DNA of 64,000 nt from assembly GCA_009103225.1 (NCBI GenBank), contig RHPI01001403.1, forward strand, positions 1 to 64,000, read 5' to 3'. Origin of the DNA: Chlorokybus atmophyticus (lineage: Eukaryota; Plantae; Mesostigma and Chlorokybus algae). Positions 1 through 64,000 of this stretch are shown here, in pieces. The translations under genes and the position numbers were made by a program. The notes under the pieces were generated by a model, which was not told the origin of the DNA, ran no database searches, and worked only from the letters and a program-made list of their open reading frames with translations. How positions within the stretch are numbered: position 1 is the stretch's first letter; each line of letters opens with the position of its first letter.

Positions 1-1171
1 AACGGCTTGTGTTGCTGAGGAGCTGAGCGGTAGACCCATTGCGCTGCTCAGCCAATGGGCAGGCTGTTCATCATGCTTAAACATGTACCCAATGGCATCA
101 GAGATAGTGCCGCGCTGGTCACTGTCCCGACCAGGATTGGCGGGTGCTGCTGCTGCTGCTGCCGCTGCTGCCTCCGCCGGTGCGGGCCTCCTTGCGCCCC
201 ACGCCCAGCGGCTGGGCAGTGCTTCCGCCAGTCCAGCGTCGCTCCTGCACCTCAGCGAGGCTCACTCCTCGCTGCTGTGGGTAGGCAGCGGCTTGCGTGA
301 GGTCGTCGCCTAGCAGCTGTACGTACTTGCCATGCCAGAAGTCACCGTGTACTTGTGACTGGCCACTGCCCTGGCACAGCGTTTCTGACCCTACCTGCCT
401 TAGCTCAATGCGCTCACCCATACCACGATGACGGTGCGGACAGCTTGCAGTGCCACGCTATCACATTGCTGCGTTTCTCAATGCTAACAACCTGCACGGA
501 TGCGGTCACATCCGTTCTTTCAGTAAACGTACAATGCGATCTTGCATGCATGCAGACGGCCAGATATGATCAAACGCCCACCAGATGCCTTGCATACGTG
601 CATATCGCGTATCAATCTTGCATGCATGCAGCCGGCCAGACAGAATAGATGACCACTACCAGATGCCTTGTGTACGCCCATATCGCATGTGAGGATAATT
701 GGAATGTCATCGCGGCACTCGCCTCTTCACACACTCATTGCAGGGGTGATGCGTGCAGAAGCAGCAGTGCAGCTGAGGACAGCACCACATCGTTCTCTGC
801 TTAGCCCGCTTGCCACCCGCAGTCATGACTTCATGGGAATCCTTCAGCGCACTTGCTGAAGTTCCCGGCAGTGACAATTCCAAAAACGCGGCACCCGCCG
901 TAAGCTCGCTGCTGCTTCCTCTTGTGGTTGGGCGTTGTGTGGGTATCTCTTTGGCGTCACATGGTGTCGCTGTCACACAGGAACCCAGTTCTCCATACGC
1001 TATTATTTACACACGCACGCACGCACGCAGACACACGCATATATATATAGAACCAGCGGACAACTTGTAATAAATGAATGTGATGTGACTTGTGTATGCT
1101 CTGGTGGCGGTAGCTCTGTCTCTGTGTGTCTATGCTTGCCTCAACTACATGTGCATGCTAGTCCTTCAACA

Positions 1172-1184
1172 GGTTATGGGCCCA
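1172..1184 (+). other. Primer-binding site GGTTATGGGCCCA (half-tRNA-iMet type) of Copia A
   Basis: Directly follows the LTR end. Complementary to the anticodon stem-loop of initiator tRNA-Met, as in Drosophila copia. Confidence 0.8.
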
Positions 1185-4100
1185 CACTACGCTTGAGGAG
1201 TGTGAGACTAGCTTGTGTGCATAGTAGTTCTACACTACGGTAGCTTGTTGGTAGCAGAGCCTTGGGTGTCAACTGCAAGAAAGGCAGGCTCGACAGAAAT
1301 GGAGGCGACCTACGACAAGAGGCAGATTGCAAAGCTGAACACCGACAACTACAACACCACGTGCGTGGAGATGAAGGCCTTGCTCATCCACAAGAAGGTG
1401 TGGAAGTACGTTGATCTGAAGGCACCACCACCAACTCCAGGAGCGAACACTGTGTGGTCAGAGCATTCAGCAGAAGCACACTCTTTGCTTGTGTTGAACA
1501 GCAAACCGCATCACTTTCCCATGCTCACTGCATGTGAAGATGGTAGACAAGCTTGGGAAAAGCTATCAGCCGTTTTCAAAGCCAAGAACAATGCCTGAAA
1601 GTTGCATCTACGCAAGCAGCTCAGCGCACTCAGGAAGGAGGCAGCAGAACCCATCACAAAGTATGTTGCGCGCGAGAGAGAGCTGTGGGCGGACCTTATC
1701 AACGTCGGCCACAACATGGGGGAGACGGAGGTAGTGCTGGCCATTGTTGCAGGGCTACCAGCAGAGTACGAGGTCGTCGCAACCCTGCTGGAGACGTCAT
1801 CATCGGAGTTGACGTTGGACGATGTGCTACCAAAGCTGCTCACCGTGGAGCAGAGGGTTGTGAAGAAGGACGAGCAAGCGGATGCCGTTGCCTTCTACAC
1901 CGGCAAGCACGCAAAGAAGAGCAACCATGAAGAGAAGTACAAGGGCAACAAGCCAGGCAATCCTCGTCACAAAGACCTCACATGCCACTGGTGTGGTTGG
2001 AAGGGGCACATTGTGAAGAACTGTAGGAAGAAACAACAGGGGCAACCTAAAGCAAGCACCAGCAACAGCGGCAACGAGCACCAACACAAGGAGAAACATG
2101 TCGCCTTCACTGCATCCAGTTCGAGGGCGAGCACAGCTTTCTGGGTGGTGGACTCTGGCTGCGATCATCATCTCACACCAAACAATGAGGTAATGGAGGG
2201 CTACAGGAAGCTGACGTCTACAATTAAGGTGGCGGGCTTCGGTGGTGAAGTACTGGTGGCTGAAGGAGTTGGCAATGTACGACTCCAGTGCAAGGTTGGT
2301 AACACACTACGCGAGGTGTTGTTACGCAACGTTTCGCATGTCCCTAAGGCTATTGCGAGTCTATTCTCTGTGAGGGTTGCGGAGCGCTTAGGCACGGAGA
2401 TCTTATTTCGGAAGGGTGGCTGCACAGTTATCCTTGATGGGGTCGTGCACATGGTTGGAATCACTGATCCGGTAGGGCTCTACCACGTGGAGCAGCACCC
2501 TAAGGACATTGACATTCAAGCCATGGTGGTGAAGGACAAGGAGTCGCCAACATTGTGGCATCGAAGGTTCGGGCATCTCAGCTACGTCAACCTCACTCGT
2601 CTTGTCGCTGAGAAGATGGTCAAGGGCAATCATCTCAGCACAGAAGAACTCAAGAATGCATCAGGTGAACTTTGTGAACCATGCCTGGTTGCAAAGCAGC
2701 ATGCTATGCCATTCCTGTCATCCTCTTCAAGCAGTCAGCATCCTTGCGAGCTTGTGCACATGGATGTCTGTGGCCCTATGCGCATTGTGGCGAAGGGAGG
2801 GGCCAGGTACTTTGCTACATTCCTCGACGACTACAGCAAGCTGTCCATCATCTTTCCATTGACGCTTAAGTCAGAAATTGCTGGAGCTGTGCGCACAGTT
2901 GTGGCCTTGTTGGAGACGCAGTCTAGCAATAAGATGAAGGCAATGAGGAGTGATCGAGGAGGGGAGTACATCAACAAGGAGTTGAAGGAGTTCTTCGCCA
3001 GCAAGGGCATACGCCACGAGACAACGGCACCCTACACAACGCAGCAGAATGGAGCAGCTGAACGCCTCAACAGGACACTCCTGGAACGGGTTCGAGCAAT
3101 GCTCAATGACACCAAGCTGGAAGACAGTATGTGGAAGGAGGCGATACTCATTGCCAACTACATCCGCAACAGGTCACCGGTGAGCTCAGAGCAGAAGACT
3201 CCGTGGGAGCACTTCTATGGAGCCACACCAGATGTGAGTGGTATGCGTGTGTTTGGATGCACGGCATATGCACTAGTGCCTAAACAGCCCAGCTCAGGCA
3301 CAAGCTGCAGCCGGTCAGCAAGAAGGGCATCTTCGTTGGCTATGAACCGGGTTCCAAGGCTTACAGGATCTTGCTCAAGGACACTCAGAAGATGATTGTG
3401 AGCAGAGAGGTGGTTTTCCACGAGGGATTATCACAACCAGAAGCAGGCTTCTTTCCTGAAGATGGAGCACAGCCGGAGCATCCTGAAACAGTGGAGGCTA
3501 CAGGCAAGGCCATCATCAACAACAAGGGTGAGCAGGACTCAGCTGTAGCAGGCCAAGAGGAGCCGTACTAACAGCAGGAGCACGCAGCTCGGAGATACCC
3601 AGTGAGGGAGAGAAAGGCACCTGACTTCTTACACAAGGCACACGTCGCCAGTGTGCAGAACGAGGAGCCAAGCACCTACGAGGAGGCATTGTTAGCACCA
3701 GATGCGGAGCAATGGCAGCGTGCTATGGACGAGGAGATTGCGTTACTCCATGCCAACAACACTTGGTCACTGGAGCAGATTCCGCAAGGAGTGAAGACCA
3801 TTCCAGTGAAATGGGTCTTCAAGGTGAAGCGTGATGGTCAGGGCAACATTGAGCGCTACAAGGCAAGACTGGTGGCAAAGGGCTTCTTGCAGCAGGAAGG
3901 TGTGGACTTCAACGAAGTGTTTGCACCTGCAAGTAAGCATACCACCTTCCGTGCACTGCTAGCTATGGTTGCTGCTGAAGACCTAGAGCTGCATCACCTG
4001 GATGTGAAGACTGCCTTCCTCTACGGAGAGCTGGAGGAGGGGATCGTCATCGAGCAACCACCTGGATATGAAGAAGGGGAGAGAGGCATAGCGTGCAAGC

Positions 4101-4446
4101 TGATCAAGGCACTGTACGGGCTGCGACAGGCACCGCGTATGTGGCACATCAAGCTCACCAAGGAGCTGGAGGCACTTGGCTTCACCGCATCCTCTGCAGA
4201 CCCTGGGCTCTTCATCCATGCAGACAACAAGGTCTGGCTGCTCGTGTATGTGGATGATATCATCATCACCGCCAGGCAGGTGCACCACCTGCAGGAGACG
4301 AAACTTGCTCTACAGCAAGCATTCTCAGTTCGTGATCTTGGAGAGGCCAAGTGGTTCCTTGGCATGGTGAGAAGACTCGTTGAGCGCGACAGGGCGGCTC
4401 GCACAATCAAGATCAGTCAGGAGCAGATGGTGAGAAGACTCGTCAC

Positions 4447-4871
4447 TGTTGAAGGACTAGCATGCACATGTAGTTGAGGCAAGCATAGACACACAGAGAC
4501 AGAGCTATCGCCACCAGAGCATACACAAGTCACATCACATTCATCTATTACAAGTTGTCCGCTGGTTCTTATACCAGCCAGTTACACACACGTCTACATT
4601 TACAAGCACAGCGTAAGCTATACTTAGCCTTTTGACGCGCTCTAAGTTGCGTTGTCTTTCTTACAACTAGAGCTTTCTAACAAGCTCTTACACGCCTAAT
4701 ATGAGTAAGTATACGCGGAGATACAAAGCAGTTAGTAAGGCTCCAGTCTGGAGTCCGGAGTCTGGTCCGACGATGCCATCTTGCTAAGTCCGGACCTAGT
4801 GCTCGTCCTTACGACCTTCTACTCCTGTGTGGAGGGTCGATGCTGATCGTATGTAGGAATGACTCTCAACA
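4447..4871 (-). mobile_element. Solo LTR of Copia family A, inverted, inserted in the RT of a family-A copy
   Basis: 425 bp with TG...CA termini and 5-bp TSD GTCAC (4442-4446 / 4872-4876). Its reverse complement matches both partial LTRs of Copia A. Confidence 0.93.
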
Positions 4872-5904
4872 GTCACCAAGTTTGGGCTCACTGAAGCGAA
4901 GACCAAGACCACACCGTTGGCACTTGGCACTGCCCTCATCAAGGCAAAGGATGAGGAGGTACTCGACAAGGCTCAGTATCCATATGGTGAGCTGGTAGGC
5001 AGCATGCTCTATCTGGCAGTGTGCACACGTCCCGATGTTGCACATGCTGTGGGAGTACTTGCTCGCTAATTGTCCGCACCGAGCATGGAGCACTGGAGAG
5101 CAGCAAAGGGAGTACTACGCTATGTTGCTGGGAGCGCAGCAGTTGGCATCAAGTTTGGGAGCGGGAGCACTGAGTTGGAGGGCTACTGCGACTCAGACTT
5201 TGCTGGTGACCTCAACAGCAGGAGGTCCACTACAGGCTACGTCTTCGAGCTGAACGGAGGCGTGGTGAGCTGGAACAGCAGGCTGCAGCCAACAACAGCA
5301 GCATCTACATCAGAGGCTGAGTACATGGCAGCGGCAGCAGCAGTGAAGGAGGCACTCTGGCTTCGCAAGCTCATGGCAGACTTGGAGCACCCCATGGCGT
5401 GCATCGTCATCAACTGTGACAACCAAGGAGCCATCAAGTTGTTGAAGCACCCTATCGCCTCGGCAAGGACGAAGCACATGTTGAAGGTATTTCTACATCC
5501 TGTCAGCTTGCCCTCTGCAAAGGAATACACAAGAGGACCTCGATGACTCGGGACTGAGTTCGAGCAGACTGCAAAGCAAGGCCTTACAAGAACCGTTGGA
5601 TTTGATTGATGGATACGAAGCCGCATGACACGTGGAGTAGCTTGTTGGATAGATCTTGCAGTTAGCTACGTGGTGCAACTTACGTCACAGGATTCGGTTG
5701 AGTAGATCGTACGGTGTGGCTTGTAGACCAGCAGTGTGTGTTTCTGGTGCAGAATTTGGCGGGTATAAGACCCGCGGACTTGTTGCCTTAATATAAGCTG
5801 CAGCGTTGTGATGTAGCATGTCACCCGTGTGCATGTGCTTGTCAACGTGTGTATGTCAAGAGGTTATGAGCCCACGCATGCATGTGTAGGTTGAAGTGTG
5901 TTGC

Positions 5905-6116
5905 AATTGTATGTGTAGCTGCGGTTGCTTCGTGAAGACTCTGAAGACTTCGAAGATTAAAGACTGAAGCTCTGAAGATTCTGAAGACTCTGAAGGCCTT
6001 CAAAGACTGGAATTGTATGTGTAGCTGTGGTTGCTTCGTGAAGACTCTGAAGACTTCGAAGATTAAAGACTGAAGCTCTGAAGATTCTGAAGACTCTGAA
6101 GGCCTTTAAAGACTGG
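5905..6116 (+). repeat. Two tandem 106-bp units built from GAAGAC/GAAGAT micro-repeats in the Copia B leader
   Basis: AATTGTATGTGTAGCTG... starts at both 5905 and 6011. Confidence 0.85.
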
Positions 6117-6242
6117 TGTGAGAAAGTTGCAAGCTTGGCGAAAGGCAAAGAAGGCAACTAGAAGATTTGAAGGCTGTGGCGAGAGTTGAAGAGAAAGTTG
6201 CAAGTTTTGCGAGAGGCAGAAGGCGACTTGAAGAATTGAAGC

Positions 6243-7595
6243 ATGGACGGCTTAAAGTTCACAATTGAGCCACTTGAAGTTGACAACTATAGCACGTGGA
6301 GTGTAAAGATGGAGTTGCTACTGGTTCACAAAGACTTGTGGAAATATGTCGACCCCACAGAAGAAGTGCCTGCAGGGCAAGGAAGTATTTGGGCGACACA
6401 AGGAAGGAAGGCATTGGCCTTGATAGGCTTGAATGTTGCGGAGCATCATCTGGTGATGGTAAAAGAATGCAGCACCGCGAAGGAGCTGTGGTTGAAGTTG
6501 GAGAGCCACTTCAAGTCGCGCAACATGGCAAGAAGGCTACAGCTAAGACAAGAACTCAACTCGTTGCGAAAGATGAGCGGGGAGCCAATTAGCAAGTTTA
6601 GTGTAGCGCGAGCGAAAGCGTTATGGAAAGACTTGTTGGGCGTTGGCTATGAGCTCAAAGAAGTTGAGGTGGTGTGGGCTGTGCTCTCGGGTTTGCCCAC
6701 AGAGTATCGAGTGGTTGTCACAATTTTGGAGTCGACGACGGAAGAGTTGTCGCTGGATGGGGTGACGCCAAGACTTCTTCAAGAAGAGCAATGCTCGAAG
6801 AAGGATGATGAAGCAGAGAATGGAGCATCGCCTTCAGGTGTGGCGTTTGCGGCTTCGAAGTATGTGAAGAAGGGCGCTCAAGGCAGCAACAGAGAGTGTT
6901 GGAACTGCGGGGAGCGTGGTCACTTCAAGTACAAGTGTCCCAAATTGAAGAAGTCAAGCGAAGAGGGAAGAGGGAGAGCGGTTGCATTTCATGCAACGGA
7001 AGAGGGAACAGAGTATCCTGGGTGGGTGCTGGATTCGGGAGCTTCGAGGCATCTCACAAGCGACAGGAGCAAGCTCGTCAATTACACTCTCCTGTCAAAG
7101 CCTGTCACGGTGGGATTCGGCAACAAGACGATGTTGCAAGCGGTTGCAAAGGGGGACGTCAATCTTAGGTGCAAGGTTGGGACTGAAGTGAGGAAGGTTG
7201 TGCTGAGGGATGTACTGCATGTGCCAGGTGCATCCGCGAATCTGTTTTCGGTGCGTGTAGCCACGAGGGTTGGTGCGAGTGCTGTGTTTGACATGCACAA
7301 GGCTAGGATAGTGCTTGGGGGTGTTACACATTTGGTCGGCATCAACAAGGGTGGACTCTACTACGTGGAGGAGGACATTGAGCGCAAGGCGGTTGCTGCA
7401 ATGGCAAGGGTGGTTGAGAAGAAACCACAAGGTCAGAGCAACAAGAAGACACAGAAGATTGCTGTAAAGGAAAGCTCAGAGCCCGTGGGAGCTGCAAGAA
7501 GCTACAAGCAAGTGCTTGAGAGCAAGGTGCCAAAGGTGGTGAAGAATGGAGTCAAGGTTAGCACTGAAGGCCAAGGTTCTGTTGAGGGAACATAG
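6243..7595 (+). CDS. Copia-type Gag (CWNCGERGHFKYKC knuckle) + aspartic protease (VLDSGAS), followed by a Lys/Gln-rich tail
   Basis: 450-aa ORF similar to Copia A gag-PR. Continues in frame past a TAG at 7593 into ORF 7596-7820. Confidence 0.9.
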   Translation: MDGLKFTIEPLEVDNYSTWSVKMELLLVHKDLWKYVDPTEEVPAGQGSIWATQGRKALALIGLNVAEHHLVMVKECSTAKELWLKLESHFKSRNMARRLQLRQELNSLRKMSGEPISKFSVARAKALWKDLLGVGYELKEVEVVWAVLSGLPTEYRVVVTILESTTEELSLDGVTPRLLQEEQCSKKDDEAENGASPSGVAFAASKYVKKGAQGSNRECWNCGERGHFKYKCPKLKKSSEEGRGRAVAFHATEEGTEYPGWVLDSGASRHLTSDRSKLVNYTLLSKPVTVGFGNKTMLQAVAKGDVNLRCKVGTEVRKVVLRDVLHVPGASANLFSVRVATRVGASAVFDMHKARIVLGGVTHLVGINKGGLYYVEEDIERKAVAAMARVVEKKPQGQSNKKTQKIAVKESSEPVGAARSYKQVLESKVPKVVKNGVKVSTEGQGSVEGT

Positions 7596-8671
7596 GTGCA
7601 GCGAGTAAAAGGCGGTAACGAGCATGAGCAGCAAGTACAAGTGAAGACAGGCAAGCTGGAGACGAAGCTTGCAGCTGAAAGCAACAACGACTTCAAGGCG
7701 AACAGGTTTCAAGCACTGATGGAAAGCGTGGAGGAGCTGGAGCAAGAGGAGCTCAAGAGTCGGGCTTACATGATCACCAAGAAGAGAAGTAAGGAGCGCG
7801 TGGGAGTTCACCATGCGTGAGTGACAAAGGAGCAAGTGATGAAGGCCAAGCTGCCCGCGTGGGAGTGTTGAAGGTATTCCTACATCCGGTCAGCTTGCCC
7901 TCTGCAAAGGAATACACAAGAGGACCTCGATGACTCCGGACTGAGTTCGAGCAGACTGCAAAGCAAGGCCTTACAAGAACCGTTGGATTTTGATGGATAC
8001 AAAGCCGCATGACACGTGGAGTAGCTTGTTGGATAGATCTTGCAGTTAGCTACGTGGTGCAACTTACAGCACAGGATTCGGTTGAGTAGATCGTACGGTG
8101 TGGCTTGTAGACCAGCAGTGTGTGTATCTGGTGCAGAATTTGGCGGGTATAAGACCCGCGGACTTGTTGCCTTAATATAAGCTGTAGTGTTGTGATGTAG
8201 CATGTCACCCATGTGCATGTGCTTGTCAACGTGTGTATGTCAACAGCACATTAATGTCATGCATCACTTTGTGCGTGACAGAGTCACAAGGAAGGAGGTG
8301 GAGTTCCAGTACTGCACCACTGAGGGCATGCTGGCGGACTTCATGACAAAGCCATTGTCACCGCTCAAGTTCAAGACTTGTTGCGCAGGACTTGGCATTT
8401 GTGTTTGACTATGGGAGCAAGCGTTGGAGGCCAAGCTGCTCGCGTGGGAGTGTTGAGAGTCATTTCTGCATACGATTAGCATCGACCCTCCACACAGGAG
8501 TAGAAGGTCGTAAGGATGAGCACTAGGTCCGGACTTCGCAAGATGGCGTCGTCGGACCAGACTCCGGACTCCAGACTGGAGCCTTACTAACTGCTTCGTA
8601 TCTCCACGTATACTTACTCATATTAGGCGTGTAAGAGCTTGTTGGAAAGCTCTGGTTGTAAGGAAGACAAC

Positions 8672-9944
8672 ATAGCTTGGACAGGTGACCTGCTCGCAGG
8701 TGCGACAGCGAAACCTCCACTGCAGCCCATCATTGCTGTCGCCTTCAGTTAAGTGGTGACCTGGTCTGTGAACTGTCTGGCAGTGCTCGCATCTGACTGG
8801 CAGCCAGTAGGTCTTCTTGGGGTTGAAGAAGTCGGAGATCTCCCTCATACGAGCTCCATCCCAGACTTCATGTCGACTGGCAAGAGGTACTGCTAGATCT
8901 TTGTCAAGCCACCGCTCCCGGTGCAGCCAGGCCTGGAGCCATTGATGACAGATGGTTGGCACGCCCAACATGAGCTGCAACCTTGGCCTGAGAGGAAGGT
9001 AGTAGAAGCTCGTGCCTTCCTTGCGTTTCTGACTGCAGTCTGGGCACTGTTCTTTTGCCATGGCCTTGCGCTCCTTCTCGCGCTGCCGGTAGCTGGAGCG
9101 CACCGAGTCTTCGTCTTGCACAACGAGCTCAGCATTTGGATAGGGCTTGTTGAACAGGTGGCCGCAGGCATAAACAGAATAATGCAGTGTTGAAGGCATC
9201 CCCATGCGCTCAAACATGCCAATCAGGCTCTTGCAAGTAGTAGGCAGCTTAAAGCCTTCGCTCTTCTCATCAAACAATCCCTTCTTCGCCAAAGCCACCA
9301 GGGAGCTTTCGCCTTTAAAGAGGACAGGAAGCAGTTTGTTGAAGCAGTCCTACGAGATTCCAGCTTCGTTTAGGATGGATGAGATCTCGATTATCTTGTC
9401 CAGGTAAGTTGTGGACGTCTGCTGCAGATCAGGCAACTTGTCTGCATCAAAGCTGTCGAAAGTGGGGTGCACAGTGGGAATGCTCCTCAGCCGTCTGGCC
9501 GCCTCGTCTTTGGCTAAGTGCGCATCGATGACCAAGCGCGGCTGCATGATCTGCGACACAGTAAGGGTGTCAAGCAACGTGCATGCATGGTCACTTGTTC
9601 ATCAGCGCAGGCCAAGCGAAGCAACTTACCAAGCCTTTGCACTTGGAGCAGAGGCAAAGGTCGCGACTGAAGGTTGGAGGATGCTCAGGCTCAGGCTCTT
9701 GGTTGCGAGAATGATCAGATTGCTCGGCGGCTCCAAAGTCCGGCATCTCTGGAGAAGATTGTTCTGCTGTCTGCTGGTTGGACAGGTGTGGTTGATCTTC
9801 AGGCGCAGGCTCGGGCTCCAAGGCAGACGCAGGTGCAGGCTCATGCTCCAAGGCAGACGCAGGTGCAGGCAGCTGCAAATCACCTCCTCCTCCAGTGAGG
9901 TGCGGGCTGATGTTTGTTGGACGCGCTTGCTGGGCGGCCCTCAT
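8672..9944 (-). pseudogene. CACTA/EnSpm TnpD-like transposase, 5' part, truncated at the Copia A LTR junction
   Basis: CLCSKCKGL|IMQPRLVIDAHL across a GT-AG intron (9629-9551), then LP..CKSL, CGHLF, CPDC...FYYLPLRPRLQ and EVWDG motifs typical of the region preceding the Transposase_21 core. In-frame TAG at 9350-9352. Confidence 0.75.
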
Positions 9945-10839
9945 CTCTTTAAGCAGTGACCGTTTAGAACGTACACTGGCTTTGCGTGGCTTCCCACCAG
10001 CATGCTTAATTAGTGCAAGCGTTTCATCAAACTGCTCACGCTCGCGCAGAACAGCAGACTGTTGAATAATGCGTCCTGCTATAGCTGCAGATGATAGCGT
10101 GTAAGTCGGACTTGAATACTGCTAACAGTGACAGCATATGACGGATAACTTGAGGGCTAATAATTGGCAGCAGTGGTCACTGATATCTTGGATTTAGCAA
10201 ACAAAAACGGAGCAACTACAAGCATTCACCATGAACAAGTGAGACTGCATGCAAGACGCCCAGCAGCAAGCTAACAGACTGTAAGGGAGACACTCTCGAC
10301 CAAGCCTCACTGACAGAGCAAATCAAGCAACAATAACAAGCTAGCATAGGCCTTACCAGCAAGAGCTCGTGAGCAGAAATAGCTCCTTCTCCCCAGCAGC
10401 TTGTCAGCAGCTCCGCTCCGCAGCAGCAGCAGTTTTGCTTCGCAGCAGCAGCACTTCCGCTTTGCAGCAACAGCAGTTCCGCTTCGCAGCAGCAATAGCT
10501 CCGCTCAGCAGCAGCAGCTCACTTCAACAGTAGCAGCAGCTCAGCCACCGTCCTCAAGAACCCAAGAATCCAGACAGCTTCATCCAACCTGCCGCAGCTC
10601 AGCTCCAGCTCCAGCTGATGTGCGATATTTGCCAGATCTGCTTCTTGGTAGAAGCAGCTTCTTCTCATAAGCAGCTCAGCAGCAGCAGCAGCAGTAGCTC
10701 ACGCCACTGGCTTCTCCAAGTAAACCAGCAGCAGCAGCTCGCGCCGCCGCCTCCTTCTCTTCCTCCAAGCATGCAGCTCAGCTCGAGCTCCGGCCCAGCT
10801 CAGCTCAGCTCCAAGGTTGCTGGTCGGTACGAGGGTGTT

Positions 10840-11265
10840 GTGCCGTTCGGCACAAGCCACTGATGTAATCCGCTGCCGGTTACAACGCATGAGGAGAGAA
10901 GGCTGCTGCTTTGCTACGGTACAAGTCTACTGTGCCGCTCTCGGCATACGTTTTCTGCACCGGTAGCGGCACAATGATTGGCGAACCGTCAACGGATCGC
11001 TGGTCTCGTGCCGTGATCGGGATGTGGAACCTTGTACCGATCACGGCACCAGCTCTATTGTGCCGACTTCAGCTTGGACTATCTTGTGCCATCAATGGCA
11101 CAAGGGAGCAAAGGCGCCGACGCCGGCACAAGACTGCAGTCTGCGTACCGACCGCGGACGGCTTTTTCTACCAGGAAGTCCCAACGGCACAGCCTGGTTG
11201 TGCCGTCTGCGCCGAAGAAGTTGACTGCTTGTGCCATGAACGGCACGCACTGCAGGCGCCATGTG
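10840..11265. mobile_element. Right terminus and CGGCAC/GTGCCG subterminal repeats of a CACA(C/T)GG-terminated CACTA-type element
   Basis: Many inverted GGCACA/TGTGCC motifs. The reverse complement from 11265 (CACATGGCGCCTGCAG..CCGTTC..GGCACAAGC) matches the terminus at 19284. Confidence 0.7.
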
Positions 11266-13188
11266 GGTGGCGGGCGGCTGCAGTTGTCTCCGCCGCCAGG
11301 GCTAAAAGGGCTCTCTCCGGGAGGGTGGTCAGGAGCACAGCGCAGCAAGCGTCAGCGCCAAGCTGGGCGGGCTGCTTAGCAAACGCCAACGGTGCAGCTG
11401 GAAGCTATTAAACAGATCGTTTGACGTAGATGGCTGCAAGCACCGCTTCAGCCTTGCGCAGGTGCTCTGCAATGCCTTGCCATTGCTGACTGCCTTGCAC
11501 AAAGCTTGTCTAGCTCAATCAATGTTGCAGCTCGTGTACCATTATTTGTATCGCACGCAAGTAACGCAGGCTGATCGGCGCCTGTGTATGTTTGTGCATG
11601 CATGCGTCTACATATAAGGCCGCATACATGCACACCCGCGCGTGCATTCATTCATACACGCACACCTTCACATGTATACATTTGAACACGCGTCTTGCAA
11701 TCAGTCAGTATTTAGCTCGTTGCGCGCAGCAGCAACTTACAGCAAGCCTGCTGTGATATGTGAGTATGTGCACTTCTGTTATCAACGTCCTTACTGTTAC
11801 TGCGGGCAATAGCGATACTGGTTTTGGTCACAAGCGCACGGGTACGGGCTTCTAGTGTCCCTCTTAGACGTTGTAGCATGTCAAAGCTTGCCACGCCAGG
11901 TGCGCATGGTATACAGCGTTTTACCCCCAGTCGACACCCTTGTACATTTTTCCGCAGCTCTACAACACTCGATTGGTGCTAAAACGGCCATCGCTGAACT
12001 GAAACTTTGACAGCAGTTGGGCGCACTGCACCCATTGTAAGGCTGGCCTGCATCGCGCTTGGCTTAGCAGAAGCGGAAGCGCTTCTGGCAATGGGCGGAC
12101 TGGTGTGCAGGAGGCTGCCTGCAGTGCTTACTGCGGGTGCATCCATTGTCACTGACAGTGGATACTGGAACCACATTTTCGTCAACCGTGGTAGTGCTGC
12201 ACAAATCCTGAATGTGGCTGCTCCTGACTATGTTTTCATTGAGTAAGTTTACTTCTGCTACAGCTTTGTTTGTAAAGCATGCAGAGCACTCATTTTGCAA
12301 CAACTGCTGTTCCATGCTTGTAACATTTTGCATGCAAGTAACGGGCAGGGACGAGAGGCAACAGGGGCACTGTCCGCGACGCCAGCGGCAAAATTGACAA
12401 AAAATTTCAGCTACTGTCGGTTCGACAAAGATCATGTGACGGTGCTCGTGCCTTGTCACCTGTGAGTTGGTCCAATCCACAACCCTCTCACCAAGACACG
12501 GTATTCACACCGGAACCTTGCCCCCTCTGCCAAGCACACACGCGCGCCCCGCCACTCGCGTACGCACGCGCATGCGCTCGAAGCTACACACCGACTTGTG
12601 TAGCGCCTTGGATCGTCACACAAACAAGCACACACCGGTGGGCACACGCTAGCAACCCCTGCTAACCACCACCAAGCTTGCACACAAGAAACTAGGGAGC
12701 TAAAGGTTGTCTTGCAAATTGTAGAATGTCACTTTTATACCTACCAGTCTGCACATGCTACTGTCTAGACAATTCTAGCGCTAGACGGACCTAGAAGGTA
12801 AGATATTCTTGCAGAATCTTGTAGTACACTTCTAGACCTTTCCAACGCACCAAACATCTCCTAATTTGCTGCTCATATGGTCAAGTTATACTACTTGGCG
12901 CCAGGCCCTTCCAGAAATCTGGTCGAGCCCTTCTCGACTGGCCCTCCGTTTTCTGGCACCTTCCGGACTGGTCTTGGGGCCCCGGTCGATATCCGCGGCA
13001 GACTCATAACTCGCCGATATCCGCCACAAGTCATTAAAAACATGTACCTTACAAATAAGGCCTAAAACGGCCATGAAAATCACAGAATTTGGCCTTGACT
13101 GTTACANNNNNNNNNNNNNNNNNNNNNNNNNNNNNNNNNNNNNNNNNNNNNNNNNNNNNNNNNNNNNNNNNNNNNNNNNNNNNNNNNN

Positions 13189-14689
13189 GCACTTTGTTGG
13201 GGTCCGGCTTGATGCCTTCATGCAACACAATGTGGCCTAGGTACTCCACCTCTCGAAGCAAGAATTTGCACTTTTGTAGCTGGGCGTACAACTTGTGTTC
13301 GCGCAAACGCTGCAACACGCGCCGTAGAAGTGCCACGTGCTCCTCCTTTGTTGTCGCGTACACCAAAATGTCGTCGAGGTACACGAGGACTCCCTTACCA
13401 ATCAAGTCAGCAAAAACGCTGTTCATAAGCGTTTGAAATGTTGCCGGTGCGTTCGTAAGTCCGAAGGACATGACCAACCACTCGTAGTGCCCATAACGTG
13501 TGTTAAAAGCTGTTTTCTCCACATCCTCGGGCGCGATGCGAATTTGGTGATAACCTCCAGCAAGATCAAGTGTTGTGAAGTACTGCGCACCTTGCAATTG
13601 CTCCAGCAACTCGTCGATACGTGGGAGTGGAAAGCAATTCCTCTTCGTGATGTTGTTGAGAGCTCGGTAGTCGACGCACATGCGCAAGCTCCCGTTCTTC
13701 TTTCGTACAAACAAAATAGGTGCACCATAGGGGGACTTACTAGGCCTGATGTAGCCTCTTTTCAGCAAGTCCGCCACCTGCCTCTCGGCCTCTTCCAGTT
13801 CCAAAGGTGACAACTTGTATACGGGTCGATACGGTGGCTTGTGCACGCCCTCAATCAGCTCCACACGGTGGTCTACGCTCCGTGGAGGTGGTAGACCAGA
13901 TGGAAGTCCGTCCACCATGATATCTTGGTATTCTTTAACAAGTTTACACACCTCGGGGTCCATAGTAGCCGTCTGAACATCGTCACTCAGCTCCGGTGCT
14001 GACTTTGCAGTGTTTTCGCGCACCACGCACAACCATGCAGCCTTTGCCTTCCGTGGAGACAATAACTTCCTCAATTGCACATAAGAGATCTGGGCAATTG
14101 TCGTACCACCTAATTGTGCGTGCCGCGCCTCGATGACGTCCGATGCAGCTTGAATGGACTCTCCACCGTTTCGCTCGATGGTGAGCACGCGCTTCCTCCA
14201 ATTGATGGCTGGATTATGTTGCCATAGCCACGGTAGTCCCAAAATCCCATCAAACCCGTTCCGTAGGGTGATGCAGCAAAACCGCATGCTCTCCTTCATC
14301 TTCCCAATGCAAACGCACAACTCTTTGGTCATAAACGCAGCGCCATCACCTCCAGAGGGTGGCTCTCCATCAGCGAGCTTCACTTCACCTCCTCGTAATG
14401 ACGAAAGCCAACCGTAACGCCGCGCGATATCAATACTCATGAAGTTGCTGTTGGCACCGCTATCAATCATGAGCTTACACTCTCTCCATCGTCCTTGGTC
14501 ATCGCAAATGTGTGCTCGAAGCCCGAAGTACTTTGTTGTCTCCTCGTTTGCATAACTCACCACCATTGGCGCGTTCAAAGCCATCTCCTCTTGCTTCTTT
14601 AATGGAAATGTCACAGCATCCGTCCGTGCATGAGGCTCCTTCCTATCCCCAGCAGTAGCCTCCTCACCTACTGGGGGAAGTCGTTTTCC
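13189..14689 (-). CDS. Gypsy pol (protease LMIDSGANSNF, RT YLDD), in the -1 frame relative to gag, runs into the N gap
   Basis: ORF 13049..14614. The frame stays open upstream across the gag stop codon. Confidence 0.9.
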
Positions 14690-15747
14690 TGCTCCACGCC
14701 ATTTTGCTCCATGGTGTTGACGCGACGATCACGGCGAGGGTTGCCATCCGGTGTTGGCCTTTGCGTGCTTCGTTTGGGGCATCCGTACGCCAAATGCTCC
14801 GTCGACCCACACGCATAACACTTGCGCACACCTTTACCTCTTTCACCACGTCCGCCGTGCTTCGCCTCACTTCCATGCGTGTGTATGGCACCCACCTCCA
14901 TTGGTGCAGGCCCAGAGTCAGCTCCACCTCCATTGGCAAGTGCTGAACTTGGTTCTCCTCGTCTCCATGCATGTTGAAAGCCTCCCCGGGGCTGATCACC
15001 ATGCCTTTGCCTCCAGTCAGTGTTTCTTGTGGTGGACTTGAAGTACAACGCGTCGAGACGCTCCGCGATGCGTATAGCCTCCGCGAGTGTCTTCGGGTCC
15101 CGTAGCTCCACTTCTTTACGCCCCAAAGGTTTTAAACCACGTGTATACCTGTCCAACTGCTCCTCCTCGGTCATATTGGGTATGGACATCACCAATCGCT
15201 GAAACGCGGCCGTGTACGCCATCACCGACCCCATTTGCACAAGGGCTGCAAGTTTGTCGCGTGCGGCCTTCACGCTCTCAACGGGAACAAATTGATGCCT
15301 GACCTCCAGTGCCAACTCTTCCATGGTGGTCAATGGTAGCGCCAACCCGTTTGCAACACGCGTACATCGATGCCTCCACCACACAAGTGCTGCACCTTCA
15401 AGCAATGTCGCTGCAACCTCCACGTGCAGATGCGTGGGCACCTCCGTGAGCTTCAACCAAGACGATACTTGAAAAATCCATTCATCCACTGCATCTCCAT
15501 CACGTTGACCCTTGAATGGCTTGGGCTTTGGCACCTTCACATGCACGCGCGAGCTTGATGCCATGGGAATTTGTACACGCGCCATCGCATGCTCATACGC
15601 CTCGCGTTGTGCTTGTGCCGCCGCTTGAGTGTGATGAAGCTCTTCCCTCAGTGCCAAGATGGCAGCTTGAAGCTCTTCCATGCGAGCATCCTCCATCTCC
15701 ACTAACACACTACACTCCGCTTCCGAATGAAAAGTGTAAACGCCCAC
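14668..15747 (-). CDS. Gypsy gag (KPKPFKG..DEWIF, zinc knuckle CYACGSTEHLAYGC)
   Basis: 359-aa ORF between the PBS and pol. Confidence 0.9.
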   Translation of the reverse strand: MGVYTFHSEAECSVLVEMEDARMEELQAAILALREELHHTQAAAQAQREAYEHAMARVQIPMASSSRVHVKVPKPKPFKGQRDGDAVDEWIFQVSSWLKLTEVPTHLHVEVAATLLEGAALVWWRHRCTRVANGLALPLTTMEELALEVRHQFVPVESVKAARDKLAALVQMGSVMAYTAAFQRLVMSIPNMTEEEQLDRYTRGLKPLGRKEVELRDPKTLAEAIRIAERLDALYFKSTTRNTDWRQRHGDQPRGGFQHAWRRGEPSSALANGGGADSGPAPMEVGAIHTHGSEAKHGGRGERGKGVRKCYACGSTEHLAYGCPKRSTQRPTPDGNPRRDRRVNTMEQNGVEQENDFPQ

Positions 15748-16979
15748 ACACTTCCTCTCTCACCTTCGTAAACCGTGCTCCGATACCAGTTGTGACGGTG
15801 CTCGTGCCTTGTCACCTGTGAGTTGGTCCAATCCACAACCCTCTCACCAAGACACGGTATTCACACCGGAACCTTGCCCCCTCTGCCAAGCACACACGCG
15901 CGCCCCGCCACTCGCGTACGCACGCGCATGCGCTCGAAGCTACACACCGACTTGTGTAGCGCCTTGGATCGTCACACAAGCAAGCACACACCGGTGGGCA
16001 CACGCTAGCAACCCCTGCTAACCACCACCAAGCTTGCACACAAGAAACTAGGGAGCTAAAGGTTGTATTGCAAATTGTAGAATGTCACTTTTATACCTAC
16101 CAGTCTGCACATGCTACTGTCTAGACGATTCTAGCGCTAGACGGAACTAGAAGCTAAGATATTCTTGCAGAATCTTGTAGTACACTTCTAGACCTTTCCA
16201 ACGCACCAAACATCTCCTAATTTGCTGCTCATATGGTCAAGTTATACTACTTGGCGCCAGGCCCTTCCAGAAATCTGGTCGAGCCCTTCTCGACTGGCCC
16301 TCCGTTTTCTGGCACCTTCCGGACTGGTCTTGGGGCCCCGGTCGATATCCGCGGCAGACTCATAACTCGCCGATATCCGCCACAAGTCATTGGAAACATG
16401 TACCTTACAAATAAGGCCTAAAACGGCCATGAAAATCACAGAATTTGGCCTTGACTGTTACAGATCACGTGCAGAGACTTGCCGACCAGCTGCAATGAGA
16501 CAACATTAACATCATTGTGGTCTACAAAAATCGGTAACAATTATGGCCGGAATGGGCAACTGCTGTACGATGGCATAAAGGTACCGCTTGTCACATCAAT
16601 CTTAGCAGTGAACACTCCACGCATCACTGTCAACAATACAACCCAACCTTTGGCAACGTATGTAATAAGCAGGCACGTTTGCATAATAGCAATGCATTGT
16701 GATCAGTTTGCTGTGTTTACTCATGATGCTTCATGTATTTGTTGCCTGTGTTGAGCATCAAAGTTGTCATTGAAAGAGCCGACCGCAGCTGACATGATGG
16801 GAGCGAGAACGCAGAATGAGTAGTACACGACCGTATCAAACAAGGGTAGTGAGGAGCGGTATCTCTTTGGGTAGTTGTTTCTAGTCATCTTCCGGCCCCT
16901 CGGAGAAAAAAAGCATGTACCTGCGCAGATTTGAAAGTCAACTACTTCATCCTTGAAGGTTAGCAGGCAAGCCAATCCT

Positions 16980-18731
16980 CCTGCTAAACATTTCAAAGGT
17001 GACCGTGCGGTTATTGCAAAATTGATCGACCTGCTCTTAATTTGCTACCCACAAGTGTACGTTTTGCAAAACTTAAGCTTATTGTTGCTTGCTTGTTGTT
17101 CAATGCATGTGCTTATAGACGGCGCGCGACGTATGAATCATGGAGACCCTAGCGAAGCTCTTGATCCAAGCATTTGTGCAGACCTCTGCTGACAATTATG
17201 CCAAACTCAAAGCATATCGTGCCGGTGATGACAGTGCGCAAGCAGAGCGCTTAACAAGATCAAGTGCACGCAAGTCAAACGACATGCATACGCATCGCAA
17301 TTTGAAATTTTGTGCAATTAAAAGCATGATGCTTACTGATGAAATCTCCGCACCAACCTGACATGACAAGGTTGTATGGGATCTCTTGCGTACAGCATAC
17401 AAATGGCATGTCGCTGGCATGTTGCCTGCTGATTTTATCGGCAAGTCCAATATCTTGTGTGCGAGAAGCAACACGCTTTGGCTTGCGGCTGAGCCGATTG
17501 ACATAGCCAACTACCACCGGCTCGAACTGTGGAAAAGGTGGCCTATTGGCAGTTAACATTACCTTAAGGTGAAAAAACCACCCAAGCACTACACGTCGTT
17601 CGAGCAGTATAAGAAACATGATAAGACTCCACTGGTACTGCTGTCGTCTGTACAACATGTGTTAGAGGCTACTGAAGCAAACTCCTGAGCTGCTGTGCAA
17701 GTTCAGAACCTCTTAGGTAGGATATATATAAATTTTGTTGATCAAAGTAATCATGAGCATCATCATGTTGATGTCATTGAAGGATTCTACCCAACACTTG
17801 TCAAAGCTGCCTTTCTCTTGTATGCTGTCAGCACTGTTTGGCATGGGCGTTTCTGTATGTTGGTTGTGGGTATCTTGTGCATGCAGTATGCAGTACCTGA
17901 TATGCGGATCCCACCACTCCTAATATTCATAGAGATGATGCATTTGCTGATGCATGCTGGCAGTCACATAGTTACAAACATTGCAAGATTGTTGTTACAT
18001 TCTTTGCACTTGAAAGCATCGACGTTGCTCACAAATTTCGCGGAACAAACAGCAATCGTTGAACCGCGTTATGGCTATATGGCTCATCTTTGGAGGAATG
18101 ACACAGCACAATAAGCTAGCCACAAGACTGGAGAAACGAGACCAATAGAATGCTCGCATCTCAATAGGCTGCATGCATACTGCATGTTGCAATCACGCTT
18201 TAAACAGTCGTTATACTTATTTTGGCATAGCCCTATAGCAAGGGGTGGGGTCACTTAGTGATTCATCAGCGTGTAGAGGTCAACAAACCTGAGCTGATGC
18301 CGTCATTAGGAATGTACAACAACTTGTTCAGTTGACAGTCATGCTGCACATGCAACTACTTATGAATGCAACCATAAGTGTCACATGCGACCACATTTTG
18401 CTCGAATGCTACTTTCCAATGCTTATCAACGGTGGATACGCAACACCTGTGTTGCCACGACAAATTGAGCTGTCTGTATAACAAAAGAGAGTCGACCCAC
18501 TTTAACAGCTTGCAGCGCGCACATCAACTCCACATTGAATGCGTAACGTGTTGATTATGGAAGGTCTCCATACTTCATAAGTCGCGCGCCGTCTATAAGC
18601 ACATGCATTGAACGACGAAGCAAGCAATAATAAGCTTTTTTTTTGCCAAACGTACACTTGTGGGTAGCAAATTAAAGCAGGTCGATCAATTTTGCGATAA
18701 CCGCACGGTCACCTTTAACATGTTTAGCAGG
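16980..18731. mobile_element. ~1.75-kb element with ~158-bp terminal inverted repeats and degenerate internal coding sequence (foldback/MULE-like, unclassified)
   Basis: 16980 to about 17137 (CCTGCTAAACA...GACGGCGCGCGAC.TATGAA) is the reverse complement of about 18574-18731. No clear TSD. Confidence 0.75.
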
Positions 18732-19283
18732 CATGTACAAAATAGATAAATCATCAACATTGAGATCATAAATTTGTACACATGTATGCGGTAACATAAA
18801 GCTTGTCAACAAACCGTCCGACAATTATATGCGCGCATAGTTAAGTTTTAGTGTGTGGAATAATCTGTGTGTTGAGTGGGTAGGGGTTGGGGTGAGGTTG
18901 CAGAATTGCGTTGCGTAGTGCGCGTGTGTATTTATATGAGCGCGTGTTGCATGCGTTAGACTTGGGTTCATGTATGCTGTTGTCGTGATATACAGACGGA
19001 TGGAAGCGGAAAAGCTTTGAACTTGAAGACAGATTTGCCGAATTGAGTCAATACCTTCAGCACAGCTTCATACATGCGCGCAGGATGAGAATGCCAAGAA
19101 TGCCATTACGTACGGTGCGCGCTCTGCAGTTAACACCGCAACAAAACTTGTTAATGAAGCACAATCGCGACTCTGATGAGACAAATAACCAATCGAGCCA
19201 ACCAACCGCCCATTCAAGTTCACCTCGTAGGCGGCGCCCAATCCTGCGGTTGTCGTCCATTCGAATTCGCAAGCCTAACCCAT

Positions 19284-19730
19284 CACACGGTGCCTGCAGC
19301 AGAATCCGTTCTCGGCACAAGCCAGTTGTGCCGTCAGCGGCACCTGCCTTCGAGTTCTGCGAGCAGTTCTTCTCCCAAGACGGCACAAGTCGCTTTGTGC
19401 CGGCAAAGGATCGTAAGTCACCATCCGTCAGCCGGCACAAGCTGGTTACTGCCGCTGACGGGGCAAACTGCGTTGGGCCGACCTCGGCACAGCAGTACTT
19501 CTAACGTCTTCGGCACAGCAGCGCTTATGCCGTCTTCGGCACAATAGCACTTCTGCCAACTTTGGCACAGCAGCGATCCTACCGTCTTCGGCACAGCAAC
19601 CATCCTGCGGTTTTCGAGACAATAGCGCTTCTGCCGTCTTCGGCACAGTAGCACTTCTGCCGACGTCGGCACAGCAGCAGCAGCAGTCGTGCCGTTGACG
19701 GCACAGCTCCTGGTGTGTTTACCTCGGTGG
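19284..19730. mobile_element. Left terminus (CACACGGTGCCTGCAG) and subterminal repeats of a second copy of the CACA(C/T)GG family
   Basis: Terminus matches 11265. Followed by GGCACA/TGTGCC motifs and about 8 copies of a ~26-bp unit (GTCTTCGGCACAGYAGCRCTTCTGCC) at about 19484-19710. Confidence 0.7.
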
Positions 19731-22152
19731 ACCAGCAGTCATGCCGATAACGGCCCAGCCATCTTCATTCCACAATTAGCAGCACAATATAGCAGGCATA
19801 TGCAGGCAAATTGCAGGCAGTTTTCCTTGTAAAGAAATCTTAACCTCATATGGAAGTTACATTGTACCATGTACTCTTTACTAGTACTAGAATAGGCTCC
19901 AATTGTTTGCAAGAAGCTAACTGCTACCAGGAAGCTAATCGCTGGTAGCAAGCTAAACTGCTAACAAGAAGTCAGATTTTTAGCAGGAAGCTAGATTGGC
20001 GGCTGCAAGGAAGCTGCATGGAAGCTAGACTGGTTGTTGCAAGAAAGATGAGCGAAGGTCTTCAGCTTGGTACCCAATTATGGACCGGGTTGGCGCTTGG
20101 CTTGACTATTCAAGTGCCAGCCATAGCGTGCTTCTCCAGAGTCATCCTGTACCAGCCAGCGCTTGTTGACTGCAAATGTAGCAAGCATGAGACCGATCTG
20201 CGAGTCAGTGAACTTTGCAAGCAGATGGTCCTCCTTCGGCAGCCTCCCAATCTGCGTCCCGTATGTCCCCCTCCAGGAAGTGTACACCTCCAGCAAGCTC
20301 TCGCGGTTGGGAACATTGGCGCAAAAGGTATTGCAGCAGATGCCAGCCAAGTGCATGAGGTGGTCAGAGCAACGATTGATCTGCAAGCAAGAATTGTTAC
20401 AAGTGTACATCATGCAAGCATGCTGCACACGTTACAACTGCAACGTTCTTACCCTCTGATTGATGTCATGCTGGACTTCTGGCTGCACGCGCTTGTCAGC
20501 CACGAGCGCGCGCACGCATCTTGGGGTGACTTCTGCAATGCAGTCGCCTGAAGAGCAGTCTAAGCAAGAGCAGACTGCAGACGAGGCTACCAAGGATGCA
20601 GGCCAAGCACAACTGCGTCCCTGCATCACTCAAGCAGCCGCATTGCATGTCACGCATATAGTCTTCCTTGCAGTTACGCTTGCAATGTGCTGTGCCGCAG
20701 CACACACTCTACTACGCTCACCAAGATATTGCTGCACAAGTGCTCGTCCCCGGTCAGCTGGCCAGCATACCCGTCCGTGTCACGTACTGGCATGTAGACG
20801 CGTTGATCACCGATACCCTTGGCGTTGTACCACTCCAGCACCTTCACTTTGTAGCTGCGCCAAGGAGTCTCTTGCTCAAGCACCTCCAGTACTTGACCGC
20901 GCCCAACAGCCACAACCCTGCGGCTGCTGCTGCCGCTGGTGCTTGCAGCATCTCCTGCGGGTCTGCAGCACCAGCCGCATTTGAATTCCTTACGAGTGCG
21001 GGTGCAAAGCCTTGTGCAAGAGGATAAATGGCGTACCTGAAAGCCACCCAGTCCTCACGCAGCTGCGCTTGAGAAGGCGGCTTAGCAGTCAACAAGGCAA
21101 GCAGCACAGCATTTTTGCTGGAGGGAAAGTCTGCAACGGTGAAATGTGGGCCAAGCCCGTAGTCTGTGCGCGAGCGGCGTGGAGCTGGCTCCTCTGCGTC
21201 AGCGCGCTTCTCAGCGCGTGCAGCGCGCATCTTCTCCTTGCGCTGCTACTCACGGGTCAAGCCTACCGTTTCGCCTGGCGTTATTGGATGGCCCCGTCTT
21301 GCATTATCCACAAACCGGCGGATTTGCTCACGAATCCATTCTGCAAACAAGAGGCAGTGAGCAGTCATTCTGCAGAAAGCACAAGACATCTGGCAGGTGG
21401 CATATAGACGCACATGCGCATAGGCAGACGCAGATTACTTACTTGCAGGCCAGCGCAATGTCTGTCCGTTGATCTCCAGCGGAGTGTGATTCTGCATTAC
21501 ATCCGCCACCACCTTGTAACGATGCACGTGCTCACATACACAGCACACAAGTCATACAACACATGTGTGCAGCTGAGCACAATCTTTACACCGGAACCTT
21601 GCCTTCACTCGCGCACGCATGCACGCGTCGAGCGCGCCCACGCACACGAACACTACTACTTCTCACGCCAAGCAAGAACGCAGCAGTGTGCCTTGGACCA
21701 CAACTCCCTCAAGCATGCACCAGCATACTCACAGCAGAGAGCAGAAAACAAAGTTGGTTGCATTACACAGGGTTTTTCTATTTATACAAGCACTTAGGAA
21801 GAAATAGCCTAATTAACAGGCATTTCATTATTCACTACCAAATTCGAAGGCAGGTCCAAGTGCAGGCTCCCCGCCACGCGCGTTGGGCCTTCGGCGGCTG
21901 TGTGACTGTGCAGTCCGCGTCACCTGGCACTGCACAGCGCGTGTCCAGTCAGCGGCTGTGTCACAACCGCGTGGCAGGTGGGTCACGTCGCCGAATTAGC
22001 TGCTGTCGAGCAGGTCGCAGGCAAGTCGCGCGTGGCAGCAGGGGCAGGCGCCACATGGGCTTAATAAAGCTCATAAAAGCCCTCATCAAGCCAGCCAAAA
22101 AGGCAAAATAAGTACTTTATGTACAATAAAATACAAAAAATGCCCCAGGCTG

Positions 22153-25100
22153 TTACACCCCTTCCACCCCGGGGGAGCTTCGTCCTCGAAGCTGACGACT
22201 GCCTCCTCTGGCCTTGTAGTCTTGCAAGACCTGTTTGGCATTGGTAAAGCTCTCCTCGGGCTCGTATGTCGCCTCGTGCATTGGATAGCCACGCCACTTC
22301 ACCAAATACTTGCGCACGCCTCGGATCAGCTTGTCTGTGACAATTGCTTCCACTTCCCACTCAGCCTCACCTTCACGAACCACATCTGGAGGCGGACGAG
22401 CTGGTGGCTCCCCTCGATAACCTTTAAGAAGCGAGACATGAAAAACAGGGTGCACATGCATGGTATTGGGCAGCTCCAGCTTGTAGGCCACCTTCGAGAT
22501 GACCTTGATCACTTTAAAGGGCCCAAACCATCGCTCACTCAGCTTGCGCACCCCCGTGACCAGCTGCACATGCTTGGTCGAAAGCATTACAAGGTCACCC
22601 TCCTCGAACACAACATCCTTGCGACGCGCATCGGCGTATTGCTTTTGCCGGTTTTGCGCCACAAGCAGAGCCTCTCTAGCTGCCTTGGTAATGTCGGCAC
22701 ACCTTTCAAGAAAGCCGTCCATGGCCTCCACATCTGAACTTTGCATGCTAGGCACCCACGCCGTCAATGGCGTCAATGGATGTTGCCCATAGTTCATAAG
22801 GAAAGGTGTCACGCCCGTGCTTGCACTCTTGTGGTTGTTAATGGTGAACTCAATCAGCTCCANTTCAATCAGCTACAGCATGTCTCCCCAATTGTCTTGG
22901 CGGCTGTTCACATAGCACCGTAGCATGTCTTCGATGATGCGGTTGGCACGCTCCGTTTGGCCGTCCGTTTCAGGGTGGTACGCGGTGCTGAACTTCAAGC
23001 TCGTGCCTAGAGTTGCGTGGAGAGCTCTCCAAAAGTTGCCAGTAAACCGCGGGTCTCTATCACTGATAATGCTTCTTGGAAGGCCATGAGAGCGCACCAC
23101 ATGCTTGATGAACAACTTGGCAGCCTCGGGAGCTGTGCAAGTCTCCGTACATGGCGCCAATCGCACCATTTTGCTAGTCTTGTCCACAAACACCAAGATA
23201 GCATCATGCCCTTCACGTGTCCGTGGCAGCCCCGTGATGAAGTCAAGAGTAACTTGCTCCCACTTCGTCAAAGGTATCGGCAATGGTTGGAGCAGCCCAC
23301 TGGCGCGTTGATTGCTCGCCTTCACCCTTTGACAAGTGTCGCACAATGCCACATAGTCCTTAACGTCACGATGCATCTCCGACCAGAAAACTTTTTGTTT
23401 CAACAAGGCTAGTGTCCGTTTCAGCCCTTGATGACCAGCCATTGGCACATCATGCGCTTCCTTCATCAATGCCACGCGCATGTGCGCAATGTTGGGTATG
23501 TACATGCGATCGCCATGCCATAGCAGCCCGTCCTTCAATGCCCAAAGGCCGCTATGTTCAGTCCCATTCTCCAACGCCTCAATGGTCTTCTCCCCCACCG
23601 CGTCCTCATGCAATAAGGCACGGATCTGGTCAAGCCACTTGGGCTGCACTTGCACCACCGTTTCAAGCGCGTTGAGTTGACGGCTTAATGCGTCCGCAAC
23701 CTTATTTGAAGAGCCCGGCTTGTACTTCACTTCAAAGTCGAAGAGTTGGAAGAACTCGAGCCAACGAGCTTGCCGCCGTGAGAGGTGAGGCTGCGTTTGA
23801 AGGTACCTTAATGGCGAGTGGTCCGTCTCAAGTGTGAACCGCTTGCCTTCAAGGAAACAACGCCATTGCCGTAGCGCTAGCACCTGCGCCAGCAATTCCT
23901 TCTCATGAACGGGGTAGTTGAGCTCAGCCCCGCTCATTTTCTTGCTGAAATAGGCCACCGGTTGCAAGCCGTTGCCGTGATCCTGCTGCAAAACAGCCCC
24001 AATAGCCTTGTCGGATGCATCACACGCTACCACAAAGGGCAATTGCATGTTGGGATGCAGCAGCACGGGAGCCGATGTCAGGGCCTCTTTCAAGTCGGAA
24101 AATGCCTTTGTAGCAGCCTCCGACCAGCTCCAAGCCACCCCCTTCCTCAACAATGCCGTCAATGGTGCCGCCAAGTGCGAAAAGCCCTTTACAAACTTAC
24201 GATAGTAACCGGCAAGCCCTAGGAACGACATGACACCCTTCACGTCCTTCGGGGCAGCCCAATCGCGCACCGCGGCAAGCTTGCTTGGATCTGCCTTGAT
24301 TCCTTGCTTGGATACAATGTGGCCAAGGTATTCTACCTCTTCAAGCAAGAAGCGGCACTTGTTGAGCTGAGCAAACAACTTGTGTGTACGTAAACGCTGC
24401 ATCACCTCGTGTAGCAATGCCACGTGCTCTCTCTTGCTCTTTGTGTACACAAGGATGTCGTCGAGGTACACTAGCACGCCCTTGCCAATCAAATCAGCAA
24501 AGACCTCATTCGTCAAGGTTTGAAAGGTTGCCGGAGCATTTGTCATGCCAAAGGACATCACCAACCACTCATAGTGGCCATAGCGAGTGTTGAAAGCCGT
24601 CTTCTCAACGTCTTCGGGCGCAACACGGATCTGATGGTAGCCACCAGCTAGGTCCAAGCTTAAGAAGAACTCAGCACCCTCGAGCTGCTCCAACAACTCA
24701 TCAATGCGTGGCAGAGGGAACACATTCTTCTTGGTGATGTTGTTGAGTGGCCGATAGTCGATGCACATGCGCAAGGCTCCGCTCTTCTTACGTACAAATA
24801 GGATAGGTGCACCGTAAGGAGACTTGCTGTGCCTGATGTACCCACGTTGTAGAAGGTCCTCGACTTGGCTCCTCGCCTCTTCGAGTTCAGCCGGAGACAA
24901 CTTGTACACCGGTCGGTACGGCGGCTTGTGCACGCCCTCTATCAGTTCCACACGGTGATCAACACTTCGCGTGGGTGGCAGACCAGCTGGTAGCCCATCC
25001 ACCATGACGTCTTTGAACTCTTCAAGCAACCTCTGCACCTCGGGGTCCTTCGAACTCTCCGAACCAGTGCCGACCAGCTCCAAGTCCGACTTGGGAGGTG

Positions 25101-25896
25101 TCTCACGCACCATGCACAGCCATGCATCCTTCACATTGTTCCCGGACCAGATCTGCTCCATCTTGGTCTTAGAAACTTGTGACACCAGCTCTGGAACCCC
25201 TCCCCTTGAGCTAGAAGCATGTTGTGGTGCAGCTTGCTGGCGCGCCGTCGTGTCGTGCGCGTCACGCGCATGCAGCACATTGCTAGCAGCCTCGACGCAG
25301 CTCACACGCTCTTGAACCACACACGCGCCTTGCATTGAAGCATTGAAGCACATCAAAACCTCACCACCAGCTTCCGGGGTAGTGAGCACCCGCTTCCTCC
25401 AATCAATGGCGGGGTTATGTGACCAAAGCCAAGGCAGCCCCAAAATGCCATCAAAGCCGTTGTTCAGCTCGATGCAGCAAAACCGTAGGCGATCCTTCAT
25501 CATCCCCACGTGCATTTCAAGCTCTTTGCTTTGCTTGGAAGCTCCTCCTGCTGGCGCATAGCCGTCCGCTAGAGCCACCGAGCCGGCATTTGCCCATGAC
25601 AACCACTTGTGCCGACGCGCAACCTCACGACTCATGAAATTGCTGTTCGCGCCGCAATCCACCAGCATCTTGCACTCCATCCATGGCCCATTGCCCTCAC
25701 GGATCAGAGCCATGACTCCCAACAGCTGCCTCGCCTTGTCGGGCACTCGAACCATACCGCTTTGCGTTGCCGTTGCGCACATGCCGCCAACCGTCAACAA
25801 CGCTTCCACGCCAGCCGCTGGACATTCAACATCATAGTGAGGCTGCATCACCACCTCAGCAGGAGCCTCTCCAGCTACTGAGGTGAGCCGTTTCCC
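22153..25896 (-). CDS. Gypsy pol: protease (LVDCGA), RT (YLDD), RNase H (VACDASD), integrase (H-H-C-C, TLDFITG, SDRD, GQTER), GPF motif, C-terminal chromodomain (WEVEAIV..YLVKWRGYP..TYEP)
   Basis: ORFs 22873..25854 and 22153..22812. The break coincides with a single N and a short local duplication at about 22850-22875. Confidence 0.93.
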
Positions 25897-26921
25897 GGCT
25901 GCAACATCTCCTCCTCCACCATGTTCACGCGTCCACCGCTGCGAGCGTTGCGGGCATGTGCAGCAGACTTTGCCTTATAGATAGGGCAGTTGGAGCGCAC
26001 GTGATCAGCAGAAGAGCACTCCCAGCACTTCCGAACAGCCTTGGCAGCCTCCCGACCCTTTGGGGCCTTCATAGCAACATGGAGCGCACCCAATTCCATT
26101 GGAGTTGGTCCCAAGCCAGCCCCCTGAGCTGCTGCAGCTCCCGAACCAGCCCCAACAGATGCGTATGAGCGATACGAACCTCCACGGAAGTGATTGTAAT
26201 GTCCACGATCAGTGTTTTTGGCAGCCCCCTTGAAGTACAACACGTCCGTGCGCTCAGCAATGCGAATGGCCTCCGCGAGAGTCTTGGCGTCACGAAGCTC
26301 AACTTCCTTGCGACAAAGAGTCTTCAACCCGCGCGTGTAGCGGTCCAGCTGCTCCTCCTCAGTCATGTTCGGTACAGAGAGCACAAGACGCTGAAACGCA
26401 GAGGTATAGGCCATCACGGACTGCGTTTGCACAAGCGTAGAGAGCTGGTCGCGTGCCGTCTTCACACTCTCCACCGGTACGAACTGTTTCTTCACCTCAG
26501 CAGCCAGCTCAGCCACGGTAGTGAAAGGAACCTCAAGACCAGCTTCCACACGAGCACAACGATGACGCCACCACACAAGTGCAGCTCCCTCAAAGAAAGT
26601 AGCAGCCACATCGACACGGAGATGTATAGGTACCTCGGTGAGCTTTAACCATGTCGAAACGGCAAACACCCATTCCTCCACACAGTCACCGTCCCTCTGA
26701 CCCTTGAATGGCTTTGGTTTTGGTAGCTTCACATGACGAGAGGCTGATGGGGCAACCACAGGAGCTGTAACGGGCGTGGACGCGCGCGCTTGCGCCATGG
26801 CTTGTTGAAATTGTGCCACTTGAGCTTGGGCAGATGCTTGGACACGTTGCAGCTCCTCATGAGCAGCTACCAGCACTTGCTGAAGCTCCACAACACGTGC
26901 ATCATCCATGGTAGCGTCCAT
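25875..26921 (-). CDS. Gypsy gag (KPKPFKG..EEWVF, knuckle CWECSSADHVRSNC)
   Basis: 348-aa ORF homologous to gag of element 1. Confidence 0.9.
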   Translation of the reverse strand: MDATMDDARVVELQQVLVAAHEELQRVQASAQAQVAQFQQAMAQARASTPVTAPVVAPSASRHVKLPKPKPFKGQRDGDCVEEWVFAVSTWLKLTEVPIHLRVDVAATFFEGAALVWWRHRCARVEAGLEVPFTTVAELAAEVKKQFVPVESVKTARDQLSTLVQTQSVMAYTSAFQRLVLSVPNMTEEEQLDRYTRGLKTLCRKEVELRDAKTLAEAIRIAERTDVLYFKGAAKNTDRGHYNHFRGGSYRSYASVGAGSGAAAAQGAGLGPTPMELGALHVAMKAPKGREAAKAVRKCWECSSADHVRSNCPIYKAKSAAHARNARSGGRVNMVEEEMLQPGNGSPQ

Positions 26922-28852
26922 AAACAGAAAAATACCTCACACACCAAAGAGATAGTTAATATCCCCTTAAAACAAGAAACCCAACCCCTCCAAGGGCTCC
27001 GATACCACTGTAACGATGCTCGTGCTCACATACACAGCACACAAGTCATACAACACATGTGTGCAGCTGAGCACAATCTTCACACCGGAACCTTGCCTTC
27101 ACTCGCGCACGCACGCACGCGTCGAGCGCGCCCACGCACACGAACACTACTACTTCTCACGCCAAGCAAGAACGCAGCAGTGTGCCTTGGACCACAACTC
27201 CCTCAAGCATGCACCAGCATACTCACAGCAGAGAGCAGAAAACAAAGTTGGTTGCATTACACAGGGTTTTTCTATGTATACAAGCACTTAGGAAGAAATA
27301 GCCTAATTAACAGGCATTTCTTTATTCACTACCAAATCTAAAGGCAGGTCCAAGTGCAGGCTCCCCGCCACGCGCGTTGGGCCTTCGGCGGCTGTGTGAC
27401 TGTGCAGTCCGCGTCACCTGGCACTGCACAGCGCGTGTCCGGTCAGCGGCTGTGTCACAACCGCGTGGCAGGTGGGTCACGTCGCCGAATTAGCTGCTGT
27501 CGAGCAGGTCGCAGGCGAGTCGCGCGCGGCAGCAGGGGCAGGCGCCACATGGGCTTAATAAAGCTCATAAAAGCCCTCATCAAGCCAGCAAAAAAGGCAA
27601 AATAAGTACTTTATGTACAATAAAATACAAAATATGCCCCAGGCTGTTACACACCTCCTCCCTCATGTCATAATCTGGGCCGGCCTGATTGAAGCTCCTG
27701 CCAACACAGTGGTCTGGGAACTTGGCCCACAGCTTCTCCTTTAGAAGCTTGCGGTTGTCCTCCTGTATTCTCTACTGTGTCTCGTCCTTCTTCAAGTAAG
27801 CTTGCCCATTTTGCTCTAGTCCCCTAGGCTTGTCAGCGACAGGGGCAAAGCACTTTTCCTCCAGCTTTGCCTTCTTGACTGCCTCTGACTCGTCGTCGCA
27901 GTTAACTTCATGAACAGCTCCTGCGCACAAGGCCAACGTTCAGCGCATGGCACTCGCAAAAGAGAGCAAAGCAAGCAGAGCTTTAGCCAAGCTGCAGCTT
28001 CAGCTATGTTGCAGTTGCGGCTTGGCTAACGCTGTTGCTTGACTGAAGCTGCAGACCGAAGCGTACAAAATACAGCAAGTAGAGCTTCACCCAACCTACC
28101 ACTTCAGCTAAACTGCAGCTGCGGCTTGGCTGAGGCTCTGCTTAGCAGAAAGCCGATATGCAGCTTTTACTCAAGCTGCAGCTTCAGCCAAGCCGCAGGT
28201 TCAATTGAGTTGTAGTTTCAGCTTGACTGAAGCTGCAGACCAAAGCATACCAATGAGCAAGCAGAGCTTCAGCTGCAGGAGCAATTAAGTTGCAGCAGCT
28301 TGGCAGCAGACTAGTTGAAAGCAAGCAAACCTGTGTCCCCAGGTTGTGCTCCCGCCTCGTCTTGCTCCTCTTCATCTTCAGCTTGCAACCTCGGCTCATC
28401 CCTGTTTAACTTCTGCACGTCTTCAAGGATCCGCGAAGCAATGCTCAGCCTAGGTGTGATCTGTGCAAGAATTTCTGATGAGAGGCTGTAGTAAGCGTCT
28501 CCATCAATTTCTTCCTCCTTGAACTTCTCCGCTATTGCTTGTGCACTTGGAACCCCTCTCAACAATTTAGCTACCCGTTTGGAGATAAGCTTAACGCTCA
28601 TCCTATACACTGACATTGTGCTTGAGAGCAGCACACAACCTTGCAGCTTGGTAGCAGCTAGAAACAGCTTCCAGCACCGCAACCTAGCAAGTAGGCCCGG
28701 AAACGCCAAAACGCAAATCAGTCAACCACCGATTTCACTCCCGCCACCACCTTCACTCCCGCCACCTCCGCCGCCGCCACCGCCGCCGCCGAAGCACTGC
28801 GGACAGCTGTGCTTCTTCGGAGTCTTACTGCGCAGAAGTCAGCTGCGCACAA

Positions 28853-28882
28853 GTTAGGGTTAGGGTTAGGGTTAGGGTTAGG
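28853..28882 (+). repeat. Interstitial telomeric repeat (GTTAGG)x5 between divergent genes
   Basis: Read directly from the sequence. Confidence 0.9.
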
Positions 28883-29015
28883 ATTCCTGAGTAATAAATA
28901 GCCACAGCAGCATACATAGGACATACAACGGCTATCCCTGTGTGTGGCGGCGGCGTGCTTGGTGGCCTCGGTTTGTGAAGCGTCGAGCTGTTGCAGCGTA
29001 TTGAGCATAGCAAGC

Positions 29016-32000
29016 ATGAAGGGCAAGGCAGAGGCTAGTGCATACTGGCAGTCTGGTGCAGAGCAGCCTTGGCGCTGCAAATATTGTCAAGTCTTGTTGC
29101 AGAGGTCCGTTGTCAGCAAGGTCAAGCAGCACATTGGCTCCCTCACCTGCACCAAGATTCGTGTGGGCCCTGAACAGTTTGAGAAACTGCCAGGAGCAAC
29201 GCCCAAGGAGAAGCTCCCTCACGGCTCCGAGTTGCAGCAGCTCACCGACCAAGTTGTGCAGCAGATAAAGGTGAGCTTGCTTGGTTCATGCTTACATAGT
29301 TGCATTTTTGCATGTTTTATTGTCTGTGTCTAAGCTGCTATCTGTATGTATGCTGCTGATGTAGGTATGCTGCTGCTAGCTGTATATATCTCTGTCTGTG
29401 TATGCATCTCTATCTGTTTATGTATCCTTAAAGCTGAAGTAACTACCCATACAGGACGGTGAGCACTTGGCAATACCGGAAGATTGGGGACCTAGCGGCC
29501 CCCCCGAAGGTTGGAAGCTGGAGAAGACTTCAACCGGGCACAAATGGGTGTACACGCATCCTCCCAATCCAGCTGCATCAGAGCTGAAGGACAAGGGGAA
29601 GGAGGAGGAGCAGGAGGAGGAGCAGGAGGTGTTGGATGAGGAGGAATCAGAGGAGGAGGAACCACCAGCAGCTGAGACCCCAGCAAAAAGCCAAGACAAG
29701 CATTATCCTCCAAGAAGAACGGCCAGCCTTCAGTTCCACAAACGCCAGCAAAGTCTACCAAAGCAACGCGGTCTGGAAGTGTAAGCCAGCAGCTACATGC
29801 AGCCAAGCTTGTGGATGTAGGGTCTGACGGATGCACACTGACTAACTGAATGCATCTGCCCTGCAGGCGCATGTCAAGCCCACAGAACTGGCACACCCTA
29901 CCTGGGACATGGTGCTGGCCACCGAGGAGCTTGTGGACAACTTGAACGAGGTAAGTCCACAACCCGGTCTTGATTGCTTCAGTTTGCGCTTCATTGGTGC
30001 ACATTTACGAATGGCACAGGCTGTCAAGAAGATGTCTTTAGTGTCTAAATGCGTGGAGAGAATGCTAGACCTTGCAGCTGAGGAAAAACAGAGCTTCCAA
30101 CAATTGCGGAACACCATCCAAACGGAGAGATCACACTCGCTGACTGTTCTTGACAACACGAATTCTTGTCATGAAATCTTGAAAACTGAAAGAAAACAGC
30201 TAGACTTGGACAAGGTCTTTGGTGTGTTTACTCTTTGTGCATTCTGCAGGCGATACACTGACTGGTACACTCACCTTGAGTTGTATGTGCTTGCAGGCAG
30301 CAGCCAAGGCTCTTCTGAAAGAAGCTGCCAGGGAGCACAAGGAGCTGCGCACTGCATGCGAAAAGCTGGAGAAAGAGCGCAAGGTGCTGGAGGACAGATT
30401 ACGCAAAGAGGCAAACACTCCTTCAGCTCTGCTGCGCGAGACCCATAACACCGTAAAGATCAACGAGCAGCACCTCTTGGAGATAGGCGTATGCTGGCGG
30501 GTGGTCTTCAACAAGCTTCAACAAGTAGCTTCCATTCTCTGCCGGGGCCCGAGGCAATGGAGGTGGAGGCGAGGAGCCAGCAGGAGCTAGAGGAGGAGAG
30601 GAGGAGGCAGGAGGAGGAGGCAGAAATGAAGAGGCAGGAGGAGGAGGAGGAGGAGAGGAAGAAGAAGGAGGAGGAGGAGAGGAAGAAGAAGGAGGAGGAG
30701 GAGAGGAAGAGGAAGGAGGAGGAGGAGAGGAAGAGACAGGAGGCGGTCGCATGGCTACAACAGGAGGCTGCGAGCTTAGGGTTCGTCTTGAAGACGCCGG
30801 AGGATGAAAAGGAAGAAAAGGAGCAGCAGGCGGAGGAGCAGAAGAGGAGGCTGAAGGAGGAGACGAGACAGAGGGGGGAGCAGGAGGAGAAAAAAAGGAG
30901 GGAGGAGGCGCTGCTACGGCTACAGCAGGAGGCTGCGCTATTAGGGGTGACCGTGGCCCCACAGCCTTCATATTCTGCTGCGGGGACCTCACAGCCTTCA
31001 CCTTCCGCTACTTTAACTGAGTCGGAAGAACAAGAGCATGAAGAACAAGCTTCCAGTGACGAGGACGAGGAGAAAGAACCCGCTCCGGCTGCCACGACAG
31101 CTCCCGCTCCCGCTGCCACGACAGCTCCCGCTCCCGCTGCCACGACAGCTCCTGCTCGTAAGTTTTTATCAGTGAATGTGTGAGACTGCAGGAGAGACTG
31201 TAGGAGAGACTATAGGAGAGACTGAGCTTGTTTATGTGTGTTAGCAAGAGAAAAAAATCGAATTCCAAGAACACATGGAGGGTAGGTCCGGTAAGATTAG
31301 CTCAAAAGATGAAGATTACCTGCTTGTGAGCTTGTAAAAGGTGATCGGTTGCTGTGGTTGCAGAAGCTGGCGAGGATGAGGAGCAGGAGAAGGAGGAGGT
31401 GCTGGGGGTTCCCCCGGGAAACGCATTCCTCGCGCTAGAGGAGTATCTGGCGCAGCAGCAGCTGCAGCAGCAGCAGCAAATAGTGCCAGCACCCCCACAA
31501 AACCCAGTTCAAGACATTGACCTCATGAGGCAAATGTCAGATCTGCAACAGAGGTACCAGGAGCGTGTCAGGCAGGTCAGGACGTTGCAGGCCTGGCGGA
31601 GCAACATGTCGGAGTTAGTCAGGAAACAGGTAGAGGAGCGTGACAGGCAGATCAGGAGGTACAGGGCACAGCTTCAAGAGCGAGAGAGAGAGATCACAGC
31701 TTACCGCGCACAGCTCAATAGGTTGCAAGTGTCTCCAACCTACGTTGTGCCTCAAGCATTGGAAGCAGTTCCAATGCCTTCTTCACCTCTCATTGCTATT
31801 CCCGCTCTGCTGCCTGGAGGTAGAGGAGCCATGCCTTTGCCTGCGATTCCCGAGGATCCTACACCTCCAGCTGCTCGTCCTGCTCTGCTGCCTTCTGCTC
31901 CACGTGGACATGGGCACAGAGGTAGAGGTAGGGGCTTCTCGCTGGTCATGCATGGATCTTCAGCAGAATCCACTGGCGGACAAAAAGCTGAACCTCCAAC

Positions 32001-32040
32001 GAGACGACGAGGCGGTCCTCCACGCTGCAACACGCACTAG
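29016..32040 (+). CDS. Multi-exon gene: BED-like zinc finger (W..CKYC..H..C), PEGW..WVYTHP module (WW/MBD-like), acidic and E/R/K coiled-coil low-complexity regions
   Basis: Chained ORFs 28944..29333, 29467..29784, 30219..30590, 30491..31183 and 31354..32040 with GT-AG boundaries. Domain names are tentative. Confidence 0.45.
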
Positions 32041-33050
32041 TTTGGTGATAGTTATGTGTAGATTGCGTGGCTTAGGAGCGACTTACAGTGATGCTGCTGT
32101 ACATATATACAAGCCCTTTTCTGCTTAATACCAGACTGCATGCCAAGGCACAGCTCACCTTAATCACGCGTACACATGGTAGTTGCGCAACTTGCTGATG
32201 TGAGGGTAGGACCGGCCCTGCTCGCGCCTAGTATCATGATCAAGCTTGACCCAACACCGGTAATTATGAGACCCCCGAATTTTCGAAAATTCATGGCAAA
32301 CGCACTGAATATTCGTTGGATTTACCGTTTCAGCTTTTTATCGAGTGAATATTCAAGTGTTTTCGTACATTTTGTGCAATCCCTGCCAAAACGAAATCGC
32401 GACATTCACCTATAAATCGCGTGAATATCCACACGATAAATCAATGCCACCTTTCAAAACCCATATACCTCGTATATTCAGTTGAAATTGATTGAATGTT
32501 CAAGGCATGCAATTGTGAATGGACACAGCATGTGCTCTGCTAAATATTCAGCTATACATTGCCTGAACATTCATGAAGGGGCATAAGCTTGTGGCTATAA
32601 CAGACAGCTTAAACTCACCAAGTCCCAACTGCCCGTGAATAATCAATTGATCAGCTTGTCACACATGTATATTCATAACCTTCATCAGTTTCATGCCACA
32701 GATGTGAGTGAACATTCAACACCAATCTAAAACTACGCAATACGATTCACACTAAGTCCTAGCTTTGAGTGAATTTTCAACACCATTCCAAAACCAAGCA
32801 ATACGTTTTGCACTAACTCCTAGCTGTGAGTGAATATTCAACCCCACACGAATAAACATATACTCTCATTTTGGCCAAGTCCCGAATGTGATTGAAACCA
32901 AGTAGAGTGCACTGCTAATTCTAATATACAGTCTAGTATATGTCAAAGCCAGAGTTGCTCAGCAATTCTACACAGCTGGTTTGAGTTGATGGTGGGGGAC
33001 AGCTCTGATATGGACTACAGCATTGCTATGCTACACACCACCTGCTAATA

Positions 33051-35085
33051 CTAGCTCAACTCATGTCTTTGCTGTGCTAACATACTGTCCATGAGTGTTC
33101 GCAATCGTCTTCTCAACCTGTCTGCCACTTGAGGATGAAACCAACTCCTTTGCATCTGCACACAACCACACAGCAATAACATGTGGTTACTAAGCACGTG
33201 TCGGCCTACACGACAGTGCCATTGAAGCACCTTCCACTTGTAAACATTGCAGTGCACATGCATGAACTGTACCTGTTGAAATATCCGTGCGTTTGGGACA
33301 ATTGGACCAGCTTGTACCCCATCTATGAACTTGTCAAGATAAAGCATGACAAACAACCCGCACGCAACTCCATCCTTCCGCTGAGGGACCTGCACAAACA
33401 TGTGTCAATGCTTGCAAACCAAATGCATGTGCATGCATCCAATCAGTGTTTGTGACAGAATGCATGCAAACTCATCAATAGTGCAATGCAACGTGTGCTA
33501 CCTGTGGTACAAGAAGCTGTACGTTTTCGGGAGAGAAGCGTCGTTGTGAGTCACTTCCATGCTTTCTGCCCCACATGTAGTAAAGGTAAGCGCGCATAGG
33601 TCCATCAACGTTGCGATGCAGGCCAAGGGAGTCGAGATGGACGAGTAAAGGCGGCGTGTCACTTCCAAGTTGGCCTCCAGGATTGCACACAAGCAGCAGA
33701 CTCCAGTGAGTCCTGTGAACAATCAAAATAATTCCAGTTTGCAAATACAGCAGCAATTCAGCAAGATATTCTTGGCGCTTATTCTCACCGCGTGTCTGGG
33801 TTGACAATCACTCCCAGCAAGTCCTTGGCAAACGGATCACTCTCCCACCTGTCTATCCTGTGATTGCTCGTGTGCCAGTCATTTTGTCTATGGTAGCGCA
33901 CGTTCTTGGTGTAGAAATGCGGGTGGAACAGCTTCACCTGAATGCCATCTGCTCTGCCTAAGATTTCCTCTTCCTTGTATCTGCATGTGCATCCCACGTA
34001 CATATGAGATACACGAATAACACAGACGCAACAAATCACATACCTGCAAAAGAAGTGGAGGATGGTGTCATTGAGCTCTTGTCTGCCATCCAGCAACCTC
34101 CTGTCCGTTTCAAGCACTGGCACCGCATCACGTGCACTTGCACTAGGGTAAATGAACAGTGGCTGCGGTGTTGACGGCTGCGGGTTGCTGACTGGATCGT
34201 CCAGCACCATGATATCATCATCGCTGCCCACGAGGTCCACAACTGCCGCAGCCGTCGTGGGTTGCTGATTACAGCCCTCTTCGTCTTCATCGTCAACTTC
34301 CATCGTGACTGCCTCTGCAGCCATAAATGGTTCAATTGGGCAAGAACCACAACGCAAATCAACAAGCTCAAGCACACAGTTGCTTACTATTGTTAGCCTC
34401 ATCCCCACTCTCTTCAATGTGTTGAACCCAACTCTGCACAGGTTGTGAAACCCTACCGCAACTGCCCGGCAGAGAACGATGAGCAAGGCTCTCCCTTGGG
34501 AGCTGCGCTGGAGCACCACCTTCTTCGTACGCAGCGCATCGCGAGCACGCAACCTCAACCATGCTACCCACAGCATGCCGTCGACAGAGGCTGTTTGGAC
34601 ACGTCGCGCAGACTTGAAAAGCTGCTTTGTTGCAGTTCTTCACATGGCACCTGTGTTTTGGTTCAGTACAAGTGATGATGGTTCTAGGAGTGAAGTTCCT
34701 CACAACAAGATGCCAAGCATTTGCTGCAATGAAGTCCACTTACTCATGCCTTGGGCACTCCCAATATTCATCCTCCACAGGTGGCATAGAGACACAGTGC
34801 GCGTGGTAGCTTTTCTAGCAACCTTCCACATCGCAGCCAGATATGGTGGCCCCCATCCTTGCAGACAAAGCAGTAGTCTTCATGTTCCCGATGTTCCAAC
34901 GCATCCAGCTCCAGTCTCGGTCTCATCCTGTGAACAAAGGTTCAGTGGCCAGGTCTACAGTCTCACAGTAGGGATATGAGGCATCACAATCGCAAACAGT
35001 ACCTCTTGTACTCAAAATGCCAGTCGCGGCGTGTGGTCCATGACACCTCGCTCGAGGCGCTATTGGTTTCGCTTTGGGCACCCTG
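33051..35085 (-). pseudogene. PHD-C5HCH (NSD-like) + Ulp1/SENP-type C48 SUMO protease, multi-exon
   Basis: HEDYCFVCKDGG..GCDVEGC*KSYHAHC...WECPRH|ECHVKNC..CATCPNSLCRRH, then ELNDTILHFF, HWSLLLVCNP (His), LDSL (Asp), VPQRKDGVACGLFV (Cys). One frameshift at about 34850 and one TAG at 34815. Confidence 0.8.
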
Positions 35086-35149
35086 CACCAAGTACACAAG
35101 ATGGTTGTATGTGATGCCAAAACCCAGGATATATGAGGACATCTATATT

Positions 35150-37650
35150 CTAATGGACAACGTTGTTAGGCAGCTTTTGCCAGAGCTGCGCAACCAACAT
35201 GATGTACTTCAGTAGCCACAACCATGGTTGCAAGGACAGTCCGATATACAGATACAGTCAGACACTGATAACAGTAAGTGCAAACACTGCTGCTGCTTGC
35301 GTACCTGGGTAATCATGGATTACAATCTCTAGAATAGATCTGCAACGGAAAACTGCGTCGCGGTGGCTGTCATATATGTCTATACCTACATTAAATGCCA
35401 GCAGATTACGTGCCTCAGTCATGCGCATTTGTCAAGCATGACTGCAGTAATGGAAGCTGCTTATCCTAGCTGCGTTGAAACCATACCTTCCCAGAGATCT
35501 CCCAACTGGTCAATAATTGGCTTGAGATAAGCCTGTAGATTCTCTGGCTGTTTGGGTCCAGGGATTACAGCAGCTAAAAATGTAGTGTCTGTCTTGTGCA
35601 TCTTGGCAATGGGCAGGTTCAACACTGAGATTGTGACCACCCAAAACTCATGGTTCCCTGCAACTCAACAAACCCTTTGCTGCCATTTGTACAGTTACAC
35701 TGCAACGAGCATACAGGAAGAAAAATGCTCTTTTATACCTTTGTGCGGATCTTTGAACGGGCTCATCCCGTCGATGAACATCGCTAGGCGCACATTGCGT
35801 GGTTCTTTTGCAAACCGGCTGTAGCGTTGTTCAGTGTCCTTGAACATTGGCGAGTCTGACAGCAGCAAGTACACCAAGGGCTTACGACCAACTGCCCCAG
35901 CCCCACAACACATTCAAACATGCATACAATCGCAAGGCTGGATACTGAGGTCTTACATACCGCCCCAGCACCTCGCCGACACACAAACAAACACAGGCAA
36001 GGACACCGAGGTCTTACATGCCGCCTCAGCGCCACGCCGACACACAAACAAACACAGGCAAGGACACCGAGGTCTTACATGCCGCCTCAGCGCCACGCCG
36101 ACACATAAACAAACACAGGCAAGGACACCGAGGTCTTACATGCCGCCTCAGCGCCACGCACACAAAAGCACAAGGCACGGACACTGAGGGCTTGCATTGG
36201 ACTGCCCCAGCCGCTCACCAACACAATCATGCACACAGTCGTGCCTCATTTACCACTGAACTTGGCAATGTTACCGTGTATAGATCGCATAATCCCATCC
36301 TGACTTCGATTTGTGTGCGCCATCATCTCCGCAGCAACACTAGGTTTTAGGTACAGAGCCCTCAGCGCAGCAGGCACGTCAAAGTAACGCCCAATCTTCC
36401 ATGCAACTTGTCTACCTCCTATGTTGCGGTAGCGAGGGGCCTTGCAGACTGCATAAGCAAGTCGTATGCTGATGGGACATGCTAATCAAATCCCATTGTA
36501 GTGAACATTTGCAACAATTGCTCACCTTTGCAAAGTATCCTGTTGGCATGTCGGCCACAATACAACATGTGATCACAGCGATAGGCATCATATGTGTGGA
36601 AGCCCATGTTGAGGCCTTCAAGGCATTTCAATAGCTCGTGCATGCTGCCTGGCATCTTATTCTCCTTAGGCAAGAGGATGCCACGCAACAACCTGGCACA
36701 CAGAAACACATCAGTTCTGAACAGGCTGATGTTTCAGCAGTCAGCAGTGTAATTTGCCCACCAACCTGAGCAGTTTATTCATGAAATTGAAGGGTATTCG
36801 ATGTAGCTGCGCCAGAACCAATAGCCGCATCGACTTGCTCAGCAGTGGAGGTGCAGTGCACTGGCGTCTCAGGCTCTACTTGTCCATTTGTGGATTTGGT
36901 TCTGGCACCTTGATGCTCTTGCAATGTAGCATTCTCAATTCCACAAAATGCTGGGTGAGATCCGCGTTGTTCTCCATAAGCACATTGTCCTTCATGAGCA
37001 CACGGATTACAACCTGCCAGCTGCAATGAGTCTAGTGGCACATGAACAATGAGAGGCACAGCATCAGCAATGTCAACATGCCACGCAAGTCAGGTCGTAC
37101 CTGCTGGTTGCAAGTTGGCTGCAACATTGAAAGGAGATTCAACACTCGGTTGCAACGGCGTGCCTGTGTCAACATGTTCAGTAGCGTCGTTCCCAACTAG
37201 CAATTGTTCGGTGTCATGGAGAGCTTCACCTGGGGCAAGCCAGATCAATAATCAGACAGCCTGTTGTATAGATTCACATCTGTAGAGAAGTTGCTCTTGT
37301 ACCTGATGGCATGTGTAAGGATGCAGCAGCAACAGCAGCATCAGCTTCTTCAAGTTCATGGGGTTGTAGTCGATCACGGTATTCAGGAGCAACAGCTTCT
37401 GGAGTGCCACACCACATGTTTTTGCCAAAGTTTTCATGATAATCAGCCCTTTTAATGTGGTTGTGTGTGAACACTTTGCTCCCTTTGCAGTCGCGGCAAA
37501 AACACCTGCGAAAGTAGCTCATGCTACAAACATCAAAAGCAGTCAGCCAACATACTGCAAGCAACTTTCAATCAACTTCCATACAGCCAAAGCAAAGACC
37601 TGCAGGCACGCTGCCGCCGCTGACACCGCTGCCGTCGCCACCGTCATGAC
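35150..37650 (-). pseudogene. CACTA TnpD / Transposase_21-type transposase, intron-rich, 3'-truncated
   Basis: Spliced motifs CFCRDCKG, LLPKENKMPGS, RYFDVPAALRALY, DSPMF..FAKEPRNVRLAMFIDGMSPF, LNLP..AVIPGPKQPENLQAYLKPIIDQLGDLWEG, IVIHDYP. Ends abruptly at about 35150, joining an intron of the PHD-Ulp1 gene. Stops at 37007, 36876 and 35166. Confidence 0.9.
35890..36200 (-). repeat. 62-bp minisatellite (~4 units) in a transposase intron
   Basis: ACACAAACAAACACAGGCAAGGACACCGAGGTCTTACATGCCGCC is repeated with a 62-bp period. Confidence 0.85.
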
Positions 37651-37797
37651 TGCCTACCGTAAATTAAGGGTTTAGGACACATCCAATCCCGATTCAAAAC
37701 AAGCCAGAAAGTCAATCCGGATATGCTCCACAATTTGCGTACATGCTCCTTTTCTTCTTCCAGCCAGTGCATTAGCTTCTAGGGTTTGTGTGCCAGG

Positions 37798-39565
37798 TAG
37801 CGTGGCGCCAGGACCCAATACGCGGCGTCAAAGTGTGTAGCTTCTGCAAAGCATACTTGGTTAGGAATGGCAACAACAGACGTCTGCAACAGCATGAAGA
37901 GAAGTGCAAGCTGTACAGTGAGCAGTATGGCTTCTATGAAGCCTGCTGGCACCACAAGGCAAGGGGGGACAATGTGAGGCAATGCAGACTGCTGGCACAA
38001 TGCATGAGGCCAGATTTCTTTTGGGAGGAGTGCACTTGCCTGCAGTGCTCGCTTTCCAAGTTTGAGTGGGACGGCGAGCCCATGAATCACCTGCCTTGGG
38101 CACGGCTTGGAGCGCATCGCGATGGGCAGATGTGCAAAGTGGTTCGACGTCAGCTCGTGCGCAACGGTCGCGGCAAGTCCACTATAATTGAAGACGATGT
38201 CAACAACAGGGTGAGTTGAACTGTCCTTGCAAACAGCAAAACAGCGCTTGCATGCATGACCAACTTACTCTGAATGCCAAAGGGGAACGCGGTTGTCGAC
38301 GATGTCGCGACACTGGCTGCTTGGCGGTTGTCGAGTTGAACTGTCCTTGCAAACAGCAAAACAGCGCTTGCATGCATGACCAACTTACTCTTGAATGCCA
38401 AAGGGGAACGCGGCTGTCGACGATGTCGCGACACTGGCTGCTTGGCGGAAGGAGATTGTTGATGAGGGGCAGTCTTTGGTAGCATGCCGCGTTGTGGTGT
38501 ACTGGCCAGGAATGAGCTCCTGGTATGCAGGCCACATCATCACTTTTGATGCCAACACAGGTATACTGCAGAGTATTTACATGCGCACGCTCATGCAAGC
38601 ACCGGCTCAGGCAAACATGTGGCTCAGGAAAACATACCATCAAGTACGACGATTTCGTTGAGGACCCACGGCTGCACCACATCTTGATAAAGAACTTGAA
38701 CATGGCAGCTGTGCGTGAGGGTTACGACGTAATGGTTCGTGTTGGTGGTTAAAGCTGTCTGAAACTGCAAGACTTGCCTGGTCGAGAGCTCGATCGATGG
38801 CCCAGGCCCCCACCCCTTCTGATCACACGCACACCAATAGACTCAGACGGAAGACGTTGCAGGCCGCGCGCACTGGATCTCTTTTGCGGCGCTGGTGGTG
38901 TAGCCATGGGTCTGTACAGGGCAGGGTTTAATGTTGAGGGCATTGACAACAAGCCACAACCGTCATACCCATTCAAGTTCTACCAGATGGATGCAATGGA
39001 CGCTGACCCGACAGCATACGCTGCGGTGTGGGCAAGTCCTCCATGTCAAGCTCTAAGTGGGGCCATTCCCACTACACAGCGCTCCGCGTACGGCAATCGA
39101 TGGGAGCACGTCAACCTGATTGACCCCATAAGAGCCAAGTTGCAGTTGAGCGGCAAGCCATGGGTGATAGAGAATGTCGCAGGCGCATCAGGACACATGA
39201 CAACTCACCTGAAGCTGTGTGGCACCATGTTCAAGTTGGATGTGTATCGTCAGCGCATCTTCGAGACAAACCCTCCACTGCACTCAGACTTGAAATGCAA
39301 CCACACTGGTTGTGCACTTGGAAAGCTGGCCACCCACCCGGAGCAGCGCCGGCAGTTGCTACCTTGGGAGAGGCAAATTTACCCGGTATACGGCCAAGCA
39401 TCCTGCCGTGGCACGATTGCAGGGTGGCAGTCTGCCATGCAGGTGGAGTGGATGGATGCGGAATCGGAAGTCAAGAATGCCATTCCACCAACTTACTCTG
39501 AACATGTAGGCAGGCTGTTGCTGGAAGCAATAGGCTTCACTGTTGATTACCCTCCTTTTTACTGA
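37798..39565 (+). CDS. C2HC Zn-finger / Tudor / C5 DNA cytosine methyltransferase gene (one in-frame TAA before the MTase)
   Basis: Exons about 37798-38210, 38404-38560 and 38628-39565 with in-phase GT-AG introns. Zn finger CSFC..HEEKC. Tudor LVACRVVVYWPGMSSWYAGHIITFDANT|GKHTIKYDD. MTase motifs DLFCGAGG (I), SPPCQ (IV), ENV (VI), YRQR (VIII), NAIPP (X). TAA at 38750-38752 is in frame with ORF 38774..39565. Confidence 0.85.
38213..38448 (+). repeat. 120-bp tandem duplication of an intron plus exon start
   Basis: GAGTTGAACTGTCC...GCTTGGCGG occurs at 38213 and 38333. Only the second copy continues into the Tudor exon. Confidence 0.85.
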
Positions 39566-40948
39566 AAGGTAGAGGTAGCTCTTGATTGCTGGCCACTTTG
39601 TTAGCCTGAACTCAAACCCAACAACAGAATGAGCGACCCAATAAAGTCAGCAAGAGGTCTTAATCACGAGGATGCCTCTGTTTGCCAGCACGGGAAAGAC
39701 TGACCTGCTGGGCAGGGTCTCTTCCAGAGCACCTTCATGCCCTGTTGCGCCGTCCGCCCACCCGAGACTAGACCTCCTGCGGGTTCACTGCGAACGCAGG
39801 GTATGGTCCAACCAAAGCTGACTCGCGAAAGTCATGAACCAGAGGCTCTGAGCATGTGCACAAAGTCTACAGTACGTGACTTGCGCGAGACGGCTCTGCA
39901 GGACCACATCCTGCGTTCGCAGTAAACCCGCAGGAGGTTTTGTGTCGGGTGGGTGGGCGGGCGGAGAAGGAGAACTTCTAGGTTGCTGTGCGCATGCCTC
40001 TGGTTGCGTGCAATCTTTGGACACATGCCCGGTTTCAGCGGTTGCCGGGGCCAGTACGAGGGCGTGCCAGTACGAGGGCGGCATGTCAACAGCAGCAAGA
40101 GGTGTTCTCTCGGGTGGGTGGGGGGAGAAGGACTGCCAGCCTGAGTTGCCATATCACAAACAGCAACCCAACCCCAGCGGCAGGTACAACCGCCGTCCAT
40201 CCAAAAGCCCTGGAGCAGATCGCGACCAACAAGTTCCATGCAGAGGCTGGAGGTGGTTGAGAAGGTGAAATGCAATCACAGTTAGTATATGCACGAGAGC
40301 GACGCATACCTCATGACTTACTGCAGACTTCTGTTACCACCTCCACTCTACAAGTGCTGTCACACTTACCTGTGCGCCGTGACTGCATACAAACAGCAGC
40401 CAGCAAGGCTCCAAAGGCGGTGCGTTCGCAGTGAACCCGCGTGCAGTCGAGATGATCCTAAGCATACAAAGACAGGCAGATGTGGGTGATTGCGTTTTGC
40501 TGCAATCATTCAACATACACAGACAAGCAGCTAAAGCTAACACACTCTATCCTGTACAAAGACAACGAGATTGTCTTTCCTCTATCCTGTCATGTCAAGC
40601 TCCTGTCATGTCACCTGGAAGAACACCTCCACTTCCTGCTGGTTAGCAGCGAAAGCAGGTGGCACAGGCAAGAAGGGGGCAAGAAAGTGAGCAAGAAGGG
40701 GGCTTAATCACAGGGTGATGCCCCTAAGCTCTGCATACAAAGACAGAATGAGCAAGCAGAGGGCTTTTTCACGAGGATGCCTCTGCATTCAGCATGAGCT
40801 CAGACCTGAATCGGGAATGAGAAAACAGAGGGCTAAATCTAGAAGATGCCTCTGTGTTCAGCTTGAATTAATATATACACTTACACATGAGGTTGGCCCT
40901 GCAAAGCTGGTAGTCGTAAAGTGAACAACCTCGAGGTTGCTGTCACAG

Positions 40949-43940
40949 CTACCTCTGCTGCTGCGGCTGCTGCTGCTGCTGTGTTTCCTTCTGCTCCCGC
41001 CGCTGCTTTCGCTGCTCCTTTCCCTGCTGAGCCATTCGCTTTATCTGTTGGCGCTCCTCCTCCTTCTGCCGCTTCAGCTGCTTACGCAGCTGCTCCTGCT
41101 GCTCAAGGGTCTCCTGTGCAGCTATCATCTCCTGCTCACGCTGATATGCAGCTTGATGTGCCAGCTTCTTGCCCTCCCGACGACTGCTGATTTGTTCCAG
41201 TCGTTCCAATTTCTGCAACCTGCTTGGCCTTGCTTTGCCTAACTCAAACTTTGAACGATCTAGGAGGTGTGCTTGCTGTTTAACAAGCAAGGTCCGTTCA
41301 TAAGTCTTGGCAGCCGACACAAGCAAATCGAACTGATCAGCATTCCAATCTTGGTTGCAAGGACCCTTGGGCACGCCAATGCGCACTACTTTCCTGAGTC
41401 TCTGGAGAAACAGTTGTAGTTTAAGGGCCTTAGGCACCAGCTCAACGCAGGTGTTTGCCACCCCGCACAATTGTGCAAACTGCGCATGATATTCGTCCAC
41501 GGTGCGCTCCCCATGTTGCACACGATGCAGCTTCTAGAAAGCATCGGAAGGCGTGTTGTCCCTTTGCAAAGCAGCTCGCTGTTGGCGGCGTGACGGGCGG
41601 CGTCTGCGTTTCTTGGGGTCACTGGTGTCACTGGTTGCTGCGGTGCTGATGTCAATTGACATATCACTGATAGCATCAGCCTCCTCCTCAACAGCGGCAT
41701 CAACCTGCACAGCGCCAGCCTCCTGCTGGCTCCTGGCCTCAGCCTCCTGCCTTTACTGGTCTTTAGCCTCGTTGGCCTTAGCCTCCGCCTCCTGCCTCTG
41801 CTTGGCCTCGGCCTCCTCCTGCTTGGCCTTAGCATTGGCCTCATCCTGCTGCTGCTTGGCCTCGGCCTCCAGCCTCTGCTTGGCCTTGGCATTGGCCTCA
41901 TCCTGCTTGGCCTTGGCCTCCGCCTCCTGCCTCTGCTTGGCCTCGGCCTCCTCCTGCCGCTGCTTGGCATTGTCCTCATCCAGCTTGGCCTTGGCCTCCG
42001 CCTCCTGCCGCTGCTTGGCCTCCTGCTTGGCCTGCTTGGCCTCGGCATCAGCTTGCTGCTTGGGCTGGGGCTCGGCTTGCTGCTTGGGCTGGGGCTGGGG
42101 CTGCGGCTCGGGCTGGGGCTGGGCTTGCTGCTGGGGCTGGGGCTGGGGCTGCGGCTGGGGCTGGGGCTGGGGCTGGGGCTGGGGCTCGGCATCTGCAGGG
42201 TACATGCAGCGCAGGACTTCTGGTGGCATGTCGCTGCGCTGCCAAGAGAGTATACCATTTGCATCACCAACAGACATGTAATGCGCGCTGGGCTTGCTTG
42301 GATCCGTGTTGCCAATGATTATATGGCCAGCCACATCGATAACATCCTCGCCAATCACCACTACAGGTTTGACGGAATGCTTCTCTCCCTTGGCATCCAC
42401 CGTGTAGTACCTCCCGTCATCGCCTTCGATGAGGCCGCCCTTATGCTCTGCTTCCCAGCAGTACTGCTTCTCGTCGGCAACCTCAGTGAGCTGCACAGTA
42501 CCGATGTGAATGCCAAGAGCGTGTGCCATGATCGCCACTTGCAGTTGATCGGCATAAACGCTCTCTTCAGCGATTACTTTCTGCAGAGCCTCTACAGCGT
42601 TGTCTTCATCTTGCTTAGTCTTGAGTTGCTTTTTGTTAAGTGCCCTGGTTACGCCATATTTGCTGGCCATCTTTTTGTAATCCTGGCCCATGTCACCATA
42701 GGCCCCGTACTTGCGATACTCCAGCAACCAATAAAGGTTGACCTGCTCAGCACAGATCTTCCGAAGCTTTTGCGCTTGCTCTCTTGTTGGCAGCTGTTTG
42801 CCATTGTCCAGCACAATGCTTCGCCAGAAAGACCCGTTGTCCGCTGCGTTCGCGCGTGTCAAGCACGCAGCGTTCACGCGAGGGCGCGACTGGGCAAGGC
42901 AGGCATAGAAGCAATTCCCATCTGCATAGGCATCGAAAAGCCGAAGCCGGTGTTTATCATGCAACAGCCCAACCAGCTCTAACTCGCCCTCCGTTTCTGC
43001 TGGAGGTAGACCGTCTTCTGGTTCAAAAGCAGAAGCAGAGGCCTCCGCGTCGGCTTGCTGCTTGGCTTGGGCCTCCACTTGCTGCTTGGGCGCCTCTGTT
43101 TCGTAGTCAAGACCGTATTCCCCGATGTCGATGCCCATAGCAGCTGCCTCTGGATCACATAGCCTTAGCTCTTCCTCCACATACTGCCGTAGCTTGAGCC
43201 TCCATTCTCGATTGAGGGAAGCCAAGTCTGGTTTGCACAGCGCTTTCTTGATAAAGACCACCAGCTCACCCCATGACATGAGGTTCTTGCTCTTCGCCTT
43301 CGCTTTCCTCCAGTCAGAGAATTTTGCTTTCCCCACTTTGTCTTCGTTTCTTCATGGATGTCATTATCGGTAACAACATCTTCAAGGCCAAAATGCCCGA
43401 GGTCCATACCCTAGCAGCTGCCTCCGGATTACAAAGCCTGAGCTGGTCCTCCACGAACTTCCGTAGGCAGATCTGCAAGTTCTTGTCGAGCTCAAGCAAG
43501 CGAGGATCTTCATTCAGGTTCTTCTGCATTACTTCAACCACGACATCCCAACTGTATTCTGCGGACATCTTCGCCTTCCCAGCCTTCTCCTCCTCCCTTA
43601 GTTTCCGCCAATTATTGAACCCCTCCAGCAACTGAGCCTTTGTGGTGTCAAAAAGGTCTGCAATAGACAGTGTTATTGCAACAATGGTGGCAAACAACCG
43701 CAGTGAGCATGCGTTAGTATGGTCAGCTGGAACAGCGCTACATTACTTGATTTTTTGCAGGGTTTCCGCAGGACAGCTTCCTTCTTAGCGGGTTCCTTCT
43801 TGTGCGCTTGACCCTTGCTTCTTGTCTGTGTGCATGACCAGTGTTACCACATGTTAATGATAATCATGCTGAACAAGCATACATTACTTATTACCTGCAG
43901 GCTTAAACTGGCCAAAGGGAACGAGCTTTCGCTTGGACAT
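40949..43940 (-). pseudogene. OTU-family cysteine protease + (PQ)n + EAEAKQ coiled-coil repeats + retrotransposon gag-like domain
   Basis: DAYADGNCFYACLAQS (catalytic Cys) ... AHYMSV (His). ORF 41753..43336 continues in frame through TAA 41753 and TAG 41534 into QHGERTVDEYHAQFAQL..KLQLFLQRL (ORF 40949..41521). Two homopolymer frameshifts near 43330 and 43410. Confidence 0.7.
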
Positions 43941-44087
43941 GATGAACGACCTGAGGAAAGCCTCACAGCCAAAAACAAGCACACATAGTTGAGCAACATG
44001 AGCATGCACACACACACACGGCTGCCTATTTGAGCATGCAGACAAGCCTGAGCATGCACACTTTAGCCTCAGCCACAATGAAAACTA

Positions 44088-44358
44088 TAAAACAGCTTGA
44101 AAACTGAGCAAGAGGTGGTCTTACGCACAAGGCCGCCCCTCTGGTTAGCATCAAGTGGTGGCTAACAGGAGTGCATGCTCAAATAAAACAGCTTGGAAAC
44201 TGAGCAAGTGGTGGTCTTACGCACGAGGCCGCCCCTCTGGTTAGCATCAAGTGGTGGCTAACAGGAGTGCATGCTCAAATAAAACAGCTTGGAAACTGAG
44301 CAAGAGGTGGTCTTACGCACGAGGCCGCCCCTCTGGTTAGCATCAAGTGGTGGCTAAC
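44088..44358 (+). repeat. 96-bp tandem repeat (~2.8 units)
   Basis: TAAAACAGCTTG occurs at 44088, 44184 and 44280. Confidence 0.9.
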
Positions 44359-44711
44359 ATAGACAACATGCACTTTTGATAGTTAGCGAAATGATCAAAC
44401 GGGCATGCATGCAAACAAAGACAAGCACGGCATGTGCTGCACCTTGTTGGAAGCAGTGCCAAAACCCTCCAGCAAGCCCACCCGAAGCTGCAAGAAACCA
44501 CCTCGCCAGGGTTCTCGGACCCAATGAAGTAACTACAACAACCAAGCGAAAACACAACACTTGCACTTCAGCATTGAAGCCAACGCCGCCGCCCTTGCCG
44601 CCCAGCCTTGCCAGTTGCAAGTTGTCTGCTCGATCGCTACACCAAAACCCTAAGGAAATCAGTGATGGTCCATCAGTGATGGGCTATCACCTTTGACGCC
44701 ATAGCCGGCAT

Positions 44712-45309
44712 CCCTAACCCTAACCCTAATGTTTTTGTAAGTTGTTGTAGTTTGCAAGGTTGGTGGCGGGGAGGTTGTTGTGGTCGGCGGCGAGGTTGTC
44801 TTGGTCGGCCGCGGCAGCGTCTTTAGTTATAAAGGTTGTGGGCGGCGTGGTCGGCGGCGAGGTGCTTGAGGTTGGCGGCGACGGCGGCAGCCATCCTTGG
44901 TTGATGCAGAGCTACTTAGACAGATACGTGCAAGCCTGCCTGCCTGCCTGCATGTTTTGTTTGTGCGCGTGCGTGTGTGTATGTGTGCTGGTCATTCACT
45001 GGGGCGGCATGTAAGCCCTCAGTGATCTGCCTTGTTGTTTTGTTTCTGTGATTCTGTTGGTGATTCACTGGGGCGGTCTGTAAGACCTCAGTGACCTGCC
45101 TTGTTTTTGTGTTTCTGTGCATGTGTGCTGGTGAGTCGCTGGGGCGGTCTGTAAGACCTCAGTGTCCTGCCTTGTGGTTTTGTTTTTCTGTGAATGTGTT
45201 GGTGAGGAGCTGGGGCGGTCTGTAAGACCTCAGACCGGCCTTGTGGTGTGGACTGGGTGAATGTTTTTGTGACTCTGTTTCGCCATATGTCATAACCCTA
45301 ACCCTAACC
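44712..45309 (+). repeat. Two (CCCTAA)n blocks (44712-44729, 45293-45309) each heading a diverged ~200-bp GC-rich module, with a ~70-bp minisatellite between them (44995-45235)
   Basis: Read directly. The minisatellite core GGGGCGG.CTGTAAGACCTCAGTG is related to the 35890-36200 repeat. Confidence 0.75.
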
Positions 45310-48300
45310 GCCCGGACATGTTGTTGTAGGTTGTGGCCGGGAGGCGGCGAGGTTGCCGTGGTTGGCGGCGAAGTCTTTGAGGTCGGTGGCGATGGCGCCA
45401 GCGATCTTGAGTTCCTAGCAAGAAACTCAGGCAGATACGTCGCATGCAGATTTTAGTCAAGGTCGGCGGCGGCGGCGCCGGCGCAGGCAAGGTCATCGTC
45501 GTCGGCGGCGGCGGCGGCGATGCTGGAGCGCTAGCGGCTACACAGCAGATACGTGCATGCCGTGCTTCCTTGCGCATGCCATGCATGTGTGTGTGTGTGT
45601 GTGCGTGCTGTGCGTGCTGTGTTTGCTGCAAGCCGCTGGGGCAGCCTTGTGCATAACCCCTCAGTGGCCTTACCTGTGCTGCGGCACAAAAGTTGTTTGC
45701 TGCAAGCCGCTGGGGCAGCCTTGGGCATAACCCCTCAGTGGCCTTGCCTATGCTGCGGCAAAAAGGTGTTCTTTCTGTGTGTGCTTGCGCTAGCATTGTG
45801 TCTCTCAAGAGTCATTTCCCTGCTCCATTTCTGACTCTACTGTTGGTTAACTACGGTGTGTGATCTACAGGTAAACAGCTACCATTCAGCGATGGCCGGT
45901 CGCTTTAGGTCCAGTGTAGTTGATCTCGTCGAACATGAGGTAGGTATTTGGTCTTGACTCAGATGCTTGCATGCATTCAACAGAGGGTATGATGATCCAG
46001 CCGGCTGCTTCCAAGACAGCAGGTAAACCAGAGCTCGCATGCCAGGCATGGTGTGTTTGTGGATGAGACTCAGGTCAGAGTATTTGGCTCTGTGTTTTGG
46101 GTGTCTTGGCATTCTTACAGCTGCTATCAACAGGTTGAGCATTGCCTGCAGCATGTTTGCAGGACACCGCCAGTCACGGTGCCCAAGAAGTTGGCAAGAG
46201 CTCCAGCGACGACAGGGACAGATAAATGCATCCTTGCATGCGTATCACATGAATGTGCATGTGTGTGTATGGTGTCCAGTCAGCTGGGGCAGTTGATTGT
46301 AAGCCCTCATGTGTGTGTATGCGCGCGTGTGTCGCAAAAGTCCGTGTTCACTTCTTCTGCTGCGCAAACATACCTTGTATTTGTGCATATGTGAGTGCAG
46401 TTGTGAGGGGTTTTTCCAACAGCATGTTTGGGCAATTCTACTGCCAGTGTTAGGCGCTTGCATGCCTGATTTGTGTCCAACAGTTTTGAGCGCAACCCGC
46501 TTTGCCTTGCAGGCTGTGCTACGGCCATGAGGTAATACAAAGTACAAGGTCAGATCTTTGCGTCATCCTTGCACAAGGCCTATAGTTTGGTGGTAGTTTT
46601 GGTAGTTGTATAGTTGTTGTGTAGTTGTTGTTGTTGTGTAGTTGTATAGTTTGGTGGTAGTTTGGTAGTTGTTGTGTAGTATAGTTGTAATGTAACTAAT
46701 CTGCTAGTCACTATGTTGTTGTGAACACGATCGTGGCGGTTGTGCCTGAGCTGATCTGCTGCTAGATCTCCAAGTTGCACAAAGGCACACACCCCACTGT
46801 TATCAGTAATTGCACATGCAACAGCCACACTTGGAGAATTACCAGCAGAGCAGCTCAGCGGTAACCAGAGTGTAAAGGGCAAACAAAGTGTGTAGAGCAA
46901 TGGTCATTGCGACGAGTCACTAGAGTCACTAGGTTCACTAAGAGGGTCGCGAGTGGGGAAAATTCCATTACAAGTTGGTGTGAGATTGGTACCGGGCGTT
47001 GCATCAGGTGCAGGGACCTCGGAGCCAGTAAACACACTCCAGCGTGCAGCAATATTGTTGTCGCACTCGATCACAACGCGCAGGCCAGCAGCGCCATAGG
47101 TGCCCGAGTCAATGATAGTGCGAGCAGGAAGAGGCGCATCAGGAGGCGAGGGAGTGTTCTCATGCACGGAGACTGCCACATACACACCGGTTTGTACAGT
47201 AGCTGCAATCGCAATGGGTGCCTGATGAACAATTCCACGAGTTGAAAGCTCCCAATTGCATAATTGGACCTGACAAACAAGTTTACAGGTTAACTCGCAT
47301 GTTGCATCGCATTCATTCATAAACGTGCGCCAGAAGTTGATGCAAATGCATAGACAGCGCCTCTATTGTTATGGACATGAACTGGACACGCATTCAGGCA
47401 GTAGCATGGCATGACATGCACGGCATGTAACGCGCAAGGGTGCTGCATGGTAGCAATCAGAGCTGTGCATATATATAGGCGTTCCTATCATAGCAGGACA
47501 AACATATGCACACTACACATGCAAACTCAACCCAAATTGCACACAAGGCATACGCATGTACAAACAATGCGCAATAGTATGGCACATGCATAGTGGCATG
47601 CATAGTCAGCAGCATGCAGAGTGTCATAGCGCACGCAACTCACACCATGAATAGCGAGAAAGATACCTGATGATAGCGAGCATCGCCAGAGTCCACATAG
47701 CCGTTCCACGGTTGTGTCAAGACCTGACCTAGTCCCACTAATCGCCGCCCGACTGCGAGGAGCGCCTGCGTTAGAGCCTCATTCATGGTGCGCATGGGTA
47801 CAGGGGGGTCCATTGTTGCAGCACAACTACCAGCATGCATTGGATGTTTGGGTTAGGGTTACTTATAGTTTGGGGTAAGCCACACAGACACCGTCCTCGG
47901 ACATGGAAGATTTCATCGGAAATAGAGAATGTAATTTCGCTTGGTTTGTATGGACCAATAAACATAGAGTTCATTTTGGCAATCAAAGTTTCGACAAAAG
48001 GCAATTTCCACGGCAATTGCTCGTGCGGCCTATTGCGGTCGGAGACGCGACTGGTGTCCGACCAGCACAATTGCTGATGTGGATTTTCCGAACGATCACT
48101 GCATTCCATTGATTGCAGGGATTTCCGCACCGGGAATTGCACTGATTGTCCCACAGCACCGGCGTACTTGCTGGTTGTGTTGGCGGCGGCGGTGCTGTGG
48201 CGAGGTGAGCGAGCGTTGTCAGCTGTCTTGTCGCACTGCTTTTCTAGTGGTTGCATGCTGGGTCACTTCGTTGCAATTAGCAAATACAGCATGGTGCTGT

Positions 48301-48319
48301 GCAGCTAGCATTCTGGACT

Positions 48320-48753
48320 GCCATTTGCCTGCTAGCTTGCTGTTAGGCTTACCTTTGTCGTGTTCAGCTGGCAAGAAGCTGAAGCAGCTTCTACTCTACA
48401 AGGTACTGGGTGTTTGGCTTGTTGGGTGCCTGTTTGACAAGTTCACAAGCACATGTTTGTGCATGCACATGCCATTTGCCTGCTAGCTTGCTGTTAGGCT
48501 TACCTTTCTCGTGTTCAGCTGGCAAGAAGCTGAAGCAGCTTCTACTCTACAAGGTACTGGGTGTTTGGCTTGCTGGGTGCCTGTTTGACAAGTTCACAAG
48601 CACATGTTTGTGCATGCACATGCCATTTGCCTGCTAGCTTGCTGTTAGGCTTACCTTTCTCGTGTTCAGCTGGAAAGAAGCTGAAGAAGCTTCTACTCTA
48701 CAAGGTACTGGGTGTTTGGTTTGCTGGGTGCCTGTTTGACAAGTTCACAAGCA
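48320..48753 (+). repeat. 151-bp tandem repeat (~3 units)
   Basis: GCCATTTGCC occurs at 48320, 48471 and 48622. Confidence 0.9.
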
Positions 48754-48948
48754 CGCCCTTTGTGCAAGCAGCTTGGAGACACTTTTTTTGCAAGGTACAT
48801 GGTTTGCTTGATGTGACAAGTCAACAAGCAAGTCCACATGGCTTACAACCTGCAGTCACTTGAGTCAACCAAGACTTGAGGTTGATTAGGGTTGCGGTTG
48901 CAACTGACTTGTAAAGCAAGCTTGATCTATCTACAGGAGGGCATCATC

Positions 48949-51444
48949 ATGTCAGGCACCACGTCGGGTGGGCGGTCCAGCAACTGCAGCGAAGGATGGG
49001 AGAATTTGGACGAAGAGATATGGGGGAAGAATGCTGGTGGTCCTTCTGATGAGCAGCTGCAGCATGAGTGGGAAACCAGTGAGGCGACTGTTCACCTGCG
49101 TGATCTTGAGACCACAGCAATGGTCTGCTTAAAAGTGAGCTTATGCATCAAGCATCCGCAATCAATGTCAGACCTTGCTGCCGAAGTCTGTTTCGTCCCA
49201 TGTTGTACTAGTGCACCGATGTAAACTATGCAGGCACTGAAGGTCCGACATTGGCGTGGGAAGCATCATGCCCGTGATCGTCGCAAGGTCACCAAGCTGG
49301 CCGACAAAGGCCGGATTTGCTACGAGTACTGTCGCATGATGCCGGGGAAGACTCAAACGAAGCAGGACCCATTCAAGTTCGCTCTTGCAACCAAATGCTG
49401 GCATCTGCTGAATCCAGAGCTCTCCTATCAAATAGTTGGCAATTTCCCACAGTTACATGAGCCGTCATGCAATATGGCAGCATTGTCTGAGCTGGGAGGA
49501 GTTTGCTTTGCATGTGTTGGCCTTCACAACTTCTTCATTGGTGGGTAGGCGCGTTTGAAGATTCAACAGTATCTGGGCAACAAAAAGGGATACAGCAACC
49601 CCAAGCACAAAGAGAAGCAGAAAGAAAAGAGTCGGAAGCGTTACAAGGAGATGATGGAGAAGGCTTTCGCGGGGGGCTTTGTACCAAGGCGCAGGGGAGA
49701 ACCTAGCGACAAGAACAACAAGGTGTGTGTCATGTAGTGACTAAGGTGTTTGTGCGATGTGCATGTCTTGAGTGCCTTTGCCATGTGCTTGATAGAAAGC
49801 CAACAAGAAGAAGCCCAAGAAGTCAAAAGAAGTGCAATCTGCCAGCGACGACGAGGATGCCACCTCAGAGGGTGACCTACAGTTTGCACAAAATTGGCTT
49901 TGTCAATGTCGTGTTGAGAACGATGCTTTGTGTTTGATGGTGCCTTATGTATGCAGGTTGTGTGGTGTGTATGATGACCCCTTGTAATTGCACGGCGCCC
50001 ACGCGTTCACATCCCGCCAGCGACGCCAGCGACGACAGAAATGGCACCTCGCAGCGTGAGCCGTGTCTTGCGCGCGCAGGCAGTTGCTGGAGTACTGTGT
50101 GTATATGCAGGCTTTTGTGATCGGTGCCTTGTGTATGCGATAGGTAACAAGGAAGGCACTGCACCACAACCCTCAAGTTCTCCTGCTACTGGTTCACAGG
50201 TCAGATGCCGCTCTTGCTTGTACTTTGCTAAACATGTGTTCATGATCGTTCATAACTGTTGTGTTCAGGCACGTGCCAAGCAGGGTGCTGATCTGCGTGA
50301 CAGCAGCTCAGGGAAGCGCAAAGTGTCTGGTGATGTACGCAGCATTGGACTTGACAGAGCGGCAATGCACTGAGTTGTGGCTCACCATCTGACTTCATGC
50401 TGTTGGCAGGAGGATGAGGTGTCAAGCCCCCTCAAAAAGAAAACAAACAAAACTGTTCGCTCAATACCGGCTCCCTACAAGTCTCAGGAGGCAGGCCACT
50501 CGACTGGCAAGCAGGAGACGGTGTTGGAGAAGAAGAGCGGCAAGCAAAAGGAGGTATGAAAGCACCATGTACTTGATCTTATGGGCTTCTTGCGTTCTTC
50601 CGGCTGCACACAAACTGTCACCTGCGGCAGGCGCGCATTCGTTGCGTGACGGTTGTAAGCTTGTTGACACGTCGTGTCACCTTGTCGCAGGATGAGCCAA
50701 CGTATTCAGAAATGCCTGAGACAGATAGAAGCGAGAACAGCGGTGAAGATGGCGCCAAGGACAGCGCCCCGGACAACGAGGGGGACAGCCCCAACAACAG
50801 CGACAACGACTCGCAGAAGGCAGGTCGCTTCGCAAGCGCTGTATGAGAGATCACATCTGTGTATGTGTGTACCTCTTGATGTGTTTGTCACTTGCATGCG
50901 CAGGAAGAGCTGAGCGACAAGGACGACACCGCACCGATGATGAAGGTTGGCAGTAAAGTCCAACTGTTCATAAACGGGCGCAAAGAACCAGTAGGGGAGG
51001 CGCACGTAAGCGACATCAATCCTGTCAACAAGTTTCATGGCAAGAAGATTGGAGAGGGCAACATGGTGGTCCAGTTCAGCCGCAGTCTTCCCATCACTAG
51101 GACCAGACGTCCCGGACCAGGGGAAGAAGAGGTTGTGCCTCTGCCAATCAGCTTCAAGCGTGATGGGGTTGGAGTGCAAGTGACCCACTTGAAAGGTGAA
51201 CGCGTTTGTGTGCATGCGATTGCATGAACAGTTTCAACATTGTGCAAGTCAGCTGAGTTCATGTGTGGTTGATGTATGCGCAGAGTGCGAGCCGGGTTTG
51301 TTGCTACTTTGGCCTGTTGGGTTGCTGAAGAGTATCAAGGTGAGGGAGCCAGCAAAGGAAGGCACAACCACACAGCGCGGGAGGGGCCGTGGGAAGGGCA
51401 GCCGGGGTGGGCGCGGTGGGCGTGGTCGAGGCAGCAAGAAGTAG
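48949..51444 (+). CDS. CACTA TnpA/ORF2-like protein (En/Spm-type C-terminal domain), multi-exon
   Basis: C-terminal VGEAHVSDINPVNKFHGKKIGEGNMVVQF..LP..LLLWPVGLL resembles the TNP1/En-Spm (Transposase_23-like) domain. Basic and acidic low-complexity linker. RGG tail. Ends just inside the right subterminal repeats. Confidence 0.65.
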
Positions 51445-52249
51445 GTAGCAGAGATACATTGTAGACATCAGTGAATTTGTTGTTCGAGTCAGCTGCCATT
51501 CAGCTGACATTGCTGTCCAAATTCACCGGCTGGACTGATTGCTATGTGCTATGTCACAGCTATGCTATGTCACAGCTGTTGACGATAGCAAGATGCAGTG
51601 ATTATTCAACCAAACTGTGAGTGAATAACCACTTATATGTGTGTGAGCAGAAGTGCTGTATTATTCAATTATCATTTGCGTGAAAAATCAACCAAAGGCA
51701 GCAGTGTTCAACCATACTATGGGTGAATAACCACTCATATATAGGACTGTGTGAGAGCAGATATGCTGTATTATTTAATCACAAATCGTATGAATAATCA
51801 CTCGCCAGTGTGGTACATGTGCTGTTGAAACAGCTTTAGTATGTGTGAACATTAAGCCAATATGCGTGTGAATAATTACCAATAAGGAGGACATAGTGTG
51901 AGAGCAGGCGCTGTAAATATTCATGCACACAAAGTATGAATAATCACTTGGTGCCATGGTACAAGTCTAGGACCATGTATACCTAAGAAGACTGAATATG
52001 CAGTTCTGTCGCGAGTGAATAACTACTCACATGTAGGAGGTTGTGTGCGAGATGGACAACTACAATTATTCATGACCAAAACGTGTGAATATCCATTGCT
52101 TGTATTCAGGGCATTTGGCCTGAATAATCAGCAATCGTAACAGCGACCTCTGCAGCCACGCAAGTGGCGAGTTCACACATAAAACAGATGAGTATTCAGG
52201 GCAAATGCGCTGAATTTTCAGAAATTCGGGGGGTCCAGAATTACCGGTG

Positions 52250-52289
52250 CTGCATGCAAAGAGGGGTACGTACCCCTCTTTGCATGCAG
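52250..52289. repeat. Perfect 40-bp palindrome abutting the right TIR
   Basis: CTGCATGCAAAGAGGGGTAC|GTACCCCTCTTTGCATGCAG. Confidence 0.95.
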
Positions 52290-52899
52290 AGTGCAATAAT
52301 GTATGGTGCATATAATCTGCGTCTTGTAGGCGCAAATTGTGGTTGGTGGCGTACATTGACTGCGGTGATAGCCACGTGTGATGAGAGTGCTGCATAAAGT
52401 GTTCGAAAGGCGAAGCTATCAGCTTGAGAGTCAGCAGGTGTTGTGTTACCGCAGTGCGGAGTGGATTATCGAGCATGATTGTCAGGTCGTATTGGGTGTG
52501 GTTGGGAGCTGAGCTGGAAGCTAATAACAACATTCTGCTTGCAGTTGAAGGGACAGAACTTAAACTGGGTACAGCCTTGCCTTTGGCCACCTCGAGCGCA
52601 GTAAACAGCATGTTATGCTGATGCACCTATACAACCCAGTGTGATGTGCTGACAGGTGGTGGCCTGCACCCATGCAGGCCACAACATTACGTAGCTGCAT
52701 ACCTTGTACAGAAACACAGTGATTGCTCCAAATTGCTCTACCTAAGCTCCATTGTACATGGGCCATAACAGACATGATGAACTTGCAGCAACCTGTTTTG
52801 GTTGTGACTGTACCTACTACTCTGCAAAGCTGAGTGGTAAACCCGACATATATAAGTGGACTTGAATGGCGTCTTTGCCTACATCTTGTTACACTTCTC

Positions 52900-54010
52900 C
52901 CGTGTGCCCAATTGACAGAACACTTGATCGATCGCTTCCTCCGAGCGCGCAAACATCGCATTGCTGTTCCGTGGAGATTGACGGCGTGGAGCTGTCACCT
53001 TGAAAGTCCAGCTTCTTGAAACACCTGGGCATCTGTCCACAAGCCTGCATGGAACACCATGAGAGATGTAAGCGACACTGCTAAGGCATGCGCCCATGCG
53101 CCGAGATGAATGTGTTCAATAGTGCAAGCTCTGCAACATGGCACACAACTAAGTAGTGAGGCTGCAAATAGACACACCCGCGCTTAGCCCGGCAGCGAGT
53201 GCAGCGCCCAGCGCTGTCGTCTCCACACCTCACGGTCGCTCCACAGTGATGCCCGATATGTCAGCCCGGCCAAAGCAGTGAGTGGGTATGACGGTTGTGC
53301 TGCCATTGACGTCAATACAACGCCGCCATCAACGCGCAAGAACTTCAGCTCCGTACTTGCATATGACTCCATGGTGTCCCCAACCCCTCTAACCTGATTG
53401 CCACATGCGGGCACACACACGTGCACATGCAGGCATACTTGCCTGCTTGAGGCATAGCCAAGTGTGGGACTAGCAGATGGAGTGAAGAACTGTGCTTGCA
53501 TGTTGTAACTATTTCGGTTGGCTACATATGCTATTCAGTATGCATTGCGTTCAACTTGCCTTGCCTGGAACGCGATGGCTTCCAACACAGCCCTGGCAAT
53601 GTGAGCTTTGTTGTTGGCGTAGCGTGCAAGACCGGCACATATGCCACGCGCATCCGCACGCCAACGCGGTGCCAGCAGCCCTTGCAAAGCGGGCACAGAT
53701 ACCACCCCTGCACTGTCGAGGACGGTCTGCGCCAGGACTTCACACTCATTCACATTGTTGATGCTACCAAGGTTATTTCGCAGCCACTGCAGCCAATTCC
53801 AACATGTGTGTGTGGGTGTGACACAACGCTGCTCCTACCTGAAAACAACTGCACCTGCCATCGCCACAGAGCCCTCCAGCGCATGCACTGCAGTTGTGCT
53901 TCTTTTTCCCAACCTGTAGCACACGGCGGTGAGAAGGCCCGATGACGACGGCTTAGGCTGCTCCCCCGTGTTCAGCAGCATGACATGTTCTTGACCTGCA
54001 GACGTGCTCG
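52900..54010 (-). pseudogene. glpK: Glycerol kinase, decayed 3' half with introns
   Basis: [89 protein letters not shown]. Frameshifted. Confidence 0.85.
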
Positions 54011-54213
54011 GATGTTTAGAAGAGATGTGGCAATGTGACTGAAGTACGCATGGACTGTACCTATCCTGGCAGACAACACCCCGAGATGGGCACGCCCTTA
54101 GGAGGTCCCGTGTCAATGTGGCCCTGAACCTCTGCGTTGCTGGCATGCTAGCGCAAGCCAGTCAAGAGTAAACTCCTGAAGAAACGTTTGTGGATGTGTG
54201 CTTCACTGCACCT

Positions 54214-54830
54214 CACTACAAACTGCCCTTGGGATTGTAGATATCTACGATATCCATATGCATATCGCTAATAGCAAGGTTCATATCTATTTTGCGGACC
54301 CGCCACAGAAGTTTACCCGTGAAAACTAATTCATCAGCACTGCTACAAAACCATCATTAGCATCTACAATATCATGATTAATGTCCATGTGAACCTCGAT
54401 AAAATCATGGTAAATGTTCGAAAGTGTCGCCTACAATACAGCTGTAGGTGTCTATTATAATGTTTTATACATCTATAATGTCGGTATTGTAGGGTTCTTG
54501 CGGTCATTGTTGAGGCTGCATGCGGATGGGTTATATATATGCAATTGATTGATATTATCATTATACGCATGGACATGTTTGCGAGCAATCAGCTGGGCAA
54601 TATAGTGAACAAGCCCTATATTATCAACAAGGATATCGACATTGTAATGTTCGTACATTGCATTATCACCAAGTTTATCAACATTGTAGCAAAACTTCAC
54701 TGCATTATCAACAAGAACATTGACAATGTAGCAAATGTACACTACATTATTAGCAAAGTTATGGATATTGTAGTAGATGCGCACTGCATTATCAACAAGG
54801 ACATGGATAGTGCAGCAAAGCGCAGTACAG
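54214..54830. mobile_element. Canonical CACTA terminus (CACTACAAA) and AT-rich subterminal repeats of a third family
   Basis: CACTACAAAC at 54214. CTACAAT/ATTGTAG motifs follow. Five 42-bp units lie at 54619-54830. The partner end was not found in the window. Confidence 0.6.
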
Positions 54831-55049
54831 CAGAACCCGCTGCAACTACACATGAGAGGTTCTACCACGTCTAAGTCTTGCTCTTGTAGAAACCGCCGAT
54901 GCAGCCTTCAAACGCGCAACCCGAGCCCGCGCACCGCACATGACGGGCATAGCCTGTCGGTGCTGTCAAAGCATGCGAGTTTATTTTGAGGTGCTCGATA
55001 GCATAATACAACTTGGAGTACAGCAAGTGAAAGCAAACTTGTACTTACA

Positions 55050-58000
55050 CATGCCACGCAATGCGATGTGCCTCATCCGGATCAAGCTGACGGAGGAATT
55101 CCTTATCATTCGTGTTGACTAGTATGCGGGTGTCGGGCACAAGTACCTTGCGTACCCAGATAGGGACCTCACCTGCAAATGGTTATCCAAATTGAGACAA
55201 CAAACTACCCAAAACAGCAACAATCTTGAAGACTTACCAACTTTCAGTACAGTCTTATGCACTCTGCACTCTGCCTCCTCAGATAGCGCCTCCACAGTGC
55301 CTTTGGCTACAGGCACCTTGCTCTTGGAGCTCCACAGCAGGACTGCATCTTCGTCTTTGAACTGGAAGAAGCCTTGGACTTCGTCCTCCGGTGAGGGGCT
55401 CTCTTCGTTGCGAGCCACAAGTTGCTGAGACGCCTGTGCACATTTATAAATGTTGTGTTGTGGTTATGCAAGACAAATGTGTTGACAGATGTGCTCTTAC
55501 CTTCTTGTGTGCTTGACGTGCCGACATGCGCGTAGGAGACACCACCTAAGGGTTGACCATTGTTAACCAGCAGCACATCTTGTCGTTAGCAGCAGCGTTA
55601 TTTACCTTGTTCTTGGCCGCCGTCGTGCTCGCGGCCTTGGCCGCCTGCTTCTTGGCTGCCTTCGTGTTCGCGGCCTTGGCAGCCCGCGCCTTGGCCGCTT
55701 GCTCCTTGGCCGCCTTCTCGTTGGCGGCCTTGTCCTTGCCCGCTTTCTCTTTTGTCGCCTGCATTGCCAATGGCATGGTTATCAATGTACTTTCATAGTG
55801 CACAAGACACAGCCATTCAATGACCGCACATGGACAATGCCCTCATCTTTGTCGGTGGCCTCCTCGTCGTCCTCATCGCCATCATCAGCGTCCTCCTCAT
55901 CAGCGCTCTGTGACCCGAACCGTTGACCAATTTAATAAATAAAAGATTGCCACGACTTAGGCAGCAATACCTTAGACTGTTACACATGATGTTTGCGAGA
56001 TGTAGGTGGGTAAAAACACTACAGGTGTTGACCCACTACCTTGTCCTTGTCTGACTTGCTCGCGGCCGCCTTCTCCTTGGCTGCCTTCTCTTTGGCTGCC
56101 TTCTCGCGTGCTGTCTTCTCGCGTGCAGCATTCTCGCGCGCTGCCTTCGCGCGTGCTGCCCTCCCTTTGGGAACCTACTCAGCATAACTGACAATGCAAT
56201 TGGATTGTGTGATGTATATACAAAACCTTACATTATCAATGCATGCACCTGTTTAGCGGTGGCCTCTTCCTCAAAGGCCTCCTCATCGCCACCGCCATCG
56301 TCGTCTTCCTCCTCGTCCTCCTCATTGTCGTTAGTGTTGTTAAGGCCTTGTCTGGCCTCATCGTTCACAAAGTCTTTGGCTGTGACCTACGACCAGAAGC
56401 ATTGGTTAGTTTAGTGAGCAACACATTGGGACGGGTCAGGCAGCCATACCTTTAAATACTTAAACTAGACACAAATGGACAAAATAGACAGCAACAGCAG
56501 CAGTATCAATATCTGCATGGACATTGTAGCTAACATTCTGACCTTGTCTTTCTTGGCCCTTCCTTGAGTCTCGCCTTCTTTAAATGGTGATGCGGGCTGC
56601 ACATACACTCAAATTAGTAACTGCTGACTACACGCACGCATGCATGCACGCGCACGCACGCGCGCGCGCGCACGGACGCATGCGCATACCCACGCTAACA
56701 ACCTAACCTTCTTTCTCTTCAACTTCCGTTTGACGATCTTTCCCTCCACTGCATTTTCTTCCTTTGTCTTTGCACTCTGTGCACACATGTAAAGACTTCA
56801 CACATGCTTATACTTACACACCATGTAGATGTTGGATTTAAACTTACCCGCTTGGCGGTATACTTCAGTTGCGATAACTTGCGTAAAGCCTCTTCTCGAA
56901 GCTTCACCGCACTCCATTTGGGGAAATATATCTGCAAGGCCCTGTTATACATAGACGCATGTATGCATGAGCACTTGGATACAAATGCCTAATGTTTAAT
57001 GTGTGATGTACTTACGTCTCCAACATGTCCCTTCTGCCTGGAGGGATGTGCGTCCACTTGGTGCCAAGCTGGATGTACTTACAATCTACGAAAAGCTTGA
57101 CTTCCTTCTGCACACCAGAAGGAAGTAGACATGCATAGTAGCTTTGCGATTGCCCAATGCCAAATGCCCATGCTTACCCGGACTCCCTCGCCGTAGTCCA
57201 CATCATCTTTGAATGCGTACGGGGTGATGGTCCCAAACTCAACCCTCATCCTCTTCCTCAACTGTCAGACAGCAATTATTGGTAGCTATGTTGGTTAGAT
57301 ATGTGCAAACACAACGCAACCTATCGTGTGCTCCTGCGCCAGCTCCTTTTCCCTTTCATTGGAGGCTTTGGCGTTGTCGTCCTCCTCGACTTCCTTACCT
57401 GCAACAACCACAAACAATGAGACCAACAAACTAGCATACTTCACAGCATGCTCACACACTACAAGTAAGCGTACTGGTGCTTGCAGAGTGCCTCTGCTGC
57501 TGCTTTTGGTGCTTCTCAAACGCTTTCACAAGCTTGCCAATATGCTTGTCGGTGGGAGAATCCACCTCGTTGCTCATGATGACTGGCTTCTGGCTCGCTG
57601 CAACCATCAGTTGTCAAGCAGACAGCCTAACTGTATGCGCGTGTGCTTGTGTGACTGCTGCATGCCTGCTGAATGAGTGATGGTCTGTGCACAAGCATGC
57701 GCATACAAGTGTTTGTGCGTGTGAGCGTGAGCGCATGAATGAGTGAAGTGCAGGAGCGTAAGCGTGTGCGCATGTGACCATGTGTACAGCAGAACCTAGT
57801 TGTTCTCTCAGAGCCAGCATTTCTCAGAGACCCAACTTGTCACACCTTCAGATTGGTCCAGTATGGTCGTGTAAAGTGTTCAGCGAGGGCTTCGCGCCAC
57901 GAGGGTTCGGTAAGCAGCACCTGGAGCTCAGGGTACTTGCCCCTCTCTGGAGAAAAAAGGACAATGCCAGTGAGCAATGCGCGTGCATTCCACCACGCAA

Positions 58001-58690
58001 TTGGTATAAGGACTGCAAGTAAAACATGCATGTGTGCATAAGCCCATCCGTGTGCGCGTGCATTTTGGGGTGAGTCCGCATGTGTGGGTGTAATTGGTTG
58101 TGTATGAATGTATGACTTACGGAAGGACAGTAGCTGGAGAAGCTGCGAGGCCAGAAGCTTCTTAAGCTGCGAGGCCTTGTCGCTCCAGGCAATGGATGCT
58201 GCCGTTTTCAGGTACAGCACCTGGCAATGCAAACACAAGGAGTCAGAACGCTAACTTACTTGTTTATGTGCGCGTGCGCGTGTGTGCGCATGTGACCACC
58301 ATGTGTACAGCAAAACCTAGTTGACAGCTAAAACCAGCAACAATCAGCAACAACCAACAAGCTGGTTGTTGCTGATTGTGCTACAAGCAACAAGCTGGTT
58401 GTTGCTGGTAGCAGCACAACAACCAACAAGCTGCCCACTGTTGACTTGTCCATTCAACAACAACTACTAATGAAAAAGTTACCAATACAGAGAGGGGATA
58501 AGCTATCAACCAGCCACAGTTAGCAACAACCAGCTTGTTGCTAGTAGCAGCACGACAACATGCCCACTGTTGCATTGTCCATTCAACAACTACTTTCGAA
58601 AAAGCCAACGCAGAGAGAGGGGGGGAGGGGATAAGCTATCCAACCAGCAACAGCTAGCGTACCTTGTAGCACCATTTCCTCATGTATGCC
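55050..58690 (-). CDS. Second CACTA TnpA/ORF2-like multi-exon gene
   Basis: DAVLLWSSKSKVPVAKGTVE..VHKTVLKVG|EVPIWVRKVLVPD..IAW C-terminal domain. LGTKWTHIP..LQIYFPKW segment. KAA-rich linker. Ends inside the 54214 terminus. Confidence 0.55.
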
Positions 58691-59509
58691 TCGCCTCACA
58701 CGCTTGTCGCCCAGAATGTCGCCGCCTTCAGTTTCTGATTGTCACGTTGAAGCGCAAGCAGCGCGAAACCCTAATTAAAAAGCCCTAATTAAGGTTATGC
58801 ATGTGCTCACGCTAACATTATCGCTGATTTGACACATTACTCATGTGTTATGCTAGTGTTTAGCGCCGCAAAACACCCAACAAACCCAACCAAATGACAT
58901 CATGCAACATCAATTGCCAATGCAATACCGGTAGGTTGCTAATTAATTAAGCAGTGCAAAAATAGAAGTGATGCTCCAAGAACGCACGTGCGCAAGGCAG
59001 GCATGCAGTTGCGAGTGCATGGCGGGCGAGGAGTGAAAGGACAGCCGGGAGGGAGGCGGCGAAGGGAAGGGGGGCAATAGGGAGCTGGTTGTGGTTGAGG
59101 TTGTGGTGGACAGGCGGCGGAGGTGAAGGGGAGCTGGAGGTACGTAGCTGGTCTGGAGGAACATTGCTGGAGTGACAACGTTGCTGTCACTCCAGCAACT
59201 GCAGGCGGCGAGAGGGAGGGGGTTGGGGCAGTGTTCATGCCTCGGGGCATGGGGAGGGGGAGGGCAGAGGGGGAGCGTTGCACAGCAGGAGAATTGGAAG
59301 GGCGGCCACAAACATGTCCGTCCAGCAGCTCAGCGGCCTCAAGTGATACTGAGCCTGTGAGCGCCGCTAAGTCTGCTGAGCACTCACTGCTGCCAGCTGG
59401 CAGCCAACCTGCCCAGCCCGGTCCAAGTTCTTCGGACAACCCAAGTAGCAGTTCAACCAGCTCCGACAATGTCTTTAGTTTGAGGCATGTTGACCAGCTT
59501 GATCAGCAA

Positions 59510-60140
59510 TCACAAGCTGGTCCGTCTCATGTACACTACGACGGTTACGTCATGTCTTGCACATCAATTGACCACGAATGGTCCGTACCTCTGGACCGGG
59601 ATTTTCTCCTGCTAAATGAGATTAGCGGACCATATATGGTCGGACTGTTAATGACAGTTGGACCATGCATGGTCCAAATTTCACATGAATGGTACTATTG
59701 TCCCTTGAGACGCACCAGGCATGGTGGCCAGTATACATGAGATTTGTGGACCATGCATGGTGCGATGCCCCCTGGGATAGTGGACCATGCATGGTTTATT
59801 ACTTCCTTCATGTCCAGTGACGGAAAGTCGCACCATACCTGGTCCATGGATATGGACCGGAAGTCTTGTTTGTTACTGAGATTGTACGGACCATGCATGG
59901 TGCGCTGCCCTCCTGGCACAGTGGACCACATATGGTGCCGGTCTGGTCGACAATCGCACCATGAATGGTCCATGGCTACCGTCGAGGTGTTGCGCATACA
60001 TGGTCCACAAGCGGCACCATATATGGTTCTGCCAGACACCGCACCATACAGGGTGCGGTCTACTTGATTTGGTGCACCAATCATGGTCTGTCATGATGTC
60101 CATGGGAGCCATGCATGGTGTGAGCGCTGTTTCATGCACC
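59510..60140. repeat. Block of quasi-palindromic GGACCAT/ATGGTCC (ACCATGCATGGT) motifs
   Basis: The motif recurs many times in ~600 bp. Shares inverted and direct 18-mers with 62580-63510. Confidence 0.7.
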
Positions 60141-60434
60141 ATGCCTGGTGCATACAATCCGCCACGCATACAATTCACAGAATTGCTGTAATGGGCTGTC
60201 AATAAATAGTCTAATCGTGATCATTAGTATCAAGCTAGCATCATGTTCTATACCTACAGTCTCCTATATGCACTGCACGCTGCTGTGGACAGTTGCAGTT
60301 GGACCCCATGTGAAGCCACTCCCGGAGATCTTTCCACATTGTGTGCTGACTCCCAGCCTCAGGAGCCAACAACAGCCTCAGGAGTTAGAGACACCCTTGC
60401 TTGACAGCCTCTGTGGACAGCCCCTCCAGCCAAC

Positions 60435-62552
60435 TCATGCATCAAATATCTGCGAGACAACTGTGAGTCTACCTGTGCTTACACAAGACATACAGTATTG
60501 AGACACACATGTAACTGTAGCACAGTAAACCACGCACCTATGGATGACGAGGGCTGTCGCATCCACTGCCTCTTGGGTTGCCATGGCTTCTTCTTCCTTC
60601 CCTCGCTCAACAGCCCTGCAATGTGTAGTCATCATGACAACTACCCAAGGACTGTTAATGACTTGCAGTTCAATATGCACACCTGGTAGTTTGCGAGATT
60701 CATACCGCCACTCGCACCCTCCTTCAACCTCGTTGTTCGCCACCAACCACTTTTTCTTTGCTGCAAAGCTGACAATTGCTCGCAAGATCCTCTCGTCTGG
60801 ATGAGACTCCATTCGCTCAGGATCCTTGAAAGCAGCTGGTGACGACCGGTGAACACCGCGTGCTCAATGTGCTGGTAGTATTCGTACACGTCCATCGCCT
60901 GCTCTCTGGTGGGAGCATTTGGTTTGGTGTCGCAAACAATCGCAGCTACATAATCCAAGTCCATTGCAAATGTTTGACAGTCGGAGATGGCTCCAGCAGC
61001 CAGCACATGTCATACATCCGTCAATAGATTGCATTGGCGACTGTCCATGGGACAGCCTGCGACTGTCAAGTGACTGTGAGGACCACGAGTGCGCGGCGTA
61101 ACATAGCGCCATACAAGCATGGTGTGATATGTGTGTGCGACTGTTCGTGTGTGACAGAGTGCAACAGATAGTTGGAGACAATGCGTAACGTGATGTAAGA
61201 GATGGTATGTGTGCTGTTGTGAGTGTGTGCGCAAACGCGTGCCAATAAGTCATGCCGTGTGCTAACAACAGCCTTTACTGACCTCTGTGTCTGTGTCTGT
61301 GCTGTGCCGAGCTGCGGTCGTAGGCAGTATGTCCTTGATGCAACCCGGCACCCCAATGTGATCGTCGTTGCCGCATGCCTCACAGGGACAGATGCCTCCG
61401 CCGGCCAAGAACATCATGGGCCACTCCATCTCCCTGCCCTGCATGTTGTTTAACACAGAAACAGTCTTGCACTTATGCACCATACAGTCACAGCAAGAGC
61501 ATATCCACAGCAAGCAATGTACCTCCAGAGTACGCCCACCATGGCAGCTGCTTGCCAGCTGGCCATAGAGAAAATGCCTCTCTTTTACAGGTAGGCGAAT
61601 GCCATGGCACCTCAGGCAAGAGCAAATCCTCTGGGAGACTTCTTGCTGCTCGGGTTCTTCAACAGCGTCTCTGTCACTAGTCAGCGCATGCAAGTCGTCA
61701 GTTGGCATGTCAACAATCTCTTGCAGGTCTGATTGTTGCCATGAATGCTGAGAGGGGGCAGCACTGCTGGTGCCGGCCATGTTTACAGTCGGCTGTGGAG
61801 CAGACTGTTGTTGAAGTGGAGTTGTCGCTGCACTGCCGGTGCCAGCCATGTTGACAATCGGCTGTCTATTGAATTGCGGTGGAGTGGCTGTTGCGGCACT
61901 GCTGTTGCGGGCAACATCGACAGTCGGCTGACCACCTAACTAATGCCTTGGGTGAAGTGTGGCTGACACTCTACTGGTAGTGATGCCGGCCACATGGACA
62001 ATTGGCTGTTGATTTGCGAGAGGCCTACAGAAATCCTGCAATTAGACCATATGCACTGGCACCATCAACTGACAGCAATACACAGCAAGGCAGCTAGTGC
62101 ACGCAGTTCGTCGATAGTCTCCGAGCATGGTGAAGGTAGCTGTCACAGCAAGGATAGTAGTTGGCATGCATAGTAGACCGCGTGACCATTGCGTGAGAAG
62201 AAAGTAAGGTAAGCAAGTAAACTTACTGCTCATGCTGCTGGCTGATCTCGCCATCAAGCTGGTCGTGCGTGGCCTCAAGTTCATGGGCAGGCTGTGGGCT
62301 GTCAACATCTTGCTGGACATCAGCCGCAGCTCCCTGCTCCGGCAAGGGTAGGGAACTCTGTTGGCTGCGACGGCGGTTGTTCCTACGAAGGGTGTTCCTC
62401 TTACTGGCTGGTTGCAAGTTGATTCCCAGCTTAGCACTAATGTCCCTGGCAAAGTTGACAGCTTTCTTGCTTGCCATTGTTATTCCGCCAACATTCCTCC
62501 ACCAAGGGCACCGCCAAGAGGCCGCCGCCACCATCAAGAGCGCCGCCGCCAA
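60435..62552 (-). pseudogene. Multi-exon gene with CxCxxC motifs resembling CACTA transposase-associated N-termini; catalytic core not seen
   Basis: ICSCLRCHG and ICPCEACGN motifs. GT-AG boundaries. AAAACCCTA just upstream at about 62568. Confidence 0.35.
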
Positions 62553-62579
62553 CTCAACGAGCGCTAAAACCCTACTGCG

Positions 62580-63510
62580 CAGACCATGGTATTATGAGCC
62601 CATGCACGTGAGTTGACAGTCGCACCATGCACGATGCGACGATCACTTTGACAGTAGTCATTGCCCACCGTTCGATATGCATGGATCGACGGTCAAAAGA
62701 GGCTGAGCTACGTCTTGGCCCAGCCTTTGAGCAAGATCAGTTCAAAAACATAGTTAAACTGGGGGGAAACTGGGGGGAAACTCTCATGACTTACCTGTGA
62801 GAGCTAACAACGGTACGTATACACCTGATCATTTTTAGTGCAGCTTGTTTCCAGCAGTTTTTCTTACTTGACGCGCCAGCAGTGGTCCACCTTAAGCATT
62901 AACAGTCGGACCATGCGAATCAAGTTGACAGTCGCACCATGCACGGTGCGACTGTCAATGTGGGCAACTGATTGGCTAGGCATCAGAGTTTCATGACTTG
63001 GTAAACACTGCTGGCGCGTCAAATAAAGAAGGGATTATAGCAGCCACTTCCAGACACCGTTAGTGCGCCTCTTCTCAGGAGCGTACAAGGACCATGCACG
63101 CTGACCCCTCTACGCGACTGAGGGAAGGGGCGTATTGACGGTGGCTGCCGAAGCTGCGGAAAATGTGGTATGACTTGAATATATGTAGGGTGATATTGGC
63201 TAGTTTTGCGCACACATTAGGTGTCGATATGACCGTCGATCTATGCTGATCGAATGGTGGGCAATGTATCATACATAGAGTTAAGACTTGACAGTCGCAC
63301 CATGGTGCGACTGTCCATGAGCTGAGCATTCCTCAGCAATGGTCCGCCCAATCATTTATGTTTGGACCAACCTCGGACCATGCATGGTTCAGCAATCATG
63401 GAGAACCGACCACGAATGATCCGTACTGTCGTATAAACTCGGACCAGGAAGGCTTGGTTAGGTTAAAGACCATGAATGGTCCGCAACCTTACGAAAATGT
63501 GGACCAGTAC
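62580..63510. repeat. Second block of GGACCAT / GACAGTCGCACCATG..CGACTGTC motifs
   Basis: GACAGTCGCACCATG occurs at about 62616, 62927 and 63290 with local hairpins. The same motif family as 59510-60140. Confidence 0.7.
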
Positions 63511-64000
63511 AGTCGGGTCGCCCGAGGGGCTTTTCCCTGCTACCCATCTTGCAAGCCTCGACCCCGTGTGTCGGGCGTGATCAGCGTGTTACACGAAGAG
63601 TCGCATGGAAAGTGCTGGCTGCCGGGGTTGGGCAGTCATGTATTTGCGCGTGGATTCATGGCGGATCGAGGTGGGACGTGATGGGTTTGGAGGATTGGGT
63701 GGGGTGGTGAGTCCTCAAGCTTCGGTGCGGGTCGCGGCGTTGCGTGGTATAACGGCGTCGTGACTCTGCAACCCATTTTAGCATTTTAACTGAATATGAC
63801 CGGCCAAATGTCGATGCTGTTTAACGACAGACTAACGATGGTGTTATGTTGCGAGCAGTCGATTGTCAACGCATGCATGTCAACAAATGGTTATTGTATG
63901 TTGTTGTGCTCATGCAAGCGATGTGCCTCGCCGACGATCCACGCGACCTTGCATGCATCCAATCCAGGCCGCCGCCGGCCTGGTGCCCAGGCAGGCGGCG

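Follow-up and report, generated by a model that had tools for sequence, protein, structure and literature searches.

Intact copies of a CACTA-like DNA transposon of Chlorokybus atmophyticus are predicted to encode, as one protein, a zinc finger, a Tudor domain and a small phage-type C5 cytosine methyltransferase. The gene was found in a 64,000-nucleotide stretch of contig RHPI01001403.1 (positions 1 to 64,000, hereafter the window), where the predicted three-exon model has 495 residues and lies inside the inverted ends of a CACTA/EnSpm-like element of about 20 kb. The window copy is, judged from its sequence, a decaying pseudogene, and contigs of two other studies show the ATG and CAA of a single open Tudor–methylase frame. 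The reading that we favor, at somewhat better than even, is that intact copies of this transposon gene would give a protein that docks on methyl-lysine of histone H3 and writes 5mC nearby, likely on copies of the element.

The element extends from 32255 to 52249. Its terminal inverted repeats, located at 32255–32314 on the forward strand (starting CACCGG) and at 52190–52249 on the reverse strand (ending CCGGTG), are 78% alike over 60 nt, the first 11 nt being identical, and they have the CAC..GTG ends used as a criterion for EnSpm elements (PMC12730594). An AT-rich subterminal region follows the left repeat up to about 33000 and another one precedes the right repeat; subterminal hexamers common to both ends, a motif picked by eye, occur there at about 19–20 per kb versus 0.7 per kb inside. 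Contigs from other sequencing runs, out of a set of six with none recorded as RNA, were compared with the window over 30000–46000 (runs X1–X3) and over 37300–39800 (X1–X3 and X5, no X5 contig aligning there), X1 and X2 belonging to two separate studies. The flank contigs of X1 and X2 depart from the window exactly at 32254, and an X2 contig of the element begins at 32255 with a different flank; the insertion is therefore polymorphic. A 3-bp target-site duplication was looked for at both ends and not found, the left flank ending in CAA and the right one beginning with CTG. The right flank is a 40-nt palindrome and may be rearranged. The first-pass annotation, made from the sequence of this locus, had proposed carriage by a CACTA-type DNA transposon, which is borne out by the inverted ends, the transposase and the polymorphic flank; because the target-duplication test failed, the element is named CACTA-like.

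Several other genes share the element. On the reverse strand, the region 33054–34879 contains one or more multi-exon genes with PHD-like/C5HCH fingers and Ulp1 (SUMO protease), assigned by Pfam and by eye: C5HCH matches at 34371–34739 (E 4.8e-06), Ulp1 is detected as Peptidase_C48 on two exons (E 0.0076 and 0.052), and the PHD at 34703–34879 was recognized by eye alone, with no match in the Pfam scan. A multi-exon Tnp2-type transposase of the CACTA/EnSpm class occupies 35261–37520 on the same strand, with Transposase_21 matching three frames (E 5.4e-07, 2.6e-10 and 0.0012; profile positions 8–137 of 213) and the 5' exons placed by eye. The C-terminal part of its DDE core was not found in the frames scanned of the window element, and X2 contigs have loose ends on both sides of 35168, a hint at sequence missing from the window copy; the transposase is probably incomplete here. 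The fusion gene is oriented away from the transposase. It is followed by a long OTU-like (deubiquitinase) frame on the reverse strand (41756–43351; Pfam OTU E 0.086, below the cut-off) and by a multi-exon gene on the forward strand (48886–51420), recognized by eye with no Pfam match, whose last exons presumably resemble the second, TNP1-type protein of CACTA elements. In contigs of a diverged copy, joints are distributed over the regions of Ulp1, the transposase, the fusion gene and the OTU-like frame, those in the last being at 42334 and 42947. This suggests a second element subfamily, about 11% apart, which would carry the same cargo. The window also contains a chromodomain gypsy element, recognized by eye.

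The fusion gene is built of three exons on the forward strand, at 37818–38210, 38404–38560 and 38628–39565, with a coding length of 1488 nt in the spliced model and a sole internal stop, the TAA at 38750–38752 (codon 225 of 496). Both introns are GT..AG with matching phases, as the spliced frame reads in the sequence: intron 1 (38211–38403) has a GTGAGT donor at 38211 and its acceptor at 38403, in phase 0, and intron 2 (38561–38627), which is 67 nt long and lies inside the Tudor domain, is in phase 1. Exon 1 begins at the start codon position, which is ATA in the window, and encodes a Cys/His-rich region. This includes a C-x2-C-x15-H-x3-C (C2HC) finger at 37836–37907, which we take to be BED-like and for which a Pfam scan gave no match, together with further Cys/His residues. 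Exon 2 provides the N-terminal two-thirds of the Tudor domain, from about 38467. The first part of exon 3 (38628–38833) contains the Tudor end and a linker, as well as the TAA of the window copy, and the remainder (38834–39565) encodes a C5 cytosine methyltransferase that belongs to phrog_363, a family of small phage enzymes. A 121-bp tandem duplication (38212–38327 and 38333–38449) covers intron 1, where its first copy is contained, and the start of exon 2; it supplies two acceptors, and the second alone keeps the frame open. Three in-phase spliced exons had been described before, and their GT..AG introns and phases were retained here, but the true start at 37818 and the duplication had been missed. 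The exon 1 opening had been assigned to an acceptor at 37797, which is incorrect: the start is 37818, with ATA in the window and ATG in the other two runs. Acceptors at 37796 and 37782, used with upstream ATGs, were tried and dropped because the ATG at 37818 is seen in other copies.

The Tudor domain was assigned from profile matches and from the spacing of its cage residues. Exon 2 matches the RDM15 Tudor (PDB 7de9) with an E-value of 0.01 and Pfam Tudor_KDM3B with 0.065, weak matches that are explained by the intron splitting the domain; Atlas leads for this exon were mostly Tudor-type families at 0.77–0.83, under 0.9 and of low recognition. The Tudor end in exon 3 alone gave no match in PDB and Pfam searches, the spliced N-terminal part gave no real match by tblastn over 103 loci (best E 0.16), and none of the 13 candidates scored when the exon 2 peptide was searched among longer proteins. 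In 7DE9, the Tudor of Arabidopsis RDM15 is seen in complex with H3K4me1; its cage is formed by W616, Y623 and Y641, and its acidic residues are D643 and D645 (PMC8184781). In the spliced model, W165, Y172, Y190 and D192 have the same spacing as W616, Y623, Y641 and D643 (W, +7 Y, +18 Y, +2 D), a pattern found once in the spliced product and absent from the 127,996 six-frame residues of the window. Only one of the eight AG acceptors scanned, that at 38627, gives this spacing; the acceptor at 38573 is also open but would leave a 13-nt intron. The residue equivalent to D645, the second acidic residue for monomethyl specificity in RDM15 (PMC8184781), is absent, a Val occupying this position when residues are counted, and the mark read may therefore differ from H3K4me1. 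From its cage residues, the predicted Tudor likely reads methyl-lysine on histone H3. The C2HC finger and clear Tudor of the first-pass annotation thus hold as far as the finger pattern goes, which is present, and "clear" has to be tempered, as the finger has no Pfam match and the Tudor profile matches are weak. We infer the splicing of the fusion gene from the splice signals, from the placement of indels in the diverged copy and from the cage spacing that splicing restores.

Past the TAA, the frame stays open until the TGA at 39563–39565, with the motifs DLFCGAGG, SPPC, ENV, RxR and AIPP inside, as the earlier reading of this segment had stated. That reading had also proposed looking for CAA at 38750 in other copies, and this was what we observed: position 38750, covered by X1 and X2 and not by X3, is C at full depth (31.5/31.5 in X1 and 48/48 in X2, two of the two runs covering it), which restores a CAA (Gln) codon. 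X1 and X2 each have two contigs over 38625–39136, a near one (512 nt, 7 differences) and a diverged one (530 nt, with 58 differences and 18 gap letters with respect to the window), corresponding to copies about 99% and 89% identical to that of the window. Since the depths of near and diverged contigs sum to the full depth, both copies appear to read CAA. The diverged copy has 18 extra nt at 38725–38731, in the linker, with the frame kept, and another diverged X2 contig has 17 extra nt within intron 2. At the other end of the gene, X1 and X2 have a G at 37820 at full depth and lack the 5 nt just upstream, giving an ATG at 37818, and a diverged X2 contig likewise ends in an ATG at this position. 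In the diverged copy, the acceptor of exon 2 still has its AG and 38227 is joined to 38419, a joint that fits a copy without the 121-bp duplication; the depth in the other-run contigs is low over 38224–38307.

These copies bear on whether the reader and the methylase belong together at all. The Tudor protein could end at a true stop, with the methylase translated from a start of its own or through readthrough, an arrangement consistent with the TAA of the window copy and with the nearest relatives, which look like stand-alone frames of 260–390 aa. The CAA in both other runs argues against it, as does the absence of any ATG in the methylase frame between the TAA and motif I, and we consider two separate units very improbable. 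The segment could instead be an assembly chimera, or a bacterial or phage contaminant inside repeats, given that the window is all repeats and the methylase is phage-like. None of the contigs of the compared runs spans the whole gene or the whole element, but those of two studies bridge the Tudor end, the linker and the methylase, and in X1 one contig links the 5' part of the transposase to exon 1; chimerism, which the first-pass annotation had named as an objection to its own proposal, was accordingly not found. The composition of the gene is also host-like (CpG o/e 0.60 versus 0.68 and GC3 0.59 versus 0.63–0.68, gene versus host), and 0 matches to the C-terminal DNA motif of the methylase group were obtained when viral, metagenome and prokaryote genome collections were scanned, blanks that are weak because the JGI protein P0004 has the motif. 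Such an artefact is in our view extremely unlikely.

The window copy itself has decayed: the start ATG is ATA, the TAA interrupts the frame and the 121-bp duplication is present. Of the 20 differences listed between the window and near copies, 16 alter the amino acid, and they are spread 7/6/7 over the codon positions, a pattern to be expected of a copy in decay. Over a short stretch of exon 1 in the diverged copy, 10 of the 15 changed codons are non-synonymous, and constraint is therefore weak in that short stretch.

The methylase domain matches Pfam DNA_methylase (PF00145) at its cut-off, with 22 bits, and the phrog_363 profile far more strongly (E 7.9e-27, residues 12–232); a search of NCBIfam gave no match. 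A homolog search yielded 3480 homologs among 3769 candidates, and 324 of 50,697 phage records match, mostly from actinophages, the best 25 at 39–41% identity, so that the kinship to small phage methylases suggested from the sequence at the outset is well founded. The suggested distinction from DNMT1, DNMT3 and CMT, to which DNMT5 can be added, agrees with the 12–16% identity to solved DNMTs, with matches to eukaryotic DNMT profiles that are marginal at most, and with the lack of BAH, RFD, PWWP and SNF2 Pfam domains; the trees described below, with rows chosen from about 290 fetched proteins, included no eukaryotic DNMT family. The variable region has 73 aa, against a median of 66 in the 113 of 118 relatives measured. 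Motifs I, IV (PC), VI (ENV) and VIII (RxR) are present, with the catalytic residues C323, E365 and R391/R393 in the spliced model, and an alignment of 119 sequences, the window protein among them, shows no variation in the catalytic Cys, the ENV or the second motif VIII Arg. Compared with the canonical C5-methylase forms, motifs IX and X are non-canonical family-wide, W..M..WM and AIPP being found instead, and the end of the family profile aligns weakly to motif X of 3g7u; the description of all core motifs as intact is thus right for I, IV, VI and VIII and does not extend to IX and X. The AlphaFold model (pLDDT 88.7) has the full C5-methylase fold, with M.HaeIII and DNMT3 (DNMT3A/B) as top Foldseek matches and a methylase of Pithovirus LCPAC201 (A0A481Z4Z4) as the best structural match (E 1.9e-18, 35%). 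From the conserved residues, intact copies are predicted to be catalytic.

A fusion that is real and conserved could nevertheless work as a reader or decoy, binding chromatin or the DNA of the element and shielding it from silencing with little or no methylase activity. The non-canonical motifs IX and X point in this direction, and in the literature searched we found no phrog_363-family member with tested activity. Other phage C5 methylases with disrupted motifs VIII–X, whose membership of this family is not established, are weak or inactive in E. coli (PMC8256090). In addition, other cargo of the element (Ulp1, OTU-like) consists of modification removers, and other DNA transposons carry anti-silencing factors (PMC12730594). 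The invariance of the catalytic Cys, of the ENV and of the second motif VIII Arg, together with the full fold of the model, weighs against a mere decoy, which we regard as unlikely, and favors the active writer that we propose.

Regarding the origin of the methylase, P0001 is the top match, at 242 bits versus 186 for the second, and the variable region of P0001 contains an inserted MBD; a profile search of 1.84 billion representatives yielded additional relatives. Six near relatives were scanned, with an MBD above the cut-off in three and below it in the other three. This MBD-insert group (P0001, P0004, P0159, P0161, P0163 and P0166) is eukaryote-type, and P0166 bears the name of a JGI Chrzof1 gene model, which we take to be from Chromochloris zofingiensis, a chlorophyte. 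A second insert-bearing group comprises 12 proteins (P0121, P0125 and others) with a longer, weakly MBD-like insert (hhalign probability 21% against the MBD), and one of them, P0162, has an N-terminal CW finger (zf-CW). The variable regions of the insert-bearing groups span 123–244 aa, compared with the 73 aa of the window protein, which is devoid of MBD. Four marine metagenome contigs of the second group contain intronless, eukaryote-type genes, with those of an MBD and an OTU protein next to that of the methylase, and we infer that these contigs come from giant viruses. IMG/VR scans with P0125 and P0004 gave no match and a scan with A2 gave 19 loci at 33–48% identity, none a close member, so that a giant-virus home of the groups is not backed by named contigs.

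A quick 76-row tree joins the window protein to the MBD group with support 99, and a careful 29-row tree places it as sister to this group (85/83); in the AU test, a placement with prokaryote-type rows was not rejected (p 0.25). Two terminal signatures of the window protein, which lie outside well-filled columns and were picked after being seen, each recur in 6 of the 295 proteins fetched, every one a member of the MBD group. For the MBD and second groups, a single origin was not rejected (p 0.18), nor is it demonstrated. Replacement of a lost MBD by the Tudor was considered and not adopted: given the sister placement in the careful tree, the lack of an MBD in the window protein may be ancestral. 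With eukaryote-type, MBD-bearing proteins as its closest kin, the methylase is less likely to have passed directly from a phage to the transposon than to have been captured from algae or giant viruses. Its most likely source is a pool, ultimately of phage type, that was already present in algae or in their giant viruses, the route probably passing through these hosts rather than straight from phage. The horizontally acquired methylase of the first-pass annotation therefore stands as to its phage-type kinship, and a direct phage source has become the less likely part.

The same relatives raise the question of passive cargo, that is, of a captured host gene, or pieces of one, whose open frame elsewhere would reflect recent capture and not a function for the element. 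The neutral decay of the window copy and the existence of a chlorophyte nuclear gene model in the same group (P0166) are compatible with this, and TET genes move passively among fungal DNA transposons (PMC12730594). Two subfamilies about 11% apart, however, apparently keep the ATG, the acceptor and the CAA, the indel in the linker is in frame, and the similarity of one X2 contig ends at 39565, the stop codon. As weaker evidence, no Tudor fusion, and so no stand-alone Tudor-fused host gene, was found among 17 longer homologs. We consider passive cargo improbable, and a gene with a function for its element remains the preferred reading.

According to the preferred reading, an intact copy would make one zinc finger–Tudor–C5 methyltransferase protein, whose predicted Tudor would bind methyl-lysine on H3 and whose exon 1 finger may bind DNA, and the predicted methylase would write 5mC on nearby DNA, most likely the element's own copies. 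The host in which such marking would take place has CpG-depleted repeats (o/e 0.68). Self-marking would then be the purpose of the fusion protein, alongside the SUMO-protease, PHD and OTU-like cargo, every step past the one open frame being conditional. More tentatively, and with less than even confidence, the family may represent an undescribed lineage of active eukaryotic methyltransferases, derived from small phage enzymes and spread across green algae and giant viruses, which would have been given readers repeatedly (MBD, CW finger, Tudor), the CACTA version being a working part of the transposon, which would set the methylation of its own insertions by means of a chromatin kit of writer-reader, PHD-bearing SUMO protease and deubiquitinase.

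Cytosine methylation normally silences transposons, and the element described here makes it testable why a transposon carries an enzyme that usually silences it. Known before were writers carried by retrotransposons, erasers carried by DNA transposons of fungi, and a reader-fused foreign methylase as a rotifer host gene; a reader-fused writer on a cut-and-paste element is the missing case. The relatives point to uncharacterized, very small C5 methylases that accept readers at two sites, the N-terminus and the variable region, which is relevant to the emergence of new eukaryotic DNMT families, and the group may be a compact scaffold for targeted methylation.

A full-text search of the freely available literature found no eukaryotic DNA transposon with a C5 methylase and no phrog_363-type family in algae, in agreement with the initial remark that no CACTA-borne Tudor–C5 example was known. 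Such fusions may be mentioned in the review that Iyer, Abhiman and Aravind devoted to eukaryotic methylation systems in 2011. The phage methylases of phrog_363, such as gp151 of Gordonia phage BrutonGaster and mycobacteriophage genes, are 39–41% identical to the window domain over 90–97% of its length and share with it the short variable region and the motifs, but they are mostly of 200–240 aa, stand-alone, intronless and without a eukaryotic reader. The MBD-insert group, nearest by score and by tree, and the second group differ from the window protein, which has an N-terminal finger and a Tudor and no MBD. The retrotransposons of Symbiodinium and Klebsormidium (LINE, DIRS and Gypsy) resemble the present element in that a C5 cytosine methyltransferase is encoded in a eukaryotic transposable element (PMC5890265). 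Their DIRS and Gypsy members have Dnmt3-derived domains in Pol, with no Tudor or chromodomain in the available text of that report, which notes DNMT-encoding DNA transposons solely in marine viruses (PMC5890265), whereas in the window a cut-and-paste element carries a separate spliced gene of a phage-type family fused to a Tudor.

The N4CMT protein of bdelloid rotifers likewise couples a bacterial-type methylase to a methyl-lysine reader, in a layout that reads histones and writes on DNA, but its product is 4mC, its reader is a chromodomain, and it is encoded by a domesticated gene of the host that acts on transposons (PMC8885841); the window protein has a C5 fold and a Tudor and is carried by the transposon itself. 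Among host genes, the algal ChloroDNMT has a PWWP histone reader, and orphan DNMTs, generally without companion domains in the available account, were laterally acquired, one being Pithovirus-like (PMC12344493); DNMT5b bears a Tudor (PMC9998398), and giant-virus DNMTs are known in Amoebidium (PMC11244446). ChloroDNMT, DNMT5b and the orphans differ from the present case in being host genes (PMC12344493, PMC9998398). The TET/JBP-carrying DNA transposons of fungi, EnSpm and others, include EnSpm elements that, like the element of the window, have CAC..GTG ends and carry a cytosine-modifying enzyme (PMC12730594); theirs is an eraser, whereas the Chlorokybus element carries a predicted writer with its reader.

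The CACTA/EnSpm-like element (32255–52249) is abutted on the outer side of its right end by a perfect 40-nt palindrome (52250–52289). Within the element lie two mutually related tandem arrays, composed of 61- and 70-nt units and inverted with respect to each other (35906–36237 and 44974–45272), one of which is housed in an intron of the transposase. Short interstitial, telomere-like CCCTAA/TTAGGG runs are found at ~28850, ~44710 and ~45295, upstream of genes or between them.

To the left of the element, frames at 28311–28721 (minus strand), 28920–29333 (plus) and 29443–29784 (plus) resemble, by eye, SAM, BED-finger and MBD-like domains. Pfam gave no support for any of these resemblances, and the frames probably belong to another large repeat. 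Past the right end, further multi-exon, repeat-rich genes occupy the minus strand at 52300–58000, for which Pfam returned nothing notable. The window also contains two gypsy LTR elements (21515–27308 and 12435–16090; LTRs 99% identical), the former with a chromodomain, identified by eye, downstream of the integrase, as well as Copia-type elements (1212–4474 and 5606–8246) and a 1.75-kb element with inverted ends of ~175 nt (16980–18731).

Added domains are found among relatives of the element's small phage-type C5 methylase. Six of them (P0001, P0004, P0159, P0161, P0163 and P0166), including a chlorophyte gene model, carry a methyl-CpG-binding domain inserted at the target-recognition region, possibly forming an enzyme of about 340 residues that both reads and writes 5mC. 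In a second insert-bearing group, P0162 is fused to an N-terminal CW zinc finger. On marine metagenome contigs encoding methylases of this group, the methylase gene in L102 is immediately followed by that of an OTU protein, parts of which resemble PHD and Tudor domains by eye (L102:875–3190), and in L103 an MBD protein is encoded close to the methylase gene (L103:3656–5533). Prokaryote-type members of the family (P0131, P0136, P0137; P0155, P0156) include some with intein-like inserts beside the catalytic motif and others that consist of two domains in tandem.
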